Shown piece by piece: positions 1-64,000 of a stretch of DNA of 64,000 bases. Location of the stretch: positions 1,513 to 65,512 of the forward strand of contig DATAVK010000137.1 in assembly GCA_036267755.1 (NCBI GenBank), given 5' to 3'. Made by a program: the position numbers and the translations under genes. The notes beneath the pieces were generated by a model. The model did not search any database, was not told the DNA's origin, and saw only the letters and a program-made list of their open reading frames with translations. Origin of the DNA: Mycobacteriales bacterium (GTDB lineage: Bacteria > Actinomycetota > Actinomycetes > JAFAQI01). Position 1 is the stretch's first letter, and every line of letters starts with the position of its first letter.

Positions 1-1019
1 GACGCGCCCTTAGCGGCGAGCTTGGCGAACGACGACGGCAGGAAGACGAACGACGCGACGAAGGCGAGGACGGCCGAGACGATCGCCGAGATGAAGAAGC
101 CGCGGTTGATAGCGGTGAGACCGCTGCGGTCACCGTCGCGGGGGGCGGTCACCAGGACACCCAGGACGGCGGTGATGACACCGACCGCGGGGATGATCAG
201 CGGGAAGACCAGGCCATCCTGCCCGAAGGCGAACTTGCCGAGCAGCAGCGACGCGACGAGTGTCACGGCGTAGGACTCGAACAGGTCCGCAGCCATCCCG
301 GCGCAGTCGCCGACGTTATCCCCCACGTTGTCGGCGATGGTGGCGGCGTTGCGCGGATCGTCCTCGGGGATGCCCTGCTCGACCTTGCCGACGAGGTCGG
401 CGCCGACGTCCGCCGCCTTGGTGAAGATGCCACCGCCGACCCGCATGAACATGGCGAGCAGCGCGGCGCCGAAGCCGAAGCCCTCGAGCACCTGTGGGGC
501 GTTCTGGTTGAAGATCAGCGTGACGACGCTCGCGCCGAGCAGGCCGAGCCCGACGGTAAGCATGCCGACGACGCCGCCCGAGCGGAACGCGATCCGGGTC
601 GCGACCTTCGCACCGCTGGCCTGCGCGGCGGCCGCCGTCCGGACATTGGCGCGCGTGGCGAGCGTCATGCCGGCGAAGCCGACGAAAGCCGAGAACGTCG
701 CGCCGACCAGGAAGAAGACCGAGCGGCCGATCCGGGAGCCGGTGGTGTCGGCCGGGAGAATGAACAGCAGCGCGAAGATCACGACGGCGAACGGCGCGAG
801 CGTGGTGAACTGCCGGCGCAAGTACGCCGCAGCACCTTCCTGCACCGCCTTGGAGATCTCCTGCATCCGCGGCGTGCCCTGGTCGTAGGCGAGCACCTCG
901 CGGGCGAACAGCGCCGAGACGCCGAGCGCTAAGACGGCGATGACAGCGACGACGGCCACGATGCCAAGGTCACCGCCTGAGATGTGGGTCGGGTCCGAGG
1001 CGAGGGCGAGCGGGGGCAT
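1..1019 (-). CDS. hppA: H+-translocating membrane pyrophosphatase (M-PPase), N-terminal ~339 codons; 3' end runs off the window
   Basis: I translated the minus strand from the ATG at 1019. It reads MPPLALASDPTH...AYDQGTPRMQEISKAVQEGAAAYLRRQF...GGIFTKAADVGADLVGKVEQGIPEDDPRNAATIADNVGDNVGDCAGMAADLFESY, which are hallmark M-PPase motifs. There is no stop before position 1, so the ORF is missing from the supplied track. Confidence 0.9.
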   Translation of the reverse strand, partial: MPPLALASDPTHISGGDLGIVAVVAVIAVLALGVSALFAREVLAYDQGTPRMQEISKAVQEGAAAYLRRQFTTLAPFAVVIFALLFILPADTTGSRIGRSVFFLVGATFSAFVGFAGMTLATRANVRTAAAAQASGAKVATRIAFRSGGVVGMLTVGLGLLGASVVTLIFNQNAPQVLEGFGFGAALLAMFMRVGGGIFTKAADVGADLVGKVEQGIPEDDPRNAATIADNVGDNVGDCAGMAADLFESYAVTLVASLLLGKFAFGQDGLVFPLIIPAVGVITAVLGVLVTAPRDGDRSGLTAINRGFFISAIVSAVLAFVASFVFLPSSFAKLAAKGA

Positions 1020-1160
1020 GCGTGTCCTTCTGATCGGCAGCTACGACAGGCGGCACCCGAGCACGCGGGTGCGAGGCGGCGGTGAGTGTAGTAGCCGCGG
1101 CCTGCCTTGCGTCGGCTGACCACGCGATTTGGCTCGGGCGCACTGCCCAGCCGGTAGGGG

Positions 1161-1637
1161 CTACTGAGCGCCCGGGACGGTCACCGTCGTCGAGGGCCAG
1201 GCCATCCGTACGTGCGTGCCCTTGCCGTCCGCGACCACCTCGACGTCCTCGACGAGCCCACTGATCACCGCGAGCCCGAAGCCCGGCGGGAGCGCCTCGA
1301 CGCCGACCGCGGCGTCCGCGTCGGCGCCCGACTCGGCGTTGATCGTCTCCTCGATCGACCCCGGGTCGAGCGGGGCAGCGCCGTCCATCGATCCCACATC
1401 GAGGACCTCGACGGTGAAGCGCGACAGGTCGTCGGACAGCAGCATCGTGACCGGCTCCTCCGGCGCGACGCCGACGTTGATGCCGACCGCCCGGGAGCAC
1501 GCCTCACCGACCGCGAGGCGGACCTCGTCGAGCAGTTCGTCCGGCACGCCCGCTCGCCGCGCCACGGCGAGCGCTACCAACCGTGCCGTCCGCACGTGGG
1601 CGGGCAAGGCGGTGAAGGAGACGTGGACGGTGGACAT
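1161..1637 (-). CDS. Anti-sigma regulatory factor (RsbW/SpoIIAB-type Ser kinase, HATPase fold), partner of the upstream STAS protein
   Basis: 158-aa ORF starting 3 nt after the STAS gene stop. Motifs VRLAVGEACSRAV and GFGLAVISGLVEDVEV fit anti-sigma kinases. The pairing matches Streptomyces bldG with its downstream anti-sigma gene. Confidence 0.8.
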   Translation of the reverse strand: MSTVHVSFTALPAHVRTARLVALAVARRAGVPDELLDEVRLAVGEACSRAVGINVGVAPEEPVTMLLSDDLSRFTVEVLDVGSMDGAAPLDPGSIEETINAESGADADAAVGVEALPPGFGLAVISGLVEDVEVVADGKGTHVRMAWPSTTVTVPGAQ

Positions 1638-1640
1638 ACC

Positions 1641-1982
1641 TCAGTCAGTCGCGGCGAGCGCCTCGTCGACCGAGGCATGGATCGGGAACACCTTGGTCAG
1701 GCCGGTGATCCGGAAGATCTTGAGGATCCGCTCCTCGGTGCACACCAGGCGGAGCGTGCCGTCGTGAGCGCGGACTCGTTTGAGTCCACCCACGAGCACG
1801 CCCAGACCGGTCGAGTCCAGGAAGTCGACCTTCTCCATGTCCACGATCAGGTGATAACTCCCAGCGGACACTAGGTCGATGAGCTGCTCACGCAGCTTGG
1901 GCGCCGTGTAGACGTCAATCTCGCCGCCCACAGTGACCACGGTGTGGTCACCCTCGGTCTTTGTCGACAGGGACAGGTCCAC
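1641..1982 (-). CDS. bldG: Anti-sigma factor antagonist (STAS domain), BldG-like
   Basis: The ORF 1641..2030 is trimmed to the GTG at 1982 ([34 protein letters not shown]...[18 protein letters not shown]...[17 protein letters not shown]). It is near-collinear with Streptomyces BldG and contains the phosphorylatable DSTG motif. Confidence 0.85.
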
Positions 1983-2090
1983 GCGATTCCTCCAGCAGCC
2001 GGTACGGCGCAACGGTGACAATGAAAGCACGCCCGAGTCAAGCGCGCCGAGAGCCTCCGCGTCGTACCCCGATGGCAGACTCAGAAGGCG

Positions 2091-4448
2091 ATGATGTCGC
2101 TAGCTGCGCTCGATGCTCCGGTCGAGTCCCCGACCGCCCGGCTGCTTCGCCAGCCCCGGCGCGCCGAGCGCGTCACGCACGTCGAACGGCTGCCGCCGCG
2201 CAACGGCACGGTCGCCGACTGGCCGAGCTGGGTCGCGCCCGCCGTGCTGTCGGCACTGCGGGCACGAGGCATCGCGGCGCCGTGGTCCCATCAGGTCGAG
2301 GCCGCCGACCTCGCCTGGTCCGGCCAGTCGGTCGTCCTGTCCACCGGCACCGCGTCCGGCAAGTCGCTCGGCTACCTGCTGCCGGGCCTCACACTCGCCT
2401 GCAACGGAAGCGGGACGACGCTGTACCTCGCCCCGACGAAAGCGCTGGCCGCCGACCAGGCGCGCGCGATCGGAGCGCTCGGGCTCACCGAGGTGCGAGC
2501 GGCGATGTACGACGGAGACACCCCGACCGAAGAGCGCGACTGGGCGCGCCGCCACGCCGACGTCGTCCTCACCAACCCCGACATGCTCCACCACGCCATG
2601 CTCCCGGGACACGCCCGCTGGGCGGCGTACCTCAAGCGGTTGAGCCTGGTGGTGGTCGACGAGTGCCACGGCTACCGCGGGGTGTTCGGCTCCCACGTGG
2701 CGATGGTGCTGCGGCGGTTGCGGCGAATCGCGGAGCACTACGGCGCCGACCCGGTCTTCGTGCTCGCCTCGGCCACGGTGTCGGAGCCGGCCCTGATGGC
2801 CCGGCGGCTGCTCGCCCTGCCAGTGGCCGAGGTGACCCAGGACGGTTCGCCACGAGGGGCGCTCGACGTCGTGCTGTGGGAGCCGCCGCTGTTGCCCGGC
2901 TCCGCGCCAGGCGAGTCGGCCGACGCAGCTGCCGTCCCAGTACGCCGGACCGCGACCGCGGAGGCGTCCGATCTGCTCGCCGACCTGGTCTCGGCCGAGA
3001 TCCGGACCGTCGCGTTCGTACGCTCGCGCCGCGGCGCCGAGTCCGTCGCCCTCGGTGCCCGGCGCGCGCTGGCCGAGTCGGCGCCGGCGCTCGTGGGTCG
3101 GGTCGCGGCGTACCGAGCGGGTTACCTCGCCGAGGAGCGGCGCGCCCTCGAACGCGCGCTGCACAGCGGCCGGCTGCTCGGGCTCGCGACCACCAACGCC
3201 CTCGAGCTCGGAGTGGACGTCAGCGGGCTCGACGCCGTGCTGATGGCCGGCTGGCCCGGTAGCCGCACGTCGATGTGGCAGCAGGCGGGGCGAGCCGGCC
3301 GCACCGGCGGGGACGCGGTCGCCGTCCTGATCGCGCGCGACGACCCGCTCGACACCTATCTGGTTCACCACCCCGAGGCGGTGTTCGGCCAGCCGGTCGA
3401 GGCGGCAGTGCTCGACCCCGACAACCCGTGCGTCCTCGGCCCGCACCTCGCGGCAGCTGCCGCGGAGATCCCGTTGACCGAGGCGGACCTTCCGCTCTTC
3501 GGACCGGCGGCACCCGCCGTCCTCGACGACTTGGTCGCGGCCGGACTGCTGCGCCGGCGTACCGCGGGTTGGTACTGGACGCGTCGGGAACGGGCGTCGG
3601 ACCTTGCCGACATCCGGGGCTCGGGAGGCGTCCCCATCGGCATCTGCGAGGGCGCTACCGGACGGTTGCTCGGCACGGTCGACGCGAACGCGGCTCACGG
3701 CGCCGTACATGACGGCGCGGTGTACCTCCACCAGGGCGAGACCTACGTCGTGGACCGACTTGACCTCGACGATCGCGTCGCGCTGGTGTCGGCCGCGACG
3801 GTCGACTACACGACGCACGCCCGCGACCTGACCGAGATCTCGGTGGTATCCGCAGAGCAGGTCACCCGCTTCGACGGTGTGACGTTGGCCCTGGGCACGG
3901 TCGACGTCACGCATCAGGTGGTGTCCTACCTCCGACGCCGGCTCGGGTCGGGTGAGGTGATCGGCGAGGAGCCACTCGACCTGCCGATCCGCGAGCTCCG
4001 CACCAAGGCGGTCTGGTGGACCGTGACCGACGACGTGTTGAGCGCGGCCGGTATCACCGCTGCCGACCTGCCCGGGGCAGCCCACGCCGCCGAGCACGCC
4101 TCGATCGGCCTGCTCCCCCTGGTGGCGACCTGCGACAGGGGGGACATCGGCGGCGTGTCGACGGCGCTGCACCCCGACACGGGACTCGCGACGGTCTTCG
4201 TGTACGACGGCCATCCGGGCGGCGCGGGGTTCGCGGCGCGTGGCTTCGCCGCGGCTAGGCAGTGGCTCGTCGCCACCCGCGACGCGATCGCCGCGTGCGA
4301 GTGCGAGTCGGGGTGCCCGTCCTGTGTCCACTCACCGAAGTGCGGCAACGGCAACGAGCCGCTGGACAAGGCCGCGGCGCTTCGGCTGCTGTCGACTGTC
4401 GCGGGAGTCTGCTGGGCCGAGCCGACCCTCGACCTGGTCGCCGACTGA
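2091..4448 (+). CDS. DEAD/DEAH (DECH)-box ATP-dependent helicase with C-terminal DUF1998/MrfA-type zinc domain (Rv3649/SCO3550-like)
   Basis: 785-aa ORF with Walker [14 protein letters not shown], a DECH box ([11 protein letters not shown]), helicase-C QQAGRAGR and the C-terminal Cys cluster [20 protein letters not shown]. Confidence 0.9.
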
Positions 4449-4475
4449 GCCGTCACGTCGCCACTGTGGCGCCGC

Positions 4476-4832
4476 TCACTGCGCAGCTGGCCCGGCGCGG
4501 GCCTGCCCGACCGCGCTGCCGAACCGACTCAACCCGCCAGGCAGCGGGAGTCTGACTTCGACCTGGGCTCCCGCGCCGTCTAGGCCACATCGCGTCAGTT
4601 GCGCGCCGTCGACGCGGGCGATCGCTGCGGCTGCTGCGCATGCAGCGGCCGGCCCGGCGACAACGTCACCGGCGGCGGCGAGCGCCGCCGCGTCAGCTGC
4701 GGTGGCCGCGCGGTGGCGGGCGACGACAACCGTGCCGATCGCCGCGCAGCTCATCGCGACCGTGACGACGACGGCCATGGCGATGACCACCCACAACGTG
4801 GCCGACCCGGCGTCTCGTCGATCGCTGCTCAC
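4476..4832 (-). CDS. TadE-like pilus protein (Rv3654c family)
   Basis: This is the C-terminal 118 codons of ORF 4476..5300, from the GTG at 4832 (VSSDRRDAGSATLWVVIAMAVVVTVAM...). It has an N-terminal hydrophobic pseudopilin-like helix. GTGA overlaps the upstream gene stop at 4829-4832. Confidence 0.7.
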   Translation of the reverse strand: MSSDRRDAGSATLWVVIAMAVVVTVAMSCAAIGTVVVARHRAATAADAAALAAAGDVVAGPAAACAAAAAIARVDGAQLTRCGLDGAGAQVEVRLPLPGGLSRFGSAVGQARAGPAAQ

Positions 4833-5170
4833 GGCGGCGAGTCGGTGGTCTCGACGTCGTCGCTGGCGTGACCCGCAACCGTGACGCCGGGCAGCAGCCG
4901 TGACAGGCCCAGCGGCGCCACGCGGACAGTGACCGTCGCGGTGACGACAGTTGCCGACCGCGAGATCTCGAGCCCGGCTCCCGCCGGTGCAGCGTCGAGC
5001 GCTGTGCTTCGGGCGAGCTGACCGGTCTCGCCCCGAGCTGCGAGCCGCGCCCCGACCGCGGCGGCGTCGACGCATCGCAGTTGTGCCGTGATGAGGGCGA
5101 CGCCGTACAAGGCAGCGACCAGCACGAGAACCAGCGCGGGCAACGCGACCGCAAGCTCCGCCGTCACCAT
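4829..5170 (-). CDS. TadE family pilus protein (Rv3655c-like)
   Basis: ORF 4829..5338 trimmed to the ATG at 5170 (MVTAELAVALPALVLVLVAALYGV...), a typical TadE N-terminus. Confidence 0.7.
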   Translation of the reverse strand: MVTAELAVALPALVLVLVAALYGVALITAQLRCVDAAAVGARLAARGETGQLARSTALDAAPAGAGLEISRSATVVTATVTVRVAPLGLSRLLPGVTVAGHASDDVETTDSPP

Positions 5171-5238
5171 CCCTGCCTCGCCGGAGCGGTGCTGGGCCGG
5201 CCCGGCCGTGGGGATCCGGCCTCGGCCGGGCCGGAGTC

Positions 5239-5424
5239 TCACAGCCCGACGTGCAAGGCGCGGGAGATGATCTCCTGCAGCAGGCTGCTCGCGAATCCAC
5301 TGGTCAAAATCTTGTAGAGCAAGGCGCCGAAGCTGCACGCCGCCACCGTGCCGACCGCATACTCCGCCGTCGACATCCCCTCATCCGAGGCTCGCACCAG
5401 CTGCCAGAGCTTGCGCATCACCAT
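5239..5424 (-). CDS. Flp-type pilin-like small protein (DUF4244, Rv3656c-like)
   Basis: 61 codons from the ATG at 5424: MVMRKLWQLVRASDEGMSTAEYAVGTVAACSFGALLYKIL... This carries the G/xxxxEY Flp prepilin processing motif followed by a hydrophobic helix. Confidence 0.7.
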   Translation of the reverse strand: MVMRKLWQLVRASDEGMSTAEYAVGTVAACSFGALLYKILTSGFASSLLQEIISRALHVGL

Positions 5425-5569
5425 GTCCCCTCCGATCGCCGGCGGCCGGCCGGCTCGGGCCCGCGGTTGCGGGCAGGTCCAGCGTCGGGGTGAGGAAGGG
5501 CGAGAAACGCCGGGATCGCAGCGCTGTGGACGTCGCCGTCTCTCCCGGTCGGTGTGCATCGATCCGCCC

Positions 5570-6310
5570 TCAACGCAGCACGGGCAGCAACCCGATCACG
5601 AGTGGCACTACGGCGACCAGGACGAACGCCGGCAGGAAGCAGAGTCCGAGCGGCACCACCACCCATACCGAGGCTTGTCGAACCCGTTGCTGCAGTCCGG
5701 TTCGCCGCTGGGCCCGTAGCCGGGACGCTGTACGTCGGAGCTCGTCGGCCGTCGCGGCTCCGCTGTGGGACGTCCGGATCGCGGTGCGCGCGATCGGCGC
5801 GAGCCGGGCATCCGCCAGCCAGGGCGCCCATGCCTGGTCGGGCGACGCGCCGGCACCCAGCGCCGCCGCGACGGCTCGGCACCGTTGCCGCAGCACCTCG
5901 TCCTCGACACCCTCGGCCGCGGCGGCCACTGCCTCCGATAGCAACGTCCCGCCCGCCAGAGCGGCGGCGACGAGATCGGCGACGAGGGCGACGGCGCCGC
6001 CATCGACCTCGAGGTCAGCCGAGCCGCCGCCGAACCGCACCATCACCACCGCGAGTACACCTCCGGCGACCACTCCGAGCACCGGGCCGAGCACGGCGAC
6101 CGCCGCGATCAGCGCCACGATCGCGGCCGCGATTCGACGCCGTCGCGTCAGCCGGGTTGCCGCCCGGCGCGGCGACGGCTGATCCGTGGCCGCGGCGGGG
6201 TTGGCCGCGTCGATCGAGAGACCGCTCAACCGGCGGCTGGGAGCGGGCGGCGGCCTCACCGTCAGCCCGGCTGCGATCGCGATGGCGGACGCGGCGAACG
6301 CGATCACCAT
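5570..6310 (-). CDS. Type II secretion system F family membrane protein (TadC-like, Rv3657c-like)
   Basis: 246-aa ORF, a polytopic membrane protein, placed between the pilin and the TadB-like gene as in Tad loci. Its start overlaps the upstream stop (6304-6310). Confidence 0.7.
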   Translation of the reverse strand: MVIAFAASAIAIAAGLTVRPPPAPSRRLSGLSIDAANPAAATDQPSPRRAATRLTRRRRIAAAIVALIAAVAVLGPVLGVVAGGVLAVVMVRFGGGSADLEVDGGAVALVADLVAAALAGGTLLSEAVAAAAEGVEDEVLRQRCRAVAAALGAGASPDQAWAPWLADARLAPIARTAIRTSHSGAATADELRRTASRLRAQRRTGLQQRVRQASVWVVVPLGLCFLPAFVLVAVVPLVIGLLPVLR

Positions 6311-7122
6311 CGCGTTGCCCAGCGCGTGATTCGGGACATCGCGATCACACCCGCGGCGTCCAGCAGTCCAGCGACGGCCAGCAGCCCCCAGCCGAGCGGG
6401 CGGTGGAGCAGTAGCCGGAACGGGTGTGCGCCGATCGACTGCCCCAGCGCCAGCCCCATCAGCGGCAGCCCGGCGAGCAGGACGACGGTGGCGCGCGGTG
6501 CGGCCAGCGCGCTATCGAGCTCAAGCTGCAGCTCCCGTTCGGCGTCGAGCGTGTCGGTCAACCGGTCAAGTACGGCGGCGAGCCGACCGCCGGTGGTCTC
6601 GGTGACCCGCCAGGCGGCGGCGACTTGCCGCAACGCATCGGCGCCGGGCTCGTTCGCCGCGAGTAGCAGACCATCGGCGGCCGGCATCCCGGCGGCGACA
6701 GCGACCGCCGCGGCGGACACTGCGTCCCGCAGCGGCCCGGCCCAGGGTCCCGCCGCGGCAAGCGCGAGCGCCGGGGTCCGGCCGGCCCGCAGCTCCGCGG
6801 CCAGCGCTGCCGTCAGCTCGACCGTCGCGGCGGCCGTTGCCGCTCGTTGCTGCGCGGACTGCCGAGCCGACCAGGCCCGGACGCCCACCGTGGACGCGAC
6901 GACAACGAGGACCGGGATGGCGACGTTGACGCGGGCAGCGGCCACCGCGGTGCCGATCACCACGGCCAGCAGCGGCCGCCACCCTCGGCGAAGACCGAGG
7001 GGCGACGGCGTACTTTCCGACTCGCTGTCGGTGAGAGTCGACAGCCGCCGTCGAACCGCTCCGCGGCGGCCCGCTGTCGCCACCGCCAGGGCCGCGGCCA
7101 CCGCGGCGAGCCAAACGGTCAC
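6304..7122 (-). CDS. Type II secretion system F family membrane protein (TadB-like, Rv3658c-like)
   Basis: ORF 6304..7437 trimmed to the GTG at 7122 (VTVWLAAVAAALAV...). GTGA overlaps the ATPase stop at 7119-7122. The C-terminal GspF-like region reads LLAGLPLMGLALGQSIG. Confidence 0.7.
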   Translation of the reverse strand: MTVWLAAVAAALAVATAGRRGAVRRRLSTLTDSESESTPSPLGLRRGWRPLLAVVIGTAVAAARVNVAIPVLVVVASTVGVRAWSARQSAQQRAATAAATVELTAALAAELRAGRTPALALAAAGPWAGPLRDAVSAAAVAVAAGMPAADGLLLAANEPGADALRQVAAAWRVTETTGGRLAAVLDRLTDTLDAERELQLELDSALAAPRATVVLLAGLPLMGLALGQSIGAHPFRLLLHRPLGWGLLAVAGLLDAAGVIAMSRITRWATRW

Positions 7123-8291
7123 ATCGGCCCGGCGGGATCGGGCTCCGTCGTACCCAACCGCTCGGCGAGCACCTCGGCCCCGCCCAGCGGGAGTGCCCGG
7201 CCACCGTCGAAGCGGTACGCCGGACGCACCTCCGCCCGGCCGCTGGCGCCAGGGACGAGCACGCCCAGGCCCACGACCACCCGTCGTCCGGTCGCGTCGC
7301 GGGCGAGGTGCACCACGGCGTCGACCGCGGCCAGCAACAGGCTGTGCGCCGCCTCCCGCGGTACGCCGGCCCGGACACACAGCGACTCGATCCGGGCGGG
7401 CACATGTTCGGCCCGGTTGGCGTGCACGGTCCCGCAACCGCCCTCGTGGCCGGTGTTGAGCGCCGCGAGCAGGTCCAGCACCTCGTTGCCGCGCACCTCA
7501 CCGACGACCAGCCGATCCGGCCGCATCCGCAGTGCCTGCCGGACCAGGGTCTCGAGACTGACGGCGCCCTCACCTTCGGTGTTTGGCACGCGGGCAGCGA
7601 GGCGGACCACGTGCGGGTGCTCAGGTCGCAGCTCCGGGGCGTCCTCAACGAGCACCAGCCGCTCGGCCGGGGCCGCCGACGACAGCAGCGTCGAGAGCAC
7701 GGTTGTCTTCCCACTGCCCGTGCCGCCCGTCACGAGAAACGCCAGCCGGCCCCGCACCAACGCCCGAAGCAGCCGCACACCCGGCGACGGCACGGCACCG
7801 AGACCGACCAGATCCTCGAGGGAGAACGTGCGGCGCGGCGGCACCCGCAGCGACAGGCAGGTGCCTTGCGGCGACAGCGGAGGGAGGATCGCGTGGACGC
7901 GAGTGCCGTCGGGTAGCCGGGCGTCCGCATAGGGCGCGGCATCGTCCAGTCGTCGGCCACCCGCACCGATCAGCCGCACCGCTAGGCGTCGTACCGCCGC
8001 CTCGTCGGGCAGATCCAGGCCAGCGCGCTCGGGGCCAGCGCCACGGTCGACCCACACCGGGCCGGGGCCGTTGACGAGGACATCCGTGACGCCAGGCTCC
8101 CGGAGCAGCGGCTCGAGCACTCCGGCGCCGATGATTTCCGAACGCAGCGTGTGGGAGGCGGCGAGCAGGCCGCTGGCGCCGGCCATGGGTGCCTCGTCGT
8201 GCAGCGCCGCGGCGAGCGCGGCCGGGTCCAGGCCGCCCGGCGCGAGCGAGATCCGCCGGCGAACCCGATCGAGCAGCGCGTCGTCGCTCAC
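7119..8291 (-). CDS. TadA/CpaF family secretion ATPase (Rv3659c-like)
   Basis: 390-aa ORF with Walker A VTGGTGSGKTTVLSTLL and VirB11/CpaF-type motifs (VGEVRGNEVLDLLAALNTGHEGGCGTVHAN). Confidence 0.9.
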   Translation of the reverse strand: MSDDALLDRVRRRISLAPGGLDPAALAAALHDEAPMAGASGLLAASHTLRSEIIGAGVLEPLLREPGVTDVLVNGPGPVWVDRGAGPERAGLDLPDEAAVRRLAVRLIGAGGRRLDDAAPYADARLPDGTRVHAILPPLSPQGTCLSLRVPPRRTFSLEDLVGLGAVPSPGVRLLRALVRGRLAFLVTGGTGSGKTTVLSTLLSSAAPAERLVLVEDAPELRPEHPHVVRLAARVPNTEGEGAVSLETLVRQALRMRPDRLVVGEVRGNEVLDLLAALNTGHEGGCGTVHANRAEHVPARIESLCVRAGVPREAAHSLLLAAVDAVVHLARDATGRRVVVGLGVLVPGASGRAEVRPAYRFDGGRALPLGGAEVLAERLGTTEPDPAGPM

Positions 8292-9340
8292 GCCGCGACC
8301 CGACCGGCCGTCGCCAGCTCAGTCAGCAGGGACCGGCAGCAGTCGTGCAGCGTGCCGCGAGACCGGCCAATGGGCGGCCTGCCTTGGCGGGCGGCAATCG
8401 CGACGTCCCGGTCGCGCCGCAGCACGGCTCGCACCGGAAGCCCGAGCGCGGTGCCCACGTCGTCGGGGGCAAGACGGGGCGATCCGGCATCGCAGATGAC
8501 GAGCCCGGTCACGGTGGCCACGGCGCGCAGCCGCCGCGCCACCCTCACCGCCGCGGCGCTAGACCGGACCGTGGTCGGCACCACCAGCAGGACCTCGTCA
8601 CAGTCGGCAGCACAGACCTCCGCGGCTGGGTCGAGCGCTCGCGGTAGGTCGACGACGACCGTGGGCACCGCCCGGGACGCGGCGTCGACCACGCTGCTCG
8701 CTGCCTCGGCGGGCAGCTCGATGACGTCACCGCGGTCCCACGACAGCAGGGCCACGCCATCGACCTGCGGCAGCGCGTCAAGCAGGGCCGCGGCCGAGAG
8801 CCGGCCGCTGGTCCCGGCGAGATCGGCCCATCGGGCTCCCGGCCGGTGCTCGGCTCCGAGCAGTACATCGAGTCCGCCACCCAGCGGGTCGGCGTCGATC
8901 AGGATGACCGCGCCGGTCCGCGCGGCCGTCAGGGCCAGCCCGGCCGCCAACGTCGAAGCACCTGCACCACCGCACCCGCCGACGATGCCGACCACGGCAC
9001 CGCGACTGTGGGCCGGCTCGGCAGCTGCGACCAGCAACTCCAGGAGCCGGGACTCGCCCTCGGGCAAGGTCAGGAGCTGCTGGGCTCCCACTGCCACGGC
9101 CCGATGCCACAGCGCCTCGTCGGGAGACTGCTCGGTGACGACCACGACGCCATCCCGGCGAGGCACCCCGGGAACCGCGACGACATCGGGGCCCAGCACC
9201 ACCAGGCCGGCCGACTTCCAGGCTGCTCTGGCTGCGGCGCCCGGCGACTGCATCTGTACCGGTGCGCCCGCAAGAGCGGCCAGCCGGGCGACCGCATCGC
9301 GCACGCCGTCGTCGCGGGTGACCAACAGGACGGGGAGCAT
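8288..9340 (-). CDS. ssd: CpaE/MinD-like ATPase, septum site-determining protein Ssd-like (Rv3660c-like)
   Basis: ORF 8288..9541 trimmed to the ATG at 9340 (MLPVLLVTRDDGVRD...). It has a receiver-like N-terminus plus a deviant Walker A, GIVGGCGGAGASTLAAGLA. GTGA overlaps the tadA-like start. Confidence 0.8.
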   Translation of the reverse strand: MLPVLLVTRDDGVRDAVARLAALAGAPVQMQSPGAAARAAWKSAGLVVLGPDVVAVPGVPRRDGVVVVTEQSPDEALWHRAVAVGAQQLLTLPEGESRLLELLVAAAEPAHSRGAVVGIVGGCGGAGASTLAAGLALTAARTGAVILIDADPLGGGLDVLLGAEHRPGARWADLAGTSGRLSAAALLDALPQVDGVALLSWDRGDVIELPAEAASSVVDAASRAVPTVVVDLPRALDPAAEVCAADCDEVLLVVPTTVRSSAAAVRVARRLRAVATVTGLVICDAGSPRLAPDDVGTALGLPVRAVLRRDRDVAIAARQGRPPIGRSRGTLHDCCRSLLTELATAGRVAA

Positions 9341-9626
9341 GGGGCCACCGTCGTCGATGCGACCGCGCCGGAGCGGCCGGGCGGATGCGCATGTGGATGG
9401 CTCGGCACCGCAGCGAGGCTGGGGATGACATGGCCCGGACGTGGGACGACCCCCGCTGGGGGGGTAGCGGGGGCCGTCACAAGATCCGGCTTCGGGGGGG
9501 TGAGCCGGATCAGATCGATGTCGCAAGGCGACGACTGTCACATGCCCGCGTCAAGGACCATCAAACCAGCGAACCGCGAGACATTTGCATCAGGGATGGA
9601 TTATCGGTTCGCCGTACGCTGGGGCA

Positions 9627-10430
9627 ATGGCCTCGGCCGCGTTTTTCGACCTCGACAAGACGATCATCGCCACGTCGAGCACGCTTGCGCTGGGCCGCAC
9701 TTTCTACGACAGCGGTCTAATCAGTCGCGGCACGGTGATGAAGGGTGCCTACGCTCGGCTGACCTACCACCTCGGTCGCGTCGATGAGGAACGGATGGCC
9801 AGGCTGCGTGACGGCATGGCCCGAATGATCACCGGGTGGGACGTCGAACACGTCAACGAGATCGTGGGCGAGGCGTTCCGGGACCTCATCGACCCGTTGG
9901 TCTACGACGAGGCCGCCGTGCTCATCGAGGAGCACCAGGCCGCCGGGCGCCCCGTCGTCATCGTCTCGAGCAGCGGCGAGGAGGTCGTGGGGCCGATCGG
10001 CGAGCTGCTCGGCGCCGATCATGTGATCGCCACGCGGATGGCTGTCGTCGACGGCCGCTACACCGGCGAGCTCGAGTTCTACTCATTCGGCCCACACAAG
10101 GCGACCGCGATCCGCGAGCTTGCCGCCGAGCGCGGCTGGACGTTGGCGGACTGCTACGCCTACAGCGACTCGGCGACGGACGTACCGATGCTCGAAGCGG
10201 TCGGACACCCGTACGCCGTCAACCCCGACCGAGGTCTACGCCGCGAGGCGATGGCCCGAGGCTGGCCGGTACTGCGCTTCCGCCACCCGGTGCCGCTGCG
10301 GACGCGGGTCGGGCGCAGCAGCCGTCCGGTCGCGCTGGGCGTCGCCGGCGCCGCCGTCGTGGCGGCTGCCGCACGATGGGGGTACGCCCATCGGTCATCA
10401 TCGCGTGTCTGGAGTCGACGAGCCGGGTAG
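9627..10430 (+). CDS. HAD-IB family hydrolase (SerB-like phosphatase, Rv3661-like)
   Basis: ORF 9585..10430 trimmed to the ATG at 9627 (MASAAFFDLDKTIIATSS...). It has HAD motif I (DLDKT) and the distal motif YSDSATDVPMLEAVGHPYAVNPD. Confidence 0.85.
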   Translation: MASAAFFDLDKTIIATSSTLALGRTFYDSGLISRGTVMKGAYARLTYHLGRVDEERMARLRDGMARMITGWDVEHVNEIVGEAFRDLIDPLVYDEAAVLIEEHQAAGRPVVIVSSSGEEVVGPIGELLGADHVIATRMAVVDGRYTGELEFYSFGPHKATAIRELAAERGWTLADCYAYSDSATDVPMLEAVGHPYAVNPDRGLRREAMARGWPVLRFRHPVPLRTRVGRSSRPVALGVAGAAVVAAAARWGYAHRSSSRVWSRRAG

Positions 10431-10481
10431 TCGACCAGCAACGAGCGCGTGGCACCGGCCACGACAGGGGAGGGACCACTC

Positions 10482-10949
10482 ATGGCCTCGACACGAACCT
10501 ACGGCGGCAACGGGACTCCCGTTGCGGATCAGTCGCTCGGCGAACTGGTAGCGACCGCGACGCGCGACCTCTCGGAGCTAATCCACAAGGAGGTCGAGCT
10601 CGCCAAGACCGAGATCGCCGAGGAGGCGAAGCGCGCCGGAATCGGCGCCGGGTTCCTCGGCGGCGCGGGGTTCCTCGGCTTGTTTGCGCTCGGGTTGTTG
10701 TCGTTCGCCGGGGCGTTCGGCATCGCGGATGGCGGTGGCATCCCGGTCTGGGCCGGCTTCCTCTGCATGGGCGGGCTCTACGGGATCGTCGCTGGGCTGC
10801 TCGTCGCCCTCGGCCTCGGCAAGCTGGTGAAGATCGGACCACCGGCCCGCACCATCCAGACCGTCAAGGCCGACGTCGCCTGGGCGAAGCACCCCACCCA
10901 GACGCCCCCGTCCGCCGAACTAGAAAAACTCCGCGCCTCCCACACCTGA
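10482..10949 (+). CDS. Phage holin family / actinobacterial Holin-X-like membrane protein
   Basis: ORF 10449..10949; the preferred start is the ATG at 10482, preceded by GGGGAGGG. The layout is an amphipathic N-terminus (DLSELIHKEVELAKTEIAEEAKRAG), then two Gly-rich TM helices. Confidence 0.65.
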   Translation: MASTRTYGGNGTPVADQSLGELVATATRDLSELIHKEVELAKTEIAEEAKRAGIGAGFLGGAGFLGLFALGLLSFAGAFGIADGGGIPVWAGFLCMGGLYGIVAGLLVALGLGKLVKIGPPARTIQTVKADVAWAKHPTQTPPSAELEKLRASHT

Positions 10950-11108
10950 CGTCCGGCGCTCGCACTTCGAAGCCGAGGCAGTCCATCACCGTGGCCGTCT
11001 GACCACCTTCTAGGGTCGTTATCCGGCCACGGCGACTCTTCGTCGCAGTGAACGCGATTCGACGTCCGGAGTGGGTCCCGCAGCCGCCCAGACGGCAGGG
11101 CAACAAAC

Positions 11109-12044
11109 GTGTGCCAGGCTGGCCGCGTGGCATCGTCGCGACGGATCGTCGACGACTCGGTCGTCCACATCGACGGGCCGTGGTCCCATCGGGACATCAG
11201 CGCCAACGGCATTCGGATCCATGTGGCCGAGGCCGGCTCCGGCCCGCTCGTCCTGCTGCTGCACGGGTTTCCGGAGTTCTGGTGGTCGTGGCGACATCAG
11301 CTGACCGCGCTGGCCGCGGCCGGTTTCCGAGCAGTCGCGCCGGACCTGCGTGGCTACGGCGGGAGCGACAAGCCACCCCGCGGGTACGACGCGATGACCC
11401 TCGCCGGCGACGTCGCCGGCATGGTGCGTTCGTTGGGCGCCGAGGACGCCGTGATCGTCGGCCACGACTGGGGCGGCCATCTCGGCTGGTCAGTCGCAGC
11501 GCTGCACCCCAATGTGGTCCGCCGGCTCGTGGTGATGTCGATCCCGCATCCGCTGCGCTGGCCCGCCGTGTTGCTTCGCGACCGGGAACAGTTCACCGCC
11601 AGCCGGTACATGCTGAGGTTCCAGCTGCCCTGGGCGCCGGAGCGCTGGCTCGTCGCCGACGACGGAGCCAACGTCGCCCGACTGCTACGCGACTGGGGCG
11701 GCCCGGGATTCCCCGACGGTGAGACCGAGCGTCGTTGCCGCGAGGCGATGCAGGTCCTCTACACCCCGAACCGCGCGCTGGAGTACTACCGATGGGCGTT
11801 CCGCTCGGTGCTCCGCAGTGACGGTCGGCGGTTCCGCTCGGCGCTGCGCCGGCCGGTGAAGGCACCGACGCTGCAGCTGCACGGGGAACTGGATCGCTGC
11901 GTGCTGCCGCGCTCCGCACAACGGTCGAGCCGCTACGTGCGCGGCACCTACGAATGGCGGCTGATCGACGGCGCGGGGCACTTCCCGCACGAGGAGGCGC
12001 CGGACGCCGTCACCGCCGAGCTGCTGCGCTGGTGCAGCGCATGA
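11109..12044 (+). CDS. Alpha/beta-fold epoxide hydrolase (EphE/Rv3670-like)
   Basis: 311-aa ORF with HGFPEFWWSWRHQ and the nucleophile elbow GHDWGG. The start is uncertain (GTG 11109 or GTG 11127). Confidence 0.85.
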   Translation: MCQAGRVASSRRIVDDSVVHIDGPWSHRDISANGIRIHVAEAGSGPLVLLLHGFPEFWWSWRHQLTALAAAGFRAVAPDLRGYGGSDKPPRGYDAMTLAGDVAGMVRSLGAEDAVIVGHDWGGHLGWSVAALHPNVVRRLVVMSIPHPLRWPAVLLRDREQFTASRYMLRFQLPWAPERWLVADDGANVARLLRDWGGPGFPDGETERRCREAMQVLYTPNRALEYYRWAFRSVLRSDGRRFRSALRRPVKAPTLQLHGELDRCVLPRSAQRSSRYVRGTYEWRLIDGAGHFPHEEAPDAVTAELLRWCSA

Positions 12045-12523
12045 CACCGGGCCGGGAACGCGACCGCGACCCCGCGGGCCGTCCCCGCAATGCCCGGTCG
12101 CGCGACGCCCTGGGACGGCCGTTGCCACGAGGAGTCGCCGGTTTCGCGCCGTACGACGATCCGGCGCTGCCGCCCGATCAGGCGCTCGAGACCGCGCAGC
12201 GGCTGATCGACGAGGGGCGTCCGTTCACCGCGCACGAAGTTCTCGAGGCGGTCTGGAAGCAGACCGACGGTGAGGAGCGTGAGCTGTGGCGCGGGCTGGC
12301 GCAACTGGCGGTGGGGATCACCCACCTGCTACGCGGCAACCAGTCGGGGTCCGCCGCTTTGCTGCGGCGGGCTGCCGAGCACCTGGGCGGGTTCGCGGGA
12401 TCCTCGCCGTACGGCGTGCCGGTCGACCGGCTGCGGGCATGGGCGCTGGCACCCACGGGAGCACCGCCACCGCTGGTCGGGTCAGGCAGCCGACGACCGC
12501 AGCCGCGCCCGCTCGACGAGTGA
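12041..12523 (+). CDS. DUF309 domain-containing protein
   Basis: ORF 11954..12523 trimmed to the ATG at 12041, an ATGA overlap with the upstream stop. The DUF309-type core reads FTAHEVLEAVWK...ELWRGLAQLAVGITHLLRGN. Confidence 0.7.
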   Translation: MTPGRERDRDPAGRPRNARSRDALGRPLPRGVAGFAPYDDPALPPDQALETAQRLIDEGRPFTAHEVLEAVWKQTDGEERELWRGLAQLAVGITHLLRGNQSGSAALLRRAAEHLGGFAGSSPYGVPVDRLRAWALAPTGAPPPLVGSGSRRPQPRPLDE

Positions 12524-12859
12524 GTCCAGGTAGGTCCTCGCCCACCCCTCGGCCTGCCACCCGAGCGCATCGTCCATCACGCTGAGCGTGAGCCGGACGT
12601 CACAGCCGTCGTCGGCGGTCGGTATGACCCTCACCCGGCCGTGACCGGTGCCACTGGACCCGGCCACCTCGAGACCGGCGACGAAGCCGGCATCGGTACG
12701 GCGTACCGGGCTGAGCTCACCGAACACCTCTGCATCCGGCGCCGAGTCCGGGTCGGCAGGTCGGGCCAATCCGGTCGGCTCGGCCAGCAGAAGTGCCACG
12801 CTCGCCGGATCGGCGGCCGCGTGGCGTGCGATCTCGATGCGTGTCACCGTGGCCTCCAT
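12482..12859 (-). CDS. Hypothetical protein (no recognisable motif)
   Basis: 125-aa ORF with G/C-rich third codon positions. It overlaps the DUF309 3' end by 42 nt, convergently. No family could be assigned by eye. Confidence 0.45.
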   Translation of the reverse strand: MEATVTRIEIARHAAADPASVALLLAEPTGLARPADPDSAPDAEVFGELSPVRRTDAGFVAGLEVAGSSGTGHGRVRVIPTADDGCDVRLTLSVMDDALGWQAEGWARTYLDSLVERARLRSSAA

Positions 12860-12959
12860 TGATGTGCCATGCCCGGGAAGTTCCCTTGCACAGCAACAAA
12901 TCTAGCCGCACTGCTTGCAAAAGTTAGCGATCTGCGGGTGTGATCGGCGTCACGGTTGC

Positions 12960-14138
12960 TCAGTCGCAGCCATCGGTCGACACCGCGCTCGTTGCCGACT
13001 TCCCGGCCCGGACGTCCGGAGCGACCTCGGCAGCGGTCAGCGCGTATCCGGTGTGCTTGTTATCGGTGGAGGACGCGAAGACGACGCCGAGCACCCCGCC
13101 GTCGCTGTCGAGCAGCGGCCCACCGGAGTTGCCAGGAAGGACGGTCGCGTAGAGCGCGTAGATCTGCCGGGTGACCTCGGTCTCTTGGTAGATGTCCGGT
13201 CCTCGGGCGCGTTCCACGCCTCGCACCCGGGCGGCCAGCGCCGAGAAGGGGCCGTCCTCGGGATATCCCGCCACGACCGCGCCATGTCCACGGCTGACCG
13301 CGGGTCCGAAGCCCAAGGGCGGCTCGCCGAGGCCGGGTACGTCGAGGATGGCCACGTCGCGCTTGGGATCGAAGTAGACCACCTGCGCCGAGTGCGTGGC
13401 CCCGTCTGCCGTCTGGACGTTCGGGCCGTCGACACCGGCGACGACGTGGGCATTGGTGAGGATGTGGTCGGGCGAGATGACGAACCCGCTGCCCTCCAGT
13501 CGCCGCGAGCACGACGGCGCCACCCCCGTCACCTTCACGATCGAGGGTCGCGCCGCTAGCACGCCCCGGCTGCGCGCGAGCCGGGGGTTGGGCGCTGCGA
13601 CCGGTGTGACGTGATCCGCTCCGATGCCTCCGAAGACCTCGGGCAGGCCGTCGCTGTCGAGCAACCGTCGGAACGAGGAGAACCAGGTCTGCGCCGAGGC
13701 GGGGACCACGTGGTCGACCGCACCGAGGACAGCTGACCGACGTACCTGGCTGCTCAGCCCGGTCTCCGCGCTGTTGGCCAGTGCGGTGCCGATCAGCCAG
13801 GCGACCAGCAGGAGGGACGCCACGCTGACCACGGCCCCGCCGAGTGAGTCGACAGTGCGGGCCGGAGTCCAGCTGATCCGGCGGCGGATCGCGAAGGCGA
13901 GGCTCGCGGTGATCAGCTGGCCGATGCCCGCAAAGATGAGCACCACCAGCAGCCCGAACAATGCGGAACCCAGGCCGACGCTCGCGTGATGGTGCAGCGC
14001 GGGGGCAAAGTGCGCACCGATCGCACCGCCACCGAGGAAGCCGGCGAAGGACATCACGCCGATGAGGAAGCCTTGCCGGTAACCGCTGATGCCGAAGGCC
14101 ACGCACGCAAGCAGCAGGACGAGGTCGAGGGTGTCCAT
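12960..14138 (-). CDS. marP: MarP family membrane serine protease (CvpA-like TM domain + trypsin-like S1C domain, Rv3671c-like)
   Basis: ORF 12960..14195 trimmed to the ATG at 14138 (MDTLDLVLLLACVAFGISGYRQGF...). The protease motifs are ILTNAHVVAG and LPGNSGGPLLD. Confidence 0.85.
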   Translation of the reverse strand: MDTLDLVLLLACVAFGISGYRQGFLIGVMSFAGFLGGGAIGAHFAPALHHHASVGLGSALFGLLVVLIFAGIGQLITASLAFAIRRRISWTPARTVDSLGGAVVSVASLLLVAWLIGTALANSAETGLSSQVRRSAVLGAVDHVVPASAQTWFSSFRRLLDSDGLPEVFGGIGADHVTPVAAPNPRLARSRGVLAARPSIVKVTGVAPSCSRRLEGSGFVISPDHILTNAHVVAGVDGPNVQTADGATHSAQVVYFDPKRDVAILDVPGLGEPPLGFGPAVSRGHGAVVAGYPEDGPFSALAARVRGVERARGPDIYQETEVTRQIYALYATVLPGNSGGPLLDSDGGVLGVVFASSTDNKHTGYALTAAEVAPDVRAGKSATSAVSTDGCD

Positions 14139-14773
14139 CAGCCCGCCTGCGCAGGCAACGTCTCGACGCGGTCGTGGTCCCAGCCCACGTCCCAACCGGC
14201 GAGCGTCAGCAACCGGTCCAGGACGCCGGCCGTGAACCCCCAGACCAGCATGTCAGCGACCCGGAACGCCGGGCCGAGGAACCCGCTGGAGTGTCGCACC
14301 GACAACCGGTTGGCCGGGTCGACCAGCGCCGAGATGGGGACCCGTGCGACCGCCGCGACCTCGAGCGGGTCGCCCGGCCCCACGTCACTAGGTGTCCGCC
14401 ACCAGGCCACGACGGGTGTCACCGCGTGCGCACTCGGCGGCACCCACAGCTCCGGCAGCACCGCAAAGACTTCGACGCCGGAAGGGTCGACGCCTGTCTC
14501 CTCCTGTGCCTCGCGAAGCGCCGCACCGACCGCGCCGTCGTCGTCCGGATCGAGCTGACCGCCGGGGAACGCCGGCTGACCGGCGTGGCTGCGCAGGTCG
14601 TCACTGCGCTGCAGCAGCAGGACGTCAGGCCCGTCAGGACCTTCGCCGAACAGGATGAGCACGGCCGCGCGTCGCAGCGACGGGTCCTCCGGCAACGGCT
14701 GCCGCAGGAAGCCGAAGGCGTCGGGAGCGATCAGGGCGTCGGCGAGCGGTTGCAACCACTCCGGGATCGCCAT
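14138..14773 (-). CDS. NUDIX hydrolase (CoA pyrophosphatase-like, Rv3672c-like)
   Basis: ORF 14138..14965 trimmed to the ATG at 14773. The Nudix box is PGGQLDPDDDGAVGAALREAQEETG. Confidence 0.8.
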   Translation of the reverse strand: MAIPEWLQPLADALIAPDAFGFLRQPLPEDPSLRRAAVLILFGEGPDGPDVLLLQRSDDLRSHAGQPAFPGGQLDPDDDGAVGAALREAQEETGVDPSGVEVFAVLPELWVPPSAHAVTPVVAWWRTPSDVGPGDPLEVAAVARVPISALVDPANRLSVRHSSGFLGPAFRVADMLVWGFTAGVLDRLLTLAGWDVGWDHDRVETLPAQAG

Positions 14774-14774
14774 G

Positions 14775-15377
14775 TCAGGCCGAGACGTGAAGGTACGTCG
14801 CCACGTCGTGCTGCAGCTGGCCGAGGCTGGAGTAGCCGCCGGGATGAACGTGGACGACAACACCGGCAGCATTGACGAAAGCTGTCTCGGGCGGCCCGGG
14901 GGAGATGTGCAACCCGTCGATGACCTTGTTGGTCGGGTCCGACACCGACGGGTAGTGCATCGCATGCGCGGCGGCGAAGCTCAGCGCCCCACCGTCGGTG
15001 TCGGCCGTGTCGACACCGAGCACGCGCACCTTGCCGGCCAGCCGGCTCGAGAGGGTCAAGAGGTAGGGCATCTCGGGGCGGCACTCGGTGCACCATGACG
15101 CCCACACGTTGACCACCGACGGCGTCCCGGTCAGCCCGGCCAGGTGGACGGCCGGTCCTGCGCCGACGCAGGGCAGCGTGACGTCGGGCAGCCCGTGGCT
15201 CACCGGCTGCGACGACGAGGAGGGGCACGGCGTCAGCTTCGCCGCCTTGACCAGGCTGGCGTCCGACGGGCCCTTGGTGACGGGCGGGCCGCCCAGTGAC
15301 GACGAACTCGACCCGCTGCCGCAGGCCGCGCAGACCGCCGCCAGGGCAATCAGCACGGCGGCGAGGCGGTGGCTCAC
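14775..15377 (-). CDS. TlpA family thiol:disulfide oxidoreductase (secreted/lipoprotein-like, Rv3673c-like)
   Basis: 200-aa ORF with an N-terminal signal ([13 protein letters not shown]) and the thioredoxin active site WASWCTEC. Confidence 0.85.
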
Positions 15378-16081
15378 AGACTGACCTCGACCTCGGCGGG
15401 GGTCTTCACGAGCTTCGCCGCCACCGCCGGATCGGTGGGCCCCTCACCGAACGACGGACACCACTGCGCGACGGGGCAGACGCCGCATGCGGGACGGCGG
15501 GCGTGGCACATCCGTCGGCCGTGGAAGATCAGGTGGTGGTTGAGCATCACCCAGTCGCGCTTCGGGAACAGCGAGCCGATGTCGTGCTCGGCTTTGACCG
15601 GATCGTGCTCGGTGGTCCACCCGAAGCGGCGGGCGAGCCGACCCACGTGGGTGTCGACGGTGATCCCCGGGATCCCGAAGGCGTTGCCCAGCACCACGTT
15701 CGCCGTCTTGCGACCGACGCCGGGCAGCGTGACCAGGTCCTTGAGTCGCGGCGGCACCTCACCGTCGTACCGCTCCACGAGCGCCTGCCCCAGCCCGATC
15801 AGGCTGTTGGTCTTGGCCCGGAAAAACCCGGTGGACTTGATCTCGATCTCGAGCGTGGCCCGGTCGGCTGACGCGTAGTCCGCCGCGGTCCGGTACTTCG
15901 CGAACAGCTTCGGGGTCACCAGGTTGACACCCTTGTCGGTGCTCTGCGCCGAGAGCACCGTGGCGACGATCAGCTCAAGCGGAGTCGTGAAGTCCAGCTC
16001 GATATGCGCGTCCGGATAGGTCTCGGCGAGGACCCGGTTGATGCGCCGGGCCCGGCGTACCAGCGCCGTTCGGGTCTCCAC
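15374..16081 (-). CDS. nth: Endonuclease III
   Basis: This is the C-terminal 235 codons of ORF 15374..16762, from the GTG at 16081. It has HhH-GPD ([13 protein letters not shown]) and an Fe-S cluster loop [17 protein letters not shown] (C-X6-C-X2-C-X5-C). Confidence 0.9.
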
Positions 16082-16194
16082 GCATTGGAGGGTACGGCGG
16101 GGCGGATTGCTCCAGTTAGCGCGGGTGACACACCCGATCGCCGCCTTAAGCGGTTTCCGGAACGGGTCGATGCCGCTCGTGACACCGACGGAGA

Positions 16195-16731
16195 GTGACG
16201 ATGCCCAACCGGCCGACGGCCAACCGCTTCGAAGCGGCGCCCGAGCGCAGCGCGGAGTTCGCGCACCTGTCCCTGGACGGGCTGCGCAACTACCGGGCTG
16301 CCTTGTCGACCGAGGAAAACCGCGTCTCGTACTGGCGGCGCATCCTGCAGGCCCGTCTCGACGTCGTGCGAGCCGTCGACACCGGTGCCTCGACGGCCAC
16401 CGAAGACCTCTCCGGCGTCTTCGCCGAGAGCCGGATCGGTGGCACCCGGACCGCTTTGCTGACGATCGTCCCGGTCGACGACATGCCCCCATTGCCGGAC
16501 CTGGTGCAGCTGTGGGGCCGCGAGCCCCGAACCGGCGACAGTGCGGGCAATGCGACGCTCGTTCACGAGCTGATGAGTGCCGAGACCCAGCTCTCGGCGT
16601 ACCGCTCGGCACTGCACCGCCGGTTGGCGGCGGCGACCAGCGAACTGATCGCGCGCTACCGCGAGGACCCCGACCTGTGCCTGTCGGTCCTGCCCAGCAA
16701 GCCGCGCCGGGCGAGCGCCGCCAGCTCCTGA
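16195..16731 (+). CDS. Helical hypothetical protein carrying an RsiG-type E(X)3S(X)2R(X)3Q(X)3D motif (candidate c-di-GMP-binding anti-sigma-like protein)
   Basis: 178-aa ORF. Residues 41-56, [16 protein letters not shown], match the motif exactly. Residues 130-145, [16 protein letters not shown], keep E/S/R only. Confidence 0.6.
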
Positions 16732-16773
16732 CCCGACGCATGGGTTGGGCCGGATCGGGCACAATGGCCCTCG

Positions 16774-17031
16774 ATGCTGTTCGCGCTGACGTTGACCTTC
16801 CCGCCCGCTCTCATGCTGGCGGTCCTCGCGATGGAGCGGGTCGAGCGTCCGCTCAACGACGTGAAGATCGGTGACCATGTCGCCGAGCTGATCCGCAGCA
16901 GCGCCGCCGAGGAGGTCGAGCTCCTGGTGACGGACAGCTGCGCCAAACCGGTCGACCGCCACTGGCGCCGCCGGGCCCGGCTCGCCCGGATCGCTAGGCT
17001 CCGTTCGACCCGCGCTGCCGCTCGCGGGTAA
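16774..17031 (+). CDS. Small hypothetical membrane protein
   Basis: 85-aa ORF with G/C-rich third positions and an N-terminal hydrophobic helix ([20 protein letters not shown]). It sits between nth and crp, where M. tuberculosis has a small membrane protein gene. Confidence 0.5.
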
Positions 17032-17067
17032 GGAACGGCACCGACGGCGAAGGTCTGGGAGGGCACC

Positions 17068-17742
17068 GTGGACGGAGGGCTCGCCCAGTTGCCGCTGTTC
17101 GCAGCCCTCGACGGGGAGTCCGCTGAGACGCTAGAAGCCGCAATGACGACCCGGGCGGTCCCCCGCGGGCACATCGTCTTCCGCGAAGGAGATGCCGGAG
17201 ACCGGCTGTTCGTCATCCTCGACGGGAAGGTGAAGATCTGGCGCTCCGCCCCCGACGGTCGGGAGAACCTGCTCGCGGTGCTCGGGTCAGGGGACATGTT
17301 CGGCGAGCTGTCGTTGTTTGATCCGGGGCCGCGCACCGCCAGCGTCAGCGCGGTCACCGATAGCCGGCTCGCCTCGCTCGACCACGACGACCTACGGCCG
17401 CTGCTGCTCGATCGGCCTGCCGTCGCGGGTCAGCTGCTGCGGGCGCTGGCCCAGCGGCTCCGACGTACCAACGAATCGCTCGCCGATCTGGTCTTCACCG
17501 ACGTCCCCGGTCGAGTCGCCAAGGCGCTGCTCGACCTCGCCGAGAAGTTCGGCACCGAGGAGGCGGACGGCACCCGGGTGCAGCACGACCTCACCCAGGA
17601 GGAGCTGGCGCAGCTCGTCGGCGCGAGCCGCGAGACGGTCAACAAGGCGCTTTCGGAGTTCGCCAGTCGCGGCTGGTTGCGACTCGAGGGGCGGACTGTG
17701 CTCCTCATCGACCGGGATCGGCTGGCTCGCCGAGCCCGTTAG
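17068..17742 (+). CDS. crp: cAMP receptor protein, Crp/Fnr family transcriptional regulator (Rv3676/GlxR-like)
   Basis: 224-aa ORF with a cNMP-binding domain ([19 protein letters not shown]) and a C-terminal HTH ([18 protein letters not shown]). Confidence 0.9.
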
Positions 17743-18517
17743 CGGCCAGGTAGTCCAGCTGCGCCCGCACCGACAGCTCGGCGAACGGCCAGAGCACCGG
17801 ATCGACATCGGCGTACACCCGGCGTACGACGGACGGCGCGTCCCGGTCACCGGCCACCACGGCCGCCTCGACTTGGGCGAGCCGTTCGGCTCGGTGGGCG
17901 AGGTACCCCTCGATCACGCCGAGTGCATCCTCGAGGACCGGGCCGTGCCCAGGGAGCACGGTGGACACGTCGTCACGGGCGAGGTCACGCAGCCGGCGGA
18001 GCGAGTCGAGGTAGTCGCCGAGCCGGCCATCCGGATGCGCGACGACGGTGGTGCCACGGCCGAGGATCGTGTCTCCGGTCAGCAACGCACGGTCGGCCTC
18101 CAGCAGGAAGCACACCGAGTCCGACGTATGGCCCGGGGTCAGCACGGTCAACCAGTCCAACTCGCCGACCGACGCCCGCTGCGACGAGCCGCTCCCCGGG
18201 CTGACCCGTAGTGGATCCGCACCGAGGCAATACGCCGGGTCGAACGCCGTGACCGGCGCCCCGGTCAGCTCATGCAGTCGCGGTGCGCCTTCGCTGTGAT
18301 CGATGTGGCCGTGCGTGAGCAGGATCAGCGCGACCGGGCCCGCTGCAGCCAGCGCCTCGAGATGTCCGGGGTCCAGCGGCCCGGGGTCGACGACCACCAC
18401 CCGATCGCCGCCCGGCTCCCGCAACACCCAGCTGTTGGTGCCGTCGAGGGTCATCGGGCCCGGGTTGGGCGCGAGCAGTCGGGCAGCCCGCGGCGTGGCC
18501 TGCTCGATGCCGGTCAT
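17705..18517 (-). CDS. MBL-fold metallo-hydrolase (Rv3677c-like)
   Basis: 270-aa ORF with the HxHxDH motif [11 protein letters not shown]. Its start overlaps the upstream Nudix stop (ATGA). Confidence 0.85.
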
Positions 18518-19386
18518 GACGGATCCGGCGGGTAGCCGTCGTCATGGGGGAGCAGCAGCCGCGCCTGGTCATCGTCCCCGAGCGCGATCTTCGGCAGGAC
18601 GGGGCGCACGTCGCGCTCGGTGCCGGCCGCGAGCACGGCATCGATCGACGGGTACGTCGCCAGCTCGGCGAGGGTGACGATGGTGGGGGGGAGCAACGCC
18701 AGTTCGCCGCGGGAGTGCGCGTGCAGGGCGTCGGCCGGCCGGATCCAGGTGACGCGGTCGGACTCGCCGCCGACGTCCCGGGTGCGTTGGCCGGCGGGCA
18801 TGGCGGCGACGAAGAACCGGGTGTCGTAGCGCCGCGGCTCGAACTCCGGCGTGACCCAGTGCGCCCAGGCCCGGAGCAGGTCGGCCCGCAGCACGAGACC
18901 CCGTCGCTGCAGCAGCTCGGCCAGCGACAGCGAGCGGTCGAGCAGCGCCAGCCGGTCGGTCTCCCAGTCCTCGCTGCTGGTGTCGAGCACCACCTCGTCG
19001 GCGCTCGGCCCGGCCAGCAGTACGCCGGACTCCTCGAAGGTTTCACGCACGGCGGCACACACCAGCGAGCGCGCCAGCGGTGCCGTAGCGGTCAGCGGCC
19101 CGGCCCACGCGGTCGCCGGCGGACCGACCCACGCGGTGTCGGGCAGCTCCTCGTCCCGGGGATCGACCGATCCGCCGGGGAACACGAACATCCCGGCCGC
19201 GAACGCCATCGTGGCGACCCGCCGGAGCAAGTAGGCCTGCGGCTCGGTGCTCGGCGTGCCAGCCGGCGGGTCGCGGAGCAGGACGACGGTGGCAGCTGGA
19301 CGCGGCTCGGCCACCTGCAGCTCGCCGCGGGCGTAGGCGCGCGCCGTCTCAGCGAAGCTCGGCGGGAGCGCCCGGGGATCAGTCAT
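18514..19386 (-). CDS. NUDIX domain-containing protein
   Basis: 290-aa ORF with FPGGSVDPRD...AAVRETFEESGVLL, a Nudix-box-like segment. Confidence 0.75.
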   Translation of the reverse strand: MTDPRALPPSFAETARAYARGELQVAEPRPAATVVLLRDPPAGTPSTEPQAYLLRRVATMAFAAGMFVFPGGSVDPRDEELPDTAWVGPPATAWAGPLTATAPLARSLVCAAVRETFEESGVLLAGPSADEVVLDTSSEDWETDRLALLDRSLSLAELLQRRGLVLRADLLRAWAHWVTPEFEPRRYDTRFFVAAMPAGQRTRDVGGESDRVTWIRPADALHAHSRGELALLPPTIVTLAELATYPSIDAVLAAGTERDVRPVLPKIALGDDDQARLLLPHDDGYPPDPS

Positions 19387-19416
19387 GCGGGCGTCGTCAT
19401 GCGGTCGCGGCCATGC

Positions 19417-19881
19417 TCAGCCGCCGATCTGCACGACCAGCTCGACCTCGACCGGCGCGTCCAGCGGCAGGACGGCGACCCCGACGGCGCTGCGGGCGTG
19501 ACGCCCGACGTCGCCGAAGACCTCACCGAGCAGCTGGCTGGCCCCGTTGACGACCGCCGGCTGCCCCGTGAACGAGGGGTCGCTGGCGACGTACCCGACG
19601 ACCTTGACGACCCGGGCGACCGTGTCGAGGTCGCCGATCTCGGCCTTGATCGCGGCCAGCGCGTTCAGGGCGCAGGTGAGGGCGAGGCCGCTGGCGGTTT
19701 CCGGGTCGACCTCGGCGCCGACCTTGCCGGTCACCTGCAAGGCGCCGTCCACCATCGGAAGCTGACCCGAGGTCCACACCAGGTCTCCGACGCGCACCGC
19801 AGGCACGTACGACGCCAACGGCGGGACGACCTCGGGCAGCTGCAGCCCTAGGTCACCCAACCGCTCCTCGACCCGGCTCAC
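19417..19881 (-). CDS. RidA/YjgF family reactive-intermediate deaminase (Rv3678c-like)
   Basis: 154-aa ORF with a typical RidA C-terminus (RSAVGVAVLPLDAPVEVELVVQIGG). Confidence 0.9.
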   Translation of the reverse strand: MSRVEERLGDLGLQLPEVVPPLASYVPAVRVGDLVWTSGQLPMVDGALQVTGKVGAEVDPETASGLALTCALNALAAIKAEIGDLDTVARVVKVVGYVASDPSFTGQPAVVNGASQLLGEVFGDVGRHARSAVGVAVLPLDAPVEVELVVQIGG

Positions 19882-20036
19882 GGCAACGGACGTTTCAGGT
19901 AGGCGACGAGCTGGTCACCGCCGCCCGGGGCGGGGATGACCTGGACGAGCTCCCACCCGTCCACGCCCCAGGTGTCGAGGATCTGCTTCGTCGCGTGCAC
20001 GAGCAGTGGAACTGTGGCGTACTCCCATTTCTGCAC
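19878..20036 (-). CDS. DUF4177 domain-containing small protein (Rv3678A-like)
   Basis: It is below the track's size cutoff. My translation from the GTG at 20036 is VQKWEYATVPLLVHATKQILDTWGVDGWELVQVIPAPGGGDQLVAYLKRPLP*. The stop overlaps the ridA-like GTG (GTGA at 19878-19881). Confidence 0.7.
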   Translation of the reverse strand: MQKWEYATVPLLVHATKQILDTWGVDGWELVQVIPAPGGGDQLVAYLKRPLP

Positions 20037-20060
20037 CAGCCGAGACTAGGCCCGCGCCGA

Positions 20061-20357
20061 TCAGGCCGGACAGGCAGTCTCGGCGGCGGCCGCAGCCTCC
20101 GCCTCAGCCTTGCGCCGGCGCAGCAGCCGTTTGCGCTCGAGCTCGTTGAGGCCACCCCAGATCCCGTGCGACTCGGCCACTTCGAGGGAGTACTGCAGGC
20201 ACTGCGGTTGCACCTTGCAGGCCCGCCACAGCGCGCGCGCGATGCCCTCGCGATAATCCTTCTCGGGCTTGCGCTCGAAGTGAGCCGGCGCATAGAAGTA
20301 CGTCGCGTTGTCGGCCTGGCATTCGGCATATGCCCGCCATATCGCGACGTCGATCAT
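20061..20357 (-). CDS. WhiB-like (Wbl) protein, atypical: only three of the four canonical Fe-S cysteines
   Basis: 98-aa ORF with the Wbl C-terminal signature HGIWGGLNELERKRLLRRR. Cys13, Cys47 and Cys53 are present, but the first Cys of the C-X2-C-X5-C block is Trp44 (ALWRACKVQPQC). Confidence 0.65.
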   Translation of the reverse strand: MIDVAIWRAYAECQADNATYFYAPAHFERKPEKDYREGIARALWRACKVQPQCLQYSLEVAESHGIWGGLNELERKRLLRRRKAEAEAAAAAETACPA

Positions 20358-20484
20358 GGTGGCGTACCTCCGCGGATCCTGACCCCCTGCTTTCCCCGTA
20401 GTTCAGGTTCCACACGCACCCCTTGTTCTCCTGCCGTTTCCGAGCCGGATTCCAGCCGATGATCACGATGTCTACGCTTGCCCG

Positions 20485-21465
20485 GTGAGTGAGTTCCCCG
20501 CCGTCAAGCTGCATGTCGTCAGCGGCAAAGGCGGCACCGGGAAGACGACTGTCGCCGCGGCGCTCGCGCTGTCCCTCGCGGCTGGAGGCCGCCAGGTCCT
20601 GCTCACCGAGGTCGAGGGCAGGCAAGGCATCGCCCAGCTCTTTGACACGCCGCCGCTGCCGTACGAGGAGCGCAAGGTCGCGGTCGCCCGCGGTGGCGGC
20701 GAGGTCTACGCCCTCGCGATCGATCCGGAGCAGGCCCTGCTGGAGTACCTCGAGCAGTTCTACAACCTGCGTCGGGCCGGCTCGATGCTCAAGAAGCTCG
20801 GTGCCATCGACTTCGCCACCACGATCGCTCCCGGCATGCGCGACGTCCTGCTCACCGGCAAGGTGATGGAGGCCACCACCCGGGAACGACGGGGTGGCGG
20901 TCGGCTGTACGACGCGGTGGTGCTCGACGCCCCGCCGACCGGGCGGATCGCCCGGTTCCTCAACGTCAACACCGAGGTGGCCGCGCTGGCCCGGATGGGC
21001 CCAGTCCGCAACCAGGCCGACAGCGTGATGCGGCTGCTGCAGTCGTCGAAGACCGCTGTCCACCTGGTGACCGTGCTCGAGGAGATGCCGGTCCAGGAGA
21101 CGATCGACGGGATCGCCGAGCTGACCGCGACGGACCTGCCGGTGGGCGCGGTGTTCGTCAATATGGTCCGCGAGCCGCTGCTGCCCGAGGACGCGCTCGA
21201 GGCGGCTGCCCAGGGCAAGGTGGACAAGCCGGCGCTGCGCAGGGGCCTCAAGGCCGCTGGCCTCGACGCGGACGCTCCGCTGGTCACCGCGCTGGCCGGT
21301 GAGGCGACGGACCATGCCGGCCGGGTGCTGCTGGAGCGCCGCGAGCGCGCGCTGCTCGATGACCTCCATCGACCGACGTACGAGCTGCCGTTGATCGACG
21401 ACGCCGCTGACCTGTCCGGGCTCTACGAGCTGGCCGGCCGGCTGCACGACACCGGGATGGTCTGA
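20485..21465 (+). CDS. ArsA/Get3-like ATPase (Rv3679-like)
   Basis: 326-aa ORF with the P-loop VVSGKGGTGKTTVAAALA. It is the first gene of a tandem pair, as in M. tuberculosis Rv3679-Rv3680. Confidence 0.9.
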   Translation: MSEFPAVKLHVVSGKGGTGKTTVAAALALSLAAGGRQVLLTEVEGRQGIAQLFDTPPLPYEERKVAVARGGGEVYALAIDPEQALLEYLEQFYNLRRAGSMLKKLGAIDFATTIAPGMRDVLLTGKVMEATTRERRGGGRLYDAVVLDAPPTGRIARFLNVNTEVAALARMGPVRNQADSVMRLLQSSKTAVHLVTVLEEMPVQETIDGIAELTATDLPVGAVFVNMVREPLLPEDALEAAAQGKVDKPALRRGLKAAGLDADAPLVTALAGEATDHAGRVLLERRERALLDDLHRPTYELPLIDDAADLSGLYELAGRLHDTGMV

Positions 21466-21466
21466 C

Positions 21467-22594
21467 GTGGCCGACCGCACCCTCGCTGTCGACAAGCTAC
21501 TCGACGAGGCCCAGATCATCGTCTGCTGCGGTGCCGGCGGGGTCGGCAAGACGACCACGGCGGCCGCGCTCGCGCTGCGGGCCGCGGAACGAGGCCGGAC
21601 CGTCTGCGTCCTCACCATCGACCCGGCCCGCCGGCTCGCCCAGTCGATGGGGCTCACCGAGCTCGACAACACCCCCCGCGCCGTGAAGGGCGTCGCGGCG
21701 GCCAAGGGCGGCCATCTCGACGCGATGATGCTCGACATGAAGCGCACGTTCGACGAGATCGTGCTGACCCACAGCGACCCGGAGCGGGCGAAGCAGATCC
21801 TCGCCAACCCGTTCTACGTCTCGCTGTCCTCCAGCTTCGCGGGCACGCAGGAGTACATGGCGATGGAGAAGCTGGGGCAGCTCAAGGCCGAGGGCCGCTG
21901 GGATCTCATCGTGGTCGACACCCCGCCGAGCCGGTCCGCGCTGGACTTCCTCGACGCGCCGCAGCGGCTCGGCCGGTTCCTCGACGGCCGCATGATCCGG
22001 ATCCTGCTGGCGCCGGCGAAGGCCGGCGGCCGGGCCTACCTCAAGGTGTTCACGGTGGGCGTGAAGATGTTCACGGACGTCCTCACCAAGATCCTGGGTG
22101 CGCAGGCGCTGAAGGACCTGAGCCTGTTCGTCGCCTCGCTGGAGACCATGTTCGGCGGGTTCCGGGAACGCGCCGACCAGACCTACCAGCTGCTCAAGGA
22201 GCCCGGAACGTCGTTCGTCGTCGTCGCCGTCCCCGAGCGGGACGCCCTGCGGGAGGCGGCGTACTTCGTCGAACGCCTGGAGTCCGAGCGGATGCCGCTG
22301 GCCGGTCTGGTGCTCAACCGGGTCCACACGTCCCCGGCGAATGGCCTATCGGTCGGTCGATCAGTTGCCGCGGCTGAAGGGCTGGAATCGGCCGGCGAGC
22401 AGCCGATCGCCGCCGCCGTACTGCGGGTGCACGCCGAACGAATGGCGCTGGCGACCCGCGATGCCCGCCGCGCGAAGCAGTTCAGCTCGGCACATCCCGG
22501 GGTCAAGGTCGTCAATGTGGCCGCGCAGGCCGGCGACGTCCACGACCTTGCGGGGCTGCGGAAGATCGGGTCGGAGCTGGCCGGAACCAGCTGA
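21467..22594 (+). CDS. ArsA/Get3-like ATPase (Rv3680-like)
   Basis: 375-aa ORF with the P-loop CCGAGGVGKTTTAAALA. It starts 1 nt after the upstream stop. Confidence 0.9.
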   Translation: MADRTLAVDKLLDEAQIIVCCGAGGVGKTTTAAALALRAAERGRTVCVLTIDPARRLAQSMGLTELDNTPRAVKGVAAAKGGHLDAMMLDMKRTFDEIVLTHSDPERAKQILANPFYVSLSSSFAGTQEYMAMEKLGQLKAEGRWDLIVVDTPPSRSALDFLDAPQRLGRFLDGRMIRILLAPAKAGGRAYLKVFTVGVKMFTDVLTKILGAQALKDLSLFVASLETMFGGFRERADQTYQLLKEPGTSFVVVAVPERDALREAAYFVERLESERMPLAGLVLNRVHTSPANGLSVGRSVAAAEGLESAGEQPIAAAVLRVHAERMALATRDARRAKQFSSAHPGVKVVNVAAQAGDVHDLAGLRKIGSELAGTS

Positions 22595-22604
22595 GGTCGA
22601 GGCG

Positions 22605-22922
22605 CTAGCCGGCCACCTGGACGGCATCGGCCCGGGACGCCTCAAAGTCGGCCATCGCCGACTCCAGCAGCTCGCGCCAGGACTTGACGGTCGGGCGCCG
22701 GCGAAGCAACGCGCGGCGCTCACGCTCAGTCAGGCCGCCCCACACGCCGAACTCGACCTTGTTGTCGAGGGCGTCGGCTAGGCACTCGGTGCGAACTGGG
22801 CATCCGCCGCAGACCGTCTTGGCACGGTTCTGGGCGGCTCCTTGGACGAACAACTCGTCCGGCTTTTGGTTGCTACAGGCGGCTCGACTGGTCCAGTCGT
22901 CAATCCAGGGCATTGTGGGCAT
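22605..22922 (-). CDS. whiB4: WhiB family redox-sensing transcriptional regulator (WhiB4/WblA-like)
   Basis: 105-aa ORF with four Cys (AACS...VCGGCPVRTEC). ADALDNKVEFGVWGGLTERERRALL closely matches M. tuberculosis WhiB4. Confidence 0.9.
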   Translation of the reverse strand: MPTMPWIDDWTSRAACSNQKPDELFVQGAAQNRAKTVCGGCPVRTECLADALDNKVEFGVWGGLTERERRALLRRRPTVKSWRELLESAMADFEASRADAVQVAG

Positions 22923-23107
22923 TCCCTCACGTCTGTCGCGTCACTCGGTGATGATTCATCGAGGCGGCCCCCGTGGTACAGCCGCTGTCATCACAGTACG
23001 AAACGGACACCCGGTATGACAGCCCCCGTTCGTACGGTCTTTTCCTAGTCCTAAAGGATGGGTGGCGTTAGACCGAATGGTGCGGGGGGTCGCCGTACCC
23101 TGACCAG

Positions 23108-25471
23108 ATGGCCGCGAAGATCTCCCTCCGCGTCGGGATCCTCCTGATCGTGAGTGTCGTCGCCGGCGTGCTCGTGGCGGGCATCCTCCTGCCGTTCGTG
23201 GGCGGCGTCGGCATTGCCGCCCGAACGGCAAGCAACGACTTCCAGAGCCTGCCGACGGACCTGAAAGAGGCTCCGCTCCCGCAGGTGTCGACGATCCGGG
23301 CGGCCAACGGCGAGAAGATCGCCAGCTTCTACGACCAGGACCGCGTGGTGGTCCCGCTGTCCGCGGTGCCGCTCGTCATGCAGAAGGCGCTCATCGCCAT
23401 CGAGGACGTGCGGTTCTACGAGCACGGCGGGATCGACGTCAAAGGCACGCTGCGCGCGCTGCTCGCGAACGGCTCGTCCGGACAGGTGTCCCAGGGCGGA
23501 TCGACCCTCACCCAGCAGTACGTGAAGAACGTGCTGATCGAGGACGCCCACACCAAGAAGCAGCGGGCGGCGGCGATCGCGGACACCTACAGCCGCAAGA
23601 TCCGCGAGGCGCGGTACGCGATCGCGCTCGAGCACAAGCTCACCAAGAACCAGATCCTGTCCCGCTACCTCAACATCGCCTACTTCGGCGATGGTGCCTA
23701 CGGCGTCGGGACGGCCGCCCGGCACTTCTTCAACGAGCCGGTCGCCAAGCTCGACCTCGCGCAGAGCGCGCTGCTGGCCGGCCTGGTGCAGTCCCCGGAC
23801 GCCTACAACCCGCGGCTGCACCCGGCCACGGCGACGGAACGGCGCGACACCGTCCTCGCCCAGATGCTGAAGTACCACTTCATCGACCAGCAGCAGTACG
23901 ACGTCGCCCAGGCCTCGAAGGTCAGGCTGCACATCCACCAACAGCCGAACGACTGCACGTCGTCGCAGTACCCGTACTTCTGCGACTACGTGAAGCACGT
24001 GTTCGAGCACACCCCCGGGCTCGGTCTCGGGCTGCTGCGCCGGGGCGGGCTCACCGTGCAGACGACGCTCTCGCCGAAGGCGGAGGCCGCCGCCGAGCAG
24101 GGCATCCACGCCTACGTCCACCACAAAGAACCGGACAAGGTGGTCGGCGCCGAGGCCGTCGTCCAACCCGGCACCGGCAAGGTCAGAGCGCTGGCGGTCA
24201 GCCAGACGTACGGCAACAACACCAAGAAGGGCGAGAACACCTACGACTACGCGGTCGACCGCAGGTACGGCGGCAGCCACGGCTTCCAGGCAGGGTCGAC
24301 GTTCAAGCTGTTCGTCCTCACCGCTGCGCTCAAGGAGGGCATCCCGCTCTCGACGGCCATCAAGTCGCCGGCCATCCTCAAGGACTTCCCCGGCTACCGG
24401 ACCTGCTCCGGCGAGTCGCTGTCGTACTCGCCGTCGGTGAGCAACGCCGGGGACAGCGAAGCGGGGACGTTCAACCTCAAGACCGGCACGTGGTTCTCGG
24501 TGAACACCTTCTTCGCCCAGCTGGAACAGCGCACCGGGCTGTGCGAGCCGGTGAAACTGGCGGAGCAGATGGGCGTTACTCAGGGCAACGGGAAGGCCCC
24601 GGAACAGGTTCCGTCGTTCGTTCTCGGCTCGGGCGGTGGTTTCACTCCCCTGGACCTCGCGGGCGCGTACGCCACGATGGCCGCGCACGGGAAGTACTGC
24701 TCGCCGATCGTCATCACGAAGATCACCGACACCCAGGGCAACAGCTATCCGGTTCCGAAGGCGCACTGCCATCAGGTGGTCGATCCGGGCCTCGCGGACA
24801 CCGTCACGAACATCCTCGAGGGCGTGCTGACCGTCCCGGGCGCAACCGGCACGATCGACGCTCTCTCGGGTCGGCCAGCGGCTGCGAAGACCGGAACGGT
24901 GGACAACTACGAGGGGTCGGTGTTCGCCGGCTACACCCCGCAACTGGCCTCCGCGGTGTGGGTAGGCGTGCCCTCGGCTCCCAACACCTCGCTGACCGGC
25001 CTCACCTTTGGTGGCCGATACCAAGGCGAGCCGATCTTCGGCGCCACCATCGCGGGGAAGATCTGGCAGGCCACGATGAACGCCGCCCTCGAGGGCGATC
25101 CAGTGGAGGAGTTCCCGCCACCGGACTTCAGCATCGAGGCGGGCACGACGGCCACCATCCCGGACGTCAGTGGCGACTCACCGTCGACGGCCTCGGCCAT
25201 CCTGACCAGTGACGGCTTCTCCCCGGTCATCGAGCCGGGCGAGGTCAACAGCGTCCAGAAGGCCGGGACGGTGGCATCCACCTCGCCGGGTGGCGGCAGC
25301 AGCGTCGGCGTGGGCACAACCGTCGAGATCCTGGTCAGCAACGGCATCGCACCCAAGCCGACCCCGCCCCCGAAGAAGCACAAGAAGGACCATCCGCCCA
25401 GCAAGGGCCCCAACCCGCCCCCGATCACGGTCTCGCCGAAGCCCAAGTCGACGGGCAGCCCGAAACCCTGA
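23108..25471 (+). CDS. ponA2: Class A penicillin-binding protein (transglycosylase/transpeptidase) with C-terminal PASTA domain (PonA2-like)
   Basis: 787-aa ORF with an N-terminal TM, GT51 motifs (IAIEDVRFYEHGGID, RKIREA), transpeptidase motifs GSTFKLF and AAKTGT, a PASTA-like segment (IPDVSGDSPSTASAILTSDGF...) and a Pro/Lys-rich tail. Confidence 0.9.
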   Translation: MAAKISLRVGILLIVSVVAGVLVAGILLPFVGGVGIAARTASNDFQSLPTDLKEAPLPQVSTIRAANGEKIASFYDQDRVVVPLSAVPLVMQKALIAIEDVRFYEHGGIDVKGTLRALLANGSSGQVSQGGSTLTQQYVKNVLIEDAHTKKQRAAAIADTYSRKIREARYAIALEHKLTKNQILSRYLNIAYFGDGAYGVGTAARHFFNEPVAKLDLAQSALLAGLVQSPDAYNPRLHPATATERRDTVLAQMLKYHFIDQQQYDVAQASKVRLHIHQQPNDCTSSQYPYFCDYVKHVFEHTPGLGLGLLRRGGLTVQTTLSPKAEAAAEQGIHAYVHHKEPDKVVGAEAVVQPGTGKVRALAVSQTYGNNTKKGENTYDYAVDRRYGGSHGFQAGSTFKLFVLTAALKEGIPLSTAIKSPAILKDFPGYRTCSGESLSYSPSVSNAGDSEAGTFNLKTGTWFSVNTFFAQLEQRTGLCEPVKLAEQMGVTQGNGKAPEQVPSFVLGSGGGFTPLDLAGAYATMAAHGKYCSPIVITKITDTQGNSYPVPKAHCHQVVDPGLADTVTNILEGVLTVPGATGTIDALSGRPAAAKTGTVDNYEGSVFAGYTPQLASAVWVGVPSAPNTSLTGLTFGGRYQGEPIFGATIAGKIWQATMNAALEGDPVEEFPPPDFSIEAGTTATIPDVSGDSPSTASAILTSDGFSPVIEPGEVNSVQKAGTVASTSPGGGSSVGVGTTVEILVSNGIAPKPTPPPKKHKKDHPPSKGPNPPPITVSPKPKSTGSPKP

Positions 25472-25478
25472 GGCCGGA

Positions 25479-25931
25479 TTAGTCGGCGAGTTGTCGACGT
25501 ACCTCAGCAGCGATCCGACCACCCTCGGCTCGGCCGGCGACCACGGGTTGCACGGCCTTCATGACCTGTCCCATGGCTTGCGGGCCGGCCGCTCCGGCGG
25601 AGGCGATGGCCTCGCGGACCAGCCCGGCGAGCTCGTCGTCGGAGAGCTGGGCCGGCAGGTAGGCCTCGAGCACGTCGTGCTCGGCCCGCTCCCGGTCCGC
25701 CAGCTCGGTGCGGCCGGCGTTGTCGAAGGCCTCGGCCGACTCGCGACGCTTCTTGGCCTCGCGTGCGATGACCTTGACGACCTCGTCGTCGCTCAGTGTG
25801 CGCGCCGACTTGCCCGCGACCTCCTCGTTGGTGACGGCGGTCAGCACCATCCGCAACGTGGCGGTGCGCAGCTCGTCCCGCGCCTTCAGCGACGCGGTCA
25901 TCTCGGCGTGCAGCTGCTCCTTGAGACCCAT
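25479..25931 (-). CDS. GatB/YqeY domain-containing protein
   Basis: 150-aa ORF beginning MGLKEQLHAEMTASLKARDELRTATLRMVLTAVTNEEV, a typical YqeY N-terminus. Confidence 0.85.
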   Translation of the reverse strand: MGLKEQLHAEMTASLKARDELRTATLRMVLTAVTNEEVAGKSARTLSDDEVVKVIAREAKKRRESAEAFDNAGRTELADRERAEHDVLEAYLPAQLSDDELAGLVREAIASAGAAGPQAMGQVMKAVQPVVAGRAEGGRIAAEVRRQLAD

Positions 25932-25954
25932 GGGTTCACCCTAGGCTGGCCGAC

Positions 25955-26869
25955 ATGGGTGTGATCCCCCGCGCGGTCGCCGGTCTTGCGCTCGCCACCG
26001 CCGGCAGCATCGCCTACGCCTGGGGGTATGAGCGGAAGGCGTTCCGGTTGCGCGAGGTTGAGCTGCCGGTGCTGCCGCCAGGAGCCCCCACGCTTCGGGT
26101 GCTCCATCTTTCCGACCTGCACATCACCCCCGGCCAGCCGTGGAAGGTGGACTGGGTCCGCGGGCTGGCGCGATTGCGGCCGGACTTCGTCGTGAACACC
26201 GGCGACAACCTGGCCGCCGTACGCGGGGTACCGGAAGTGCTCAAGGCGATGGGACCGTTGCTCGACGTACCGGGGGCGTTCGTCCCCGGGTCGAACGACT
26301 GGTTCGCGCCGGTGGCCAAGAACCCCGCCGGGTACCTGAAACCGCGAAGTACAACGCCCCGCCCGCATGGCGACCCGCTCCCCTGGGGCGAGCTGCGCAA
26401 CGCCTTCACCGACCGGGGCTGGCTGGATCTCACCCACCGGCGTACGACGGTCTCGCTGCAAGGGCTGTCCGTCGAGTTGGCCGGCGTGAGCGATGCGCAC
26501 CTGCAGGCGGACCACTACCCACGGATCGCTGGCAGGGTGTCGCCGGACAGCGACGTCGCGATCGGCCTGTCGCACAGCCCGGAGCCGCGGCTGGTCGACT
26601 GCTTCGTCGCGGACGGCTTCGACCTGGTGATGTCGGGTCATACCCACGGCGGCCAGCTCCGGGTTCCGGGCTACGGCGCCCTGGTCACCAACTGCGGGCT
26701 CGAGCGACGCCGGGCCCGCGGATTGTCCGCCTGGGGATCCAACGGCGGCTGGCTTCATGTCTCAGCCGGCCTGGGCACCTCGCCCTACGCGCCGGTGCGG
26801 TTCGCGTGCCCACCCGAAGCGACGTTGCTGTCACTGGTGGCCAGGCCAGCCGATCGCCCGGGCGGCTAG
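25955..26869 (+). CDS. Metallophosphoesterase (Rv3683-like), membrane-anchored
   Basis: 304-aa ORF with motifs LHLSDLHI, NTGDNL and SGHTHGGQ, plus an N-terminal TM. Confidence 0.85.
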   Translation: MGVIPRAVAGLALATAGSIAYAWGYERKAFRLREVELPVLPPGAPTLRVLHLSDLHITPGQPWKVDWVRGLARLRPDFVVNTGDNLAAVRGVPEVLKAMGPLLDVPGAFVPGSNDWFAPVAKNPAGYLKPRSTTPRPHGDPLPWGELRNAFTDRGWLDLTHRRTTVSLQGLSVELAGVSDAHLQADHYPRIAGRVSPDSDVAIGLSHSPEPRLVDCFVADGFDLVMSGHTHGGQLRVPGYGALVTNCGLERRRARGLSAWGSNGGWLHVSAGLGTSPYAPVRFACPPEATLLSLVARPADRPGG

Positions 26870-26883
26870 ACTTCCGAGGGCTT

Positions 26884-26960
26884 CGGGATGTAGCGCAGCT
26901 TGGTAGCGCACCTCGTTCGGGACGAGGGGGTCGCAGGTTCAAATCCTGTCATCCCGACCA
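26884..26960 (+). tRNA. tRNA-Pro (anticodon CGG), CCA encoded
   Basis: Cloverleaf read by eye. The acceptor is CGGGATG/CATCCCG, the anticodon stem CCTCG/CGAGG with loop TTCGGGA, the T-arm GGTTCAAATCC, the discriminator A, then CCA. Confidence 0.9.
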
Positions 26961-26974
26961 TCTGACCGCCGAGT

Positions 26975-27018
26975 CTGTCAGCAGCACAGCGGGCTATCGC
27001 ACGATGTGCTGCTGACAG
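26975..27018 (+). terminator. Hairpin 15 nt downstream of tRNA-Pro (14-bp perfect stem, 16-nt loop); its left arm is shared with the hairpin after tRNA-Ser(CGA)
   Basis: ctgtcagcagcaca (26975-26988) pairs with tgtgctgctgacag (27005-27018). Confidence 0.5.
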
Positions 27019-27094
27019 CCGGGGTCTGCGTGGTTGAACGCCGCAACCTTGGGGACAGACGGGGTACCAAGACACCGATTCCCAGGAGGCACCC

Positions 27095-28306
27095 GTGCGG
27101 CGATGGGGGCGGATCTCGTCAGCGGGGGTGCTGCTGGTCGGGGTAGGGGTCCTAGCCATCGGTACCACCCCCGCCATTCCGGCGGTGGCGGCCAGCCCCA
27201 CCGTGGCGTCGCACCAGCGGTCCGCGGTGACGGAGCAGCACAGCCACAAGGCGCGCAAGACGTGCACCGCAACGGCGGACCACGAGAACGCCGCCCACAC
27301 CGGGTTCTCCTGCGCTGCGCTGCCGACCCGGCTGCACCAGCATTGGCGAGACACGCTGCAGGGTCAGGCGTCGTACCCCCTGATCGTCGGTGGGCGGGTA
27401 TTCGTCACGTCGAGCGATCCAGGCGGCTCTTACGGCGGACTGCTCTATGCGCTCAGTGCGAAGACCGGTCGAAAACTATGGGGACCTGTCCCGTTGTCGG
27501 GGACCTACTTCTACGACGCTCTCGCGTACGGCGATGGACGGGTTTTCGTGAACGACTTCGACGGGACGGTCCGTGCGTTCCGGGCGACCACGGGAGCCCA
27601 GGTCTGGGCCCGAACCACCGAAGACTTCAGCGGCGAGCCGGTGGCCGCAGGTGGCAAGGTTTGGCTGCAGAGCGAGTCGACGGTCTACGGCCTCGACGAG
27701 AAGACCGGTCGCATCACCGCGAAGTCACACGAACTCGACGGTGACGGCGCTGCTGTCGCCGCGACCGCGAAGGCCGTGTACGTCTCGACCGGTTGTAGGG
27801 CGCAGTACCGGCTTGGTGTTCACGCTGGCGTGAAGTGGTCGGACAAGCAGGACTGCTCGGGCGGTGGCGGCGGGACCGCGTATGTCGACGACGGCCGCTT
27901 CTATGGCAGCGACGGCTTCCTCGTCATGAACACGGCGCATGGCAAGGTCGTCTCCACGTTCGCGGGGGTTCCGGCATTCGGGCCGTCCCGGGCGTACTTT
28001 GCTGCCGGGTCGAACCTCTACGCCCAACGTCTCAGCGACAACGCTCCTGTCTGGACCACCCACCTGAGCGGAACCATCACCGATGGGCCGATCGTCACGT
28101 CGAAGGGGGTGTACGTCGCGACGTCTGCCGGGAAGCTCGTCGTCCTCAATCCGGCCACCGGCCGGCGACTCTCCCGCCTGACACTCGCGTCGGCACCTAC
28201 CCCGGGCGCGCAGTACTCCAGCACGCCGTCCGACATCGCGGCCGGTGACGCCAGCCTGATCGTCCCCACCGGGGACATCGTCACGGCGTACGGCGCCAAG
28301 CGGTAG
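27095..28306 (+). CDS. Secreted PQQ-like / BamB-like beta-propeller repeat protein
   Basis: 403-aa ORF (GTG start) with a signal peptide (GVLLVGVGVLAIGTTPAIPAVAA). It has repeated blade-like segments (GGRVFVTS, GDGRVFVND, GGKVWLQS, KAVYVST, KGVYVATSAGKLVVLN). Confidence 0.7.
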   Translation: MRRWGRISSAGVLLVGVGVLAIGTTPAIPAVAASPTVASHQRSAVTEQHSHKARKTCTATADHENAAHTGFSCAALPTRLHQHWRDTLQGQASYPLIVGGRVFVTSSDPGGSYGGLLYALSAKTGRKLWGPVPLSGTYFYDALAYGDGRVFVNDFDGTVRAFRATTGAQVWARTTEDFSGEPVAAGGKVWLQSESTVYGLDEKTGRITAKSHELDGDGAAVAATAKAVYVSTGCRAQYRLGVHAGVKWSDKQDCSGGGGGTAYVDDGRFYGSDGFLVMNTAHGKVVSTFAGVPAFGPSRAYFAAGSNLYAQRLSDNAPVWTTHLSGTITDGPIVTSKGVYVATSAGKLVVLNPATGRRLSRLTLASAPTPGAQYSSTPSDIAAGDASLIVPTGDIVTAYGAKR

Positions 28307-28325
28307 GCCAACCAGGCACCCAGAT

Positions 28326-29846
28326 CTAGCGGATCCGGAGCCCGGACAGCTTCCGCCAGACGCGGTAGAGCTCGGCGTGGGCCTGTTCCGCCCGCGCCTG
28401 CTCCAGTCCGAGCAGGATCCCGTACGTGAACCCGGACTCTCCGCTGGCGGCCTGCGCCTTGATCGCGAGACCCCTCAGCAGGCCGCGGGAGACGACGCCG
28501 TCCTGGTAGTCACCGAGCAGTTCCTGAACGGCCTCGGCCCGCTTGGCGAGCCGTTTGGCGTCCTTCCCGAAATCCTCGCTGAGCGTCTCGCCGGCGTACC
28601 GAAGTCGCTTGGCGGCTTTCCGAGCGCGGTGGTGGGCGACGTCACGTTCTTCGCCTGGTGCTGCGTCCTCCGTCGCGGCGACCCGGCGCTGCAGTTTGCG
28701 GTACGCCTTCGTCACCAGCTTCGGCAGGACGTCGCGGGCGGCGCGTTGCGCTTCATCGGTGTACGGCGGATCCATGACGAACGAATCGAGCTCGGCCAGC
28801 AGCGCGCGGTACCGCGCGCCCCGCAGCGCCGTGAGCAAGCGCTTGCGGGCCGTGACGAGCTCAGGCTGCAGCGTCGACTCGATCCGCTGCTTCACGGGGC
28901 CCATCACGAGCTCGGGCGGCTGGTCGTCGACCGCCGCTGTGAAGCGCTCCAGCTGGACCTCGCGATCCCTCACGTCGCCGAGCACGCCGGCGATCCACTG
29001 AAGCTCGGCGTCGAGCGCCGCCGCCCGGGCCGGGTCGAACATCGAGTGGAAGGTCTTCAACAGGCTGCGCAACCGACGGCTGGCCACCCGCATCTTGTGG
29101 ACCGAGTCGGGAAGGTCCTGCCGCACCGTCGGATCGGCCGCCACCATCGCCTGGGCCTGCGCCGCCAGATAGCGACCGAGCACGTCCGCGGCGATTGCGC
29201 CTCTGCCGTGGCCGCCGCGGGTCATCGGGTCGGCCGGCGCAGCCGCGAGCTCGGCCACGAACAGCCGCTCGGGCCCCGCCGGGTCGGTAGGCCGACCACC
29301 GGCGGCTCGCATCGCGTCGCCGAGCGTCCGGAGCCGTTTCCGATTGCCGTTCAGTGATTCGACGCTGACCTCACGCCAGTGCTCGGCGCGTGTCTGCGCG
29401 CCCATGAGCTGGGCGTCGACGCGGTCGTCCACCAGCTGGGCTACCGGCTTGCCGTCACCCTTGTGGAACAGGTAGACGCTGCGCTCCGTGCGCAATCGCG
29501 CCACCGGTTTCGGCGCGGCGCCGCGAAGCTGGCCAGTCACGAGGTCGTTGACCTCGGCAGGCACGGTGCGGCCGCGGCCGGCCGGCCGCCACAACGGGTC
29601 GGGCTCGTCATCGAGGACAGGCGATGTGAGATACCAGCCTGGATTGATGGCATCGGTACGGCGCGACAACCGCGAGCCCGCGCGCAGCAGGCGCAGGTCG
29701 GTCGAGTCGTAGTAGACCTCGTCACGGGTCTCGGTCAGCGGCTCCTGGGGCGTGCTCAGCTCGGCACAGTGCTGGGCGATCGCCACGAGGAGATCGGCGT
29801 CGCCATCCACGTCGTACCGCTTCTGCACGCTGCGATGCTGGCGCAC
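28326..29846 (-). CDS. CYTH and CHAD domain-containing protein
   Basis: ORF 28326..30173 trimmed to the GTG at 29846 (VRQHRSVQKRYDVD...). It has an N-terminal CYTH-like region and a C-terminal CHAD helical region (VHKMRVASRRLRSLLKTF, HHRARKAAKRLRYAGE). The start is approximate. Confidence 0.8.
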   Translation of the reverse strand: MRQHRSVQKRYDVDGDADLLVAIAQHCAELSTPQEPLTETRDEVYYDSTDLRLLRAGSRLSRRTDAINPGWYLTSPVLDDEPDPLWRPAGRGRTVPAEVNDLVTGQLRGAAPKPVARLRTERSVYLFHKGDGKPVAQLVDDRVDAQLMGAQTRAEHWREVSVESLNGNRKRLRTLGDAMRAAGGRPTDPAGPERLFVAELAAAPADPMTRGGHGRGAIAADVLGRYLAAQAQAMVAADPTVRQDLPDSVHKMRVASRRLRSLLKTFHSMFDPARAAALDAELQWIAGVLGDVRDREVQLERFTAAVDDQPPELVMGPVKQRIESTLQPELVTARKRLLTALRGARYRALLAELDSFVMDPPYTDEAQRAARDVLPKLVTKAYRKLQRRVAATEDAAPGEERDVAHHRARKAAKRLRYAGETLSEDFGKDAKRLAKRAEAVQELLGDYQDGVVSRGLLRGLAIKAQAASGESGFTYGILLGLEQARAEQAHAELYRVWRKLSGLRIR

Positions 29847-30035
29847 TGCCCCTCCGTTGTCGATCCCTTGCGATCTCCAGGCTTTCTCGGCACTGTCGTG
29901 GCTAGCAGGATGACGGCCCACGGCGGGTGAACACTCGGTGAACGACCTGTTCGCCCGGCGGCATCGCCGTACCCGTGGGGCAGATTGTGCTCGGGCCGTC
30001 TGGGGCGGGATGCGTAGCCACGCAGCGGAGGTGTC

Positions 30036-30968
30036 ATGGCGAAGCAGGCAACACGACCATCGAAGTCGCAAGGCGGCCCGATCAAGGCCGCCGATCTGCA
30101 GAACGGTCTGGACGGCCACGAGATCGAGGTTCGCACCGACGAGACCGGTAACCCGGTGCTGCTCGACGGGCACGGTGAGCCAGTCGATACCTGGCGTGAG
30201 GGGTATCCCTACGACACCCGGATGACAAGGCGGGAGTACGACCGCCAGAAGCGGCTGCTGCAGATCGAGCTGCTGAAGCTCCAGTCATGGGTGAAGGCCG
30301 ACAGCCGCCGGCTCGTGATCCTCTTCGAGGGTCGTGACGCGGCCGGCAAGGGCGGCACGATCCGGCGGTTCACCGAGCATCTCAATCCCCGCGGCGCGCG
30401 CGTGGTGGCGCTCGAGAAACCCACCGAGGTGCAGCGCACCCAGTGGTACTTCCAGCGGTACGTCGAGGAGCTGCCGAGCGGCGGTGAGATCGTGCTGTTC
30501 GACCGCTCCTGGTACAACCGGGCCGGCGTCGAGCGGGTGATGGGGTTCTGCACCGACGCTGAGTACGAACGGTTCATGAGCCAGACACCGCAGCTCGAGT
30601 CGATGCTCGTCGAGGACGGGATCGACCTGGTCAAGTTCTGGTTCTCGGTGACCCAGGGTGAGCAGCTGACCCGTTTCACGCTGCGCCGGGTCGATGCCGT
30701 GAAGCAGTGGAAGCTCAGCAAGATGGACCTCGAGTCGCTCGACAAGTGGGACGACTACACCGAGGCCAAGGAGCGAATGTTCCGGAGCACCCACACCAAA
30801 GAGGCACCGTGGACGGTCGTGAAGACCAACGACAAGAAGCGAGGCCGGATCGAGGCGATGCGTTACGTGCTGTCGCGCTTCGACTACCCCGACAAGGACG
30901 CCCAGGCAGTCGGTACGCCAGACCTGTTGATCGTCGGCCCGCCCGACACGGTCCTGGAGGACCGCTGA
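30036..30968 (+). CDS. ppk2: Polyphosphate kinase 2
   Basis: 310-aa ORF with the PPK2 Walker A FEGRDAAGKGGTIRRF and RSWYNRAGVERVMGF. Confidence 0.9.
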   Translation: MAKQATRPSKSQGGPIKAADLQNGLDGHEIEVRTDETGNPVLLDGHGEPVDTWREGYPYDTRMTRREYDRQKRLLQIELLKLQSWVKADSRRLVILFEGRDAAGKGGTIRRFTEHLNPRGARVVALEKPTEVQRTQWYFQRYVEELPSGGEIVLFDRSWYNRAGVERVMGFCTDAEYERFMSQTPQLESMLVEDGIDLVKFWFSVTQGEQLTRFTLRRVDAVKQWKLSKMDLESLDKWDDYTEAKERMFRSTHTKEAPWTVVKTNDKKRGRIEAMRYVLSRFDYPDKDAQAVGTPDLLIVGPPDTVLEDR

Positions 30969-30972
30969 GCCG

Positions 30973-31278
30973 CTAGGTGATCTGCCGCGACGGCGCTGCG
31001 AGTGGCCAGCCGCCGGCCGCGAGGTGCGAGCGGACCCGAGCCACGTCGCTGTCCGAGGGTCGCTGACTGGTCACTGAGGTGATGGCCTCGCGGATCGCTC
31101 GTGCCGAGGTCGGGTCTGCATCTTGAGCCAGCTCGTCCGCGATGGCCTTGGCTTCGTCCTCGGACAGCTCCTTCGAGAGCAGCGCGAACAGCGGGATGTA
31201 GTCGCGCTCCGGAACGCCCTCGGGGTAGCCCTCACGGAGCCAGCCCACGATCGAACTCAGGATCGGCGGTAGTGGCAC
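30973..31278 (-). CDS. DUF3349 domain-containing protein
   Basis: 101-aa ORF beginning ILSSIVGWLREGYPEGVPERDYIPLFALL, a typical DUF3349 N-terminus. Confidence 0.7.
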   Translation of the reverse strand: MPLPPILSSIVGWLREGYPEGVPERDYIPLFALLSKELSEDEAKAIADELAQDADPTSARAIREAITSVTSQRPSDSDVARVRSHLAAGGWPLAAPSRQIT

Positions 31279-31287
31279 GGTGGCTCC

Positions 31288-31542
31288 TCAGCTCCCGGCG
31301 ACGATGAGATAGATGCCGTACCCGATCGCGGCGAGCACAACCGCGAAGCAGACCGATGCGGCCGCCACGTTGGCGGGCGCCATCGTGATCGTGCCGGTGC
31401 CGGGCTCGACCCGGTGGGCGTCATGGCGCGGCGGTGCGAGCACCCGTAGCCCGATCGCGAACAGGGCCGGCAGACCCGCCCCGGCGGCGAGGCCGATGAC
31501 GACGATCTTCCACAGTGCGTGGAGGTCAATCCAGGAGTCCAC
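31288..31542 (-). CDS. Small two-TM membrane protein (hypothetical), co-oriented with pit
   Basis: 84-aa ORF with two hydrophobic helices, 17 nt downstream of the pit stop. Confidence 0.5.
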   Translation of the reverse strand: MDSWIDLHALWKIVVIGLAAGAGLPALFAIGLRVLAPPRHDAHRVEPGTGTITMAPANVAAASVCFAVVLAAIGYGIYLIVAGS

Positions 31543-31558
31543 GTTTCCGCCCTTCGGC

Positions 31559-32713
31559 TCAGGCTGCCATCGACGGCTCGGCGGTACGCGCCGGGTACGG
31601 CGTACCCGTCCACTCGTCGTTGACGTTGTCGGAGTGCACCTTGTTCTTGCGCGACTTCGCGAAGATCATTCCCGCGATGGCGACCAGCACGGCGAAAGCA
31701 ACGATCACTCCGGCGTCACCGCCGATACCGTTCGCCAGCCCGTAACCCGCGGCGCCCACCACTCCGGCAGACGGCAGCGTGAAGACCCAGGCCGTCGCCA
31801 TCCGCCCGGCGACGCTCCAGCGGACGGTCGCGCCCTTCTTGCCCACACCCGACCCGAGGATCGAGCCGGTAGCGACGTGGGTGGTCGACAGCGAGTACCC
31901 GAAATGGCTGGACAGCAGGATGGTTGCAGCGGCTGCGGACTCCGCGGCCATCCCCTGGGGCGACTCGATCTCCACGAGCCCCTTGCCCAGGGTCCGGATC
32001 ACGCGCCAGCCACCGGCATACGTTCCGATGCTGATCGCCAGCCCGCAGGTCAGGATCACCCAGAACGGTGCCGATGCGTTGGCGCTTACCGAGCCGTTGA
32101 CGATCAGCGCCAGCGTGATGATGCCCATCGTCTTCTGCGCGTCGTTGGTGCCGTGCGCGAGCGACACCATCGACGCCGAGCCGATCTGACCAATGCGGAA
32201 GCCCCGTGTGCGGGTGCCTTCCTCGACGTTGCGGCTGATCCGATAGATGACCCAGGTGCCGACAACCGCGATCCCGCCGGCGATGACCGGCGACAGTCCG
32301 GCCGGGATGATCACCTTCTCGACCAGGTTGTGCCACTGCACCGCGTGGCCGCCGGCTGCCGCGATCGTCGAGCCGATGACTCCACCGATCAGCGCATGCG
32401 AGGAGCTCGATGGGATCCCGAAGAACCAGGTGAGCAGGTTCCACGTGATGCCACCCGCCAGCCCGGCGAAGACCACGGTCAGCGTGACGACATGGGTATC
32501 GACCAGGCCGCTCGCAATCGTTGCGGCGACGCTCAGCGACAGGAAGGCACCAACCAGGTTGAGCACACCGGACAGCGCGACCGCTGTCTTCGGCGGCAGT
32601 GCGCCGGTGGCGATCGACGTCGCCATCGCGTTCGCGGTGTCATGGAAGCCGTTGGTGAAGTCGAAACCGAGCGCCGTCACCACGACCAGCACTAACAGGA
32701 ATGTGTTGCCCAC
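31559..32713 (-). CDS. pit: Inorganic phosphate transporter, PiT family
   Basis: 384-aa ORF with duplicated PiT signatures GFDFTNGFHDTANAMAT and AHGTNDAQKTMGII. Confidence 0.9.
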   Translation of the reverse strand: MGNTFLLVLVVVTALGFDFTNGFHDTANAMATSIATGALPPKTAVALSGVLNLVGAFLSLSVAATIASGLVDTHVVTLTVVFAGLAGGITWNLLTWFFGIPSSSSHALIGGVIGSTIAAAGGHAVQWHNLVEKVIIPAGLSPVIAGGIAVVGTWVIYRISRNVEEGTRTRGFRIGQIGSASMVSLAHGTNDAQKTMGIITLALIVNGSVSANASAPFWVILTCGLAISIGTYAGGWRVIRTLGKGLVEIESPQGMAAESAAAATILLSSHFGYSLSTTHVATGSILGSGVGKKGATVRWSVAGRMATAWVFTLPSAGVVGAAGYGLANGIGGDAGVIVAFAVLVAIAGMIFAKSRKNKVHSDNVNDEWTGTPYPARTAEPSMAA

Positions 32714-32811
32714 GGGAACTTTTTACCGGGCTAATCGGCCTCCCCCCGGATCGCGAAAGATCTTTGCCTGCTGTTCATCCGATGGTTGATCACGTTCCAC
32801 CGAGACGGTCG

Positions 32812-35132
<2,321 letters not shown>

Positions 35133-35162
35133 GCCGCGATTCTATTGGCTCACCTCCACCGA

Positions 35163-35208
35163 GTTTGTGAACCGCGGCTGCTCGCGGGCGCAGTGGCGGT
35201 TCACAAAC
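35163..35208 (-). terminator. Hairpin between recR and ask (13-bp perfect stem, 20-nt loop)
   Basis: gtttgtgaaccgc (35163-35175) pairs with gcggttcacaaac (35196-35208). It lies 10 nt downstream of the recR stop on the transcribed strand. Confidence 0.45.
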
Positions 35209-35217
35209 CGTCGGGAG

Positions 35218-35817
35218 CTACACGTCGAGCAGGCGACGACCCTCGAAGGCCCGGCCGAGCGTGACCTCGTCGGCGTACTCCAAGTCGCCGCCGACCGGCA
35301 GGCCGCTGGCGAGCCGGGTGACCCGAAGCCCCATCGGCTTGACCAGCCGGGCGAGGTACGTCGCGGTCGCCTCGCCTTCGAGGTTGGGGTCCGTCGCGAC
35401 GATGAGCTCGGTCACGGTGTCGTCGGCGAGCCGGGTCATCAGCTCGCGGATCCGCAGGTCGTCCGGGCCGACGCCCTCGATCGGGGAGATGGCGCCGCCG
35501 AGCACGTGATAGCGGCCTCGGAACTCGCGGGTCCGCTCGATCGCGACGACGTCCTTGGGCTCCTCGACGACGCAGATGATCGCCAGGTCGCGCCGCGGGT
35601 CACGGCAGACCCGGCACTGGTCCTCCTGGGACACGTTGCCGCAGATGGTGCAGAAGCGGACCTTGTCCTTCACCTCGGTGAGGGCGAGGACCAGCCGGCG
35701 GACGTCGACGGGGTCGGCAGCGAGCAGGTGGAACGCGATGCGCTGCGCGCTCTTGGGCCCGACACCGGGCAGCCGGCCGAGCTCGTCGATCAGATCCTGG
35801 ACCGCGCCTTCGTACAC
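35218..35817 (-). CDS. recR: Recombination protein RecR
   Basis: 199-aa ORF with an HhH N-terminus, the Cys4 zinc finger [16 protein letters not shown] and a Toprim domain. Confidence 0.95.
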
Positions 35818-35827
35818 GTCGGCGCCG

Positions 35828-36157
35828 CTAGAAGCCCGGCAGCCCGAGGCCGCCGCCCATGCCGCCGGCGAGTGGTCCCATGGTGGTCTCGGCCAGCTCG
35901 TCCGCCGCCCGCTTGGCGTCGCGGACGGCCGCCACGATGAGGTCCTGCAGCGTCTCCAGATCGTCGACGTCGACCGCCTTGGGGTCGATGACGAGATCGG
36001 TCAGCTCGCCGGAGCCGGTGAGCGTCGCGCGGACCAGACCGCCACCGGCGGTGCCCTCGACGACGGCCTTCTGCAGCTCGGCTTGGGCGGCCAACAGCTC
36101 GCGCTGCATCTTCTGGGCCTGCTGCATCAGCTGCTGCATGTTCGGCTGCGGTGGCAT
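35828..36157 (-). CDS. YbaB/EbfC family nucleoid-associated protein
   Basis: This is the C-terminal 109 codons of ORF 35828..36661, from the ATG at 36157 ([28 protein letters not shown]...). Confidence 0.9.
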
Positions 36158-36231
36158 GCCGCCAGGGTACGGCGAGCGACCGACATCGTCGCGCGGCTCG
36201 CGGGTCCTCGAGCGGAGGCCGCGAGCAGGAG

Positions 36232-38109
36232 CTAGGAGTGGTCGATCTCGCCGATCACCTGCGCGCCCAGACCGTCCTGGAGCAAGGCGAGCGCCGCGTC
36301 CTGCGGGTCCTGGCGACCAGCCGCCGGCTGTGCCGGATCCGAGAGGTCGACCTCGACGTCGTCCGGCTCGGGCTCCAGCTCGATAGCCGGGGCCGATCGC
36401 GTCGTACCGCCCGTCGATGTGGCCGGAGGTGCGGGAGCCGCGCCGCCCACGGTCTTGAGCGCGAGGTCCAGACCCGCGACTTCCTTGAGCGCCTGGCGGA
36501 AGACCTCGGCCTTGCCCTCCTCGAACTGCTTCGCGAACAGCGAGGGCGTGAACTCCAGCGTCACCGACCGCGAGTCGGCATCGATGACCGTGGCGTACTG
36601 GCTGAGCATCGTGAAGGCGACCCGGCTGCGTTGCTTCACCGCCTCGAGTACGTCGTCCCACAGCCGACGGATGGCGGCGGCATCGACCCCGCCCGCGGCG
36701 ACGCCGCCCGGGGTGGCCGGCTGCGGAGCCACGGCGGCGGCCGGCTGCGGAGCCACGGCGGCGGCGGGCTGGTCGGCGACCGGCTCCGGCTCGATCACGG
36801 CGGGCTCGGGGGGTGCAGGCTCGTCGGCAGCTGGGTCCTCCGCAACGGCAGCGGCGGGCGCCTCGACAACGGCCGGCTCCGCGGCAGCCGACTCAGGCGT
36901 CGACGCTGCCGGCTCCGACACCTCGGACGACGGGGCGGGTACGCCAGTGGCGGCCAGCCGGCGTTCCATCCGGTCGAGCCGGGCGAGCAACGAGGAGACG
37001 TCGGACGCTGCGCCGGGCAGCAGGACCCGGGCCGCCGCGAGCTCGAGCACCAGCCGGGTCGAGGTGGTTCCCCGCATCTCGACGAGGGCGGCAGCCATCA
37101 GGTCGGCCGCGCGGGACAGCCACGCCCGACCGGAACGGGCCGCCTGTCCGCGCATCCGCTCGAGCTCGTCCGCGGGCAGGTCGAGCAGGCCGTTCTCACC
37201 GGCGTCCGGGACCGCATCGAGAACCAGCAGGTCACGGAATCGCTCGAGCAGGTCCTGGGCGAACCGGCGGGGGTCGAGGCCGGCCTCGATCACCCGGTCG
37301 ACCGCCCCGAACACCGCGGCGCCGTCGTTCGCGCCGAACGCGTCGACAACCTCGTCGAGCAGGGCTCCGTCGGTGTAGCCGAGCAGCGACAGCGCCCGGG
37401 CATAGGTGATCCCCTCGTCACCGGCCCCCGCGGCCAGCTGGTCGAGGATCGACTGCGCGTCACGGGCCGATCCGCCGCCCGCGCGGACGATCAGCGGCAG
37501 CACCAGCGGGTCGACCTCGATGCCTTCTCGCTCGCACAGTCCTGCGAGGTGCTCCCGCATGACCTGCGGCGGGATCAACCGGAACCGGTAGTGGAAGGTC
37601 CGCGACCTGATCGTCGCGAGCACCTTGTCGGGCTCGGTGGTCGCGAAGATGAACTTGACGTGCGGCGGGGGCTCCTCGACGACCTTGAGCAGCGCGTTGA
37701 AGGCCGCGGTCGTGATCATGTGGGCCTCGTCGATGATGTACACCTTGAATCGCGACGACACCGGGGCGAAGTAGGCGCGTTCCCGCAGGTCACGGGCGTC
37801 ATCGACCAGGCCGTGCGAGGCGGCGTCGATCTCGACCACGTCGAGCGAGCCCGGCCCCATCGGTGCCAGCGCCACGCACGAGTCGCACACGCCGCACGGC
37901 GTCGGGGTCGGCCCCTTCTCGCAGTTCAGCGACCGAGCCAGGATGCGTGCGCTCGAGGTCTTGCCGCAGCCACGCGGGCCGCTGAACAGGTAGGCGTGAT
38001 GGATCTTGCCGTTGCGCAACGCCTGCGAGATCGGCTCGGTGACGTGCTCCTGCCCGACCACCTCAGCGAAGGTGCCCGGCCGGTACTTGCGGTACAGCGC
38101 GAGGGACAC
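36232..38109 (-). CDS. dnaX: DNA polymerase III subunit gamma/tau
   Basis: ORF 36232..38142 trimmed to the GTG at 38109 ([14 protein letters not shown]..., GGGAGG 7 nt upstream), because the ATG at 38142 lies inside the SRP RNA. Walker A is GPRGCGKTS. Confidence 0.9.
36717..36764 (-). repeat. Perfect 24-bp tandem duplication inside the dnaX tau linker
   Basis: ccggctgcggagccacggcggcgg occurs twice back to back (36717-36740 and 36741-36764). It is in frame and duplicates PQPAAAVA. Confidence 0.9.
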
Positions 38110-38127
38110 CGACAACCTCCCAGAAAC

Positions 38128-38224
38128 GAGGACCCCTCGCACACCCGCCAGAGCCCGCTTGCCCTTGCTGCCTTCCGGCCCTGGGGGGGTTGGGCGAGGT
38201 GACGCCGCACGAGGGGTCGTCCTC
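38128..38224 (-). ncRNA. ffs: Signal recognition particle RNA (small bacterial SRP / 4.5S type)
   Basis: The minus strand reads ...CAGGGCCGGAAGGCAGCAAGGGCAAG..., the conserved domain IV motif. The terminal arms gaggac/cccctcg (38128-) pair with cgaggggtcgtcctc (-38224). Its position upstream of dnaX is typical. The ends are approximate. Confidence 0.75.
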
Positions 38225-38293
38225 CACTCTAGCCACGCCGTCGGACCGTCGACCGCTCTCCACAGCCACCTCGAATCGCCTAGACTCGTCGCC

Positions 38294-38379
38294 GGAGGAT
38301 TCGCCTAGTTGGCCTATGGCGCACGCTTGGAAAGCGTGTTGGGGGTAACCCCTCGCGAGTTCGAATCTCGCATCCTCCG
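38294..38379 (+). tRNA. tRNA-Ser (anticodon GGA)
   Basis: The acceptor is GGAGGAT/ATCCTCC, the anticodon stem CACGC/GCGTG with loop TTGGAAA. It has a long variable arm (TTGGGGGTAACCCCTC), the T-arm GAGTTCGAATCTC and discriminator G. CCA is not encoded. Confidence 0.9.
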
Positions 38380-38609
38380 CTGGCTGGCCGAGCCGACGGA
38401 AGCAAGCGAACGGCGACGCAGCGAACGGCCGAGCGACACCGGAGGTTCCGATCGCGACGTCGGCGCGGCCCGCGACCTGGCCGACGTACGCCGGGCCCCT
38501 GCTCCTCGCCGTCTCCTTCGGGTGCCTCGCCGCCGTCGCGATCCTCGGGCCCAGCGCCGCCGAGCCGCCGCTCGGCGCCGCCGACGACGGGGCCACCCCG
38601 CCGTGGCAC

Positions 38610-39887
38610 GTGAGCGCGCATCCCCCGCCGTACCTCGTCACGATCTTGCTCGTCCTCGCGGTCGCCGCAGCCGTCGTCGTCGCCCTCGCGGGGCTCACCG
38701 GCAGGTGGCGGCCGCGGCCGGCCCGGCTGCTCGCCGCGGGCCTGCTCGCCGCCGCCGCGCTGTCCCTGCTGCCGCCGATCGGGTCGGCGGACCCGCTGTC
38801 CTACGCCGCGTACGGGCGGACGGTTGTCACCGGCCACGACCCGTGGAGCACGACCCCGCGTCAGCTGGCCGCCACCGGTGACCCGGTCGGGCGCGCCGTC
38901 GAGACGCCCTGGCAGGACACCCCGAGCGTGTACGGGCCGATCGCGACCGCCGAGCAGGCCGCCGCGTCGGAGATCGCCGGTGACAACGTGGCGCTGACCG
39001 TGCTGCTCCTCGACCTGGTCGGCGGCCTGGTGTTCGCCGGAGCGGGGCTGCTGCTGCACCGGCTGGCCCGAGACCAGCGGGGGAAGCTGCGGGCGGCCGT
39101 GCTGTGGTCGGCCAACCCGCTGCTCTGGCTGGAGCTGGTCGCCGGTGCCCACCTCGATCTGCTGGCCGCGGGTGCCGCGCTGGCGGCGGTCGCCGTGGCG
39201 GCACGCAACCGGATTGCGGCGGGCGCGCTCGCCGGGGTGGCGGCGAGCATCAAGGCTCCTGTCGGCCTGGTCTGGCTGGGAATCGCCTGGTCCGCGCGGC
39301 GTTCCCGGCGAGCGCTGGTCGAGCTCGCAGCCGGCGCTCTGGTGGTGGCCGGAGTCGGGTACGCCGTGGCCGGGACGGCCGTTTTTCGCCAGCTGCACCG
39401 CGCCTCGCGGCTGGTGTCGCTCGGCACCCCGTGGCGGCCGGTCGCCAACCTGGGAGTGTCACGCTCGCTGATCAGCCTGCTCGCGCTGGTGCTGTTCGCG
39501 ATCGTCGTCGCTGCGCTGCGCCGGTTGCACCCCGACATCCACGCCGGTACGCCGGCCGGCCTGGCCTTCGCGCTCACGCTGGCCTACACGCTGGCTGCGC
39601 CGTACTCACTGCCCTGGTACGACGCGGTGCCCTGGGTGCTGCTGCCCCTGATCGCGGCCAGCCGGCTCGACCTGGTCCTGCTCGCGCACACGGCGGTGCT
39701 CGCGCTCGCCTATATCCCCGGCCGGGCGGCGGTGACCCTGGCCGGCACCGAGCACGCGCTCACCTGGGGGATGCGTACCGATGTGTCCCCAATCCTGCTG
39801 TTTGTGCTGCTGCTCGGGATCTTGTGGACCGCCTGGAATCGGCGGATGTGGCGAATCTCACGGTGGACAACCCACCCACCCGCCTGA
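38610..39887 (+). CDS. GT-C fold membrane glycosyltransferase (DUF2029 / GT87, MptB-like mannosyltransferase family); the true start may be upstream (see finding)
   Basis: 425-aa ORF from the GTG at 38610, polytopic, with the motif SADPLSYAAYGR...DPW...PSVYGPI typical of this family. The in-frame upstream region back to ~38451 already shows 100% G/C third positions. Confidence 0.65.
   Translation: MSAHPPPYLVTILLVLAVAAAVVVALAGLTGRWRPRPARLLAAGLLAAAALSLLPPIGSADPLSYAAYGRTVVTGHDPWSTTPRQLAATGDPVGRAVETPWQDTPSVYGPIATAEQAAASEIAGDNVALTVLLLDLVGGLVFAGAGLLLHRLARDQRGKLRAAVLWSANPLLWLELVAGAHLDLLAAGAALAAVAVAARNRIAAGALAGVAASIKAPVGLVWLGIAWSARRSRRALVELAAGALVVAGVGYAVAGTAVFRQLHRASRLVSLGTPWRPVANLGVSRSLISLLALVLFAIVVAALRRLHPDIHAGTPAGLAFALTLAYTLAAPYSLPWYDAVPWVLLPLIAASRLDLVLLAHTAVLALAYIPGRAAVTLAGTEHALTWGMRTDVSPILLFVLLLGILWTAWNRRMWRISRWTTHPPA
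39847..39862 (+). promoter_or_regulatory. Candidate CRP-type palindrome TGTGG-N6-TCACG upstream of the rpf leader
   Basis: tgtggcgaatctcacg matches the actinobacterial Crp/GlxR consensus TGTGA-N6-TCACA at 8 of 10 core positions. It lies in the last 40 nt of the upstream CDS. Confidence 0.25.
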
Positions 39888-39929
39888 GGTCGTCTTAGCC
39901 TGGTGCTTGCTCACAGCAAACGCTTTGGG

Positions 39930-40105
39930 CCGCTCACGGTGCGCCGAGTCCTGCCGGCCGTGACGCGACCAGTACACGACGGCAGGACCGGGGGACCCAA
40001 CCGCGGGCATCGCGACTAGCGACAGCCGCCCGCATGGGGTGAAGCCGGCGATCTGCCGGCCGGGCACCTTCCAGCCCGAACCCGTCAGCTGACTTCGGAG
40101 GCGCA
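39930..40105 (+). promoter_or_regulatory. ydaO/yuaA-type c-di-AMP riboswitch in the rpf leader
   Basis: The conserved blocks appear in order: GCGCCGAGUCCUG, CCGGGGGACCCA, AUGGGGUGAAGCC and CCAGCCCGAACCCGUCAGCUGACUUCGGAGGCGC. The closing helix is gcgcc(39941)/ggcgc(40104). The RBS aaggaaggg and the ATG at 40124 follow. Confidence 0.8.
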
Positions 40106-40123
40106 AGGAAGGGAAATCTCCGC

Positions 40124-40765
40124 ATGTCCAAGAACCGCTACCGCGGGCGCCATCGCCATGCCACCACCGCGCAACGGGTTACCGCCCTGAGCGCGATCGG
40201 CCTCGGCACCGCGGCCGTCTCCGCACTTATTGCACCCTCGGCCGCCCACGCTGCAACCAGCAGCGAGTGGGACAGCGTCGCCCACTGCGAATCCGGTGGG
40301 AACTGGAGCGACGACACCGGCAACGGCTACTACGGCGGCCTGCAGTTCTCCGCCTCCACCTGGGACGGCTTCGGCGGCACGGCGTACGCGCCGCGCGCCG
40401 ACGAGGCCAGCCCGTCCGAGCAGATGGCGGTCGCCGACAAGGTGCTCGCGGCGCAGGGCTGGAACGCCTGGCCGGTCTGTTCGCGGGTGGCCGGCGTGTC
40501 CGGTGAGCCGACCGCTGAGGGTGTGCACACTCCCGCGCCGAGCACCCCGTCGTCCGGCCGCACCAGCACGCCGAAGTCCTCGGCGCCGACCTTCGTGCCG
40601 GCCGTCAAGGGCGCGCACTACGTGGTGAAGCCGAACGACACGCTCTACGCGATCGCCCAGCGTCACCACGTCAAGGGCGGCTGGACCGCCGTCTATGAGA
40701 TCAACAAGTCCGTCATCGGCGACGACCCGAGCCTCATCAAGCCCGGGATGAAGCTGAAGGTCTAA
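40124..40765 (+). CDS. rpf: Resuscitation-promoting factor (Rpf transglycosylase-like domain) with C-terminal LysM domain
   Basis: 213-aa ORF with a signal peptide, the Rpf core WDSVAHCESGGNWS...GYYGGLQFSASTW and the LysM segment HYVVKPNDTLYAIAQRHHV...INKSVIGDDPSLIKPGMKLKV. Confidence 0.9.
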   Translation: MSKNRYRGRHRHATTAQRVTALSAIGLGTAAVSALIAPSAAHAATSSEWDSVAHCESGGNWSDDTGNGYYGGLQFSASTWDGFGGTAYAPRADEASPSEQMAVADKVLAAQGWNAWPVCSRVAGVSGEPTAEGVHTPAPSTPSSGRTSTPKSSAPTFVPAVKGAHYVVKPNDTLYAIAQRHHVKGGWTAVYEINKSVIGDDPSLIKPGMKLKV

Positions 40766-40806
40766 CTGCACGCATGGCCCATCAGTGGGCCGATAGCAAC
40801 ATCGAT

Positions 40807-40842
40807 GGCCCATGGGTGTGGTCCCCACCACACCCATGGGCC
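40807..40842. terminator. Bidirectional terminator hairpin between convergent rpf and the CPBP protease gene
   Basis: There is a 16-bp perfect stem, ggcccatgggtgtggt (40807-40822) / accacacccatgggcc (40827-40842), with a 4-nt loop. A smaller hairpin, ggccca-tcag-tgggcc, sits at 40776-40791. Confidence 0.6.
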
Positions 40843-40857
40843 ATTGGTGTGTCCGGG

Positions 40858-42342
40858 TCAGGCAAGATGCATCGAGTCGAGCATCCGGCCGAAGTCCTCG
40901 GTCGCCTTGACGCTGCCGGCGTTGAGGAACACCACCTCGAACGCGCCGCCGCTGTCGGGAACCAGCACCGCATCGCCGTGGTGACCCCGGATATCGATGT
41001 CGACCTCGACCGCCGTACCGATCGGAAGCTCGATCTCGTGGGGGTTGGTGGCCGGACCGCCGAGCGATGACGACAGGACGCCGTCATCGGTCTGGAGCCG
41101 GGCCTCGATCTCGTCGGCGGTGAGCGCGTTCCGGCTGAGCAGGGGAAGGACCACGACCTCCGCTCCTGACGGCCCGTGCAGGTCCAACGGGGCGGCGCTG
41201 CTCGTTTCCGCCGGATCCGGCGCGGCACTCGACCACCCACCCGGGGCGGTGAACGACACCGGGCCGGCAGAGACGACGTGCGCCGGTGCCAGCACGATCG
41301 TGATGGCGGCAATGGTCAGTACGCCGTTGAAGCCTGCATGCGCGGCCATCGAGGTAGCGAGGCCGCGCTTGAGGTAGATGGCGGCGAAGCCGGCGCCCAT
41401 GAAGCCGTAGTAGACGATGGCGCCGGGGATGAAGTGCCAGATCGCGAAAGCCAGTGCCGAGCCCACGATCGCCAGGCCCTTGCCTCGCGGCAGCAGCGCC
41501 TCCAGCAGCAAGCCGCGGAACAGGGTCTCTTCAACCAATGGCGCCGCGACACACGTGATGAGGACGACCAGCACGATGTGCGTCGGGTCTCCCTCGCTCA
41601 TCAGCAGCAGGAAGCGCGGGTCGGGTGAGAGGTGCCCCACCGCCGTACTCACCAGGAAGAGCAGGACCCCGGACAGGCTGGCGCCCAGGACCAGGCCGGT
41701 GAGCAGCCGGACGACGAGTGACCCGTCGCCCCAGCGCAGCCGGATGCTCGGCGTGATCTGGGACACGACGATGCCGCCGATGACGCCGTAGAACGTCAGC
41801 GTCATCACGATGTCGATCCCGATCAGGACCGACGGCTCCAGGTTGGTGTCCTTGCCGATCAGGATTCCGGCGATCTGCATCACGCCGCCCAGCCCGATGG
41901 CGATCGCGACTAGTCGCAGCGCCCGGCGATCGAGCAACCGACCGTCGCGCCGCGCGTTCTCCTCGGTGTACGCCGGTGCCCTGGCCGGTTGGGCCGGCAC
42001 CCAGACCCCGGGCGGTGGCGGCAGCTGTGGTGGCGGCGGGAGCAGTGGTGGTGGTGGCGGGAACAGTGGTGGCGGTGGCGGCGAAGTCGGTGGGAGGAGC
42101 GGAGCGGACGGTGCCGCGACGACCGGGGCCATGCCGAAGCGATCGGAGCCGGCGTACACCAGCGGTGCGTCCGGGGCGTGCGCCGCGGGGACCGGCGGGG
42201 GCGGCGCAGGCGGGGCTACCGGCAGAGCCGGAGATTCAGGCGGCTGGTAGGCCGGCGGCGGCGTAGTGATCCGCTGGTAACACTGCCCGCACCATGCCGC
42301 GCCCGCGGGCACCGCGGCGCCGCACTGCGAGCATGGGGACAC
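40858..42342 (-). CDS. CPBP family intramembrane glutamic endopeptidase (CAAX protease/Abi) with N-terminal zinc ribbon, Pro-rich linker and an extra C-terminal domain
   Basis: 494-aa ORF with the zinc ribbon CSQCG...WCGQC and a PPPP-rich region. The CPBP motifs are EETLFRG (EExxxR), FAIWH (FxxxH) and HAGFN (HxxxN). About 150 aa follow the last TM. Confidence 0.8.
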   Translation of the reverse strand: MSPCSQCGAAVPAGAAWCGQCYQRITTPPPAYQPPESPALPVAPPAPPPPVPAAHAPDAPLVYAGSDRFGMAPVVAAPSAPLLPPTSPPPPPLFPPPPPLLPPPPQLPPPPGVWVPAQPARAPAYTEENARRDGRLLDRRALRLVAIAIGLGGVMQIAGILIGKDTNLEPSVLIGIDIVMTLTFYGVIGGIVVSQITPSIRLRWGDGSLVVRLLTGLVLGASLSGVLLFLVSTAVGHLSPDPRFLLLMSEGDPTHIVLVVLITCVAAPLVEETLFRGLLLEALLPRGKGLAIVGSALAFAIWHFIPGAIVYYGFMGAGFAAIYLKRGLATSMAAHAGFNGVLTIAAITIVLAPAHVVSAGPVSFTAPGGWSSAAPDPAETSSAAPLDLHGPSGAEVVVLPLLSRNALTADEIEARLQTDDGVLSSSLGGPATNPHEIELPIGTAVEVDIDIRGHHGDAVLVPDSGGAFEVVFLNAGSVKATEDFGRMLDSMHLA

Positions 42343-42366
42343 CCCCTCCTATCGGCGCCCCAATCG

Positions 42367-42603
42367 TCACGCTTGACGGTCTTTGGGCGGGGTGGTGATC
42401 AGTCGCAGGGCGAGTGTGGGGCACAACGTCACAGCCCGCCGGGCGTGCCGGTGCAGTGCGGAAGGCACTGGCGAGCCGGCCCGCTCCGCCGCCGTCAGCT
42501 GCGGAAACCCCCACTCGTCGAGCCGGATCAGTTCCGGCAACAGCTCGGCGCAGCCGCCGTGGCCGTCGCACCGGGTCGGATCGAGCTGCAGCCGCTCGCT
42601 CAT
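42367..42603 (-). CDS. Small ferredoxin (single Fe-S cluster type)
   Basis: 78-aa ORF with the Cys pattern RCDGHGGCAE...LCP. The start ATG overlaps the upstream stop (ATGA at 42600-42603). Confidence 0.7.
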   Translation of the reverse strand: MSERLQLDPTRCDGHGGCAELLPELIRLDEWGFPQLTAAERAGSPVPSALHRHARRAVTLCPTLALRLITTPPKDRQA

Positions 42604-43892
42604 CGGAGCGCTCCCAGGTCAGATACACCCGGTGTCGGCAGGAATGGCCGGCCACCTGGCCTGGAGCATCGACCGGCCAGGTGCTGCTCCACCTCGGGGC
42701 CGAACGCGGTCAGGGCGCTGGCGAGCAACCGAACGCTCCCGTCCGGGTGATGACAGGCACCCCGGCCGACGACCAGGCCCGCCCAGCGCCGCAGGTTGCC
42801 GAGCACGTCGGGCCTGGCCCGTCCGGACGCGAGGTCGGCCATCGCGACGGCGATCCGGGGCAGCCCGTTGAGACACGGGCCGCACTGGCCGGCCGACTCG
42901 AGGGCCAGGTAGCGCAACAACCTCGCCGTCTCCACGACGCCGCAGCGGTCGGGCGGCAGGACGGCCAGCACTCCGGCGCCGCGACTGGCTCCGACCGCGG
43001 CCAGCTCATCGTCATCGAGCCGGAGCTGGGCCGCCGCGGAGCGCGACACCCAGGCGCCGTGGTACCCGCCAATGAGGACGGCTTCCGAGTCGGTCACCGG
43101 GAGCAGGCTCGACAGCCTGGTTCCGATCGCGACTTCCCGAACCCCAGCAGGCGAACCGTCCCGGTGCACCGTGACCAGCATCGAGCCGGGAGCCGTCGCC
43201 GTACCCACGGCACGGAACCAAGTAGCACCGAACCGAGCCGCCAGCGCCAGATGAGCGAGGGTCTCCACGTTGCTCACCAAGGTCGGGCGGCCGCCGACGC
43301 CCCGCTCGCTGACCAGATCCGGGGTGTACGTCGGAATCGCGTCGCCACCGGCCAGGCGGTGCACCACCGCGGACTCTTCACCGGCGATGAACCGCGGCGC
43401 GACCTGGACCAGCGTCACCGGCACCGGGTCGAGGCGCCGGGCGGACCGCTCGGTGAGCGCCTGCGCCGCCGCGCGGACCAGGACGGTGTCAGACCGGACG
43501 AACAGGTAGGCCGTGGTAGCGCCGGTGGCAGCGGCCGCGACGCGCAGACCGTCCAGCACGAGATGCGGTGCCTGGCTGAGCAGCACGCGGTCCTTGATGC
43601 TCGCCGGTTCACCTTCGGCGGCGTTGGCCACGACCACCGCGGCCGATCCACGTCTGGATGCGGCGGACTGCACAGCGGCCAGCTTGCGGGCCAGCGGGAA
43701 CGCGCCGCCGCCACGGCCGAGCAGGCCGGCCGCGGCCGCGAGCTCGATCGGGTCGTCGACGAGGCCGAGCATCCCGAATCGCTCGTGATGCGCAGCGAGA
43801 CCGACCGGCCCCGTCGCGGCGCCGGCCAGCAGCCGAGGCAGCTCATCGGCCCTCGGCGGGACCGCGCTCGAGGTGAGCAGACCGGCGCTCAC
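42600..43892 (-). CDS. NuoF-like NADH-binding flavoprotein (NADH-ubiquinone oxidoreductase-F Fe-S binding region family)
   Basis: ORF 42600..44465 trimmed to the GTG at 43892, a GTGA overlap. Motifs are GRGGGAFPLARKL, ANAAEGEPASIKDR, ESAGQCGPCLNG and GRGACHH. Confidence 0.8.
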   Translation of the reverse strand: MSAGLLTSSAVPPRADELPRLLAGAATGPVGLAAHHERFGMLGLVDDPIELAAAAGLLGRGGGAFPLARKLAAVQSAASRRGSAAVVVANAAEGEPASIKDRVLLSQAPHLVLDGLRVAAAATGATTAYLFVRSDTVLVRAAAQALTERSARRLDPVPVTLVQVAPRFIAGEESAVVHRLAGGDAIPTYTPDLVSERGVGGRPTLVSNVETLAHLALAARFGATWFRAVGTATAPGSMLVTVHRDGSPAGVREVAIGTRLSSLLPVTDSEAVLIGGYHGAWVSRSAAAQLRLDDDELAAVGASRGAGVLAVLPPDRCGVVETARLLRYLALESAGQCGPCLNGLPRIAVAMADLASGRARPDVLGNLRRWAGLVVGRGACHHPDGSVRLLASALTAFGPEVEQHLAGRCSRPGGRPFLPTPGVSDLGALR

Positions 43893-44482
43893 CTCCGGGT
43901 CCCGACGGCCTCGGCCGCAGCCAGCTGCACGACCACCCGCCGCCGAGGCGGCACGTGACGCAGCGCGTCGACGAGCCGCCAGCCGGCAGCTCCGGCGACA
44001 GCGGCCACGCATACCACCGAGATCAGGAGCAGGACGCCGGACTGCAGGTCCGAGGCAGCGCCGATCCCATGCACGACGGCAAGTGGATACATTGCATAGT
44101 TCAACACGTGGACGGCTCGCCAGGTCCGGTGCCCGATCCGTTCCCGGAGCAGCGACGTGACGACGACCGCCAGCATGATGTCGAGGCTGAGCGCCCCGAG
44201 CCCCATCCAGACCGGTTCGTAGTGGGACGTGAACGGCACCACCACTGAGAGCCACGAGATGCTCACGAACGGGTCGAGCACCGCAGTGGCGACGTGGATC
44301 ACGAGCAGTACGACGGCGAGCAGCGACGCGTTGCGGTGCAGGCCCGTGACGGCGAACGACGGCAGCCACTGCACCCGGGCCCGGGAGTGGATCAGGATGC
44401 CGAGGACAGCGGTAAACGACAGCAATACCAACAGAACCATGCCCGTGGAACGGCTGAGGTACCACAGCACCGAGCTGCTCAT
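43889..44482 (-). CDS. Ferric reductase-like transmembrane (di-haem b type) domain protein
   Basis: ORF 43889..45052 trimmed to the ATG at 44482 (MSSSVLWYLSRSTGMVLLVLL...). It has six TM-like helices and two His-X13-His pairs (GLHRNASLLAVVLLVIH and VHVLNYAMYPLAVVH). Confidence 0.75.
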   Translation of the reverse strand: MSSSVLWYLSRSTGMVLLVLLSFTAVLGILIHSRARVQWLPSFAVTGLHRNASLLAVVLLVIHVATAVLDPFVSISWLSVVVPFTSHYEPVWMGLGALSLDIMLAVVVTSLLRERIGHRTWRAVHVLNYAMYPLAVVHGIGAASDLQSGVLLLISVVCVAAVAGAAGWRLVDALRHVPPRRRVVVQLAAAEAVGTRR

Positions 44483-45441
44483 GGGGTAACCAGGCCTGCG
44501 GGCTGCGGCCAGCCCGCGGTGCGCACGACGTCGCCGGATTGGTCGACGAGCCGCGCCGCGAATCCGCGCTGGGTCAGCCAGGCCGGCGCTTCGGCACCCC
44601 GGACGATCGAGGCCGTGCTCGCGACGTTCGCCGCGAGACAGGTCGGTGCTGCGACCGACACGGTCCGCCACGTCGAGGCCACCGGTAGCCCGGACCGAGG
44701 GTCGAGGATGTGGTGCAGCAGCCGGCCGCCCCGCACCCAGCGCCGCGCCATGGTGCTCGACGTCGCGAGAGCGCCTTCGTGCAGGCACACCGTCTCGGTG
44801 GGCCCGTCGACCGCCTCGTCCACCGGGCCGGTCACGTCCTGGACTCGGATCGTCCAGCCGGAGTCGGGCGCGGTCCCGGCGGTCGCGATGTCGCCACCGA
44901 GCCCGACCAGGACGCCGCATCCGAGCGCGTCGTGGATCCGGGCCGCGGCCAGGTCGGCGGCGAGCGCCTTCGCGGTGGCCCCGAGGTCGATCCGGATCCC
45001 GCGCGGGACCCGCGCGATGCCCGTGCTTCGGTCCAGCTCGATGCGCCGCCACCCGGGCACCGGGCGTCGTACCACGCGGACCGACGTACCGTTCGGCGCC
45101 AGCAACGAGAAGTCACGGTCGTAGCCGAGCTCGACCATGGCTGATCCGACGGTCGGGTCCACCAGCCCGTCGGTGGCGGCGGCCGCGTCGAGCCCGGCTG
45201 CCAGGGCCCGGGTCAGCAGCGGGCTCAAACGGACCTCCGCTCCGTCGGCGGCGTCAAGCCGGGCCAGCTCGGAGTCCGGCCGGAACCGGCTGCAGGCCGC
45301 GTCGATTGCCGCGAGCTCCGCGTCGAGGATCCGCCGAGCGGCGGGAAGCTGCCCGGCATCGGTCACAACGAGCCGCACCCGAGTGCCTAGGGCCTCGAAG
45401 TCCGCCGCCGTACGCCGCTCGATCGTCGGCGCCGACATCAC
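44479..45441 (-). CDS. apbE: FAD:protein FMN transferase (ApbE family)
   Basis: 320-aa ORF with SRFRPDSELARLN-like SRFRPDSELARLD, DPTVGSAM, IDLGATAKALAAD and GLGGDIATAG. Confidence 0.9.
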   Translation of the reverse strand: MMSAPTIERRTAADFEALGTRVRLVVTDAGQLPAARRILDAELAAIDAACSRFRPDSELARLDAADGAEVRLSPLLTRALAAGLDAAAATDGLVDPTVGSAMVELGYDRDFSLLAPNGTSVRVVRRPVPGWRRIELDRSTGIARVPRGIRIDLGATAKALAADLAAARIHDALGCGVLVGLGGDIATAGTAPDSGWTIRVQDVTGPVDEAVDGPTETVCLHEGALATSSTMARRWVRGGRLLHHILDPRSGLPVASTWRTVSVAAPTCLAANVASTASIVRGAEAPAWLTQRGFAARLVDQSGDVVRTAGWPQPAGLVTP

Positions 45442-45770
45442 GAGCCGCCCGAGGTCGCGTCCGAGCTCGACGAGCCTGATGAGGACGACGAGCCGTCCGA
45501 GCCCGACGAGGATGATGTGCCGTCCGAGCTGCTGCCGGATTGGGTCCCGGGAGCAGTGATCGAACTACCCGAGCCGGACCCGGAACCGACGGCGCTCTGA
45601 TCGGTCCCGCTGTTGCCCGACTTGGTCGTCTTCGTGGTCGTGGCGTGCGCCGTTGACGCGTCGTGTACGGCGAGGACCGCGACACCCGCTCCGGCTGCGG
45701 CCACCAGGCCGGCGGTCGCCGCCGTCAGTCGCCGCATCCCGCGCTGCCGAGCCGATCGGGTCGCTGTCAT
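45438..45770 (-). CDS. Small exported Ser/Gly-rich protein (signal/TM anchor plus low-complexity tail ending DATSGGS)
   Basis: 110-aa ORF with an RR-containing signal (QRGMRRLTAATAGLVAAAGAGVAVLAV). The rest is S/G/T/D-rich. The stop overlaps the apbE start (ATGA). Third positions are G/C-rich. Confidence 0.5.
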   Translation of the reverse strand: MTATRSARQRGMRRLTAATAGLVAAAGAGVAVLAVHDASTAHATTTKTTKSGNSGTDQSAVGSGSGSGSSITAPGTQSGSSSDGTSSSSGSDGSSSSSGSSSSDATSGGS

Positions 45771-45835
45771 GTATCTGTTGTCCCAGCGCAGCGTGAAGGA
45801 TCACTGAGAACAGACGGTAGCCCGGCTGTGGGCCG

Positions 45836-46837
45836 TCAGCGACTCGTCTCAGCCGCGAGCGCGTCGAGCAGCTGCTGTTCCTTGGCGTGGCTGAGCCCGG
45901 CGGACCTCGGCCGGTCGAGTCCCTGCTCGCGTTCCCAGGCCAGTACGTCGGTGAGCAACTCGGTTCGAGAGCGGTGGCGGAGGCCGGCGAGTTGTGCTGC
46001 CGCGCCGTCGCGGTGCGACCAGCCCTCCCACCCGGGCTCGACGAGCCACATCGGCAGCGACTCCGGTCCCATGTACTCCTCGACGCCGTGATCCAACAGC
46101 CATCCGGCATCGGCGCGCACGATCGTGCCGTCATGCCCGGCGACCTGGCGGGCCAGCAGCACCCAGCTGCCGAAGGACACGACCGGCCCCACTGCGTTGA
46201 AGATCCCGGTGGTGGCTGTCTCGGCGGCGACGATCAGCCAAACGGCCAGATCCCGGACGTCGACGACTTGGGTCGGGATGTCGTCGGAGTCCGGGACCAG
46301 GATCGGTCCGTGGGGGTCGCGGGCGGCACGCGCCACCCAGTAGCCCGAGCGTCCGGTGTGGTCGCCCGGGCCGCCGATCAGACCGGACCGAGCGATCAGC
46401 AGCCGGTCACCGACCGCCGCCACCGATGCCTGCTCGCACGTGACCTTGGCCTGGCCGTACAGCTCACGGTCGACGGTATCGAGCTCGGTCGGCGGCAGCA
46501 GCTCGGCCGACTCGTCGGCACCCGGCGTCGCCTGCGAGGCGTAGACGTTGGCCGACGAGACGTAGGACCAGTGGCGGGCCCGGTCGCCAACTGCGGCCAA
46601 CGCGCCGCGGACGAACCCCGGCTGCCACGACACCTCGACCACCGTGTCCCAGTCGCGGTCACGGACCTCGTCGTAGGCGGCTGGGTCCTCCCGGTCAGCG
46701 GCGACGAGCGTCGCACCCTCGGCGACCGTCCCGCTCTCGCCGCGCGCCAGGCACGTCACCGAGTGACCGCGGGCCAGGGCCTGAGTAGCGACCTCGCGAC
46801 CGAGCCACGCCGTACCGCCCAGGATCAGAACGTCCAT
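45836..46837 (-). CDS. NAD-dependent epimerase/dehydratase (extended SDR) family protein
   Basis: 333-aa ORF with the Rossmann motif [14 protein letters not shown]. Confidence 0.8.
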
Positions 46838-46911
46838 GACCTGCAGTCGACCACCGACTGCCCCCGTCGAGCGATCCGTTCACGGCGGGCGTAACGGTTA
46901 CGCGCGAAACT

Positions 46912-46953
46912 CTCAGCAGGTGAGCGGGCTATAGCCCGCTGTGCTGCTGACAG
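46912..46953 (-). terminator. Hairpin 11 nt downstream of tRNA-Ser(CGA); its first 23 nt are identical to the element after tRNA-Pro
   Basis: The minus strand reads ctgtcagcagcac-agcgggct-at-agcccgct-cac-ctgctgag. The inner stem is 8 bp and perfect, and the outer stem is tcagcag/ctgctga. Confidence 0.5.
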
Positions 46954-46964
46954 ATCAAAGAATG

Positions 46965-47054
46965 TGGCGGTGGAGGTGGGATTTGAACCCACGGAGGAGT
47001 TGCCCCCTCACACGCTTTCGAGGCGTGCTCCTTCGGCCGCTCGGACACTCCACC
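46965..47054 (-). tRNA. tRNA-Ser (anticodon CGA), CCA encoded
   Basis: The minus strand reads GGTGGAGTGTCCGAGCGGCCGAAGGAGCACGCCTCGAAAGCGTGTGAGGGGGCAACTCCTCCGTGGGTTCAAATCCCACCTCCACCGCCA. It has the anticodon loop CTCGAAA and a long variable arm. Confidence 0.9.
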
Positions 47055-47082
47055 GCCGACGATCCTAGCCGAGCGGTCTCGC

Positions 47083-47535
47083 TCAACGGCGCTCGGCGAA
47101 CCACGCCTGGAGCAGCTGACCGCACTCCTCTGCCAGAACGCCGCTGACCACCTCGGGGCGGTGGTTGAGCCGACGATCCCGGACGACGTCCCAGAGCGAC
47201 CCCACGGCACCCGCCTTGGGATCGGTGGCTCCGTAGACGACTCGTGACACCCGGGCGAGGACGAGAGCTCCGGCGCACATCGTGCACGGCTCGAGGGTCA
47301 CGACGAGGGTGCAGCCGGTCAACCGCCAGGCGCCCAGCTGGCCGGCGGCGTGACGCAGCACCTCGATCTCGGCGTGTGCGGTCGGGTCCGAGTTCGTCTC
47401 ACGTCGGTTGTGATCACTGGCCAGAACCTTGCCCGCGGGGTCGCAGACGATGGCGCCTACGGGCACCTCACCGGCTTGTTGCGCCGCCCGTGCCTCCTGG
47501 AGTGCGAGCCGCATCCAGTCGTCGTACGACGTCAC
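47083..47535 (-). CDS. tadA: tRNA adenosine(34) deaminase
   Basis: 150-aa ORF with the CDA zinc motifs TAHAEIEVL and EPCTMCAGAL. Confidence 0.9.
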   Translation of the reverse strand: MTSYDDWMRLALQEARAAQQAGEVPVGAIVCDPAGKVLASDHNRRETNSDPTAHAEIEVLRHAAGQLGAWRLTGCTLVVTLEPCTMCAGALVLARVSRVVYGATDPKAGAVGSLWDVVRDRRLNHRPEVVSGVLAEECGQLLQAWFAERR

Positions 47536-47545
47536 CGATCAGACG

Positions 47546-48070
47546 TCACTGACCGCGCAACCGCTCGAGCACGTCGAGGCAGCCAGCGGCCTCGCAGACC
47601 TCGGCGATCACGTCGCCGGGCAGCACGCTCTCCGCCGCGCACAACGCGAGCAGTCGCGCGGCCGTCGTTCCGAGATCGCTGAGCAGCGACGCGTCGCCGA
47701 CCGGTTCGCCGTCGATGCTGGCCCCCTGATCGTCGTCGTCGGGGTCGGTGCCGCCGTCGTCCGGTTCCTCGCTCTCGTCGACCGGCTCACGGTCGACCGC
47801 GGCCTCGCCGAGCACGGCCGCCAGGTCGCTCGTCTCGAGCACCCGGGCGTCGGAGACGAACACCCGTGGCTCGTCGTCCGCGTCGAGGCGCAGCACGCCG
47901 ACCCATTCGTCGTCCTCCTCGAGAGCGAGCAGGACGACATCCGCGTCGTCACCGACGGTGTCGCGCACCAGCTCGACCATGCCGTCCAGGTCCTCGACAT
48001 CGTCGAGCACCAGCTCGTCGCCGACCCAGCCCGTCGCATCACGGGCAAACGCCGTCGCGATGTAGCTCAC
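47546..48070 (-). CDS. tRNA adenosine deaminase-associated protein (actinobacterial conserved acidic protein)
   Basis: 174-aa ORF (GTG start), highly acidic, immediately upstream of tadA. This is the family defined by that neighbourhood. Confidence 0.7.
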   Translation of the reverse strand: MSYIATAFARDATGWVGDELVLDDVEDLDGMVELVRDTVGDDADVVLLALEEDDEWVGVLRLDADDEPRVFVSDARVLETSDLAAVLGEAAVDREPVDESEEPDDGGTDPDDDDQGASIDGEPVGDASLLSDLGTTAARLLALCAAESVLPGDVIAEVCEAAGCLDVLERLRGQ

Positions 48071-48084
48071 TCCCCCACCTCCCT

Positions 48085-48144
48085 GATTACCTGCGGTCCC
48101 TCATTGCCTGCGGCCCTTCCCGCCCGATTACCTGCGGCCCTTCC
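48085..48144. repeat. Three direct copies of an ~18-nt motif in the intergenic region between the two deaminase-associated paralogues
   Basis: The copies are gattacctgcggtccctc (48085-48102), attgcctgcggcccttcc (48103-48120) and gattacctgcggcccttcc (48126-48144). Confidence 0.8.
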
Positions 48145-48166
48145 CGGGACAGGTGACTACCATGCC

Positions 48167-48664
48167 TCAGCGCGTCGACGCATCCAGCGCCCGGTCGTAG
48201 ACATCGGCGAATCCCAACCGATCAGCGATGGTCAGCAGCATCTCGTCGGCGTACGCATCGAGGTCGGCGAGGACGGCTCCGAGCTCCATCTCACTCAGGC
48301 CGAGGTCGGCGAAGATGGACAGGTCGCCCGCCGGCCACACGTCCTCGAGATCGTCGTCGCCTGGTGTCTGGATGCCGAGATGATCAACGACCTGCCGCGC
48401 CAGGTCCCAGGCGACCGCGGCGGTGACGTCGGAGAGCAGCGCCTGTACGGCGGTACCCCGGACCCGGATCGCGACGAAGAACTCGTCGGCGACGTTCACC
48501 AGCGCGATCGCGCCAGTCTCGCCCGGTTGCTGGCGCAGGACGGCGACGAGGGAGTCCAGGTCGTCGCACACCGTCACCGGAAGCAGCCCAGACTGCCAGA
48601 CGCCGTCCTCCCGGTAGACCAGAACGGCGATGCTGTCCTCGCTGTCGATACCCATCGCGCGCAT
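48167..48664 (-). CDS. tRNA adenosine deaminase-associated protein paralogue
   Basis: 165-aa ORF with the same architecture as 47546..48070: an N-terminal beta-rich part with W/G, then an acidic linker and a helical C-terminus. Confidence 0.7.
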   Translation of the reverse strand: MRAMGIDSEDSIAVLVYREDGVWQSGLLPVTVCDDLDSLVAVLRQQPGETGAIALVNVADEFFVAIRVRGTAVQALLSDVTAAVAWDLARQVVDHLGIQTPGDDDLEDVWPAGDLSIFADLGLSEMELGAVLADLDAYADEMLLTIADRLGFADVYDRALDASTR

Positions 48665-48706
48665 CGTGGCAGATGAGCGGGGAGTTGGGATAGCCCCCGT
48701 CGCGGG

Positions 48707-48883
48707 TCAGTCCTCGGCCGGATCCTCGAGTCCTGCCCCGCCCGGTGTCCCGGTGCCGATCATCGACAGCGTCCACGCTCGCCGACAGGACTGACACCAC
48801 CACGCACCGTGACGGTCGCCGTACGGCTGCAGGTCCTCGTCACCGCAGTACGGGCAGTAGAAGGGGACGGCTCGCTGCGTCAC
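48707..48883 (-). CDS. Small zinc-ribbon protein downstream of sulfite reductase
   Basis: ORF 48707..48916 trimmed to the GTG at 48883, a GTGA overlap with the sirA stop. It reads VTQRAVPFYCPYCGDEDLQPYGDRHGAWWCQSCRRAW (CxxC...CxxC). Confidence 0.6.
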   Translation of the reverse strand: MTQRAVPFYCPYCGDEDLQPYGDRHGAWWCQSCRRAWTLSMIGTGTPGGAGLEDPAED

Positions 48884-50523
48884 TGGACCAGCGACTCGTC
48901 GGCCCGGCGTACCCACGTGGCGAACTGTTCGCCATCCGCCCGATCCGTCGTGTAGTTGCGGAGCACGCGCTCGACGTAGTCGGGGAGCTCATCGGCCGTG
49001 ACCTTCAACCCGCGGAGCTTGCGGCCGAAGCCGGGGTCGAGCCCGAGGGAGCCTCCCAGATGCACCTGGAATCCCTCCTCGTCGCCGATGAGCATGCCCT
49101 TGAGACCGATGTCCGCGACCTGGAACCTGGCGCAGGAGTTGGGGCAGCCGTTGACGTTGATGGTGATCGGAGTGTCGAAGTCGGGGAGCCGTTTGTCGAG
49201 CTCGGCGTAGAGATCGATCGAGCGCGCCTTGGTCTCGACGATGGCGAGCTTGCAGAACTCGATCCCGGTGCAGGCCATCATCCCGCGCCGGAAGACGGAT
49301 GGGCGGACCCGCAGGTCGTGCGCCTCGAGTGCGGCGACGAGCGGCTCGACCTCAGCTTCCGGTACGTCGAGCACCACCATCTTCTGCTGGACCGTCGCCG
49401 CAACGCGGCCGCTGCCGTGTCGATCGGCGAGGTCAGCGACCGCGTGCAGCTCGGAGCCGCTGGTGCGGCCCGATCGCAGCGCGAAGCCGACGTAGTGACG
49501 GCCATCCTGCTGCCGTCGTACGCCGATGTGATCGCGGTCCCGGTCGATGTGAACTGGCGCGGGGCCGTCGGCGAGGCGGCGGCCGAGGAACTCGTCGCTC
49601 TCCAGCACCTCGCGGAACTTCTCCGGGCCCCAGTCGGCGACGAGGAACTTCAGCCGGGCGCGGGTGCGCGAGCGGCGGTACCCGTACTCGCGGAAAACGC
49701 GGGTGACGCCGGCCCACACGTCGATGACGTCGGCCGGCGGGACGAAGACACCGAGCCGGACCGCGAGCTTCGGGTTGGTCGAGAGCCCGCCGCCGACCCA
49801 CAGGTCGTACCCGACCTGGCCGTCCTCGGTCCGGACCCCGACGAAGGAGATGTCGTTGATCTCATGACCGGTGCACTGCACTGGGCAGCCGCTGACCGCG
49901 GTCTTGTACTTGCGGGGGAGGTTTGAGAACTCCTTGTTCCCTACCGCGAACTTGTCGAGGTCGCGCAGGTCGGAGGTCCCGTCGATGATCTCGTCGGCGT
50001 CGACCCCGGCCAGTGGGCAGCCGAGGATGTTGCGGGGGGTGTCACCACACGCCTCCGCCGTGGACAGCCCGATCTCCTCGAGCCGCCGCCAGATCTCCGG
50101 CACATCCTCGATCCGGATCCAGTGCAGCTGGATGTTCTGCCGGTCGGTGACGTCCGCGACGTCACGGCCGAACTCCGTGGCGATCGCGGCGATGACACGC
50201 AGCTGCTCGCTGCTCATCGCGCCGCCGGGGATCCGGACCCGCAACATGAAGTAGGAGTCGTCGAGCTCCTCGGGCTCGAGGATGGCGGTCTTGCCGCCGT
50301 GGATCCCGGGACGGCGCTGGGTGTAGAGGCCCCACCAGCGCATCCGTCCCCGCAGGTCGGCGGGGTCGATCGAGTCGAATCCCTGCTTGGAGTAGATGGT
50401 CTCGATCCGGGCGCGGACGTTGAGACCGTCGTCGTCCTTCTTCATCCGCTCCTGCGGCGTGAGCGGCTCCAGGTGCCCGAGGGCCCACTGGCCCTGACCC
50501 TTGGAGCGAGGCGCTGGTGGCAT
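48880..50523 (-). CDS. sirA: Ferredoxin-dependent sulfite reductase (nitrite/sulfite reductase family, SirA/NirA)
   Basis: 547-aa ORF with the sirohaem-4Fe-4S Cys motifs MACTGIEFCKLA and NGCPNSCARF. Confidence 0.9.
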   Translation of the reverse strand: MPPAPRSKGQGQWALGHLEPLTPQERMKKDDDGLNVRARIETIYSKQGFDSIDPADLRGRMRWWGLYTQRRPGIHGGKTAILEPEELDDSYFMLRVRIPGGAMSSEQLRVIAAIATEFGRDVADVTDRQNIQLHWIRIEDVPEIWRRLEEIGLSTAEACGDTPRNILGCPLAGVDADEIIDGTSDLRDLDKFAVGNKEFSNLPRKYKTAVSGCPVQCTGHEINDISFVGVRTEDGQVGYDLWVGGGLSTNPKLAVRLGVFVPPADVIDVWAGVTRVFREYGYRRSRTRARLKFLVADWGPEKFREVLESDEFLGRRLADGPAPVHIDRDRDHIGVRRQQDGRHYVGFALRSGRTSGSELHAVADLADRHGSGRVAATVQQKMVVLDVPEAEVEPLVAALEAHDLRVRPSVFRRGMMACTGIEFCKLAIVETKARSIDLYAELDKRLPDFDTPITINVNGCPNSCARFQVADIGLKGMLIGDEEGFQVHLGGSLGLDPGFGRKLRGLKVTADELPDYVERVLRNYTTDRADGEQFATWVRRADESLVQ

Positions 50524-50758
50524 GGCGGAGGACTTCCCGATTCGATCGACTAATGAGAAGGCGCGTCTCGCCTGTCGAAACCGGCATCTTTGCCGATGAC
50601 CTCGGGCGCGCCCTTCTGTGGCAGACTACAGGCATGTCCTCACCGTTGCTCCTCGTGGCGCGGCTGCATATCGACCTGCAGCGCATCCAGGGCGCAACGT
50701 GTCGCGCGCGCTGACTTTTCCGCGCCCGCGACCCTTCTCTCCCTGAGGACCATGCGAA

Positions 50759-51508
50759 ATGACCACCCCCGTGGCGACGTCGCCACTGTCTTACCTGCAC
50801 GACGAAGCGTCCCTGCTCCATGAGCTCTACGACGCGTCTGACGGGCTGCCCCACCTCGCCGCGCACGCCGGTGCCGCGCTCGAGGGAGCGCCTGCCTCCG
50901 AGATCCTGCGCTGGGCAGCCGACCGGTTCGGGCAGCGCTTCGCCATCGCGTCGTCGATGGGCGACGGCGTGCTCGCCCACCTCGCGTCGAAGGTCGCGCC
51001 CGGGATCCGGGTGCTGTTCCTCGACACCGGCTACCACTTCGCCGAGACGCTGGGTACGGCGGATGCCGTCGCCGCCACGCTCCCCATCGAGCTGGTCCGG
51101 GTCCGTCCTCACCTGAACGTCGCTGAGCAGGACGCGGCGTTCGGCACCGACCTGTTCGCCCGTGACCCGGACCTGTGCTGCGCGATGCGCAAGGTGGCGC
51201 CGCTGAAGAAGGCACTCGCGCCGTACGTCGCGTGGGGTTCCGGAATCCGCCGCGACGAGAGCGGCACCCGGGCCAACACCCGCGTCGTCGACTGGGACGA
51301 CACCCACCAGATGGTGAAGGTGAGCCCGCTGGCGGCGTGGACGCAGGACGACGTCGACCGCTATGTCGCGGACAACCACGTCATCGTGAACCCGCTCGTG
51401 CAGGAGGGCTACGGCTCGATCGGCTGCGCGCCCTGCACCCAGCGCGGCCAGGGCCGCGACGGCCGTTGGCTCGGCTTGCCGAAGGTGGAGTGCGGCCTGC
51501 ACGGATGA
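50759..51508 (+). CDS. cysH: Adenosine/phosphoadenosine phosphosulfate reductase (Fe-S type CysH)
   Basis: 249-aa ORF with DTGYHFAET, the CC pair (DPDLCCAMRKV) and the C-terminal GCAPCT. Confidence 0.9.
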   Translation: MTTPVATSPLSYLHDEASLLHELYDASDGLPHLAAHAGAALEGAPASEILRWAADRFGQRFAIASSMGDGVLAHLASKVAPGIRVLFLDTGYHFAETLGTADAVAATLPIELVRVRPHLNVAEQDAAFGTDLFARDPDLCCAMRKVAPLKKALAPYVAWGSGIRRDESGTRANTRVVDWDDTHQMVKVSPLAAWTQDDVDRYVADNHVIVNPLVQEGYGSIGCAPCTQRGQGRDGRWLGLPKVECGLHG

Positions 51509-52146
51509 GCACCGGCGCGGCGCCACGACTCGTGATCGCCGCGCACGGCAGCCGCGATCCGGGCTTTGCCGCCGTCGTCGAGGACCTGGCCGGTCAGGTA
51601 CGCCGAGCTCGGCCCGACATCGACGTACGGGTTGGATATCTCGACCACGGCCCGCCGCTCGCTGACGTCGCGACGCCGGGTGCCGTGGTGGTCCCGCTGC
51701 TGCTGTCGAGCGGCTACCACGTCACGGTCGACATCCCGGCGCAGTCCGCCGGCTGCCGGATCGCGGCGGCGGTCGGCCCGGACGATCGACTCGTGACCGT
51801 ACTTCTGTCGCGGTTGCGCGAGGCGGGCTGGACAGCGGGCACGCCCGTCGTTCTCGCGGCGGCGGGCTCCTCTGAGGAGTTGGCGCTTCAACAGGTGCGC
51901 GACATCGGCACCCGACTGGCGGTCAAGCTCCAAGGAGCCTCCGTGACCGTCGCCTTCATCTCCGCCGGCACGCCGTTGCTGTCCGACATCCCGCAGCCCC
52001 AGGCCATCTCGTCGTACCTGCTCGCACCCGGACAGTTCAGCCGGGCCATCGAGAACGCGGGCGCGGCGGTAGTCGGTGCTCCGATCGGCGCGGCTCCAGA
52101 GCTGGCCGAGGTCATCCTCGACCGGTACGCCGAGGCGGCCGGCTAA
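51505..52146 (+). CDS. Sirohydrochlorin chelatase (CbiX/SirB type, Rv2393-like)
   Basis: ORF 51175..52146 trimmed to the ATG at 51505, an ATGA overlap with the cysH stop. It reads LVIAAHGSRDPGF...VVPLLLSSGYHV. Confidence 0.8.
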   Translation: MSTGAAPRLVIAAHGSRDPGFAAVVEDLAGQVRRARPDIDVRVGYLDHGPPLADVATPGAVVVPLLLSSGYHVTVDIPAQSAGCRIAAAVGPDDRLVTVLLSRLREAGWTAGTPVVLAAAGSSEELALQQVRDIGTRLAVKLQGASVTVAFISAGTPLLSDIPQPQAISSYLLAPGQFSRAIENAGAAVVGAPIGAAPELAEVILDRYAEAAG

Positions 52147-52155
52147 GAGCTTCGG

Positions 52156-53325
52156 TCAGCCGGGCCGGACGGCACCGATGTAGTCGGAGCGGTCGTAGGG
52201 CTCGACCCTGACGTCCGCGCCGGTGAACGGAGCGTCGATCATGTTGCCGCCGCCGACGTAGATGCCGACGTGGTGGATCGTCGACGCGTTGTGCACGTTG
52301 TAGGCGAAGAACACCAGGTCCCCCGGCTCCAGCTGGGACTGCGAGACGTGCGTGCCCTCGTTCCACTGGTCACCGGTGAAGTGACCCAGTGCGACACCGG
52401 CCTTGCCCCAGACGTACATCGTGAGACCCGAGCAGTCGAACGAGTTCGGTCCGGCGGCCGCCCAGACGTAGGGCTTGCCCAGCTCCCGGTAGGCCCACTC
52501 GACGGCGACCTTCGCGCCACCGGAGGCCGCGACCGGACCGGACGAGACTGGCGCCGGCGCGGGTGCGGGTGCCGGCGCTTGTGCCGGCGGAGCGGAGCGG
52601 AGCTGTTCCGCGGCACGGCGCTCAGCTATCTGCTGGGCCGCCAGCGCGGCAGCCCGTCGTTCCGCGGCGAGCCGGGCTCGCCGAGCCTTCGCTGCCTTGA
52701 TGATGGCGCGCTCCTTGGCACGCAGCTGCCCGAGCAGGCGCTCGGCCTGGGCCGCGGCCGACAGGATCTGGCTGCGGGCGGCCGCCACTGCCTTCACGTC
52801 CGCCTGCTGAGCCGCGAGCGCCGCACTCGACGTGGCCTTGGCTTCCTCTTCCGCGCGACGGGCAGCGGCCACCTCGACGAGCTTCGCGGCCTGGCTCTCG
52901 CTGACCGCCTGCAGCGACGTCATCCGGGAGACCATCAGTCCGGCCGAGCCGGTGTCGGTCAGGGTCAGCAACGGGTTGATGGTGTCCCCGCGGTATGCCG
53001 CAACAGCGAACGCGGTGACCGACTTCTGCAATGCGTTGGCCTTTGTCTCGGCCTTGGCCAAGGCCTGCTGCGCGATGGCGGCGGTCTGCTGGGCAGTGGC
53101 CAGCTTGTCGCGCGCTGCGTCGTACCGCTCGCTGGCCGCCTCGACCTTGACGTTGAGGACACGCAGCCGGTGCTGCACCGAGCCGATCCGTGCCTTGACG
53201 GTCCCGACGGACCCGCCGTTGGCCGCGACTGACGGCGGCGCGAAGGCGAGAGCTCCCGACGTGAGGCAGGCGGATGTGGCGGTGAGTGCCACAACGAGAC
53301 GCAACGTGAGGGGGGCTCGGCGCAC
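52156..53325 (-). CDS. NlpC/P60 (C40) peptidoglycan endopeptidase with N-terminal coiled coil (RipA-like)
   Basis: 389-aa ORF (GTG start) with a signal peptide, a long Ala/Gln/Lys coiled coil, and the catalytic FDCSGLTMYVW ... IHHVGIYVGGG. Confidence 0.9.
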   Translation of the reverse strand: MRRAPLTLRLVVALTATSACLTSGALAFAPPSVAANGGSVGTVKARIGSVQHRLRVLNVKVEAASERYDAARDKLATAQQTAAIAQQALAKAETKANALQKSVTAFAVAAYRGDTINPLLTLTDTGSAGLMVSRMTSLQAVSESQAAKLVEVAAARRAEEEAKATSSAALAAQQADVKAVAAARSQILSAAAQAERLLGQLRAKERAIIKAAKARRARLAAERRAAALAAQQIAERRAAEQLRSAPPAQAPAPAPAPAPVSSGPVAASGGAKVAVEWAYRELGKPYVWAAAGPNSFDCSGLTMYVWGKAGVALGHFTGDQWNEGTHVSQSQLEPGDLVFFAYNVHNASTIHHVGIYVGGGNMIDAPFTGADVRVEPYDRSDYIGAVRPG

Positions 53326-53344
53326 TCGGGCGGCCTCTCTTCCA

Positions 53345-53490
53345 TCAACCGCCTACCGGGTCAGCTGTCGGGTTCGGGCTGGAAGCGCCCTACGGTGCCG
53401 TGTCGCCACGACCCCGATTCACCCCTGGGGAACGGGTCCCCGGCTTCGGTGTCCGCGGGGACGAACACCAGAACTCGGCGATCACCGCCT
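53345..53490 (-). promoter_or_regulatory. ydaO/yuaA-type c-di-AMP riboswitch in the leader of the NlpC/P60 gene
   Basis: The minus strand reads ...AUCGCCGAGUUCUGG...GCCGGGGACCCGU...CAGGGGUGAAUCGGGG...CUUCCAGCCCGAACCCGACAGCUGACCCGGUAGGCGG. These are the same blocks as at 39941-40104. It ends ~24 nt before the GTG at 53325, with ggaagagagg as RBS. Confidence 0.75.
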
Positions 53491-53722
53491 CGTCGCCACC
53501 CCGGGGAAGGACGGCAGGTCACGCGACGGTTAAGGCACCGTAACCGTCCGCACCCGGATGGCACAAGCAACCCCGCCGTCGGCCGCCGATCGAGACTGGA
53601 AACGGCCCCAAGTGAGCGGCACATGGCGGCAATGTGAAGGCTTGACGGCTCCGCCGCGCGTCCGCGTGATCACCGCCTAACGTCGGCGGCGTCCGAGCCC
53701 ACCGAGACGTCCAGGAGTCGCT

Positions 53723-54844
53723 GTGACCCGCCGGGGCCTGCCCTCCCGACGTGGCGCGCTGATAGCTACTGGCTCGCCGCTAGCGATCGCGGCGACGCTC
53801 GCGTTGGCTTCGACACACTCTGGCGGGAGCGCAGCCCGGCTCGACACGACGGTCAAGGACGTCGCCGGCCCGCATTTTCCGTTGCCGCCGTTCGCCGCCA
53901 CTCCGACCGTGGTCCCGCTGGACCGCACGGTCACAGTGCGCATCCGGCCACGCCACCAGCCGCCGGCCACTGCCAAGGGGGCGGCGCTTCCGACCACGCT
54001 CAATGTCACCAACGAGCAGATACCGCGCCGCGTGCTCGCGGCGTACGTCAATGCCGCCATGATCGCTGACCGGCGCAACCCCAACTGTGGGCTGTCGTGG
54101 CAGATCCTCGCCGGGATCGGGTACGTCGAGTCGGACAACGCGCGCTCGGGGGGATCCGGTGCGCCCCAATGGGATGGCGAGGCTTCGCCACACATCCTCG
54201 GCCCGGTGCTGGACGGCAAGGGAAAGGTCGCCGCGATTCCGGACACCGACGGCGGTCGTCTCGACGGGAACGCCACGTGGGACCGGGCGGTAGGGCCGAT
54301 GCAGTTCCTGCCGTCCACTTGGGCGGAGTACGCGGCCGATGGCAACCACGACGGCGTCAAGGACCCAGAACAGATCGACGACGCCACCCTCGCGGCCGGC
54401 GACTACCTGTGTGCGGCAGGGTCGAGACTGGCGCGTCCCCTTCAGCTGATCCGTGCCGTGCTGTCCTACAACCACTCGATCGCCTACGTCCGCGACGTCC
54501 TCACCGTGGCCGCGCACTATCAGGGCATCGACCCCAAGAAGTTGGGAATCGGGCTGCTCCCACATCGCCACCACAAGCACCGCGGTCGGCGCCATGGCAA
54601 GCATCGCCACGGGCTTGGGAAGCCGCGCCTCACACCGACGCCGACTCCCTCTGGCGGTCCACCGACTGTGCCACTGCCGACGCCAACACCGACGCCGACG
54701 GACACCGCGGTTCCGACCCCGAGTGCCACGGGTTCACCGAGTCCCTCGGCGACGCCGGATCCGAGCCACTCACTTACGCCGTCGCCGAGCAGCGCGCCTA
54801 CCGACACGCCGACCGACGATCCGTCCGCGACACCGACATCCTGA
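53723..54844 (+). CDS. Secreted lytic murein transglycosylase (MltB/SLT_2-like) with His-rich and Pro/Thr-rich tail
   Basis: 373-aa ORF (GTG start) with a signal, the core LAGIGYVESDNARSGG...GPMQFLPSTWAEYAADGNHDG...DATLAAGDYLC, then HRHHKHRGRRHGKHRH and a PTPTPT tail. Confidence 0.8.
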   Translation: MTRRGLPSRRGALIATGSPLAIAATLALASTHSGGSAARLDTTVKDVAGPHFPLPPFAATPTVVPLDRTVTVRIRPRHQPPATAKGAALPTTLNVTNEQIPRRVLAAYVNAAMIADRRNPNCGLSWQILAGIGYVESDNARSGGSGAPQWDGEASPHILGPVLDGKGKVAAIPDTDGGRLDGNATWDRAVGPMQFLPSTWAEYAADGNHDGVKDPEQIDDATLAAGDYLCAAGSRLARPLQLIRAVLSYNHSIAYVRDVLTVAAHYQGIDPKKLGIGLLPHRHHKHRGRRHGKHRHGLGKPRLTPTPTPSGGPPTVPLPTPTPTPTDTAVPTPSATGSPSPSATPDPSHSLTPSPSSAPTDTPTDDPSATPTS

Positions 54845-54871
54845 CGGACGCAGGCCACGCAAGACAACGAA

Positions 54872-54901
54872 GGAGGGGCGACCCGATCGGGCCGCCCCTC
54901 C
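54872..54901. terminator. Bidirectional terminator hairpin between the transglycosylase gene and the surface cluster
   Basis: ggaggggcg-a-cccga|tcggg-c-cgcccctcc forms a 14-bp stem with one mismatch. On the + strand it is followed by attattcgtt. Confidence 0.6.
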
Positions 54902-54925
54902 ATTATTCGTTGACGGCTCAAGTCG

Positions 54926-56116
54926 TCACTTCTTCTTGACCGTCACGCTCTTCGACTTGGCTGTTGCTGACTTGTAATGCGCGCGCTTCGCGGTGACGCG
55001 GCAGGACAGCTTCTTGCCCACCTCAGACGTCTTGAGGGTGATGGACGACTTCGTCGCCTTCTTGATCTTCTTGGAGCCGAGGTACCACTGGTAGCTGTAC
55101 GACGTCGCCTTCGGCGACCAGCTGCCCTTGCTGACCTTCTCCTTCTTACCGGCCTTGTGGGATCCGGAGAGCTTCGGCTTGGCCGTGTTGGTCAACGCGA
55201 CCTCTACGACAGTGAGCTTGGTTGCCTTGGAGACCGATGCGGCGAACAACGAACTGGTCGGGGTGAATGTTGCCGTGATCGAGTGCCTGCCCGGCAGCAG
55301 CGACGATGTCGTCAAGGTCGCGACGCCGGTCGTCTTGACCGTGACGGCCTTCCCGAGCTTCTTGCCGCTGTCCGCGAACTGCACGCTGCCGGCCGGGTGA
55401 CTACTGCCTGCCGCCTCGGTAGCGGTCAGGGTGACTTTCTTGCCTTCCTTGACCGATCCGGACGGCGACACCTTGAGCGAGGTGCTCGTGGCCGTCGCGA
55501 CTCCCGGGAACGTCTCGGTCCAGGTGCCTCCCGTGACGGCGCCACCGCTCGTCGTGATGTTGCTCACCACGATGTCCAGTGACTGATAGGTGCCGTTGGT
55601 GGAGGTCTTGACCCGGAGCTGATAGGCGTTGCCGTAGCCGTCGGTCGTGCTGGTGTCGGTGTTGGCAACATCGTCGATGTACGACGCGATGCTCTCGTCG
55701 GTGTCGTGTCCCGTAACGACCGGGCCCTTTGCGCTCTTCACGACTGCGGGGGCGCCCGAGTTCGTGACGGGGTAGGGCGTTGACACGGTCAGCTGCTCAC
55801 CGGGCCACGCGCTCGGCGCCAGGCCGTTGTGCGGGGTGTACATGTACGCGGTGGCCTTGGGGTGAGCCGTGTCCGCCTTCGACCCGACGATGTACGCGAC
55901 AGTCGGTGAGTCCATGACGCTGCCGGTCGTTACCTGGGTGCCGCTGCTGTTGTACAGCGCAAGGGTTCCGACCTCATTCACGTCCCTCGTCGCGCCGACC
56001 TCCCAGGGTGGTGGCGTGCTTCCTGAGGCGTTGGACGCGACCAATGTGGCGCCACCGGAGAACAGGAGTGTCGCTGCACCCACGGCGGCGATGGACCGAG
56101 TTACTGCGCGTGTCAT
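54926..56116 (-). CDS. Secreted surface protein: shared N-terminal domain + bacterial Ig-like domain + Lys-rich C-terminal repeat domain
   Basis: ORF 54926..56149 trimmed to the ATG at 56116, with gaaaggg upstream. It has a signal peptide and an N-domain ~55% identical by eye to that of 58280..60049. The Ig-like repeat reads VTLTATEAAGSSHPAGSVQFADSGKKLG...GRHSITATFTPTS. The C-terminus reads SWSPKATSYSYQWYLGSKKIKKAT... Confidence 0.75.
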   Translation of the reverse strand: MTRAVTRSIAAVGAATLLFSGGATLVASNASGSTPPPWEVGATRDVNEVGTLALYNSSGTQVTTGSVMDSPTVAYIVGSKADTAHPKATAYMYTPHNGLAPSAWPGEQLTVSTPYPVTNSGAPAVVKSAKGPVVTGHDTDESIASYIDDVANTDTSTTDGYGNAYQLRVKTSTNGTYQSLDIVVSNITTSGGAVTGGTWTETFPGVATATSTSLKVSPSGSVKEGKKVTLTATEAAGSSHPAGSVQFADSGKKLGKAVTVKTTGVATLTTSSLLPGRHSITATFTPTSSLFAASVSKATKLTVVEVALTNTAKPKLSGSHKAGKKEKVSKGSWSPKATSYSYQWYLGSKKIKKATKSSITLKTSEVGKKLSCRVTAKRAHYKSATAKSKSVTVKKK

Positions 56117-56243
56117 CGAGGCCCTTTCGGCTGACTCGGATAAGTACATGGTCGACTAGAACGTAGGTCCGAAAGCTGTCGTGAACACCGCACGAGTGCA
56201 CCGTTCACGGCGTCTTCATGTGGCGTACACGGACGCCTGTTCC

Positions 56244-57101
56244 TCATGTTCGGTGGCGCAGGGTGAGTGCTCCGCCCGCTGCAATGACGACCGCGAGAGC
56301 GATCACGATCCCGAGGTTTCGGCCAGTGTGCGACGGGCCCGACGACGCGGCCGAGGACGTCGCACCGGACGCGTCGGGCGAGTTGGACGCAGAGACTGCG
56401 CTGGCACCCGCCGACTGCGTTGCGCCGGGGTCCGGAGCCGCCGTCCCGTCGGCCCCGGGCTGTTGGGTCGCTCCCGGCGTTGGCTTGACCTTGAAGTCCT
56501 TCTTGGGAAGCGTCAGCGTCTCGACCGACACCGACGAGCCCGAGGTCGAGCAGTCCGCCGGTCCGGGACTGAGCTGAGTCCACCGCCCATTGCTGACCCG
56601 GAGGTACGTCGCGTCGTAGAGAATCGAGTACGGCGGTTGTTTCGGAGATCCAAGATAGATCCGGAGCTGAATCAGTCCCAGCGGCGAGAGTGGATAGTCC
56701 CCGAAATAGCTTGCGAGCGACTCGTCGATGACTGTCGCGGCCGCCATCGGATGCGACGGGTTGGTGTACCTCGCCGACGCGGTCAACTGCTCACCGCTCC
56801 AATCGCCAGGCGGCACTTGCGGTCGCGGTTGGTAGGCGAACAGCGTCGCGGTTCCCCCCTCGCCGTAACCCTTCGGCGCGGCCGTGGTGTCCACGGCCCG
56901 CCACACCACCGGCTTTGCCGAGATCGAGCCGGAGGTGATCTGCTGCCCGTTCTGGCCACACAGCGTGATTGCTCCTACCGCCGAAGAGTCGGCCGGAGGA
57001 GCGCCAGCGGCGGCGGCGGCCGGTGCCATGAAACTGACGGCGCTCACCAGGCCGGCCGATAGCACAACCCCTGCGCCCACCATCCGGCGGCTGCTCCTCA
57101 T
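56244..57101 (-). CDS. Cell-wall-sorted surface protein: shared N-terminal domain + Ser/Ala/Gly linker + PSHTG sorting signal
   Basis: 285-aa ORF with a signal peptide. The C-terminus is GPSHTG-RN-LGIVIALAVVIAAGGALTL-RHRT, that is motif, hydrophobic helix, then basic tail. The ATG overlaps the upstream stop (ATGA 57098-57101). Confidence 0.7.
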   Translation of the reverse strand: MRSSRRMVGAGVVLSAGLVSAVSFMAPAAAAAGAPPADSSAVGAITLCGQNGQQITSGSISAKPVVWRAVDTTAAPKGYGEGGTATLFAYQPRPQVPPGDWSGEQLTASARYTNPSHPMAAATVIDESLASYFGDYPLSPLGLIQLRIYLGSPKQPPYSILYDATYLRVSNGRWTQLSPGPADCSTSGSSVSVETLTLPKKDFKVKPTPGATQQPGADGTAAPDPGATQSAGASAVSASNSPDASGATSSAASSGPSHTGRNLGIVIALAVVIAAGGALTLRHRT

Positions 57102-58195
57102 GTCCTGACTCCCTGCGGCTTGGCGAGGTCACGGGATGGCTCCACTGGCCGCTTGCGTCGCCGCCGACGCGCGTAACCCCAAGCCAAGCCGAGAATCAGG
57201 AGCAGCAGGACAACGAGCAATATCCACGGGATGGCCAGGAAGTGAACGCTGGCGGTCACCGGGTGCAGTCCCGGATCGACCTGCCCCTGCAGGCCCGTCG
57301 TGTCGACCGTCACCTTGGCCGACATCCAGACTTCGGGGTAGACACCGGGCACCTTCACGGTGACGGGGTACGACGCGCCAGGCAGCAGCGCGGGGACGTC
57401 CGCGACGTGGGCCGCGGTGACCGACTCACCGAACAAGCCGTGCACGGTCACCGTCTGTGGTCCGCCGAGGATCACGTTGCCCCCGTTGTGCACGGTGTAG
57501 GTCACGGTGGCCTGACCCTTTGCGAACGGGTCGATGGGCCCGCGGTAACTGGCATGCAGCTGTTGGACGCTCAGCTGCGGATGCAGCGGACCAGTGACTC
57601 GGAAGAGGGCCTTTACGGCGATTCGCTGGTCGAACTTGACCTTCTGCTTGCTCCCCTGCCCGAAGCTTCCGGCGATGCGCCCACTCAGCGACACGACGAC
57701 CGCGCCGACGTGGTCGCCGGGTGGGGCGTTGCGCGGAACCGCAACGTGTACCGGCACGATGACTGTCGAGCGTGGCTTGACGGTGATGCGCCCAGACCCT
57801 CCCGGCGTTCCCACCGCCAGCCAGGCGCCCGCTTGCTTGCGCGGTGCCGACGGCGCGGCGTAAGCGATGGTCCCGTTCGCAGCAGCCACCGCGTCGACCG
57901 GGTAGACCTGCAGCGTCTCTGGCTTGTAACTGATGTTGAGGATCGCCAGGTGATCCGTGAGCCGTCCTCCTGGCGTGGTGCCGAAGGTGAAGTAGGGCCG
58001 GCCGTCGACGCCCAGGACCTTCTTCCCGTGGACCAGCTTCTCGCTCGCCGGGGCCGCCCCGAACGTGGCGTTGACGGTCCGCTTTCCCGCGTGCGGAGCC
58101 GCCTGGCTGGGCGCGGCCGCGATGACGGTGGCGCCGAGAGCCACTGAGACAGCGAAGGCTTTCGCGAAGCGTCGCACGTAGTAGGCCAATCTCAA
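57098..58195 (-). CDS. DUF916-like cell-surface protein with DUF3324-like C-terminal domain and TM anchor (CscA-like)
   Basis: 365-aa ORF with a TTG start at 58195 (or GTG at 58177) and a signal peptide. It has YFTFGTTPGGRLTDHLAILN, VPRNAPPGDHVGAVVV and VTYTVHNGGNVILGG. The C-terminal TM is IPWILLVVLLLLILGLAWGY followed by RRRRRKR. Confidence 0.75.
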   Translation of the reverse strand: MRLAYYVRRFAKAFAVSVALGATVIAAAPSQAAPHAGKRTVNATFGAAPASEKLVHGKKVLGVDGRPYFTFGTTPGGRLTDHLAILNISYKPETLQVYPVDAVAAANGTIAYAAPSAPRKQAGAWLAVGTPGGSGRITVKPRSTVIVPVHVAVPRNAPPGDHVGAVVVSLSGRIAGSFGQGSKQKVKFDQRIAVKALFRVTGPLHPQLSVQQLHASYRGPIDPFAKGQATVTYTVHNGGNVILGGPQTVTVHGLFGESVTAAHVADVPALLPGASYPVTVKVPGVYPEVWMSAKVTVDTTGLQGQVDPGLHPVTASVHFLAIPWILLVVLLLLILGLAWGYARRRRRKRPVEPSRDLAKPQGVRT

Positions 58196-58211
58196 TCAGT
58201 GAGGGCATGAG

Positions 58212-58252
58212 CCGGTGGGCTGGGACAGAAACTGCCTGTCCCAGCCCACCGG
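58212..58252 (-). terminator. Strong hairpin terminator after the WxL-like gene
   Basis: There is a 17-bp perfect stem, ccggtgggctgggacag (58212-58228) / ctgtcccagcccaccgg (58236-58252), with a 7-nt loop. It lies 28 nt downstream of the stop at 58280. Confidence 0.65.
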
Positions 58253-58279
58253 ATGGAGCTCAGTAGCGATACCGCCCGG

Positions 58280-60049
58280 TCAGTCGCTGACCGTGAACAG
58301 GATCGTTCCTGTGTAGGTACCCGACGCGGTCGACGTCGGCGCGTTGAGCGTGAGCACGCCGTCGTAGGTCGCGGTTCCCTCGCCACCGGCAGAGCCGCCG
58401 AGGACGGGGTGGGAGATGCCGCCACCGAGACCGGCGGAACCCGGGTCACTGACCGGGACACCGTTCGCGGCGTTGTTGTCCTGCGCTGACACCGAACCGT
58501 TGTAGCTGTTGACCGGCGTGGAACCGTCCGGGCAGGCAGCCGTGCTCTTCGAGATCTGACTCAGGCCGACGTTCTCAGGGTTGATGGTCGTGACGGCGGT
58601 CGCCGGCTGGCTCGGGTTCCCACTACCCGGAACCTGCGACAGCTGGTTGGCCTCGGCGGAAGCCGCGAACGGTGATCCACCGGAGGTCATGTCAGTGACC
58701 GTGATGCACTGGAACGTCGCGTGACCGGTCCAGAAGGTGCCGTCCGAGCTCAGCGCCAGCGTGCCCACGTCCAACGGCTTGGTGTCCGTGTACGGGGTGC
58801 TGATGACCAATGTGCCCGGCGGGATCTCACCCTGGATGGTCTGGGTGTCCGAGCATGCGGACCCGGTGGCGGCGCAGGCGCCGGTCGCCGGGGTCGAGGT
58901 GATGAAGGTCACCGGCTGCGACTGCGACGAGTTGAAGTCGGCCGTGTCGGTCGGGGTGAACTTCGCGACCACAGAGTGCGATCCTGCGGCGAAACCACCC
59001 GGCAGCGAGAAGGTGTATGGCCCTCCGCCTGTGGTGGTCACGGTCGTCGTGCCGAGGGCCGTGGTGCTGGAGCCGTCGAAGAACGACACGCTGCCGGCCT
59101 GGGAGACGCTTCCGCTCAATGTCGCCGCAGTGCCAGTTGTCGTGTTGCCCGAGATGGTCAGCGTTGTCGTGGTCGGCGTCTTCGCTGCCTGAACGACCTG
59201 GCTCACGGTCCCGAATGATCCCGAGAAGTCCGCCGTGTCGGTCGGGGTGAACGTTGCCTTGACCGCGTGCGTGCCGACGGCCAGAGTGCTCGTGGCGAAC
59301 GTCGCCACCCCACTGCCGGAGACGGGAACCGGGCTACCCGAGTTCGTCCCGTCCACCGAGAACTGCACCGAACCAGCCTGGTGCGTGGCGCCGGAGGACT
59401 CCGTCGCGGTGAAGGTGACGTTGTCACCCGAAGTCGACGGGTTCTCCGACGAGGTCAGGCTGGTCTGGGTAGAGCTGGCCACCGCGGGGAACACCTGGGT
59501 CCAGGTGCTGCCGCTGACAGAAATGTCGGACGACCAGTACGTGCCGCTCGTCCCGGTCTTGACCCGCACCTGGTAGAGGCCGGCATAGCCGTCCGTCGTC
59601 GAGGTGTCGGTGTTCGGGTTGTCAGCGATGTAGTCCGACAGGTCCTCATCCGTTGCCGCCCCGGTCACGACCGGGTTCGAGCCCTCACCGTTGATCGGTG
59701 CCGGAGCAGAGGTGTTCGGGTACGTCGTGGACAGCGAGGACTGCTCACCGGTCCAGGCGCTCGGGGCAATCCCGTTCTTCGGGGTGTAGAAGTACAGCGT
59801 CGCCTTGGTGTGACCCGCGTCGGCGGACGAAGCGACTGTGTACGCCGCGATCGGCGCGTCGGTGATCGAGCCAGACGTGATCTGGGTGCCACTGGAGTTG
59901 TAGAACGCCAAGGTGCCGATCTCGTTCGGGTCGGTGCCCTCGAAGGGGGGTGCGGCCGCATTGGCCGCACCCGCCCCGACGAGGAGCATCGCCCCGGTCA
60001 TGGTCAGGGTTGCGGCCCCGGCCATGACTGTTGCGAAGCGCATCTTCAT
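58280..60049 (-). CDS. Secreted surface protein: shared N-terminal domain + Ig-like repeats + C-terminal WxL-like domain (CscB/C-like)
   Basis: 589-aa ORF with a signal peptide (GAGAANA|AAPP). It has two or three Ig-like repeats (GSVQFSVDG...GTHAVKATFTPTDTADF; GSVSFFDG...GSHSVVAKFTPTDTADF). The C-terminal ~200 aa show WxL-domain hallmarks (GTLVISTP...LDVGTL, ITVTDMTSG, final GTYTGTILFTVSD), but the WxL tripeptides themselves are degenerate. Confidence 0.75.
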   Translation of the reverse strand: MKMRFATVMAGAATLTMTGAMLLVGAGAANAAAPPFEGTDPNEIGTLAFYNSSGTQITSGSITDAPIAAYTVASSADAGHTKATLYFYTPKNGIAPSAWTGEQSSLSTTYPNTSAPAPINGEGSNPVVTGAATDEDLSDYIADNPNTDTSTTDGYAGLYQVRVKTGTSGTYWSSDISVSGSTWTQVFPAVASSTQTSLTSSENPSTSGDNVTFTATESSGATHQAGSVQFSVDGTNSGSPVPVSGSGVATFATSTLAVGTHAVKATFTPTDTADFSGSFGTVSQVVQAAKTPTTTTLTISGNTTTGTAATLSGSVSQAGSVSFFDGSSTTALGTTTVTTTGGGPYTFSLPGGFAAGSHSVVAKFTPTDTADFNSSQSQPVTFITSTPATGACAATGSACSDTQTIQGEIPPGTLVISTPYTDTKPLDVGTLALSSDGTFWTGHATFQCITVTDMTSGGSPFAASAEANQLSQVPGSGNPSQPATAVTTINPENVGLSQISKSTAACPDGSTPVNSYNGSVSAQDNNAANGVPVSDPGSAGLGGGISHPVLGGSAGGEGTATYDGVLTLNAPTSTASGTYTGTILFTVSD

Positions 60050-60135
60050 GTCTCTCCCTATGTGGTGGTGCTGGAAGTGGTTCTCGGTCGTGCGCAGATT
60101 GAGCAGGCCGTGCTAGTTCAGGGCTCAGGCATCCA

Positions 60136-61347
60136 CTAGCAGCTCGTGGGGTTGACCCCACAGTCCTTGTAGCCACCGGTGGCTCCGGCGGCGGCGACCA
60201 GTGCCTGGCCGGGAGCGCTCTTGAAGTACGGCGTGCCCGCACTCGAGGAGAAGAGCGTCTGCCACAGGTTCTTGGCGATGCCGGGCTGGAACGGGGTCGA
60301 GCTCGACAGGTCCTTCTGCTTGAACACGATGAACAAGCCCCGGTTGTCGTCGTAGGCGACATTCGGCGCGGTCGAGCCGGTCGGAACCGGTCCGAGCACG
60401 GTGCCGGTGTCCATCTTGATTCCAGGACTGAGTGCAGCCCCGCCCGGGAAGGCAGTTGCCGGGTCGTGGAAGTAGCCGCTGTTGTACAGCGCCAACCGAC
60501 TGCCGGAGAACGGCACGATGGCGTCTGCGGCAGGCCCGAAGTTGCCGGAGGTGATGGCGGTCGGGTCGTTCTCCTCCGACGTCTTGACGCAGCCGCCGAG
60601 GGTGATGGTGCTCTGGCCCGCAGCGGTCTCGATGTCTGAGAGGAAGCTGCTTCGGGTGCCGGACCCGGCCTGCGGGATGATCGGGTCGATGGAGTCGCTG
60701 GACGAACCGCCGATACCCGAGTCATTCCAGTGGGTGAAGCCGGCGTCGCACTGGTACACGTGGTAGAGCTGCGCCGCAGACAGCGGCACCGCGTTGGAAC
60801 CGGTCTTCAACTCGGCCAGCTGGAGGTCCTCCGAACCGAGCTTGACGACGTGAAGGCCGCCGAAGCCGGCGGTTCCTGCAGCCGTCTCCTCGGCACCGGT
60901 CGGGAGCCGCGATGCCCGGACGTAGCTGATCTCGCCATCGGGAAACGCGGTCGTGTTGGCGTCGGCGAGTAGCGCCGCGATGCCGGCGCCCGAGCCGTTG
61001 GGACGCTGGACCGGGTTGGTCCCGGCGCGCAGCACGATCGTCGGGTTGAGCGGAAGCAGCGTCGCGTTCGTGCTGCCGTTGAGGTAGCCGGCACGAGCGT
61101 TGGCGTCCGGTGTCGCGTCGAAGCTCACCAGCTTGTTCACGTTCCCCGCGCTGTTGTAGCCGAGGTCGCCGCCCGTGTCGCCGTCCGCCCCGAAGTCCAT
61201 CAGGTACTGGACTGTGTCCGAGCCGACGCCGACGGCGTCGGCTGCTGAGGGGGCGTAGTCGGCGTGCGCCGGCGCTGCCATCGCGAAAGTCATCGCTCCG
61301 GCTGCGGCGGTGGCGAGGCCGACTCGCACCTTGGTCTTCATGCGCAT
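60136..61347 (-). CDS. Secreted PstS-fold (type-2 periplasmic binding protein, PBP_like_2) protein
   Basis: ORF 60136..61455 trimmed to the ATG at 61347, with ggaagg upstream. It has a signal peptide (AMAAPAHA|D) and PstS-like motifs GVGSDTVQYL, RPNGSGAGIAAL and PQAGSGTRSSF. There are four Cys. Confidence 0.7.
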   Translation of the reverse strand: MRMKTKVRVGLATAAAGAMTFAMAAPAHADYAPSAADAVGVGSDTVQYLMDFGADGDTGGDLGYNSAGNVNKLVSFDATPDANARAGYLNGSTNATLLPLNPTIVLRAGTNPVQRPNGSGAGIAALLADANTTAFPDGEISYVRASRLPTGAEETAAGTAGFGGLHVVKLGSEDLQLAELKTGSNAVPLSAAQLYHVYQCDAGFTHWNDSGIGGSSSDSIDPIIPQAGSGTRSSFLSDIETAAGQSTITLGGCVKTSEENDPTAITSGNFGPAADAIVPFSGSRLALYNSGYFHDPATAFPGGAALSPGIKMDTGTVLGPVPTGSTAPNVAYDDNRGLFIVFKQKDLSSSTPFQPGIAKNLWQTLFSSSAGTPYFKSAPGQALVAAAGATGGYKDCGVNPTSC

Positions 61348-61528
61348 GTGTGTGCCTTCCGTGGGTCTGTTGGTGTGCGCCTGGCGAGGTGACAATCGCG
61401 GATCCAAACCGCTACAAGGCGGTGCTTGGATGAACCGCGGATGAACCTGTCCCATCGGGCCACGGCGAACAGGACATCCCGGCGCGGGCGAGCGTCGTAG
61501 ACCGCCCCAAATGGGGGCAGAACCAGGC

Positions 61529-62521
61529 TCAGACCAGATTGGGGAGCAGCCGCAATGTCTCGCTGCTGATCAGCCAGAGCACCACAAGAACGAGCGGGGC
61601 GCCGGCCAGCCAGGCCTGCCACCTGCCCCACCGCGCATTAGCCCAGACAACCCCTGCAGCAACGAGCAGCAGGACCTGTAGCCAGAGCACGAGCGGCACG
61701 AGACCGCCGGTGTCCGAGTGCATCTCCGTCGCGGAGGTCGCGATCGTTGTGGGACGCCCGGACGGAGCCGGTTGCACGTGGCCCTTCATCGTCGCGTCGA
61801 CGAAAACCGGGCTACCGGGTGCCCACCCGCTGCGCCAGCCGCTGCCGCGTGAGGTGACCAGCGTGAGCCGGCTCGCGGTCGCCGCCAACGTCGGCGGAAG
61901 TGGGTCGCCGTTGCCGCGAACGTCGGTGACCGTATAGGTGAAGACTCCCTGGCCGGTCGTGACCGTTATCGGGTCGCCGACATGCAACGACGCTACGTGT
62001 CGGAAGGGTGCACCGAACGTCACGCTGCGGCCCATGACGACCGACACCCCGGCCTGGCCCGGAAGGGCGGTGTTCTGCTGATGGCCGGGGCCATCGCGCA
62101 TGACACCGGCCGTCGTGCCTTCGACGACGACGACGCGCCTGAGCCCGGCTTCGGGGGCGGTCATCACCGCAATCGGCGTGCCAGGCTCGATCGCCCCGCC
62201 GAAGGGCGCGACCTCCTCGGCAAGGGATTGCCGAATCGAGGCGTACAGCCGGTGCTGCGCGCTGCGCTCCTGGATCGCACTCAGTCCGATGGCGTAAACC
62301 AGCAGCCAGATCGCGATCAGACTCAGCATGGCCAGTGCGGTCACGACCGTCGTGGCCAGCGCCGAGGGTGGTGGCAGCGCATCCCCGCCGCGAGGCGGTG
62401 CCACCCAGTGCCTCACCCGGCCCGCGATCAGCCGCCAGCGTGGCTGCTGCTGCTCCGGAGCGGGATTGGGGCTGACATCGCCACTCACGGTCGTCGGCCG
62501 CGAGGTCTCGGTCGTGGTCAC
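61529..62521 (-). CDS. Sortase-fold (class E-like) membrane protein lacking the catalytic Cys and His
   Basis: 330-aa ORF with a GTG start overlapping the upstream stop (GTGA). It has an N-terminal TM and the class E-like core GPGHQQNTALPGQAGVSVVMGRSVTFGAPF...GDPITVTT...FTYTVT...RLTLVTS, plus two C-terminal TM helices. The protein has no Cys. Confidence 0.75.
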   Translation of the reverse strand: MTTTETSRPTTVSGDVSPNPAPEQQQPRWRLIAGRVRHWVAPPRGGDALPPPSALATTVVTALAMLSLIAIWLLVYAIGLSAIQERSAQHRLYASIRQSLAEEVAPFGGAIEPGTPIAVMTAPEAGLRRVVVVEGTTAGVMRDGPGHQQNTALPGQAGVSVVMGRSVTFGAPFRHVASLHVGDPITVTTGQGVFTYTVTDVRGNGDPLPPTLAATASRLTLVTSRGSGWRSGWAPGSPVFVDATMKGHVQPAPSGRPTTIATSATEMHSDTGGLVPLVLWLQVLLLVAAGVVWANARWGRWQAWLAGAPLVLVVLWLISSETLRLLPNLV

Positions 62522-64000
62522 CGGGCTCGCCGCCAGTAGCGCAGTCGGACGATGAGCGGCGCGAGCAACCCTGACAGCAAGGCAAGGCCGAGGAGTGCGG
62601 GGAGCGCCGTACCGGCGACCGACGACGAGGCAGCGGCCGTGGTCCCTGGCGAAGTGGCCGGCGATGAGCCGGCGACCTGCGGTGTGGTGCCCTTACCAGG
62701 CTTCCCCGTCTTGTCCGACCCGGCCGGTGGGGTGGCGGTGTCCCCGCCACCGCCCGTGCCATCTCCGCCACCCGCTGACGAACCGGTGCCTGAACCTGTT
62801 CCGGGCCCGGTCCCTGTCTGACCGCCCGAGTTCGAGCCCACGAGCGACGGCAGCGCGCCGTGCTGGGCTTGGACCGCAGCTGCCGCCCGGGTGGTGTACG
62901 ACGCAAGCTGGCCCAACCCGGCTGCCTTGGTCATCGGGAGATATCCAGGCGGCAGCTGGCCGTTGCCGAAGCCTCTGACCTGACCGTCGGTCGCGGCGTA
63001 CCTCAGCAGCTTCGCGTAGTCGGCGGCGACGCCCTTGGGCAGACCCTTGGTGGGGACGGCCGTGTAGACGATCATCGTGCCGGGATACGCCTTGGCGCCG
63101 GCGGGCGTGGTGCGCATTGTGGTGGCGTTGATGGGCCAGGTACCCGTCGCCGAATCGGGCTTGGCCAGGTCGATCGCCGCTTTCATCGACGCATCGGTCG
63201 GACTCACGAACACGCGTCCGGCCGAACTCGTGAACTTCGCTGAGGCGGTCGGCGCGGTCTGGGTCTCCAGCGACGCCATGTCGAGCCGGTAGCGCTGGGC
63301 GTCCGCGATCGAGGTCACACCGAGCATGAAGCGGAAGCCCGGGTTCTGGCGGCCGATCGAGATCAGTTTCTCGCCCGCGCTCACCCCCTGCAACGGCTGC
63401 GAGCAGACGGTCTGGGAGTTGGCGATGGCGAACTGCATCGCGAGTGAGATCTGGCTCAGCCGCTGGACCGGTGCCGCGACGAGCGGAAGGTAAGGCACCG
63501 GGGTGTTGAACAGGCAGTCGTTGAGCCCCGGCTGGTAGATGTCCTTGGGCTCGTACGTGTCGAGCAACGGCCAGGTGTTCAGGGGGAGCTTGATGCCGCG
63601 ATAAGCCTTGTTGACGACCATCCCCCAGGGGTCCGGCTTCCCGTTCAGCCAGGCGCGCGCCTCCGGGTCGGCATTGATGTAGGAGGTGAGTGCGTACATC
63701 ACGTCCGACTCGCTGGAGAGGCTGAGAAGGGTTGCTGCCACTTGAGAAGACGTCGAGATGCCTGGGTTGAGCGCCTGGAACTCCGGATCCTCGGTGATAT
63801 TCAGCGGGTTGTGGGACAGCGCCTTGTCGCCGGTCTGGATATCCGTCAGGGCGGGATATGACTCGGTCATGAGCTTCGCAAGCAGTCGCGGGTCGAGCTT
63901 GAGCGTGGCGACCGGCCGGCCCTCTACATTGTCGACGTCGAAGGTGACCGCGAAGCCGGAGACGGCCGTGGGTGCGTTGACGGTCGGCTCGGGGTATCCC
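62518..64000 (-). CDS. Large membrane-anchored surface protein with PstS/PBP-like C-terminal half; 5' end outside the window
   Basis: The frame stays open upstream of the Met at 63870, to position 63999 (GYPEPTVNAPTAVSGFAVTFDVDNVEG...). It has the PBP-like segment AYPGTMIVYTAVP...LLRYAATDGQ...LPPGYLPM, a Gly/Thr/Ser-rich linker, and a C-terminal TM LPALLGLALLSGLLAPLIV followed by RLRYWRRAR. Confidence 0.6.
   Translation of the reverse strand, partial: GYPEPTVNAPTAVSGFAVTFDVDNVEGRPVATLKLDPRLLAKLMTESYPALTDIQTGDKALSHNPLNITEDPEFQALNPGISTSSQVAATLLSLSSESDVMYALTSYINADPEARAWLNGKPDPWGMVVNKAYRGIKLPLNTWPLLDTYEPKDIYQPGLNDCLFNTPVPYLPLVAAPVQRLSQISLAMQFAIANSQTVCSQPLQGVSAGEKLISIGRQNPGFRFMLGVTSIADAQRYRLDMASLETQTAPTASAKFTSSAGRVFVSPTDASMKAAIDLAKPDSATGTWPINATTMRTTPAGAKAYPGTMIVYTAVPTKGLPKGVAADYAKLLRYAATDGQVRGFGNGQLPPGYLPMTKAAGLGQLASYTTRAAAAVQAQHGALPSLVGSNSGGQTGTGPGTGSGTGSSAGGGDGTGGGGDTATPPAGSDKTGKPGKGTTPQVAGSSPATSPGTTAAASSSVAGTALPALLGLALLSGLLAPLIVRLRYWRRAR

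What the first reader, a model, noticed from the sequence alone, without database searches (positions are those of the whole stretch)
42367..45770. Five-gene translationally coupled operon predicted to move electrons from cytoplasmic NADH across the membrane to an ApbE-serviced acceptor
The minus-strand order is an exported S/G-rich protein, ApbE flavin transferase, a six-TM ferric-reductase-like protein with two His-X13-His pairs (di-haem), a NuoF-like NADH/FMN/Fe-S protein, then a small ferredoxin. The four junctions are ATGA/GTGA overlaps (45438-45441, 44479-44482, 43889-43892, 42600-42603). ApbE is linked to extracytosolic flavinylated redox modules, and ferric-reductase domains conduct electrons across membranes, so this reads as an NADH-driven trans-membrane electron conduit. 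Two features are unusual. First, the expected FMN_bind-domain substrate is missing and replaced by a low-complexity protein. Second, the NuoF-like N3 motif reads ESAGQCGPC, with Ala where the first Cys of ESCGxCxPC normally sits.
Basis: partly seen in the sequence, partly recalled or inferred. Interest (0 to 1): 0.6.

Follow-up and report, generated by a model that had tools for sequence, protein, structure and literature searches.

The report
Electron-export operon with flavin-tail protein
This soil actinobacterial operon most likely carries electrons from NADH across the membrane, and its "missing" flavin carrier is probably the small floppy first protein, whose last seven residues look like the tag that the enzyme ApbE uses to attach a flavin.

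Summary
The five minus-strand genes, their order, the four 4-nt overlaps and the ESAGQCGPC motif are all present as described. Two details are wrong. The haem histidines are spaced H-x13-H and H-x12-H, as in NADPH oxidases. The membrane protein models as five transmembrane helices, not six.

The gene set belongs to a catalogued but untested class: MsrQ-like flavinylation clusters with a NuoF-like protein (Meheust 2021). In 86 related loci the core of ferric-reductase protein, NuoF-like protein and ferredoxin is essentially invariant.

Neither "unusual" feature is a local oddity. Ala in place of the first N3 cysteine is a family hallmark (115 of 121 homologues). The low-complexity protein is itself conserved:
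- a basic N-terminus and one hydrophobic anchor;
- a 30-96 residue S/T/G-rich linker;
- a conserved extreme C-terminus, T-S-G-[A/G]-S-stop.

In the window this tail reads D-A-T-S-G-G-S, which fits the ApbE flavinylation motif D-x-x-[S/T]-G-A-[S/T] at six of seven positions. None of 56 such proteins matches FMN_bind.

ApbE has no signal peptide in any of 48 loci checked, so flavin attachment probably happens in the cytoplasm before export.

My reading is a known kind of conduit with an undescribed, domain-less flavin carrier. No experiment has tested this.

The parts
45438..45770 (-). Small 'tail' protein, 110 aa. It has a basic N-terminus, one hydrophobic anchor, a 68-residue S/T/G-rich disordered linker and a C-terminal flavinylation-like motif.
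   Evidence: - Translation and no Pfam hit.
- AlphaFold2 gives one helix (residues 3-38) and coil for the rest, pLDDT 54.
- Indels against L001 and L003 are all in frame.
- The same architecture occurs in 56 of 84 loci.
45657..45770 (-). N-terminal basic region (RSARQRGMRR) plus the hydrophobic anchor or signal segment, residues 1-38 of the tail protein.
   Evidence: - Best 19-residue hydrophobic window scores 2.04 on the Kyte-Doolittle scale, and the N-terminal net charge is +5.
- Predicted as a helix, residues 3-38.
- An RR pair lies next to the hydrophobic segment in 37 of 56 relatives.
45441..45461 (-). C-terminal heptapeptide D104-A-T-S-G-G-S110, followed by the stop codon. This is the proposed ApbE flavinylation site, at Ser110.
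   Evidence: - In register with D-x-x-[S/T]-G-A-[S/T] (review PMC12052999).
- Conservation over 54 tails: T at -5 in 47, S at -4 in 52, G at -3 in 54 (using four codons), A or G at -2 in 52, S at -1 in 54 (using three codons).
- Background rate of this ending among 18,237 ORFs is 0.41%, and most of those are the tail proteins themselves.
44479..45441 (-). ApbE-family FAD:protein FMN transferase, 320 aa, with no signal peptide.
   Evidence: - Pfam ApbE, E = 2e-51, matching residues 18-295.
- Aligns to solved ApbE structures, and the HH237/238-ILDP motif is conserved.
- The stretch ahead of the conserved domain is hydrophilic, with a median of 12 aa in 48 loci.
43889..44482 (-). Ferric-reductase-domain (MsrQ/NOX-like) membrane protein, 197 aa. 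Predicted di-haem b, with H49/H125 as the inner pair and H63/H138 as the outer pair.
   Evidence: - Pfam PF01794, 32.1 bits against a cut-off of 28.
- All four His are invariant in 51-84 homologues.
- AlphaFold2 model with pLDDT 92.8 and five transmembrane helices.
- Best fold matches are DUOX1, SpNOX, STEAP1/2 and NOX5.
42600..43892 (-). NuoF-like NADH/FMN/Fe-S protein, 430 aa.
   Evidence: - Pfam Complex1_51K plus NADH_4Fe-4S.
- Aligns to Thermus Nqo1 (2fug_1) and HydB with the FMN/NADH motifs kept.
- NCBIfam nuoF scores 171 bits against a cut-off of 559, so it is not a true NuoF.
42873..42899 (-). ESAGQCGPC, the N3-type cluster motif with Ala334 in place of the first Cys.
   Evidence: - Ala is present in 115 of 121 homologues.
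- C317, C337, C340, C380 and C409, and H278, H382 and H404, are invariant.
- C337, C340 and C380 align to the Nqo1 N3 ligands.
42367..42603 (-). Single-cluster ferredoxin, 78 aa, with the motif C13-x2-H16-x2-C19 ... C62-P.
   Evidence: - Pfam Fer4_15, E = 3.5e-13.
- The three Cys are invariant and the His is present in 87% of 83 homologues.
- Found directly downstream of the NuoF-like gene in 85 of 86 loci.

Best explanation
This is a conserved actinobacterial five-gene operon for sending electrons from cytoplasmic NADH to the outer face of the membrane.

**Proposed electron path**
1. The NuoF-like protein oxidises NADH at a non-covalent FMN.
2. Electrons pass to its Fe-S cluster. Three of the N3 cysteines are kept, and an alternative fourth ligand is probably C317 or C409.
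3. They pass to the small three-Cys ferredoxin.
4. The ferredoxin feeds the inner haem (H49/H125) of the ferric-reductase-type membrane protein.
5. Electrons cross to the outer haem (H63/H138).
6. The final carrier is an FMN attached covalently by ApbE to the terminal Ser110 of the first-gene protein. That protein has no flavin-binding fold. It has only a membrane anchor or signal segment, a 68-residue disordered S/T/G-rich linker and the tail D-A-T-S-G-G-S.

**Where flavinylation happens**
ApbE has no signal peptide and is translationally coupled to the tail gene. Flavinylation therefore most likely takes place in the cytoplasm on the free C-terminus. The short unfolded protein would be exported afterwards.

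**What is shown and what is inferred**
- Shown here: gene content, translational coupling, conservation of the motifs, absence of an ApbE signal peptide, and lack of a fold in the tail protein.
- Inferred: cofactor content, direction of electron flow, flavinylation of Ser110, export after modification, and the still unknown outside acceptor. Ferric iron, a quinone or humic substance, or an envelope redox enzyme are candidates.
For: **Domains and coupling**
- Domain calls and the 4-nt overlaps are confirmed.
- The FRD, NuoF-like and ferredoxin genes occur in this order in 85-86 of 86 loci. These span Streptomyces, Frankia, Streptosporangiaceae, Klenkia, Rhodococcus, Gaiellaceae and Nanopelagicales.
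- ApbE is present in 68 of 86 loci, mostly directly upstream.

**Tail protein**
- It sits directly upstream of ApbE. Where ApbE is absent it sits directly upstream of FRD. The same architecture is seen in 56 of 84 loci.
- The last five residues are almost invariant at the protein level while their codons vary.
- 50 of 86 loci end in [ST]G[AG][ST]-stop, against 0.41% of all ORFs in the same DNA.
- The motif persists where the next gene's conserved domain begins 95-175 nt after the stop codon, so gene overlap is not what keeps it.
- None of 56 tail proteins hits FMN_bind or any flavin family.
- AlphaFold2 finds no fold beyond one helix.
- Indels between close relatives are all in frame.

**Literature**
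- The minimal ApbE motif is seven residues and works best at a protein terminus.
- Asp-to-Ala has only a minor effect, and Ser is accepted as the attachment residue (PMC12052999).

**Other components**
- ApbE has conserved catalytic-region motifs and a hydrophilic N-terminus (median 12 aa ahead of the conserved domain) in 48 loci.
- FRD has four invariant His with NOX-like spacing, and its fold matches NOX, STEAP and DUOX.
- The NuoF-like protein keeps the FMN/NADH motifs in alignment with Nqo1.

**Expression**
- Contigs from a soil metatranscriptome, at 95-99% identity, cover the tail gene, the tail/ApbE junction, FRD and the NuoF-like gene.
Against: - No biochemical data exist for any member of this family.
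- The window's tail has Gly where the canonical motif has Ala. The only substitution at that position that I found reported is Ala-to-Val, which halves flavinylation.
- About 40% of tails lack the leading Asp.
- A cytoplasmic ApbE acting on an exported substrate has no precedent that I could find.
- Part of the Gly-Gly/Ala conservation may come from a ribosome-binding signal for the next gene. GGG plus GGA codons make up 32 of 54 at position -3.
- 28 of 84 loci gave no clear tail protein under my filter. Some are truncated contigs, and some have variant endings such as VTSGS, TTHGS or NSNGS.
- The metatranscriptome evidence comes from contigs of a related strain and could include DNA.
Confidence: 0.58

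Rival explanations
1. The conduit reading is right, but ApbE's real substrate is a conventional FMN_bind or DUF2271 protein encoded elsewhere in the genome. The small protein would then be only an accessory membrane subunit or spacer, for example a single-helix partner of the cytochrome.
For: - Meheust 2021 states that MsrQ-like clusters typically include an FMN-binding-domain gene.
- The window's tail departs from the canonical motif, with Gly in place of Ala.
- The rest of the genome could not be searched.
Against: - None of the loci examined shows an FMN_bind gene between or beside the operon genes, and 0 of 56 first-gene proteins hit FMN_bind.
- The only strongly conserved part of the small protein outside the anchor is a heptapeptide in register with the ApbE motif.
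- The ApbE here lacks the signal peptide it would need to modify a folded, already exported domain.
Confidence: 0.17
2. ApbE acts wholly in the cytoplasm on one of the soluble operon proteins, for example by fixing the FMN of the NuoF-like protein covalently. This would resemble the cytoplasmic ApbE and fumarate reductase pair of Klebsiella. The small protein would be unrelated to flavinylation.
For: - ApbE has no signal peptide.
- Cytoplasmic ApbEs are known (PMC12052999).
- The NuoF-like protein has a local T-G-A-T at residues 123-126.
Against: - That TGAT is not conserved. The family consensus there is V-G-A-x.
- No conserved [ST]G[AG][ST] motif appears in the alignments of FRD, the NuoF-like protein or the ferredoxin.
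- The tail gene stays with the FRD, NuoF-like and ferredoxin genes even where ApbE is not adjacent.
Confidence: 0.08
3. The tail's conserved ending is a by-product of translational coupling, that is, a ribosome-binding or restart signal for the next gene. Alternatively, a -1 frameshift at the overlap fuses the anchor and linker to ApbE, producing a membrane-tethered ApbE that faces outward.
For: - The stop codon is TGA in 54 of 54 tails, and purine-rich Gly codons are enriched at position -3.
- In the window a -1 shift at TCG-TGA would read into the ApbE frame.
Against: - T at -5, S at -4 and S at -1 are conserved through synonymous codon changes.
- The motif is kept in L007, L013 and L015, where the next gene's conserved domain begins 95-175 nt downstream. 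It is also kept where the next gene is FRD rather than ApbE.
- No slippery heptamer is present at the junction.
Confidence: 0.04

Closest known systems
MsrQ-like flavinylation-associated gene clusters, NuoF-like subtype (Meheust et al. 2021, eLife 10:e66878, PMC8238504)
   Same: - An Actinobacteria-centred cluster of apbE, a PF01794 di-haem membrane protein and a PF10589 NuoF-like protein.
- Proposed electron transfer from NAD(P)H to the outside.
   Different: - That class is described as typically having an FMN-binding-domain protein. Here and in the relatives there is none.
- The paper reports only 31 such clusters and does not mention the ferredoxin, the tail protein or the signal-less ApbE.
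- No member of the class has been tested experimentally.
Engineered Flavin-tag (Tong et al. 2021, reviewed in PMC12052999)
   Same: - A seven-residue D-x-x-[S/T]-G-A-[S/T] peptide at a protein terminus is enough for ApbE to attach FMN.
- No flavin-binding fold is needed.
   Different: - The Flavin-tag is man-made, whereas this would be a natural equivalent.
- The natural tail ends in Ser rather than Thr.
- It has Gly or Ala at position -2.
- It has D, H, Q or V at position -7.
ApbE-flavinylated FMN_red proteins with unstructured C-terminal extensions (Huang et al. 2024, mSystems, PMC11334425)
   Same: The flavinylation motif lies on a disordered C-terminal extension, and that paper reports in-vitro confirmation of flavinylation for this class (its methods headings and abstract; text).
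   Different: In those proteins the tethered FMN folds back into a classical flavin pocket of the same protein. The tail protein here has no folded domain at all.
NADPH oxidase / STEAP / SpNOX ferric-reductase-domain superfamily
   Same: - Bis-His di-haem core with H-x13-H and H-x12-H spacing.
- Best structural matches.
- Electrons flow from a cytoplasmic nicotinamide dehydrogenase across two stacked haems.
   Different: - There is no fused FNR-type FAD/NADPH domain. The dehydrogenase is a separate NuoF-like protein plus a ferredoxin.
- The model has five rather than six transmembrane helices.
Complex I subunit NuoF / Nqo1 and the HydB-type subunits of bifurcating hydrogenases
   Same: FMN/NADH-binding domain and an N3-type C-terminal cluster domain. 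The best sequence matches among solved structures have E-values around 1e-38.
   Different: - The first N3 Cys is Ala, and there are extra invariant residues C317, C409, H382 and H404.
- No SLBB domain is called and no NuoE partner lies nearby.
- It scores far below the NCBIfam nuoF cut-off.
Cytoplasmic ApbE of Klebsiella pneumoniae, which flavinylates a soluble fumarate reductase (cited in PMC12052999)
   Same: An ApbE without a signal peptide that acts in the cytoplasm.
   Different: Its substrate is a cytoplasmic enzyme with an FMN_bind domain. Here the candidate substrate carries an export or anchor signal and has no domain.

Membership tests
MsrQ-like flavinylation-associated cluster (Meheust 2021 operational definition) | A PF01794 gene lies in the same cluster as an apbE or FMN-bind gene. 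| tested here: met
   PF01794 and PF02424 are called on adjacent, overlapping genes. The definition is quoted.
MsrQ-like flavinylation-associated cluster (Meheust 2021 operational definition) | NuoF-like (PF10589) variant of the cluster. | tested here: met
   PF10589, E = 5e-16, on the next gene.
MsrQ-like flavinylation-associated cluster (Meheust 2021 operational definition) | An FMN-binding-domain protein is present in the cluster (typical of the class, not strictly defining). | tested here: not met
   No FMN_bind hit in any of the five proteins. 0 of 56 first-gene proteins in relatives hit FMN_bind.
MsrQ-like flavinylation-associated cluster (Meheust 2021 operational definition) | Extracytosolic flavinylation, shown by a signal peptide on ApbE or on the substrate. 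| tested here: inconclusive
   ApbE has none. The candidate substrate has a basic N-terminus and a hydrophobic segment. No dedicated signal-peptide predictor was available.
ApbE FAD:protein FMN transferase | Pfam ApbE domain above the gathering score, with the conserved catalytic-region His. | tested here: met
   175.5 bits against a cut-off of 25.6. HH237/238 is 97% conserved and aligns to the HHILDP / sHviDP motifs of solved ApbEs.
ApbE FAD:protein FMN transferase | Lipoprotein or secretory signal, as in the canonical periplasmic enzyme. | tested here: not met
   The hydrophilic N-terminus is shorter than the mature crystallised constructs. The median stretch ahead of the domain is 12 aa in 48 loci.
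ApbE substrate (flavinylation motif) | D-x-x-[S/T]-G-A-[S/T] with a terminal Ser or Thr acceptor. | tested here: inconclusive
   The window has D-A-T-S-G-G-S, which matches six of seven positions with Gly in place of Ala. Streptomyces relatives have the exact motif, D-S-T-S-G-A-S.
ApbE substrate (flavinylation motif) | Covalent FMN is actually attached. | not testable with these tools
   This needs a UV-fluorescence gel or mass spectrometry.
ApbE substrate (flavinylation motif) | A known substrate fold (FMN_bind, DUF2271, NqrB/RnfD, Flavodoxin_4 or FMN_red). | tested here: not met
   No Pfam hit. AlphaFold2 gives a single helix plus coil.
Ferric-reductase-domain superfamily (NOX/STEAP/MsrQ) | Four haem-ligating His on two helices, with x13 and x12 spacing. 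| tested here: met
   H49, H63, H125 and H138 are invariant. They lie on model helices 42-69 and 118-142.
Ferric-reductase-domain superfamily (NOX/STEAP/MsrQ) | Fold similarity to solved members. | tested here: met
   The top Foldseek hits are DUOX1, SpNOX, STEAP1/2 and NOX5, with probability 0.99-1.0 and TM-scores of 0.46-0.60. E-values are only 0.015-0.1.
Ferric-reductase-domain superfamily (NOX/STEAP/MsrQ) | Binds two b-type haems. | not testable with these tools
   This needs a redox difference spectrum of the purified protein.
NuoF (complex I 51-kDa subunit) | Equivalog-level score and a four-Cys N3 motif, ESCGxCxPC...C. | tested here: not met
   TIGR01959 scores 171 bits against a cut-off of 559. 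Ala334 replaces the first Cys.
NuoF (complex I 51-kDa subunit) | FMN/NADH-binding motifs (GRGGxxFP, N-x-x-E-x-EP, GEE). | tested here: met
   These are invariant in 20 homologues and align to Nqo1.
NuoF (complex I 51-kDa subunit) | A NuoE partner and nuo operon context. | tested here: not met
   The neighbours are the ferredoxin and the FRD protein. None of the five operon proteins hits a NuoE-type family, and none was recorded among the called neighbours of three relatives.
Fer4_15 single-cluster ferredoxin | Pfam domain and the CxxXxxC...CP motif. | tested here: met
   50.5 bits against a cut-off of 22.4. C13, C19 and C62 are invariant and H16 is present in 87%. The cluster type, 3Fe or 4Fe, cannot be tested here.

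The most novel reading that the evidence does not exclude
The first-gene proteins would be natural "flavin-tags". They would form a phylum-wide class of ApbE substrates with no flavin-binding fold at all. FMN would be esterified to the very last serine of an intrinsically disordered S/T/G-rich chain of 30-96 residues.

A signal-less ApbE would load the flavin in the cytoplasm. This removes any need to export FAD. The unfolded, modified protein would then be exported. The result would be a redox-active flavin on a flexible leash, long enough to reach from the outer haem of the membrane cytochrome into or across the cell wall. It would work as a tethered electron shuttle.
Probability: 0.35. Interest if true: 0.85.

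Novelty: new variant of a known kind. Interest (0 to 1): 0.62.

Why it matters
**If the tail is flavinylated**
- It would add a sixth, fold-less class of ApbE substrate.
- It would show that flavin-tagging exists in nature.
- It would explain how many soil Actinomycetota, Streptomyces included, could deliver cytoplasmic reducing power to the envelope without a folded extracytoplasmic flavoprotein and without exporting FAD.

**It also points to two tractable questions**
- How is an Fe-S cluster held when the first N3 cysteine is replaced?
- What does this widespread conduit reduce outside the cell?

**A practical consequence for annotation**
The tail genes are routinely missed or mis-framed by gene callers. 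The one I could trace is annotated only as "hypothetical protein". Surveys of flavinylation that rely on Pfam domains will therefore under-count these systems.

Tried and rejected

I therefore could not search the rest of this genome for FMN_bind, DUF2271 or extra ApbE genes.
- The exact look-up of the NuoF-like protein failed. The public gene call uses a later start (P0006, 390 aa).
- A homologue search with the tail protein returned nothing, probably because of its low complexity.
- Exact look-ups of four Streptomyces tail proteins were not on record.
- The Meheust supplement is stored truncated and gave no NuoF-type cluster rows.
- The consensus promoter and terminator scan found nothing informative.

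**A method I replaced**
- My first GC3-based gene caller picked shadow ORFs and over-long starts. I replaced it with stop-to-stop ORFs scored by HMMs built from the window's own proteins.

**Ideas considered and rejected**
- The Ala in ESAGQCGPC as a local mutation. It is family-wide.
- TGAT at NuoF-like residues 123-126 as a flavinylation site. It is not conserved.
- A -1 frameshift fusing the tail protein to ApbE. There is no slippery site, and the tail gene occurs without ApbE.
- The tail motif as purely a coupling or ribosome-binding signal. That may contribute at the two Gly/Ala codons, but it cannot explain positions -5, -4 and -1, or loci with 95-175 nt between the stop and the next gene's conserved domain.
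- A universal Tat signal. An RR pair is present in only 37 of 56 proteins.

**Not attempted**
- I did not run a structure prediction on the NuoF-like protein. The tool returns no coordinates, so Cys-Cys distances could not be measured.

Full report
**Observation**

The window is high-GC DNA (68-76% G+C across 38-50 kb). Sequencing-run matches indicate that it comes from a soil metagenome.

On the minus strand five ORFs translate without interruption at the coordinates given:
- a 110-aa small protein (45438-45770)
- ApbE (44479-45441)
- a 197-aa membrane protein (43889-44482)
- a 430-aa NuoF-like protein (42600-43892)
- a 78-aa ferredoxin (42367-42603)

The four junctions are GTGA, ATGA, GTGA and ATGA overlaps, as stated.

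Pfam confirms ApbE (2e-51), Ferric_reduct (32.1 bits against a cut-off of 28), Complex1_51K plus NADH_4Fe-4S, and Fer4_15. It finds nothing for the small protein. NCBIfam places the NuoF-like protein far below the nuoF equivalog cut-off, at 171 against 559 bits.

Two details need correcting. The His pairs are H49-x13-H63 and H125-x12-H138. The membrane protein models with five long helices rather than six.

**A conserved operon, not a local curiosity**

The NuoF-like protein has thousands of homologues. I fetched 80 loci from named genomes and five from metagenomes. I then searched their stop-to-stop ORFs with HMMs built from the window's own proteins.
- FRD immediately precedes the NuoF-like gene in 86 of 86 loci.
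- The ferredoxin follows it in 85 of 86.
- ApbE lies within the flank in 68 of 86, mostly directly upstream of FRD.

The hosts include Streptomyces, Streptacidiphilus, Frankia, Streptosporangiaceae, Trebonia, Klenkia, Blastococcus, Rhodococcus, Dermatophilaceae, Nanopelagicales and Gaiellaceae.

Meheust et al. 2021 already list "MsrQ-like" flavinylation clusters as broadly conserved in Actinobacteria. They mention 31 clusters with a NuoF-like protein. The conduit idea is therefore catalogued, although untested.

**The Ala in the N3 motif**

ES-A-GQCGPC occurs in 115 of 121 homologues. The family has five invariant cysteines (C317, C337, C340, C380, C409) and invariant H278, H382 and H404.

In alignment with Thermus Nqo1, C337, C340 and C380 are N3 ligands 2-4, and Ala334 sits on ligand 1. 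The FMN/NADH motifs are retained (GRGGxAFP, NAAEGEPAS-KD, AGEESA, SNVET).

This is a distinct NuoF-derived family with a re-wired cluster. It is not a degraded NuoF. Which residue supplies the fourth ligand is unknown. C317 and C409 are my candidates, and that is an inference.

**The low-complexity protein**

This is the main result. In the close relatives L001 and L003 the first gene differs from the window by in-frame indels totalling 17 codons or more. It keeps an almost identical N-terminus and the ending ATSGGS-stop.

Across the wider set, the ORF directly upstream of ApbE has one architecture:
- a basic N-terminus, with net charge +1 to +9
- a 19-residue hydrophobic segment, scoring 1.6-2.5 on the Kyte-Doolittle scale
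- a 30-96 residue linker that is usually S/T/G-rich (0.28-0.92 of residues)
- a near-invariant C-terminus

Over 54 tails the C-terminal positions read as follows:

| Position | Residues |
|---|---|
| -7 | D 25, H 11, Q 9 |
| -5 | T 47 |
| -4 | S 52 |
| -3 | G 54, using all four Gly codons |
| -2 | A 27, G 25 |
| -1 | S 54, using three Ser codons |
| stop | TGA 54 |

Streptomyces tails read D-S-T-S-G-A-S. The window reads D-A-T-S-G-G-S.

The published ApbE motif is D-x-x-[S/T]-G-A-[S/T]. Seven residues are sufficient, and a terminal position is best. Asp-to-Ala has only a minor effect, and Ser is an accepted acceptor (PMC12052999).

An ending of [ST]G[AG][ST] occurs in 0.41% of all 18,237 ORFs in the same DNA, and at least 50 of those 75 cases are the tail proteins themselves.

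The tail gene is still present, directly upstream of FRD, in loci where ApbE is not adjacent (L007, L008, L013-L015, L041). In three of these the next gene's conserved domain begins 95-175 nt after the stop codon. The motif is therefore not only a consequence of gene overlap. The excess of GGG and GGA codons at -3 does suggest some contribution from a ribosome-binding signal.

None of 56 tail proteins matches FMN_bind or any other flavin family. AlphaFold2 with a 56-sequence alignment predicts one helix (residues 3-38) and coil for the rest, with pLDDT 54.

The one tail protein I could trace in public annotation, from Klenkia taihuensis, is a "hypothetical protein". I found no paper that describes this family.

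**ApbE location**

The window's ApbE begins 17 residues before the Pfam domain with a hydrophilic peptide. It aligns to solved ApbEs from a point earlier than their mature N-termini. The HH-ILDP and ATS motifs are conserved.

In 48 loci the stretch ahead of the conserved domain has a median of 12 aa and a maximum of 38, and it is hydrophilic or acidic. The enzyme is therefore predicted to be cytoplasmic.

The charge distribution of the tail protein predicts that its N-terminus is inside and its C-terminus outside. The simplest way to reconcile the two is that ApbE modifies the free C-terminus before the short unfolded protein is exported. Translational coupling would place the two proteins together. 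This step is inferred, and I know of no precedent for it.

**The membrane cytochrome**

H49, H63, H125 and H138 are invariant. The AlphaFold2 model is confident (pLDDT 92.8, pTM 0.82). It has transmembrane helices at 3-32, 42-69, 90-111, 118-142 and 149-175, and a basic C-terminal helix.

Applying the positive-inside rule to the loops puts H49/H125 near the cytoplasm and H63/H138 near the outside, as in NOX enzymes. The best structural matches are DUOX1, SpNOX, STEAP1/2 and NOX5.

The most conserved non-His residues (D70, P83, F84, S86, Y88, W92) lie on the predicted outer loop. That loop is a plausible docking site for a flavin, which is again an inference.

**Ferredoxin**

C13, C19 and C62 are invariant and H16 is 87% conserved, giving CxxHxxC...CP. 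This is a three-Cys single-cluster ferredoxin. Whether the cluster is 3Fe-4S or 4Fe-4S cannot be told from sequence.

**Expression**

One soil metatranscriptome holds contigs at 95-99% identity covering the following:
- the tail gene (45486-45758)
- the tail/ApbE junction (44990-45491)
- FRD
- part of the NuoF-like gene

One difference in that strain, 45441 C>T, is synonymous for the terminal Ser. These are assembler contigs from a related strain and could include DNA, so this is weak support for transcription.

**Mechanism and rivals**

My best reading (confidence 0.58) is the following chain:

NADH → FMN of the NuoF-like protein → its Fe-S cluster → ferredoxin → inner haem → outer haem → FMN on Ser110 of the tail protein → an unknown outside acceptor.

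The rivals are:
- a conventional FMN_bind substrate encoded elsewhere (0.17).
- a purely cytoplasmic ApbE target within the operon (0.08). No conserved motif supports it.
- a coupling-signal or frameshift artefact (0.04).

The remaining probability covers functions I have not thought of.

**Earlier notes of this scan**

After I had reached this reading (notes), a look-up showed that other agents had reached the same "flavin-tail" reading for homologous operons in other genomes. Those are unchecked AI notes. They are not independent evidence.

**Verdict**

The conduit interpretation matches a known, untested class.

Noticed in passing
window 40858-42342 (-): A 494-aa protein starts 24 nt after the ferredoxin stop. 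It has an N-terminal CxxC...CxxC zinc-ribbon-like motif, a proline-rich region and a multi-pass membrane domain. The syntenic gene in L001 and L003 is recorded as PF02517 (Rce1-like CPBP protease). It follows the operon only in the three closest relatives, so it is probably not part of the system.
   Followed up: partly
L009 9570-11882; L074 9142-11731; also L016, L017, L050, L070, L080: In many non-Streptomyces relatives an OmpR-type response regulator and a sensor histidine kinase follow the ferredoxin on the same strand. I recognised them from the sequence, for example the SHELRTPL H-box, and ran no Pfam search. They could regulate the operon, or the arrangement could be mere synteny.
   Followed up: no
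L068 5811-6266; L071 479-1045; L079 5805-6245: These loci have a variant first-gene protein. The T(T/S)SG(S/G)G motif is internal and is followed by a conserved segment of about 30 residues. In L068 and L071 that segment reads VTVTTTTHTVNGKTVV..VRHV..YHD[NS]. L079 has a related VTSGGSGVT motif but a different ending (...AQWRDN).
   Followed up: no
L003 6087-6437 and 9300-9556; L005 5799-7367; P0006: Public gene calls mishandle this operon.
- In L003 neither the tail gene nor the ferredoxin is called.
- In L005 ApbE is over-extended to 522 aa through the tail gene in the wrong frame.
- The window's NuoF-like gene is called 40 codons short.

This may be why the tail family has gone unnoticed.
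   Followed up: partly
window 46965-47054 (-): A tRNA-Ser (anticodon CGA) lies between the tadA-like deaminase gene and the epimerase-family gene upstream of the operon.
   Followed up: yes
window 47546-48070 and 48167-48664 (-): Two adjacent paralogous genes lie between the sulfite-reductase gene cluster and tadA. The syntenic genes in L001 and L003 are recorded as PF27101 (Rv3753c family).
   Followed up: no
window 45273-45423: Summed contig depth in DNA run X1 jumps to about 260x over the 5' part of ApbE, against 12-30x elsewhere. This presumably reflects many related soil strains or organisms sharing this stretch.
   Followed up: no
tail proteins of 56 loci (alignment A2): The anchors fall into two sub-types. 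One is an "RR" type (AVRRGxRR-TAAxAAAVTLAAAAG, found in Streptomyces and the window). The other is an "LPGS" type (AARxxGRxxVRSTT...LxLPGSTH, found in Streptosporangiaceae, Trebonia and uncultured lineages). The cytoplasmic N-region is itself conserved, which hints at a binding partner.
   Followed up: partly

Follow-up and report, generated by a model that had tools for sequence, protein, structure and literature searches.

The pst locus of Mycobacterium tuberculosis carries several PstS paralogues in one locus, and in corynebacteria the HtaA/HtaB-HmuTUV system places surface heme receptors with C-terminal transmembrane (TM) anchors beside an ABC importer, the nutrient being passed inward. 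A review from 2021 on how Streptomyces and related actinobacteria transport phosphate makes no mention of sortases. The consensus of the Streptomyces PHO-box repeat has been given as G(G/T)TCAYYYR(G/C)G (PMC2275107). In Firmicutes, the WxL/Csc clusters (cscA-D) encode a WxLIP protein, built of DUF916, DUF3324 and a TM helix, together with small and large WxL proteins (PMC1534035, PMC9772566, PMC10599100). Firmicutes account for 91% of the known WxL proteins; the host of the locus described here belongs to the Actinomycetota.

The combination found at this locus, a Pst importer with a dead sortase, a giant PstS-fold protein and a wall-docking module, had no description in the literature searched; the original prediction for this DNA had likewise called its surface cluster with phosphate-binding folds and an inactive sortase a candidate for an undescribed assembly. 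A phosphate importer joined to a dead sortase and a wall-docking module of the type seen in lactic acid bacteria would be an arrangement so far undescribed.

Gene order, linkage and regulation

The window, that is, the whole stretch of DNA analysed, is 64,000 nucleotides long. The seven co-oriented minus-strand genes predicted for it were recovered as open reading frames, and both gene overlaps and both hairpins are present in the sequence. The features are as follows.

62518 to beyond 64000, minus strand: g1 (BIG), reading frame open to the window edge, 5' end outside the window
61529-62521, minus strand: g2, dead sortase; start overlaps the g1 stop (GTGA)
61425-61446, minus strand: PHO box, two 11-nt direct repeats GTTCATCCGCG GTTCATCCAAG
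60136-61347, minus strand: g3, secreted PstS-fold protein (Pfam PBP_like_2)
58280-60049, minus strand: g4, Ig-repeat protein with a divergent WxL-like end (Pfam Big_3_5)
58212-58252, minus strand: stem-loop in the g4-g5 spacer, perfect 17-bp stem, 7-nt loop
57098-58195, minus strand: g5, WxLIP-like anchor protein, WxLIP_PGBD (DUF916) and C-terminal TM helix
56244-57101, minus strand: g6, tail-anchored protein, no Pfam domain; start overlaps the g5 stop (ATGA)
56203-56229, plus strand: repeats GTTCACGGCGT CTTCATGTGGC resembling a PHO box, between g6 and g7 and antisense to the latter
54926-56149, minus strand: g7, secreted Ig-like protein (Pfam Big_3_5)
54872-54901, minus strand: terminator-like GC-rich hairpin of 13 pairs, closing the cluster

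The stem-loop between g4 and g5 has no U tract and is a candidate partial terminator or RNA-stability element. Orthologous loci indicate that the cluster runs past the window edge into a pstBCAS-like operon; the transporter genes were read from these loci, the nearest of which are 77-82% identical in g2. We read g1 to g7 as the distal genes of a two-module actinobacterial envelope system, probably induced by phosphate starvation, and give this reading as a whole, including a dead sortase that serves as a non-catalytic membrane partner, a probability of roughly 0.55. The first module, or core, would be a Pst-type ABC importer (pstB-pstC-pstA) with the dead sortase g2 and three PstS-fold proteins, namely a tail-anchored PstS of ~560 aa encoded outside the window, BIG (g1, ~910 aa) and the secreted g3. 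The second, accessory module would comprise g4 to g7, with one DUF916 anchor and three proteins sharing a new N-terminal domain, of which g4 ends in the divergent WxL-like domain, g6 is tail-anchored and g7 is secreted.

Linkage was counted over 81 related loci, most of them carried by MAGs. BIG accompanies the dead sortase in 75 loci, the TM-anchored PstS in 70, PstB, PstC and PstA in 67-68 and a g3-type binding protein, whose gene sits downstream of the dead sortase, in 64. The accessory genes are found near it less often (g4 in 50 loci, g7 in 45, g6 in 39 and g5 in 36). Gene order differs between lineages and the core set is retained; about half of the loci have the g4-g7 module, which in some is inverted or placed on the upstream side of the core, and cultured genera, Kitasatospora and Nocardioides among them, lack it within 10 kb of the core. 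The accessory module is therefore not needed for core function, and we regard the dead sortase, BIG, pstBCA and the tail-anchored PstS as the invariant core and g4-g7 as a facultative add-on. Co-localisation of the gene set, as had been anticipated, was found in many genomes; the proposal of a Csc cluster to which a sortase and binding proteins were added has to be turned around, the Pst-like importer cluster being the core and g4-g7 (36-50 of 81 loci) the addition.

The g3 gene has a PHO-box promoter region of its own. The box (GTTCATCCGCG GTTCATCCAAG) lies ~99 nt 5' of the g3 ATG, matches GTTCAY-N5-GTTCA exactly, and its two repeats agree with the Streptomyces consensus at 11 of 11 and 10 of 11 positions. 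A PHO box at -90 to -130 of g3-type genes was found in 29 of 46 loci, with a positional peak and a background of 0.094 per kb, and the cluster is therefore probably a member of the Pho regulon. Further PHO-like boxes precede the core operon, g5 and g7 in several loci. The repeats in the g6-g7 spacer (GTTCACGGCGT CTTCATGTGGC) are weaker evidence than the g3 box; the same element recurs in the same relative orientation in loci L001 and L002, and sense-oriented PHO-like boxes stand upstream of g7-type genes in L004, L016, L018 and L027. Single boxes with one mismatch were seen in the loci of Actinokineospora, Actinosynnema, Amycolatopsis and Kutzneria, and no box with one mismatch or fewer was found in those of Kitasatospora, Micromonospora and Nocardioides humilatus. 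The window contains one more exact PHO box, upstream of a gene for a CHAD-domain protein.

A PhoP-type regulator would switch on both modules when phosphate is limiting. Between the two functions guessed at earlier for this cluster, adhesion and nutrient capture, the latter gains support from the conserved PHO boxes.

The Pst-type core and the dead sortase

The g2 protein matches Pfam Sortase (1.5e-12) and scores 72 bits against the NCBIfam class E sortase model, for which the cut-off is 160. It consists of an N-terminal TM helix, an extracytoplasmic beta-barrel and two C-terminal TM helices, contains no cysteine, and ends in the family's invariant C-terminus (LLPNLx in g2, [L/F/M][L/M]PN[L/V/T]x family-wide). 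In a profile alignment of the g2 family with SrtE (5GO6), AGH is replaced by G[R/K], LTLVTC by LTLVT[S/A/T/V/E] and the catalytic Arg by variable residues, and the TLxTC motif is absent from all 150 dead-sortase representatives checked. An AF2 model of a dead sortase, of moderate quality (pLDDT 68), had only sortases as its top Foldseek matches. The family comprises 580 clusters (50% identity) at E<=1e-30. The suspicion of an inactive sortase is thus borne out as a sortase fold without the His/Cys/Arg triad across a large family, and, being without these three residues, g2 cannot act as a transpeptidase. Its coupling to BIG, a single fusion of the two (P0373) and analogy suggest that it may instead be a non-catalytic membrane partner, whose former substrate groove may bind peptide segments and so keep tail-anchored receptors next to the transporter.

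Only the C-terminal ~493 aa of the ~910-aa envelope protein BIG are encoded in the window. They comprise a PstS-fold domain, a low-complexity linker rich in Gly, Ser, Thr and Pro, and a C-terminal TM helix with a basic tail that is conserved among homologues. By sequence the PstS match of g1 is weak, and of 276 BIG homologues one had a Pfam domain (PBP_like_2) and the rest none. The AF2 model of a full-length homologue (P0129, pLDDT 81.8) matched PstS-1, PstS-3 and E. coli PstS best in Foldseek (E 1e-11, target TM-score 0.73-0.79), in agreement with the description of g1 as a large TM-anchored PstS-like protein with its 5' end off the window. An extra Cys-rich beta domain of ~300 aa had no match. 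In a manual alignment of low confidence, Leu, Asp and Val take the places of the phosphate-binding Arg, Gly and Thr of PstS and the Ser is kept, and BIG may therefore not bind phosphate.

As foreseen, g3 is a secreted PstS-fold protein, with a PBP_like_2 domain (4e-8; 33.8 bits, cut-off 27) and a signal peptide; it has neither a lipobox nor a TM anchor, and a sequence search of the PDB gave no match. The tail-anchored PstS, aligned to solved PstS structures, retains most of the phosphate ligands, the Ser/Asp/Ser-Gly-Ser positions among them. PstC (239 against 196) and PstA (200 against 193) pass their curated cut-offs; PstB (334 against 343) and PstS (173 against 205) fall below the NCBIfam equivalog cut-offs. 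Inside the thick wall or outside it, phosphate or a phosphorylated ligand would be bound by the PstS-fold proteins that are secreted or carried on long tethers, and would then pass to the PstCAB translocator.

Two other views of the core concern what it carries and what g2 does. The equivalog shortfall of PstS and PstB, the seeming loss of the Arg, Gly and Thr ligands and the unmatched domain in BIG, and the division of labour suggested by three different PstS-fold proteins in one cluster would all suit a sensor, or an importer of another phosphorus-bearing or anionic ligand (wall teichoic-type polymer fragments, polyphosphate or an organophosphate) with BIG as a degenerate receptor. This appears rather unlikely, however, given that PstC and PstA exceed their cut-offs, that the tail-anchored PstS keeps its ligand positions and that genes for scavenging orthophosphate are typically under PHO-box control. 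That g2 is still an enzyme with another nucleophile, for instance the Ser of TLVTS that replaces Cys in the window protein and its close relatives, we hold to be extremely improbable: the nucleophile position varies family-wide, the catalytic His has become Arg or Lys, the catalytic Arg is not conserved, and neither g6 nor BIG nor the tail-anchored PstS showed a conserved sorting motif.

The accessory genes and their relation to the core

An uncharacterised N-terminal domain of ~150 aa is common to g4, g6 and g7 and is unrelated to WxL (hhalign probability 0.3%). In g4 it follows a signal peptide and precedes two Big_3_5 Ig domains (2e-16) and a divergent WxL-like C-terminal domain. The Ig repeats proposed for g4 are therefore present and its WxL-like end is marginal: the window copy gives no WxL match and lacks both motif Trp residues, with Phe where orthologues have the motif Trp. 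Pfam WxL was matched by 2 of 32 g4 orthologues (best 9e-5), and isolated C-terminal domains reached at best E 0.003 and 18 bits, the cut-off being 25; by eye, the orthologue consensus VTDTRxGxLPWTxSA...GTYxGTITFTV may be likened to the two WxL motifs.

The g5 protein has a signal peptide, a WxLIP_PGBD (DUF916) domain (2e-8; present in 23 of 27 orthologues), a second Ig-like domain with weak CARDB/DUF7507 matches, a TM helix and an Arg-rich tail. Its expected DUF916 domain and C-terminal anchor were thus recovered, and DUF3324 (WxLIP_HBD) was matched neither in g5 nor in the 27 orthologues. Fusions of g5 and g6 occur in five loci. Two distant g5 homologues (38-40% identity) again lie beside a Pst-like core, and another, at 33% identity (L083), belongs to a heme ABC-uptake cluster and adjoins a protein with a WxL-like end as judged by eye. 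In g6, for which the Pfam search gave no match, a signal peptide and the common N-domain are followed by a low-complexity linker, a C-terminal TM helix and a basic tail. The PSHTG sequence, on which sorting of g6 had been proposed, is confined to the closest relatives and the plain TM helix with its basic tail is the conserved part; we regard g6 as an implausible sortase substrate. The proposed Ig-like, Lys-rich secreted protein holds for g7, which joins the common N-domain to Big_3_5 (8.9e-15) and to a C-terminal domain that is rich in Lys, has no family match and, as judged by eye, resembles an Ig domain. In sequence, g4 and g5 resemble a WxL/WxLIP pair, marginally so for the WxL part, and such a module would supply a wall-associated platform.

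The relation of these genes to the core could be construed in two further ways. One is a single seven-gene adhesion complex of the Csc/WxL type, into which the sortase-like and PstS-fold proteins were recruited without a role in transport; the DUF916 and WxL-like domains, the tight packing and common orientation of the genes and the Ig-like domains typical of adhesins speak for it. We consider it quite improbable, since 67-75 of the 81 loci link g1 and the sortase-like gene to pstBCA and a PstS, the former two genes persist without g4-g7 (in Kitasatospora, Nocardioides, Actinokineospora and others), the PHO boxes indicate phosphate control, and the cluster departs from the published definition of a WxL cluster. 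The other, also improbable, is that the locus joins two functionally unrelated systems, a WxL-like surface cluster and a Pst paralogue, which are adjacent only through inherited synteny. Roughly half of the loci do lack the accessory module, the hairpin, the g3 box and the terminator are separate transcription signals, and a heme-uptake cluster holds a related DUF916 protein. Nevertheless, in MAGs assigned by their labels to two classes (Actinomycetes and Acidimicrobiia), the modules stay adjacent where the accessory genes are inverted (L012-14, L022-24) or have moved to the upstream side of the core (L082); the adjacency recurs for two of the three distant g5 homologues looked up, and g5- and g7-type genes are preceded by PHO-like boxes in several loci.

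Comparison with known systems

The resemblance to WxL/Csc clusters lies in a C-terminally TM-anchored DUF916 protein (g5) adjoining a large secreted protein of several domains whose end is WxL-like (g4), a small anchored protein (g6), signal peptides throughout and tight gene packing. Where the published definition has two WxL domains, this locus has one WxL-like domain, marginal and below threshold, and no DUF3324, and we did not accept it as a WxL cluster. It also differs in having no small WxL protein, no conserved LPxTG and no Trp in the window g4, and in its three proteins with the new N-domain and its coupling to an ABC importer and PHO boxes.

With PstSCAB and the Streptomyces PhoR-PhoP Pho regulon, the locus shares PstC and PstA above cut-off, a PstB-like ATPase, PstS-fold proteins matching PstS-1, PstS-3 and E. 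coli PstS, and an upstream 11-nt direct-repeat PHO box; the several PstS-fold proteins recall the multi-PstS locus of M. tuberculosis. In contrast to PstSCAB, the binding proteins are not N-terminal lipoproteins and are either secreted or C-terminally TM-anchored on a long linker, in the ~910-aa BIG the ligand site appears altered and a Cys-rich beta domain is added, and the operon has the dead sortase as an integral and conserved component.

The nearest relatives of g2 by sequence and structure are the class E sortases (SrtE1/SrtE2 of Streptomyces coelicolor, SrtE of S. avermitilis (5GO5/5GO6) and SrtE of Thermobifida fusca), with which it shares the beta-barrel fold, membrane anchoring at the N-terminus and the GPGH...LPGQ.G block of motifs. 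Unlike these, g2 has other residues in place of His, Cys and Arg, carries two additional TM helices in its C-terminal part and ends in an invariant sequence, and its gene lies in a pst-like operon and not near LAxTG substrates.

In function, an analogy may be drawn with HtaA/HtaB-HmuTUV, where surface TM-anchored receptors are likewise encoded beside an ABC importer and to which the putative relay proposed here would correspond. The ligand and the receptor folds are different and the heme relay has no sortase-like component; in L083, the DUF916 protein and its neighbour with a WxL-like end (by eye) lie inside a heme-uptake cluster of this kind.

Gene layout and the sortase homologue

The seven co-oriented ORFs of the original prediction, their GTGA and ATGA overlaps and both hairpins were all found in the window, in a region with a GC content of 64-71% whose closest relatives are soil MAGs, some labelled Frankiaceae. 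The features of the cluster are:

54926-64000, minus: seven ORFs, g1-g7 (ORF calls)
62518 to beyond 64000, minus: g1, large PstS-fold envelope protein (BIG), no in-frame stop before the window edge
61529-62521, minus: g2, sortase homologue; its GTG start overlaps the g1 stop (GTGA)
61529-61546, minus: C-terminus of g2, LLPNLV
58280-60049, minus: g4, with the N-terminal domain (~150 aa) shared with g6 and g7
58212-58252: hairpin with a perfect 17-bp stem and without a U tract
56244-57101, minus: g6, small anchored protein, same N-terminal domain
54926-56149, minus: g7, secreted protein, same N-terminal domain
54872-54901: terminator-like hairpin

The frame of g1 runs to the window edge without a stop, and the 5' part of the gene is therefore missing from the window; the full-length protein has 908 aa in the orthologous locus L002. 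For g3, which encodes a secreted PstS-fold protein, the longest ORF begins at 61455, and the ATG at 61347 is favoured on the grounds of a signal-peptide-like N-terminus (MRMKTKVRVGL...), an orthologue length of 390-450 aa and a promoter element that the longer ORF would contain. The ATGA overlap joins g5 and g6. The cluster is flanked by genes for a coiled-coil, RipA-like NlpC/P60 peptidoglycan hydrolase (52156-53325, minus) and an SLT_2 lytic transglycosylase with a Pro/Thr-rich tail (53723-54844, plus); L001 and L002 have these neighbours too, which may reflect a connection with remodelling of the wall or no more than synteny. Three tRNA genes, tRNA-Pro(CGG) at 26884-26960, tRNA-Ser(GGA) at 38294-38380 and tRNA-Ser(CGA) at 46965-47054, have no relation to the cluster.

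The g2 product matched Pfam Sortase (1.5e-12) and the PDB profiles 5GO6, 5UUS and 4D70 (~1e-17). In its AF2 model (pLDDT 68) one N-terminal TM helix precedes a beta-barrel (residues 117-246), and two more TM helices follow at the C-terminus; the top Foldseek matches of a g2-family model were all sortases; the score against the NCBIfam class E sortase was 72.1 bits, below the cut-off of 160. Cys was absent at the TLxTC position in all 120 of the 120 best homologues. When a 20-member family profile was compared with the class E sortase structure 5GO6, G-[R/K] stood in place of the catalytic His (AGH), S, A, T, V or E in place of the Cys of LTLVTC, and a variable position in place of the catalytic Arg. 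A profile search of 1.84 billion representatives gave 580 clusters (50% identity) at E<=1e-30; among the 150 best representatives the TLxTC motif occurred in none and an AGH[RS] string, somewhere in the sequence, in four. The cysteine-less and apparently inactive sortase originally proposed was thus borne out as a family-wide feature, with the fold present and the His/Cys/Arg triad lost, and judged by these alignments the g2 family is a predicted sortase pseudoenzyme without the defining catalytic triad. An enzyme with a Ser nucleophile was also considered and dropped, because that position varies.

The C-terminus of the g2 family is almost invariant, reading [L/F/M][L/M]PN[L/V/T/I/M]x-COOH in 138 of 150 representatives. 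Of the 81 loci, 46 have LLPNL, and several from Nocardioidaceae (Nocardioides, Marmoricola) have LLPNTL. Given a sortase domain on the outside, this LPxT-like tail, which follows the last TM helix, would be extracytoplasmic and may serve as a built-in pseudo-substrate or an oligomerisation tail. No conserved LPxTG/LAxTG-like motif was found in the C-termini of g6, BIG or the tail-anchored PstS encoded in the wider locus; the only features of these C-termini were a hydrophobic-Pro where the BIG TM helix begins and an LPP towards the cytoplasmic end of the PstS TM helix. BIG and g2 are translationally coupled through the GTGA overlap, and in P0373, a metagenomic representative of 1211 aa, BIG and the sortase homologue are fused with a consistent membrane topology; this could be a Rosetta-stone fusion or a frameshift artefact.

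A Pst-like importer core and predicted PhoP operators

Since an exact-sequence lookup of g2 returned no match, the genomic context was taken from homologues. The gene order in three homologue neighbourhoods was ABC_tran, two BPD_transp_1, PBP_like_2 (~540-560 aa), a protein of ~910 aa, Sortase, PBP_like_2 (~400 aa), Big_3_5 (~600 aa), proteins of ~360 aa and ~290 aa, and Big_3_5. The conserved unit is larger than the seven genes of the window, and the cluster is cut by the window edge. The importer genes, which lie outside the window, were scored in L002.

Importer proteins of locus L002 against their family models
PstB: 333.9 bits, cut-off 343.2; PstB is the top-scoring family by far
PstC: 239.5 bits, cut-off 196.45; above
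PstA: 200.6 bits, cut-off 193.45; above
PstS-like protein, 559 aa, tail-anchored: 172.9 bits, cut-off 205

A scan of one genome per species gave 77 loci, all but one labelled Actinomycetota or without a phylum name; the sole exception was labelled Acidobacteriota, and binning errors are the probable source of a few MAG taxon labels (Acidobacteriota, Rhodopila). The carriers include MAGs of Frankiales-type, Acidothermaceae, Sporichthyaceae, Jatrophihabitans, Nanopelagicales and Acidimicrobiia groups as well as cultured Kitasatospora spp., Streptomyces lactacystinicus, Actinokineospora, Actinosynnema, Amycolatopsis, Kutzneria, Micromonospora and Nocardioides.

Components found by tblastn in 81 loci, with flanks limited to 10 kb
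Sortase homologue (g2): 81
BIG (g1): 75
Tail-anchored PstS: 70
PstB, PstC, PstA: 68, 67, 68
g3-type binding protein: 64
g4: 50
g7: 45
g6: 39
g5: 36

The predicted gene set is thus co-localised in many loci, with g4-g7 in a subset. The order of the core genes varies by lineage (PBP-BIG-C-A-S-sortase-B in Kitasatospora, BIG-sortase-B-C-A-S in Nocardioides) and the core set is kept. The cultured genera lack g4-g7 within 10 kb, Acidimicrobiia-labelled loci (L012-14, L022-24) have them inverted, and in L082 they stand upstream of the core. For this reason the sortase and PstS genes are assigned to the importer core and g4-g7 to a facultative second module. ORFs in the loci were called as the longest ORF, so that their lengths are often over-extended in high-GC DNA. 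In about 12 loci the core operon opens with a small ORF of ~150-200 aa with a weak DUF7144 match (u1, L002:1943-2416 and equivalents), which lies between a PHO-like box and pstB.

The PstS folds proposed for g1 and g3 were recovered by different routes. The only Pfam family passed by g3 was PBP_like_2 (4e-8); the protein has a signal peptide, no lipobox and no anchor, and gave no PDB match by sequence. No Pfam match was obtained for g1, and the NCBIfam PstS matches of both proteins were weak and below threshold. A BIG profile was marginal against PDB sequences (E 0.18), hence a fold search was needed, for which the full-length homologue P0129 was modelled with AF2 from a 26-sequence alignment (pLDDT 81.8, pTM 0.78). 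In the model a beta- and Cys-rich N-terminal region of ~300 aa is followed by a PstS-fold domain, which a disordered ~80-aa linker connects to a TM helix. Foldseek matched the model to M. tuberculosis PstS-1 and PstS-3 and E. coli PstS (E 1e-11 to 1e-8, target TM-scores 0.71-0.79). The tail-anchored PstS likewise carries a linker, a C-terminal TM helix and a basic tail.

A predicted PHO box, the direct-repeat operator of PhoP, precedes g3:

61446-61425, minus: PHO box GTTCATCCGCG GTTCATCCAAG, ~99 nt upstream of g3

It includes an exact GTTCAY-N5-GTTCA match (61446-61431, minus), and its two units agree at 11/11 and 10/11 positions with the Streptomyces PhoP direct-repeat consensus G(G/T)TCAYYYR(G/C)G (PMC2275107), giving the at least two 11-nt direct repeats expected of a PhoP operator. 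Loose PHO-like matches with 2 mismatches are not above chance in the window (15 found, 12 expected), and the significance of the boxes lies only in exact matches and conserved position. An exact box directly follows the sortase gene in 13 loci; with one mismatch allowed, a box in sense orientation lies at -90 to -130 in 29 of the 46 loci with a g3-type gene, the background density being 0.094 per kb and the position histogram having one sharp peak. Further PHO-like boxes precede the core operon (L001, L002, L006, L021, L027) as well as g5-type and g7-type genes, and the PHO-like element at 56203-56229 of the window is present in L001 and L002 as well. The only other exact box in the window, GTTCACCGAGT GTTCACCCGCC (29928-29943, minus), lies ~80 nt upstream of the likely start of an ORF (28326-30173, minus) that matches Pfam CHAD at 6.7e-62. 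CHAD domains have been linked to polyphosphate, and this ORF looks like another Pho-regulon gene with a probably polyphosphate-related role. Because of the conserved boxes and the second exact box before the CHAD gene, the data support a predicted PhoP-type operator working in this organism and the placement of the cluster in its Pho regulon.

The facultative surface module

The anchored protein g5 had been described as DUF916/DUF3324-like. The first domain was confirmed as WxLIP_PGBD (DUF916; 2e-8, 34.7 bits, cut-off 27.3), which 23 of 27 orthologues also match, and the C-terminal TM helix at the end of g5 (IPWILLVVLLLLILGLAWGYARRRRRKR) is conserved in the orthologue consensus. The DUF3324 part was not recovered: WxLIP_HBD (PF11797) gave no match in g5 at E<=0.1 or in the 27 orthologues at E<=1, and the second domain has weak CARDB/DUF7507 matches only.

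Pfam identifies two Big_3_5 copies in g4 and one in g7. The consensus of the g4 C-terminus in 32 orthologues, VTDTRxGxLPWTxSA ... GTYxGTITFTV, resembles the two WxL motifs by eye; Pfam WxL (PF13731) was matched by 2 of the 32 (best 9.1e-5), and the isolated C-terminal domains reached E 0.003 and 18 bits (cut-off 25) over profile positions 84-207 of 214. The g4 copy in the window has no Pfam WxL match and carries Phe at both Trp positions, and for that reason the WxL-like label is a statement of putative remote homology. The small protein g6, which has no Pfam match, had been taken for a PSHTG-sorted protein. That string is seen only in its nearest relatives and was rejected as a sorting signal, the conserved features being a low-complexity linker, a TM helix and an Arg-rich tail.

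The N-terminal domain of ~150 aa common to g4, g6 and g7 has no Pfam match and no PDB sequence match. Its conservation is confined to G22, G28 and R130 (invariant) and A51, P94, Y139 and W151 (nearly invariant), a pattern that suggests a binding or structural rather than a catalytic role. The domain is unrelated to the WxL-like C-terminus of g4 (hhalign probability 0.3%), so g6 was rejected as a 'small WxL' protein; the domain of g6 and g7 differs from WxL. In five loci a single ORF of 640-710 aa encodes a fusion of g5 and g6. These fusions have a consistent three-TM topology and retain the TM helix of g5, an Arg-rich loop, and both the signal-like helix and the anchor of g6:

L007:14375-16360, g5-g6 fusion
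L009:14347-16476, g5-g6 fusion
L034:14190-16187, g5-g6 fusion
L049:9417-11444, g5-g6 fusion
L079:14405-16333, g5-g6 fusion

Distant g5 homologues (38-40% identity) again neighbour a Pst-like core. At L083:809-11122 a heme-uptake ABC cluster (Peripla_BP_2, FecCD, ATPase, heme oxygenase) includes a DUF916 protein with 33% identity to g5, which adjoins two large proteins with HtaA-like repeats recognised by eye, one of which (654 aa) ends in a domain that is WxL-like by eye, without a Pfam WxL match, and the other in a TM anchor. These neighbourhoods hint that DUF916/WxL-like pairs in Actinomycetota accompany nutrient importers.

Interpretation and comparison with known systems

We read the observed gene content, folds, loss of the catalytic triad, conserved linkage and conserved PHO boxes as a phosphate-starvation capture and import system with the dead sortase as a non-catalytic partner, at a probability of roughly 0.55. 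Such a system would scavenge phosphate or a phosphorylated ligand, which secreted and tethered PstS-fold proteins would pass inward, with the dead sortase as a membrane partner or scaffold and g4-g7 as a wall-associated platform. Any specific scaffold mechanism for the dead sortase is much less certain.

Four rival explanations were considered. A pure adhesion complex would suit the DUF916 and WxL-like domains of g5 and g4; against it, g2 and BIG are linked to the importer genes in most of the 81 loci and persist where g4-g7 are absent, and the PHO boxes point to phosphate control. Chance adjacency of the two modules would account for loci in which g4-g7 are absent; against it stand their adjacency to the core even where they are inverted or moved upstream, the distant g5 homologues beside a Pst-like core and the PHO-like boxes before g5-type and g7-type genes. 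Handling of something other than orthophosphate, or a role as a sensor, would fit the binding residues of BIG, and those of the tail-anchored PstS speak against it. A manual alignment anchored on the ...DP.F.ALNPG... signature common with PstS places Leu, Asp and Val of BIG at the phosphate-binding Arg, Gly and Thr, with Ser kept, and the ligand site of BIG may, with low confidence, be altered; the tail-anchored PstS, compared with 8ODS/4LVQ, keeps the Ser, Asp and Ser-Gly-Ser/Thr positions and has Arg135 changed to His. Residual enzymatic activity of g2 would be in keeping with the Ser that replaces Cys in the window copy and its close relatives, but the nucleophile position varies across the family (S/A/T/V/E).

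The capture and import reading can be extended to a joint proposal that we consider rather unlikely as a whole. The dead sortase would be a structural subunit of a tail-anchored-receptor/ABC-importer supercomplex, in which the retained sortase peptide groove non-catalytically clamps the C-terminal anchors of BIG or PstS, or its own LLPN[L/T]x tail; actinobacterial WxL/WxLIP-like modules would act not as host adhesins but as docking platforms of general use that span the wall and supply ABC importers, with phosphate in the present cluster and with heme in L083. To our knowledge, sortases are known only as cysteine transpeptidases, and this would, if true, be the first sortase pseudoenzyme with a scaffold role. 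A family of ~580 clusters without catalytic residues, fixed in a transporter operon, would be a clear envelope pseudoenzyme and a new kind of ABC-importer accessory protein. The system may also show how thick-walled, lipoprotein-poor soil actinomycetes reach scarce phosphate, through binding proteins on long C-terminal tethers or set free within the wall, and would extend WxL/WxLIP-type modules from gut Firmicutes to soil Actinomycetota in a context of nutrient uptake instead of host adhesion. The core could be approached genetically in its cultured carriers (Kitasatospora, Actinokineospora, Amycolatopsis, Kutzneria, Nocardioides).

The dead-sortase family is the most surprising element. The literature searched gave no account of a sortase pseudoenzyme or of sortase genes linked to pst, and sortases go unmentioned in a 2021 review of phosphate transport in actinobacteria, in agreement with the original view that the combination is undescribed. 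The g2 product shares the beta-barrel fold and sequence homology of class E sortases and differs from them in lacking the His-Cys-Arg triad and in scoring under the curated cut-off. A WxL gene cluster is defined by at least one WxLIP with DUF916, DUF3324 immediately behind it and a C-terminal TM helix, and by at least two WxL proteins (small and large) within four genes, an LPxTG protein being frequent and optional (Hassan et al. 2023, PMC10599100). The present cluster resembles this arrangement in the DUF916 domain and C-terminal TM helix of g5, but it falls outside the published definition, with no DUF3324 match in g5 and fewer than two WxL proteins (only g4 is WxL-like). The optional LPxTG protein is not seen either, the PSHTG of g6 being confined to its nearest relatives. 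Its likeness to the PstSCAB importer and the Pho regulon lies in PstC and PstA scores above the equivalog cut-offs in L002 and in the predicted PhoP operator, and the cluster as a whole is predicted to combine a Pho-regulon-type Pst importer with a WxL/WxLIP-type surface module.

Follow-up and report, generated by a model that had tools for sequence, protein, structure and literature searches.

Sortases are known from textbooks as cysteine transpeptidases and serve as drug targets, with peptidoglycan or lipid II as their second substrate. In the S. aureus-type enzyme SaSrtA, the residues that we take to be equivalent to the catalytic positions discussed here are Cys184, His120 (after β4) and Arg197 (on β8). 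Among Gram-positive ABC importers, OpuA and GlnPQ have substrate-binding domains that are tethered or fused to the permease. To our knowledge, no described Pst system contains a sortase-fold membrane protein. As references for Pst importers we used the E. coli cryo-EM structure 9k3x (PstSCAB) and PstS-1 and PstS3 of M. tuberculosis, and for class E sortases SrtE1 and SrtE2 of S. coelicolor and SrtE of S. avermitilis (PDB entries 5cuw and 5go5/5go6; NCBIfam model NF033747). The catalytic residues of SrtE1 are His251, Cys320 and Arg329, and Tyr229, located in the β3/β4 loop, is the class E determinant for LAxTG, of which it reads the alanine (PMC5148588).

The window, i.e. the whole 64 kb stretch of DNA analysed here, carries a gene whose product has a sortase fold and not a single cysteine. 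The gene and its landmarks are as follows.

61529–62521, minus strand: coding sequence of the pseudo-sortase, 330 aa, GTG start, no Cys
62518–62521, minus strand: GTGA, in which the stop codon of the Big916 gene overlaps the pseudo-sortase start (read in the sequence; overlap conserved in related loci)
62357–62521, minus strand: N-terminal region, aa 1–55, variable and Arg-rich (pLDDT 47–75), placed on the cytoplasmic side by the positive-inside rule
62219–62362, minus strand: long helix, aa 54–101, made up of TM1 (about aa 57–80) and a conserved extramembrane stalk (AF2 model and conservation)
61772–62188, minus strand: sortase-fold β-barrel domain, aa 112–250 approximately (Pfam, AF2, Foldseek and profile alignment)
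62078–62080, minus strand: Gln148, directly after the GPGH motif ending at His147, at the position of SrtE1 Tyr229 (alignment)
62027–62029, minus strand: codon CGC for Arg165, which takes the place of the catalytic His (codon reading and alignment)
61850–61852, minus strand: codon TCA for Ser224, which takes the place of the catalytic Cys, with TLVTS against TLxTC (codon and alignment)
61808–61810, minus strand: Pro238, at the position of the sortase catalytic Arg (family-profile alignment)
61535–61711, minus strand: C-terminal TM hairpin, helices aa 271–298 and 300–329 (AF2 model and conservation)

Profile and pairwise scores relate this protein to sortases far more closely than chance would allow. 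With Pfam PF04203 it reaches 47.8 bits (E = 1.5e-12, cutoff 26.6), over model positions 3–84 of 125 only, and phmmer aligns it with the sortase E of PDB entry 5go6 (E = 1.7e-11, 47 bits). A preliminary description of this DNA had proposed a Cys-less sortase-fold product with the motifs G144-P-G-H147, A152-L-P-G-Q156, G164-R165-S166 and T220-L-V-T-S224, and all of these are where it had placed them. The catalytic His position corresponds to Arg165, because the phmmer alignment pairs ‘VAGHRRTYGDPF’ with ‘VMGRSVTFGAPF’ of 5go6. In a profile of the family, ‘LtLvtSe’ stands opposite the β7 sequences ‘MTIVTCT’ of the class D sortase 4d70 and ‘LTLVTCE’ of 5go6, and the catalytic Cys position is therefore that of Ser224. 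Both replacements had been proposed before, together with the statement that thioester chemistry is impossible, which holds for a product without any Cys. In the family-profile alignment, the catalytic Arg of SrtE (‘HSHRLIV’) falls on Pro238, and the whole His/Cys/Arg triad is therefore absent; the class E specificity Tyr is missing as well. These last two losses, like the obligatory membership of a Pst-type operon described below, go beyond the preliminary description.

The AF2 model of the pseudo-sortase (pLDDT 84, pTM 0.74) consists of one N-terminal TM helix, a β-barrel and two C-terminal TM helices. Every one of the 50 PDB matches in the Foldseek list is a sortase; the TM-score is 0.81 to SrtD (4d70; over the target, E = 2.8e-10) and 0.71 to SrtE (5go5). 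The N-terminal membrane anchor typical of sortases is present as the modelled helix at about aa 57–80, and the stalk that prolongs it contains Ser81, Gln89, Tyr93, Arg97 and Leu100, all invariant or nearly so in the pseudo-sortase alignment. From the positive-inside rule, the β-barrel is predicted to be extracytoplasmic and to face the cell wall. The two extra C-terminal TM helices, also part of the earlier description, form a hairpin with a conserved cytoplasmic turn, ‘RWGxWQxW’, and a terminal motif, ‘LLPNL’; its residues Trp304, Trp316, Pro327 and Asn328 are invariant in A1. The 330-aa product is thus a sortase-derived pseudoenzyme with a three-TM membrane topology.

Class E is the best-scoring sortase class for this protein, which reaches 72.1 bits with NF033747, albeit far below the cutoff of 160, and 47 bits with 5go6. 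The two share the β-barrel (TM-score 0.71), the common scaffold motifs VVEGT, GPGH, LPGQxG, FGAPF and the β7 TL-V-T, a cytoplasmic N-terminal extension that leads into a TM anchor, and an actinobacterial origin. In contrast to class E sortases, the pseudo-sortase has Arg165, Ser224, Pro238 and Gln148 in place of His251, Cys320, Arg329 and Tyr229, carries two additional C-terminal TM helices, and is encoded in a pst operon and not beside surface-protein genes, with no LAxTG substrates nearby. The best structural match is the class D sortase SrtD of Clostridium perfringens (4d70), the alignment with which extends into β7 (‘LtLvtS’ against ‘MTIVTC’), whereas the triad, the membrane topology and the genomic context differ.

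We then compared the catalytic positions across the family, using the closest 120 homologues, 85 genome loci (86 aligned sequences) and 150 representatives at 50% identity. Position 165 is Arg or Lys in all 85 loci, in all 150 representatives and in every one of the closest 120 homologues except one, which has His. Position 224 is far less constant: 64 Ser, 34 Ala, ten Val and five Thr among the closest 120, 54 Ala and 27 Ser among the 86 loci sequences, and 98 Ala, 32 Ser, seven Thr, five Val and four Gly among the representatives; some members have Val, Gly or Leu. No Cys was found there in any of the three sets. Conservation of the Arg165/Ser224 pair, which the preliminary description had put forward as a test of function, therefore holds for Arg165 and not for Ser224. 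Position 238 varies between Val, Ala, Thr, Leu and Pro (Arg in three of the 150 representatives), and position 148 is Arg, Leu or Gln, with Tyr in six of the closest 120 homologues and in none of the representatives. Position 223 is Thr or Ser in 149 of the 150 representatives and Ala in 16 of the closest 120. The conserved residues specific to the family, namely Asp242, Asn328, Trp304, Trp316 and Arg97, are not sortase catalytic residues.

Clustered at 50% identity, the family numbers at least 614 clusters scoring E < 1e-30; it occurs in cultured Nocardioides, Kibdelosporangium, Actinosynnema, Cellulomonas and Dactylosporangium and in MAGs of Acidimicrobiia; a protein identical to that of the window is present in another data set (P0001). 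With dN/dS values of 0.11–0.31, the pseudo-sortase is under purifying selection. The triad substitutions are a conserved and selected state, neither an error nor decay.

The window ends within the gene that precedes the pseudo-sortase, and its own transporter genes lie beyond this end; the Pst context was read from the related loci.

62518–64000, minus strand: C-terminal 493 codons of the Big916 gene, which runs past the window end (full protein P0271, 919 aa)
62521–62655, minus strand: C-terminal signal of Big916, consisting of the juxtamembrane motif ‘...T..A..SSSVAGTALP’, a hydrophobic helix and an RYWRRAR tail (sequence and homologues)
60136–61455, minus strand: secreted PstS-like protein (PBP_like_2, ‘PBP449’), present together with the pseudo-sortase in 60 of the 85 loci

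The pseudo-sortase gene is a constant part of an operon with the order pstC, pstA, pstS (tail-anchored), Big916, pseudo-sortase, in places a PstS-like gene, and pstB. Big916 adjoins the pseudo-sortase in 82 of the 85 loci, the remaining three being interrupted by contig ends, and PstS, PstA, PstB and PstC are each found in 68–74 of the 85. In locus L001, PstC (247, cutoff 196) and PstA (196, cutoff 193) score above their NCBIfam equivalog cutoffs, and PstB (338, cutoff 343) and PstS (185, cutoff 205) slightly below. In Actinomycetota the pseudo-sortase is an invariant component of this operon, which appears to encode an ABC importer of the Pst type; phosphate or some phosphorylated compound is its presumed ligand. 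It should be noted that GTTCAC-like (PHO-box) words are about twofold enriched upstream of the operons; as operon starts were called crudely, we give this no weight.

These operons resemble described Pst importers in the scores of PstC and PstA, above cutoff, and of PstB and PstS, near it, and in the PstS fold of Big916. They differ in their gene order (pstC-pstA-pstS-...-pstB), in a PstS that is held by a C-terminal TM helix and is not a lipoprotein, and in the presence of two extra divergent PstS-fold proteins and of the sortase-fold membrane protein. The gene upstream of the pseudo-sortase had been described as an anchored PstS-like gene: an anchored PstS fold is indeed encoded there, although not a simple PstS, since what the window contains is the C-terminal half of the 919-aa Big916. 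This protein has an N-terminal β domain, a PstS fold (TM-scores of 0.73–0.77 to PstS-1 and PstS3), a linker of about 60 disordered residues, and finally a TM anchor; when full-length Big916 is modelled alone, the linker and the motif are disordered (pLDDT < 50 at aa 825–885). Big916 and the tail-anchored PstS541 both have a linker rich in S, T and P and a conserved motif that contains Thr, as well as a TM helix and a tail of Arg residues. The conserved tail motifs lie 10–18 residues from the TM helix and are unlike LPXTG in sequence; in classical sorting signals LPXTG is nearer to the helix. Regular-expression searches for LPxTG or LAxTG followed by a TM helix and a basic tail returned nothing in the cluster or in the window, and five of 9151 ORFs in 87 related loci, none of them clearly a core operon protein. 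No true sortase gene was found in the 64 kb window.

The GTGA overlap at 62518–62521, as first described, recurs as a 4 nt overlap between Big916 and the pseudo-sortase in about 68 of 77 loci; the two genes are translationally coupled. Moreover, in one lineage they are fused in frame, in P0162 (1211 aa) and P0282 (1214 aa); the two assemblies concerned are independent and show the same operon context. At the junction, the cytoplasmic tail of Big916 passes straight into the N-terminus of the pseudo-sortase, which is likewise cytoplasmic. Three other apparent fusions, P0281, P0308 and P0379 (Marmoricola sp. URHA0025), were rejected on account of Arg-rich, frameshift-like stretches. When the conserved TM glutamate in the PstS tail was compared with columns of the pseudo-sortase for covariation, the result was unconvincing, with weak mutual information confounded by phylogeny.

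A sortase fold that is kept, a triad that is lost and conservation in a transporter operon lead us to propose that the pseudo-sortase probably binds rather than cuts. The reading that we favour, already among those considered in the preliminary description, is that of a scaffold or receptor for sorting signals: a non-catalytic adaptor that would hold the tail-anchored binding proteins at the permease, to which we assign a probability of roughly 0.45. In this reading, the protein would have given up cleavage and retained the ancestral ability of sortases to recognize a membrane-held precursor by the stretch that adjoins the precursor's C-terminal TM anchor on the outside. Together with the strongly conserved TM hairpin, this recognition could allow it to bind the C-terminal signal of Big916 and possibly that of the tail-anchored PstS. 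The bound substrate-binding proteins would then be tethered beside the PstC/PstA permease by a non-covalent ‘sorting’ adaptor, in a 1:1 stoichiometry. By analogy with OpuA and GlnPQ, the outcome would be a concentration of binding proteins beside the translocator, achieved here by a separate, enzyme-derived adaptor, whereas those systems use a lipid anchor or direct fusion to the permease. We advance more tentatively the wider proposal of a new type of ABC-importer accessory subunit, in which a sortase has been turned into a permanent non-covalent receptor for a new C-terminal signal (Thr motif, TM helix and Arg tail) and, in many Actinomycetota, assembles giant tail-anchored proteins of the PstS fold on a Pst-like permease.

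The pseudo-sortase might instead be a non-catalytic accessory subunit of PstCA whose fold serves something other than tail-holding: it could dock the globular PstS-fold domains, attach to peptidoglycan or lipid II, or gate or regulate transport. We consider this unlikely, while taking it seriously: operon membership and the evidence for a pseudoenzyme are the same for it as for the adaptor, the TM hairpin and its RWGxWQxW turn are among the best-conserved parts, as fits intramembrane contacts with a permease, and the tail motifs do not resemble LPXTG. However, coupling and the one-lineage fusion are specific to Big916 and do not concern pstC or pstA, and the fusion sets the tail anchor of Big916 by TM1 of the pseudo-sortase, with TM helices and juxtamembrane segments side by side. 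A still-active enzyme, in which Ser224, Thr/Ser223 or another non-Cys nucleophile processes or attaches the tail-anchored proteins of the operon, is very improbable. The window protein does have Ser at the Cys position, Thr or Ser223 is nearly universal in the representatives, a basic residue occupies the His position throughout (one His among the closest 120) and the neighbours bear conserved Thr-containing C-terminal signals. Yet the Ser-nucleophile variant envisaged in the preliminary description fails at position 224, where about two thirds of members have Ala (98 of 150 representatives, against 32 with Ser; 54 of 86 loci sequences, against 27) and none has Cys. Position 223 is itself Ala in 16 of the closest 120, the oxyanion/substrate Arg is gone, Arg is a poor general base, and the barrel has no further invariant Ser, Thr, Cys, His or Lys except scaffold residues common to true sortases.

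Retention of a substrate-binding fold without catalysis, with tail-anchored clients encoded alongside, would also suit a decoy or shield that covers the C-terminal signals of the operon proteins against a housekeeping sortase or proteases, or that titrates a real sortase. This has even less to commend it: the client tails lack the LAxTG/LPxTG that a housekeeping sortase would need, the window has no true sortase, and the strict linkage to transporter genes suggests a constructive role. As for a sequencing error or a decaying class E sortase pseudogene, a single base change would turn CGC (Arg165) into the His codon CAC, but TCA (Ser224) is two changes away from a Cys codon, and the protein recurs unchanged in P0001. 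Hundreds of homologues carry the same substitutions at dN/dS values of 0.11–0.31, the gene has an unbroken reading frame, and both synteny and the start/stop overlap are conserved, so that this explanation is close to negligible. The codons do read CGC and TCA, and the alignments described above keep Arg165 and Ser224 at the catalytic positions.

Searching the full-text literature for pseudo-sortases, inactive or Cys-less sortases and sortases associated with pstS, we found no relevant description, and none of a clade that is both widespread and under selection and has the sortase fold with all of its catalytic residues replaced. If the adaptor model is right, the substrate recognition of an enzyme has been reused for non-covalent assembly, and an unexpected part has been added to the Pst phosphate uptake of soil Actinobacteria (Nocardioides, Pseudonocardiaceae and Acidimicrobiia). 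As a receptor, the protein would be the first pseudo-sortase to have a defined role and would represent a new way to build a wall-spanning nutrient-capture apparatus. Public databases name members of the family ‘class E sortase’ or ‘sortase A’; hundreds of such entries are almost certainly not transpeptidases and are best left out of transpeptidase counts in genome surveys and of sortase-substrate predictions.

Downstream of the PstS-like gene, the window carries an accessory surface module.

54926–60049, minus strand: accessory surface module, present in roughly one third to one half of the loci (about 30–40 of 85)
58280–60049, minus strand: Ig-like Big_3_5 protein with a WxL-like C-terminus (Pfam and C-terminal motif)
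57098–58195, minus strand: WxLIP_PGBD protein (Pfam, 34.7 bits, cutoff 27.3)
56244–57128, minus strand: tail-anchored ‘X289’, part of the module
54926–56155, minus strand: second Big_3_5 protein, part of the module

The C-terminus of X289 contains ‘PSHTG’ followed by a TM helix and RHRT, which we rejected as a conserved sorting signal: it is missing from X289 homologues and is lineage-specific. The C-terminus of the Ig-like protein, ‘YTGTILFTVSD’, resembles the C-terminal WxL motif; the Pfam WxL domain gave no match in the Ig-like proteins. The above-cutoff WxLIP_PGBD match recalls the WxL/Csc clusters of Firmicutes, which pair WxL proteins with a DUF916 WxL-interacting protein. In contrast to those clusters, the module lacks a Pfam WxL match and, being present in only about 30–40 of the 85 loci, is accessory to the pseudo-sortase core.

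The preliminary description pointed out a series of sortase motifs in the product of 61529..62521, and all of them are found at the residue numbers that it gave; translation also bears out its claim that the whole protein contains no cysteine. We refer to this protein as the pseudo-sortase.

Features of the window
54926-60049, minus strand: accessory surface module (domain matches, gene comparison)
56244-57128, minus strand: X289-like protein, ending in ‘GPSHTG’, then a hydrophobic helix, then ‘RHRT’
61529..62521, minus strand: pseudo-sortase coding sequence, 330 aa, GTG start, zero cysteine
61850-61852, minus strand: Ser224 codon, TCA (read directly)
62027-62029, minus strand: Arg165 codon, CGC (read directly)
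62518-62521, minus strand: GTGA, where the Big916 stop codon overlaps the start codon of the pseudo-sortase (sequence)

The likeness to sortases is statistically solid. The Pfam Sortase model (PF04203, gathering score 26.6) matches with 47.8 bits (E=1.5e-12), over just its N-terminal two thirds. The best solved relatives (E of about 1e-11 to 1e-10) are sortase E from Streptomyces avermitilis (5go5/5go6), sortase D from Clostridium perfringens (4d70) and SrtF from Corynebacterium diphtheriae (5uus). An AlphaFold2 model computed from a 74-sequence family alignment is confident (pLDDT 84, pTM 0.74); the 50 PDB matches listed by Foldseek are all sortases, with TM-scores of 0.81 over 4d70 and 0.71 over 5go5. 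In this model an Arg-rich N-terminus of low confidence (aa 1-55) is followed by a long helix comprising TM1 and a conserved extramembrane stalk (aa 54-101), a β-barrel (aa ~112-250) and linker, and two C-terminal helices (aa 271-298 and 300-329). The latter are two additional TM helices compared with characterised sortases, which have one N-terminal anchor only; the turn between them carries a conserved basic/aromatic RWGxWQxW motif, and the protein terminates in ‘LLPNL’. From the positive-inside rule, the N-terminus and this turn would be cytoplasmic and the barrel wall-facing.

Arg165 falls under the catalytic histidine in a pairwise HMMER alignment (‘VAGHRRTYGDPF’ versus ‘VMGRSVTFGAPF’). 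The other two positions were mapped by aligning the family profile with PDB sequences, the alignment reaching through β7 and β8. Ser224 occupies the cysteine position, since the family ‘LtLvtSe’ pairs with ‘MTIVTCT’ (4d70) and ‘LTLVTCE’ (5go6), and the catalytic arginine corresponds to Pro238, since ‘sqtvyvDatl’ pairs with ‘HSHRLIVWAHL’ of SrtE. The class-E determinant, Tyr229 of SrtE1, immediately follows the ‘GH’ of β3 (PMC5148588); Gln148 takes its place here. Nothing is therefore left of the His-Cys-Arg triad or of the class-E specificity residue.

Residues at these positions among the 120 closest homologues; 85 loci from GTDB species genomes; the 150 best representatives at 50% identity
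Position 165 (His role): R101/K18/H1; R81/K4; R139/K11
Position 224 (Cys role): S64/A34/V10/T5; A54/S27/V2/T1/G1; A98/S32/T7/V5/G4/L2/E1/F1
Position 238 (Arg role), homologues and representatives: T40/L17/A17/P15; V/A/T/L, Arg 3
Position 148 (class-E Tyr), homologues and representatives: L49/R32/Q19/Y6; R/L, zero Tyr

The lost catalytic residues are a conserved state, neither error nor decay. The family is large, with 680 homologues among the scored candidates and 614 clusters (E<1e-30) when 1.84 billion representatives were searched exhaustively with HMMER. A sequencing error in, or decay of, a class E sortase has a negligible probability: the substitutions are shared, an identical protein (P0001) comes from another public data set, and dN/dS is 0.11-0.31 in nine closely related pairs. 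In addition, two substitutions separate TCA from every cysteine codon. The pseudo-sortase is a sortase-fold membrane protein without any catalytic residue, under purifying selection. Of the Arg165/Ser224 pair whose retention had been proposed as a check, the arginine is kept across homologues and the serine is not. This rules out, as the family mechanism, the variant suggested in the preliminary description, in which serine acts as nucleophile in place of the cysteine. Invariant or near-invariant residues include scaffold residues common to real sortases (E134-G-T, G-P-G-H147, P154-G-Q156, G158 and F173) and others specific to the family (R97, R165, R202 and D242, together with W304, W316, P327 and N328 in the C-terminal helices).

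By fold and descent, the protein is a member of the sortase superfamily, nearest class E, which is its top NCBIfam sortase class (72 bits; cutoff 160). It differs from class E sortases at every catalytic position, in this score below the cutoff and in having partners without LAxTG-type signals; filing it as one is inappropriate. In the public annotations of P0001-P0120 and P0271-P0389, family members bear the names ‘sortase A’ (at JGI) or ‘class E sortase’ (at NCBI), which mislead for a protein without the triad. Cultured carriers include many Nocardioides species, Kibdelosporangium, Actinocrispum, Solihabitans, Actinosynnema, Actinophytocola, Cellulomonas and Dactylosporangium; MAG carriers belong to Acidimicrobiaceae, Frankiales, Nanopelagicales and Mycobacteriales. 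In the closest genome relative (L006 9797-11179, 82% identity, a genome of the ‘MFD’ MAG series), the reading frame continues for about 138 codons beyond the usual stop, probably as an indel artefact.

Gene calls near three homologues and a systematic comparison of the 85 loci revealed that the gene is obligatorily linked to a Pst-type importer, in particular to Big916, the upstream PstS-fold partner. The conserved core order is pstC, pstA, pstS (~541 aa), Big916 (~900-920 aa), pseudo-sortase, in some cases a PstS-like gene (~449 aa), and pstB; some clades instead have pstB and a DUF1508-like gene upstream. Big916 accompanies the pseudo-sortase in 82 of the 85 loci, contig ends truncating the remaining three, and PstS, PstA, PstB and PstC do so in 74, 73, 71 and 68, respectively. 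Against the NCBIfam equivalog cutoffs, PstC and PstA of one such locus (L001) score above and PstB and PstS slightly below. In the window, Big916 is truncated at nt 64000 and the transporter genes lie past the end; the remaining genes are ordinary chromosomal ones (dnaX, aspartokinase, class A PBP, sulfite reductase). The transported ligand is presumed to be phosphate or a phosphorylated compound.

Full-length Big916 is P0271 (919 aa), from a Mycobacteriales MAG that the window matches; it is 100% identical across the covered part of the query. Its structure model is confident (pLDDT 84.5, pTM 0.81) and shows a signal peptide, a Cys-rich β domain (aa ~48-345), a domain of some 460 residues, matched best in structure by PstS proteins (Mycobacterium tuberculosis PstS-1, TM 0.73; PstS3, TM 0.77), a disordered Ser/Thr/Pro/Gly-rich linker (aa 825-885, pLDDT <50) and a TM helix with an Arg-rich tail. 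It has no match above threshold to the Pfam phosphate-binding protein family, and its homologues are named ‘hypothetical protein’, ‘ABC-type phosphate transport system substrate-binding protein’ or ‘YgcG’. Among 63 aligned tails, a threonine conserved at about 90% lies some 13 residues upstream of the conserved ‘LP’ that opens the helix, as in ‘LGxTxG’ of many clades or ‘MPATQxVGS..AGGLLP’ of Nocardioides. The operon PstS (L001 3632-5257 and equivalents, beyond the window) likewise uses a C-terminal TM helix, not a lipobox, as its anchor (tail consensus ‘yAnPTeLaa.R..d.rafGwLAalELLALVllPgL..RRRr’). Its ‘aNPTeL’ motif lies just upstream of the helix ‘LAalELLALVllPgL’, which contains a conserved Glu and Pro; such a charge inside a single-pass anchor suggests a specific intramembrane partner. 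Mutual information linking this glutamate to alignment columns of the pseudo-sortase was low and mixed with phylogenetic signal. Both tails are organised like a cell-wall sorting signal, with a motif, then a hydrophobic segment, then a basic tail, but their motifs are neither LPXTG nor LAXTG and lie farther from the helix, and a regex search found no canonical sorting signals in the cluster or the window.

The translational coupling to the upstream gene noted earlier is general: in about 68 of 77 loci, the window among them, the stop codon of Big916 runs into the start codon of the pseudo-sortase (ATGA or GTGA). A search with a Big916 and pseudo-sortase chimera returned fused proteins including P0162, P0281, P0282, P0308 and P0379. 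We discarded P0281, P0308 and P0379 (Marmoricola sp. URHA0025), which have frameshift-like, Arg-rich out-of-frame stretches; they are probably frameshifts (sequencing error or real mutation) eased by the 4-nt overlap, and P0379, from an isolate genome, might be a real inactivation. P0162 (1211 aa) and P0282 (1214 aa) are clean fusions; they come from independent assemblies (contig_58800 in one case, a megahit k141 contig in the other) and share their operon context. They run from Big916 through its TM anchor and basic tail and a cytoplasmic linker of about 30 aa into TM1 and the remainder of the pseudo-sortase, a layout that confirms the topology proposed for the latter. Such a fusion is classical Rosetta-stone evidence for a joint function of the two proteins, whose anchor helices would lie next to each other.

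We tentatively propose (probability about 0.45) that the pseudo-sortase is a non-catalytic adaptor. It would keep the pre-catalytic step of a sortase, the recognition of a membrane-retained precursor via the segment beside its C-terminal anchor, and in this way would keep Big916, perhaps along with the tail-anchored PstS, at the PstC/PstA permease. Candidate contact sites are the invariant basic residue at the old histidine position, D242 on β8 and the conserved TM hairpin. On a related but less likely reading, it could be a transporter subunit with another binding role, serving regulation or contacting peptidoglycan, lipid II or the globular domains of the PstS proteins. Cryptic catalysis, its sole support being a near-conserved Thr/Ser223 and the always-basic residue 165, is improbable, and a role as decoy or shield slightly more so. 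We know of no described Pst system with a sortase-fold component, and full-text literature searches, of incomplete coverage, turned up no account of pseudo-sortases or cysteine-less sortases. The fold and the transporter are familiar; their combination and the role of a dead enzyme as adaptor would be new, if true.

About 30-40 loci (about a third to half), including the window, also carry the accessory surface module, which comprises two secreted Big_3_5 Ig-like proteins, a WxLIP_PGBD protein that ends in a TM anchor, and X289, itself tail-anchored and about 289 aa long. It is a similar-looking actinobacterial cluster to the WxL/Csc surface loci of Firmicutes. One Big_3_5 protein ends in ‘YTGTILFTVSD’, and we take its terminus ‘GTYTGTILFTVSD’ to be a WxL-like C-terminus. 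The ‘GPSHTG’ at the end of the X289-like protein of the window resembles a sortase sorting signal but was rejected as a conserved one, the motif being absent from homologues at other loci; probably it arose by chance or is confined to this lineage.

Upstream of the first operon gene, words like GTTCAC, similar to actinobacterial PHO boxes, have about double their frequency across the 85 loci, with crude operon-start calls. A possible further link to phosphate metabolism is a protein of about 650 aa (28326-30284, minus strand) with a strong match to the CHAD domain (E=7.6e-62), which is associated with polyphosphate; its gene lies 30 kb away from the operon.
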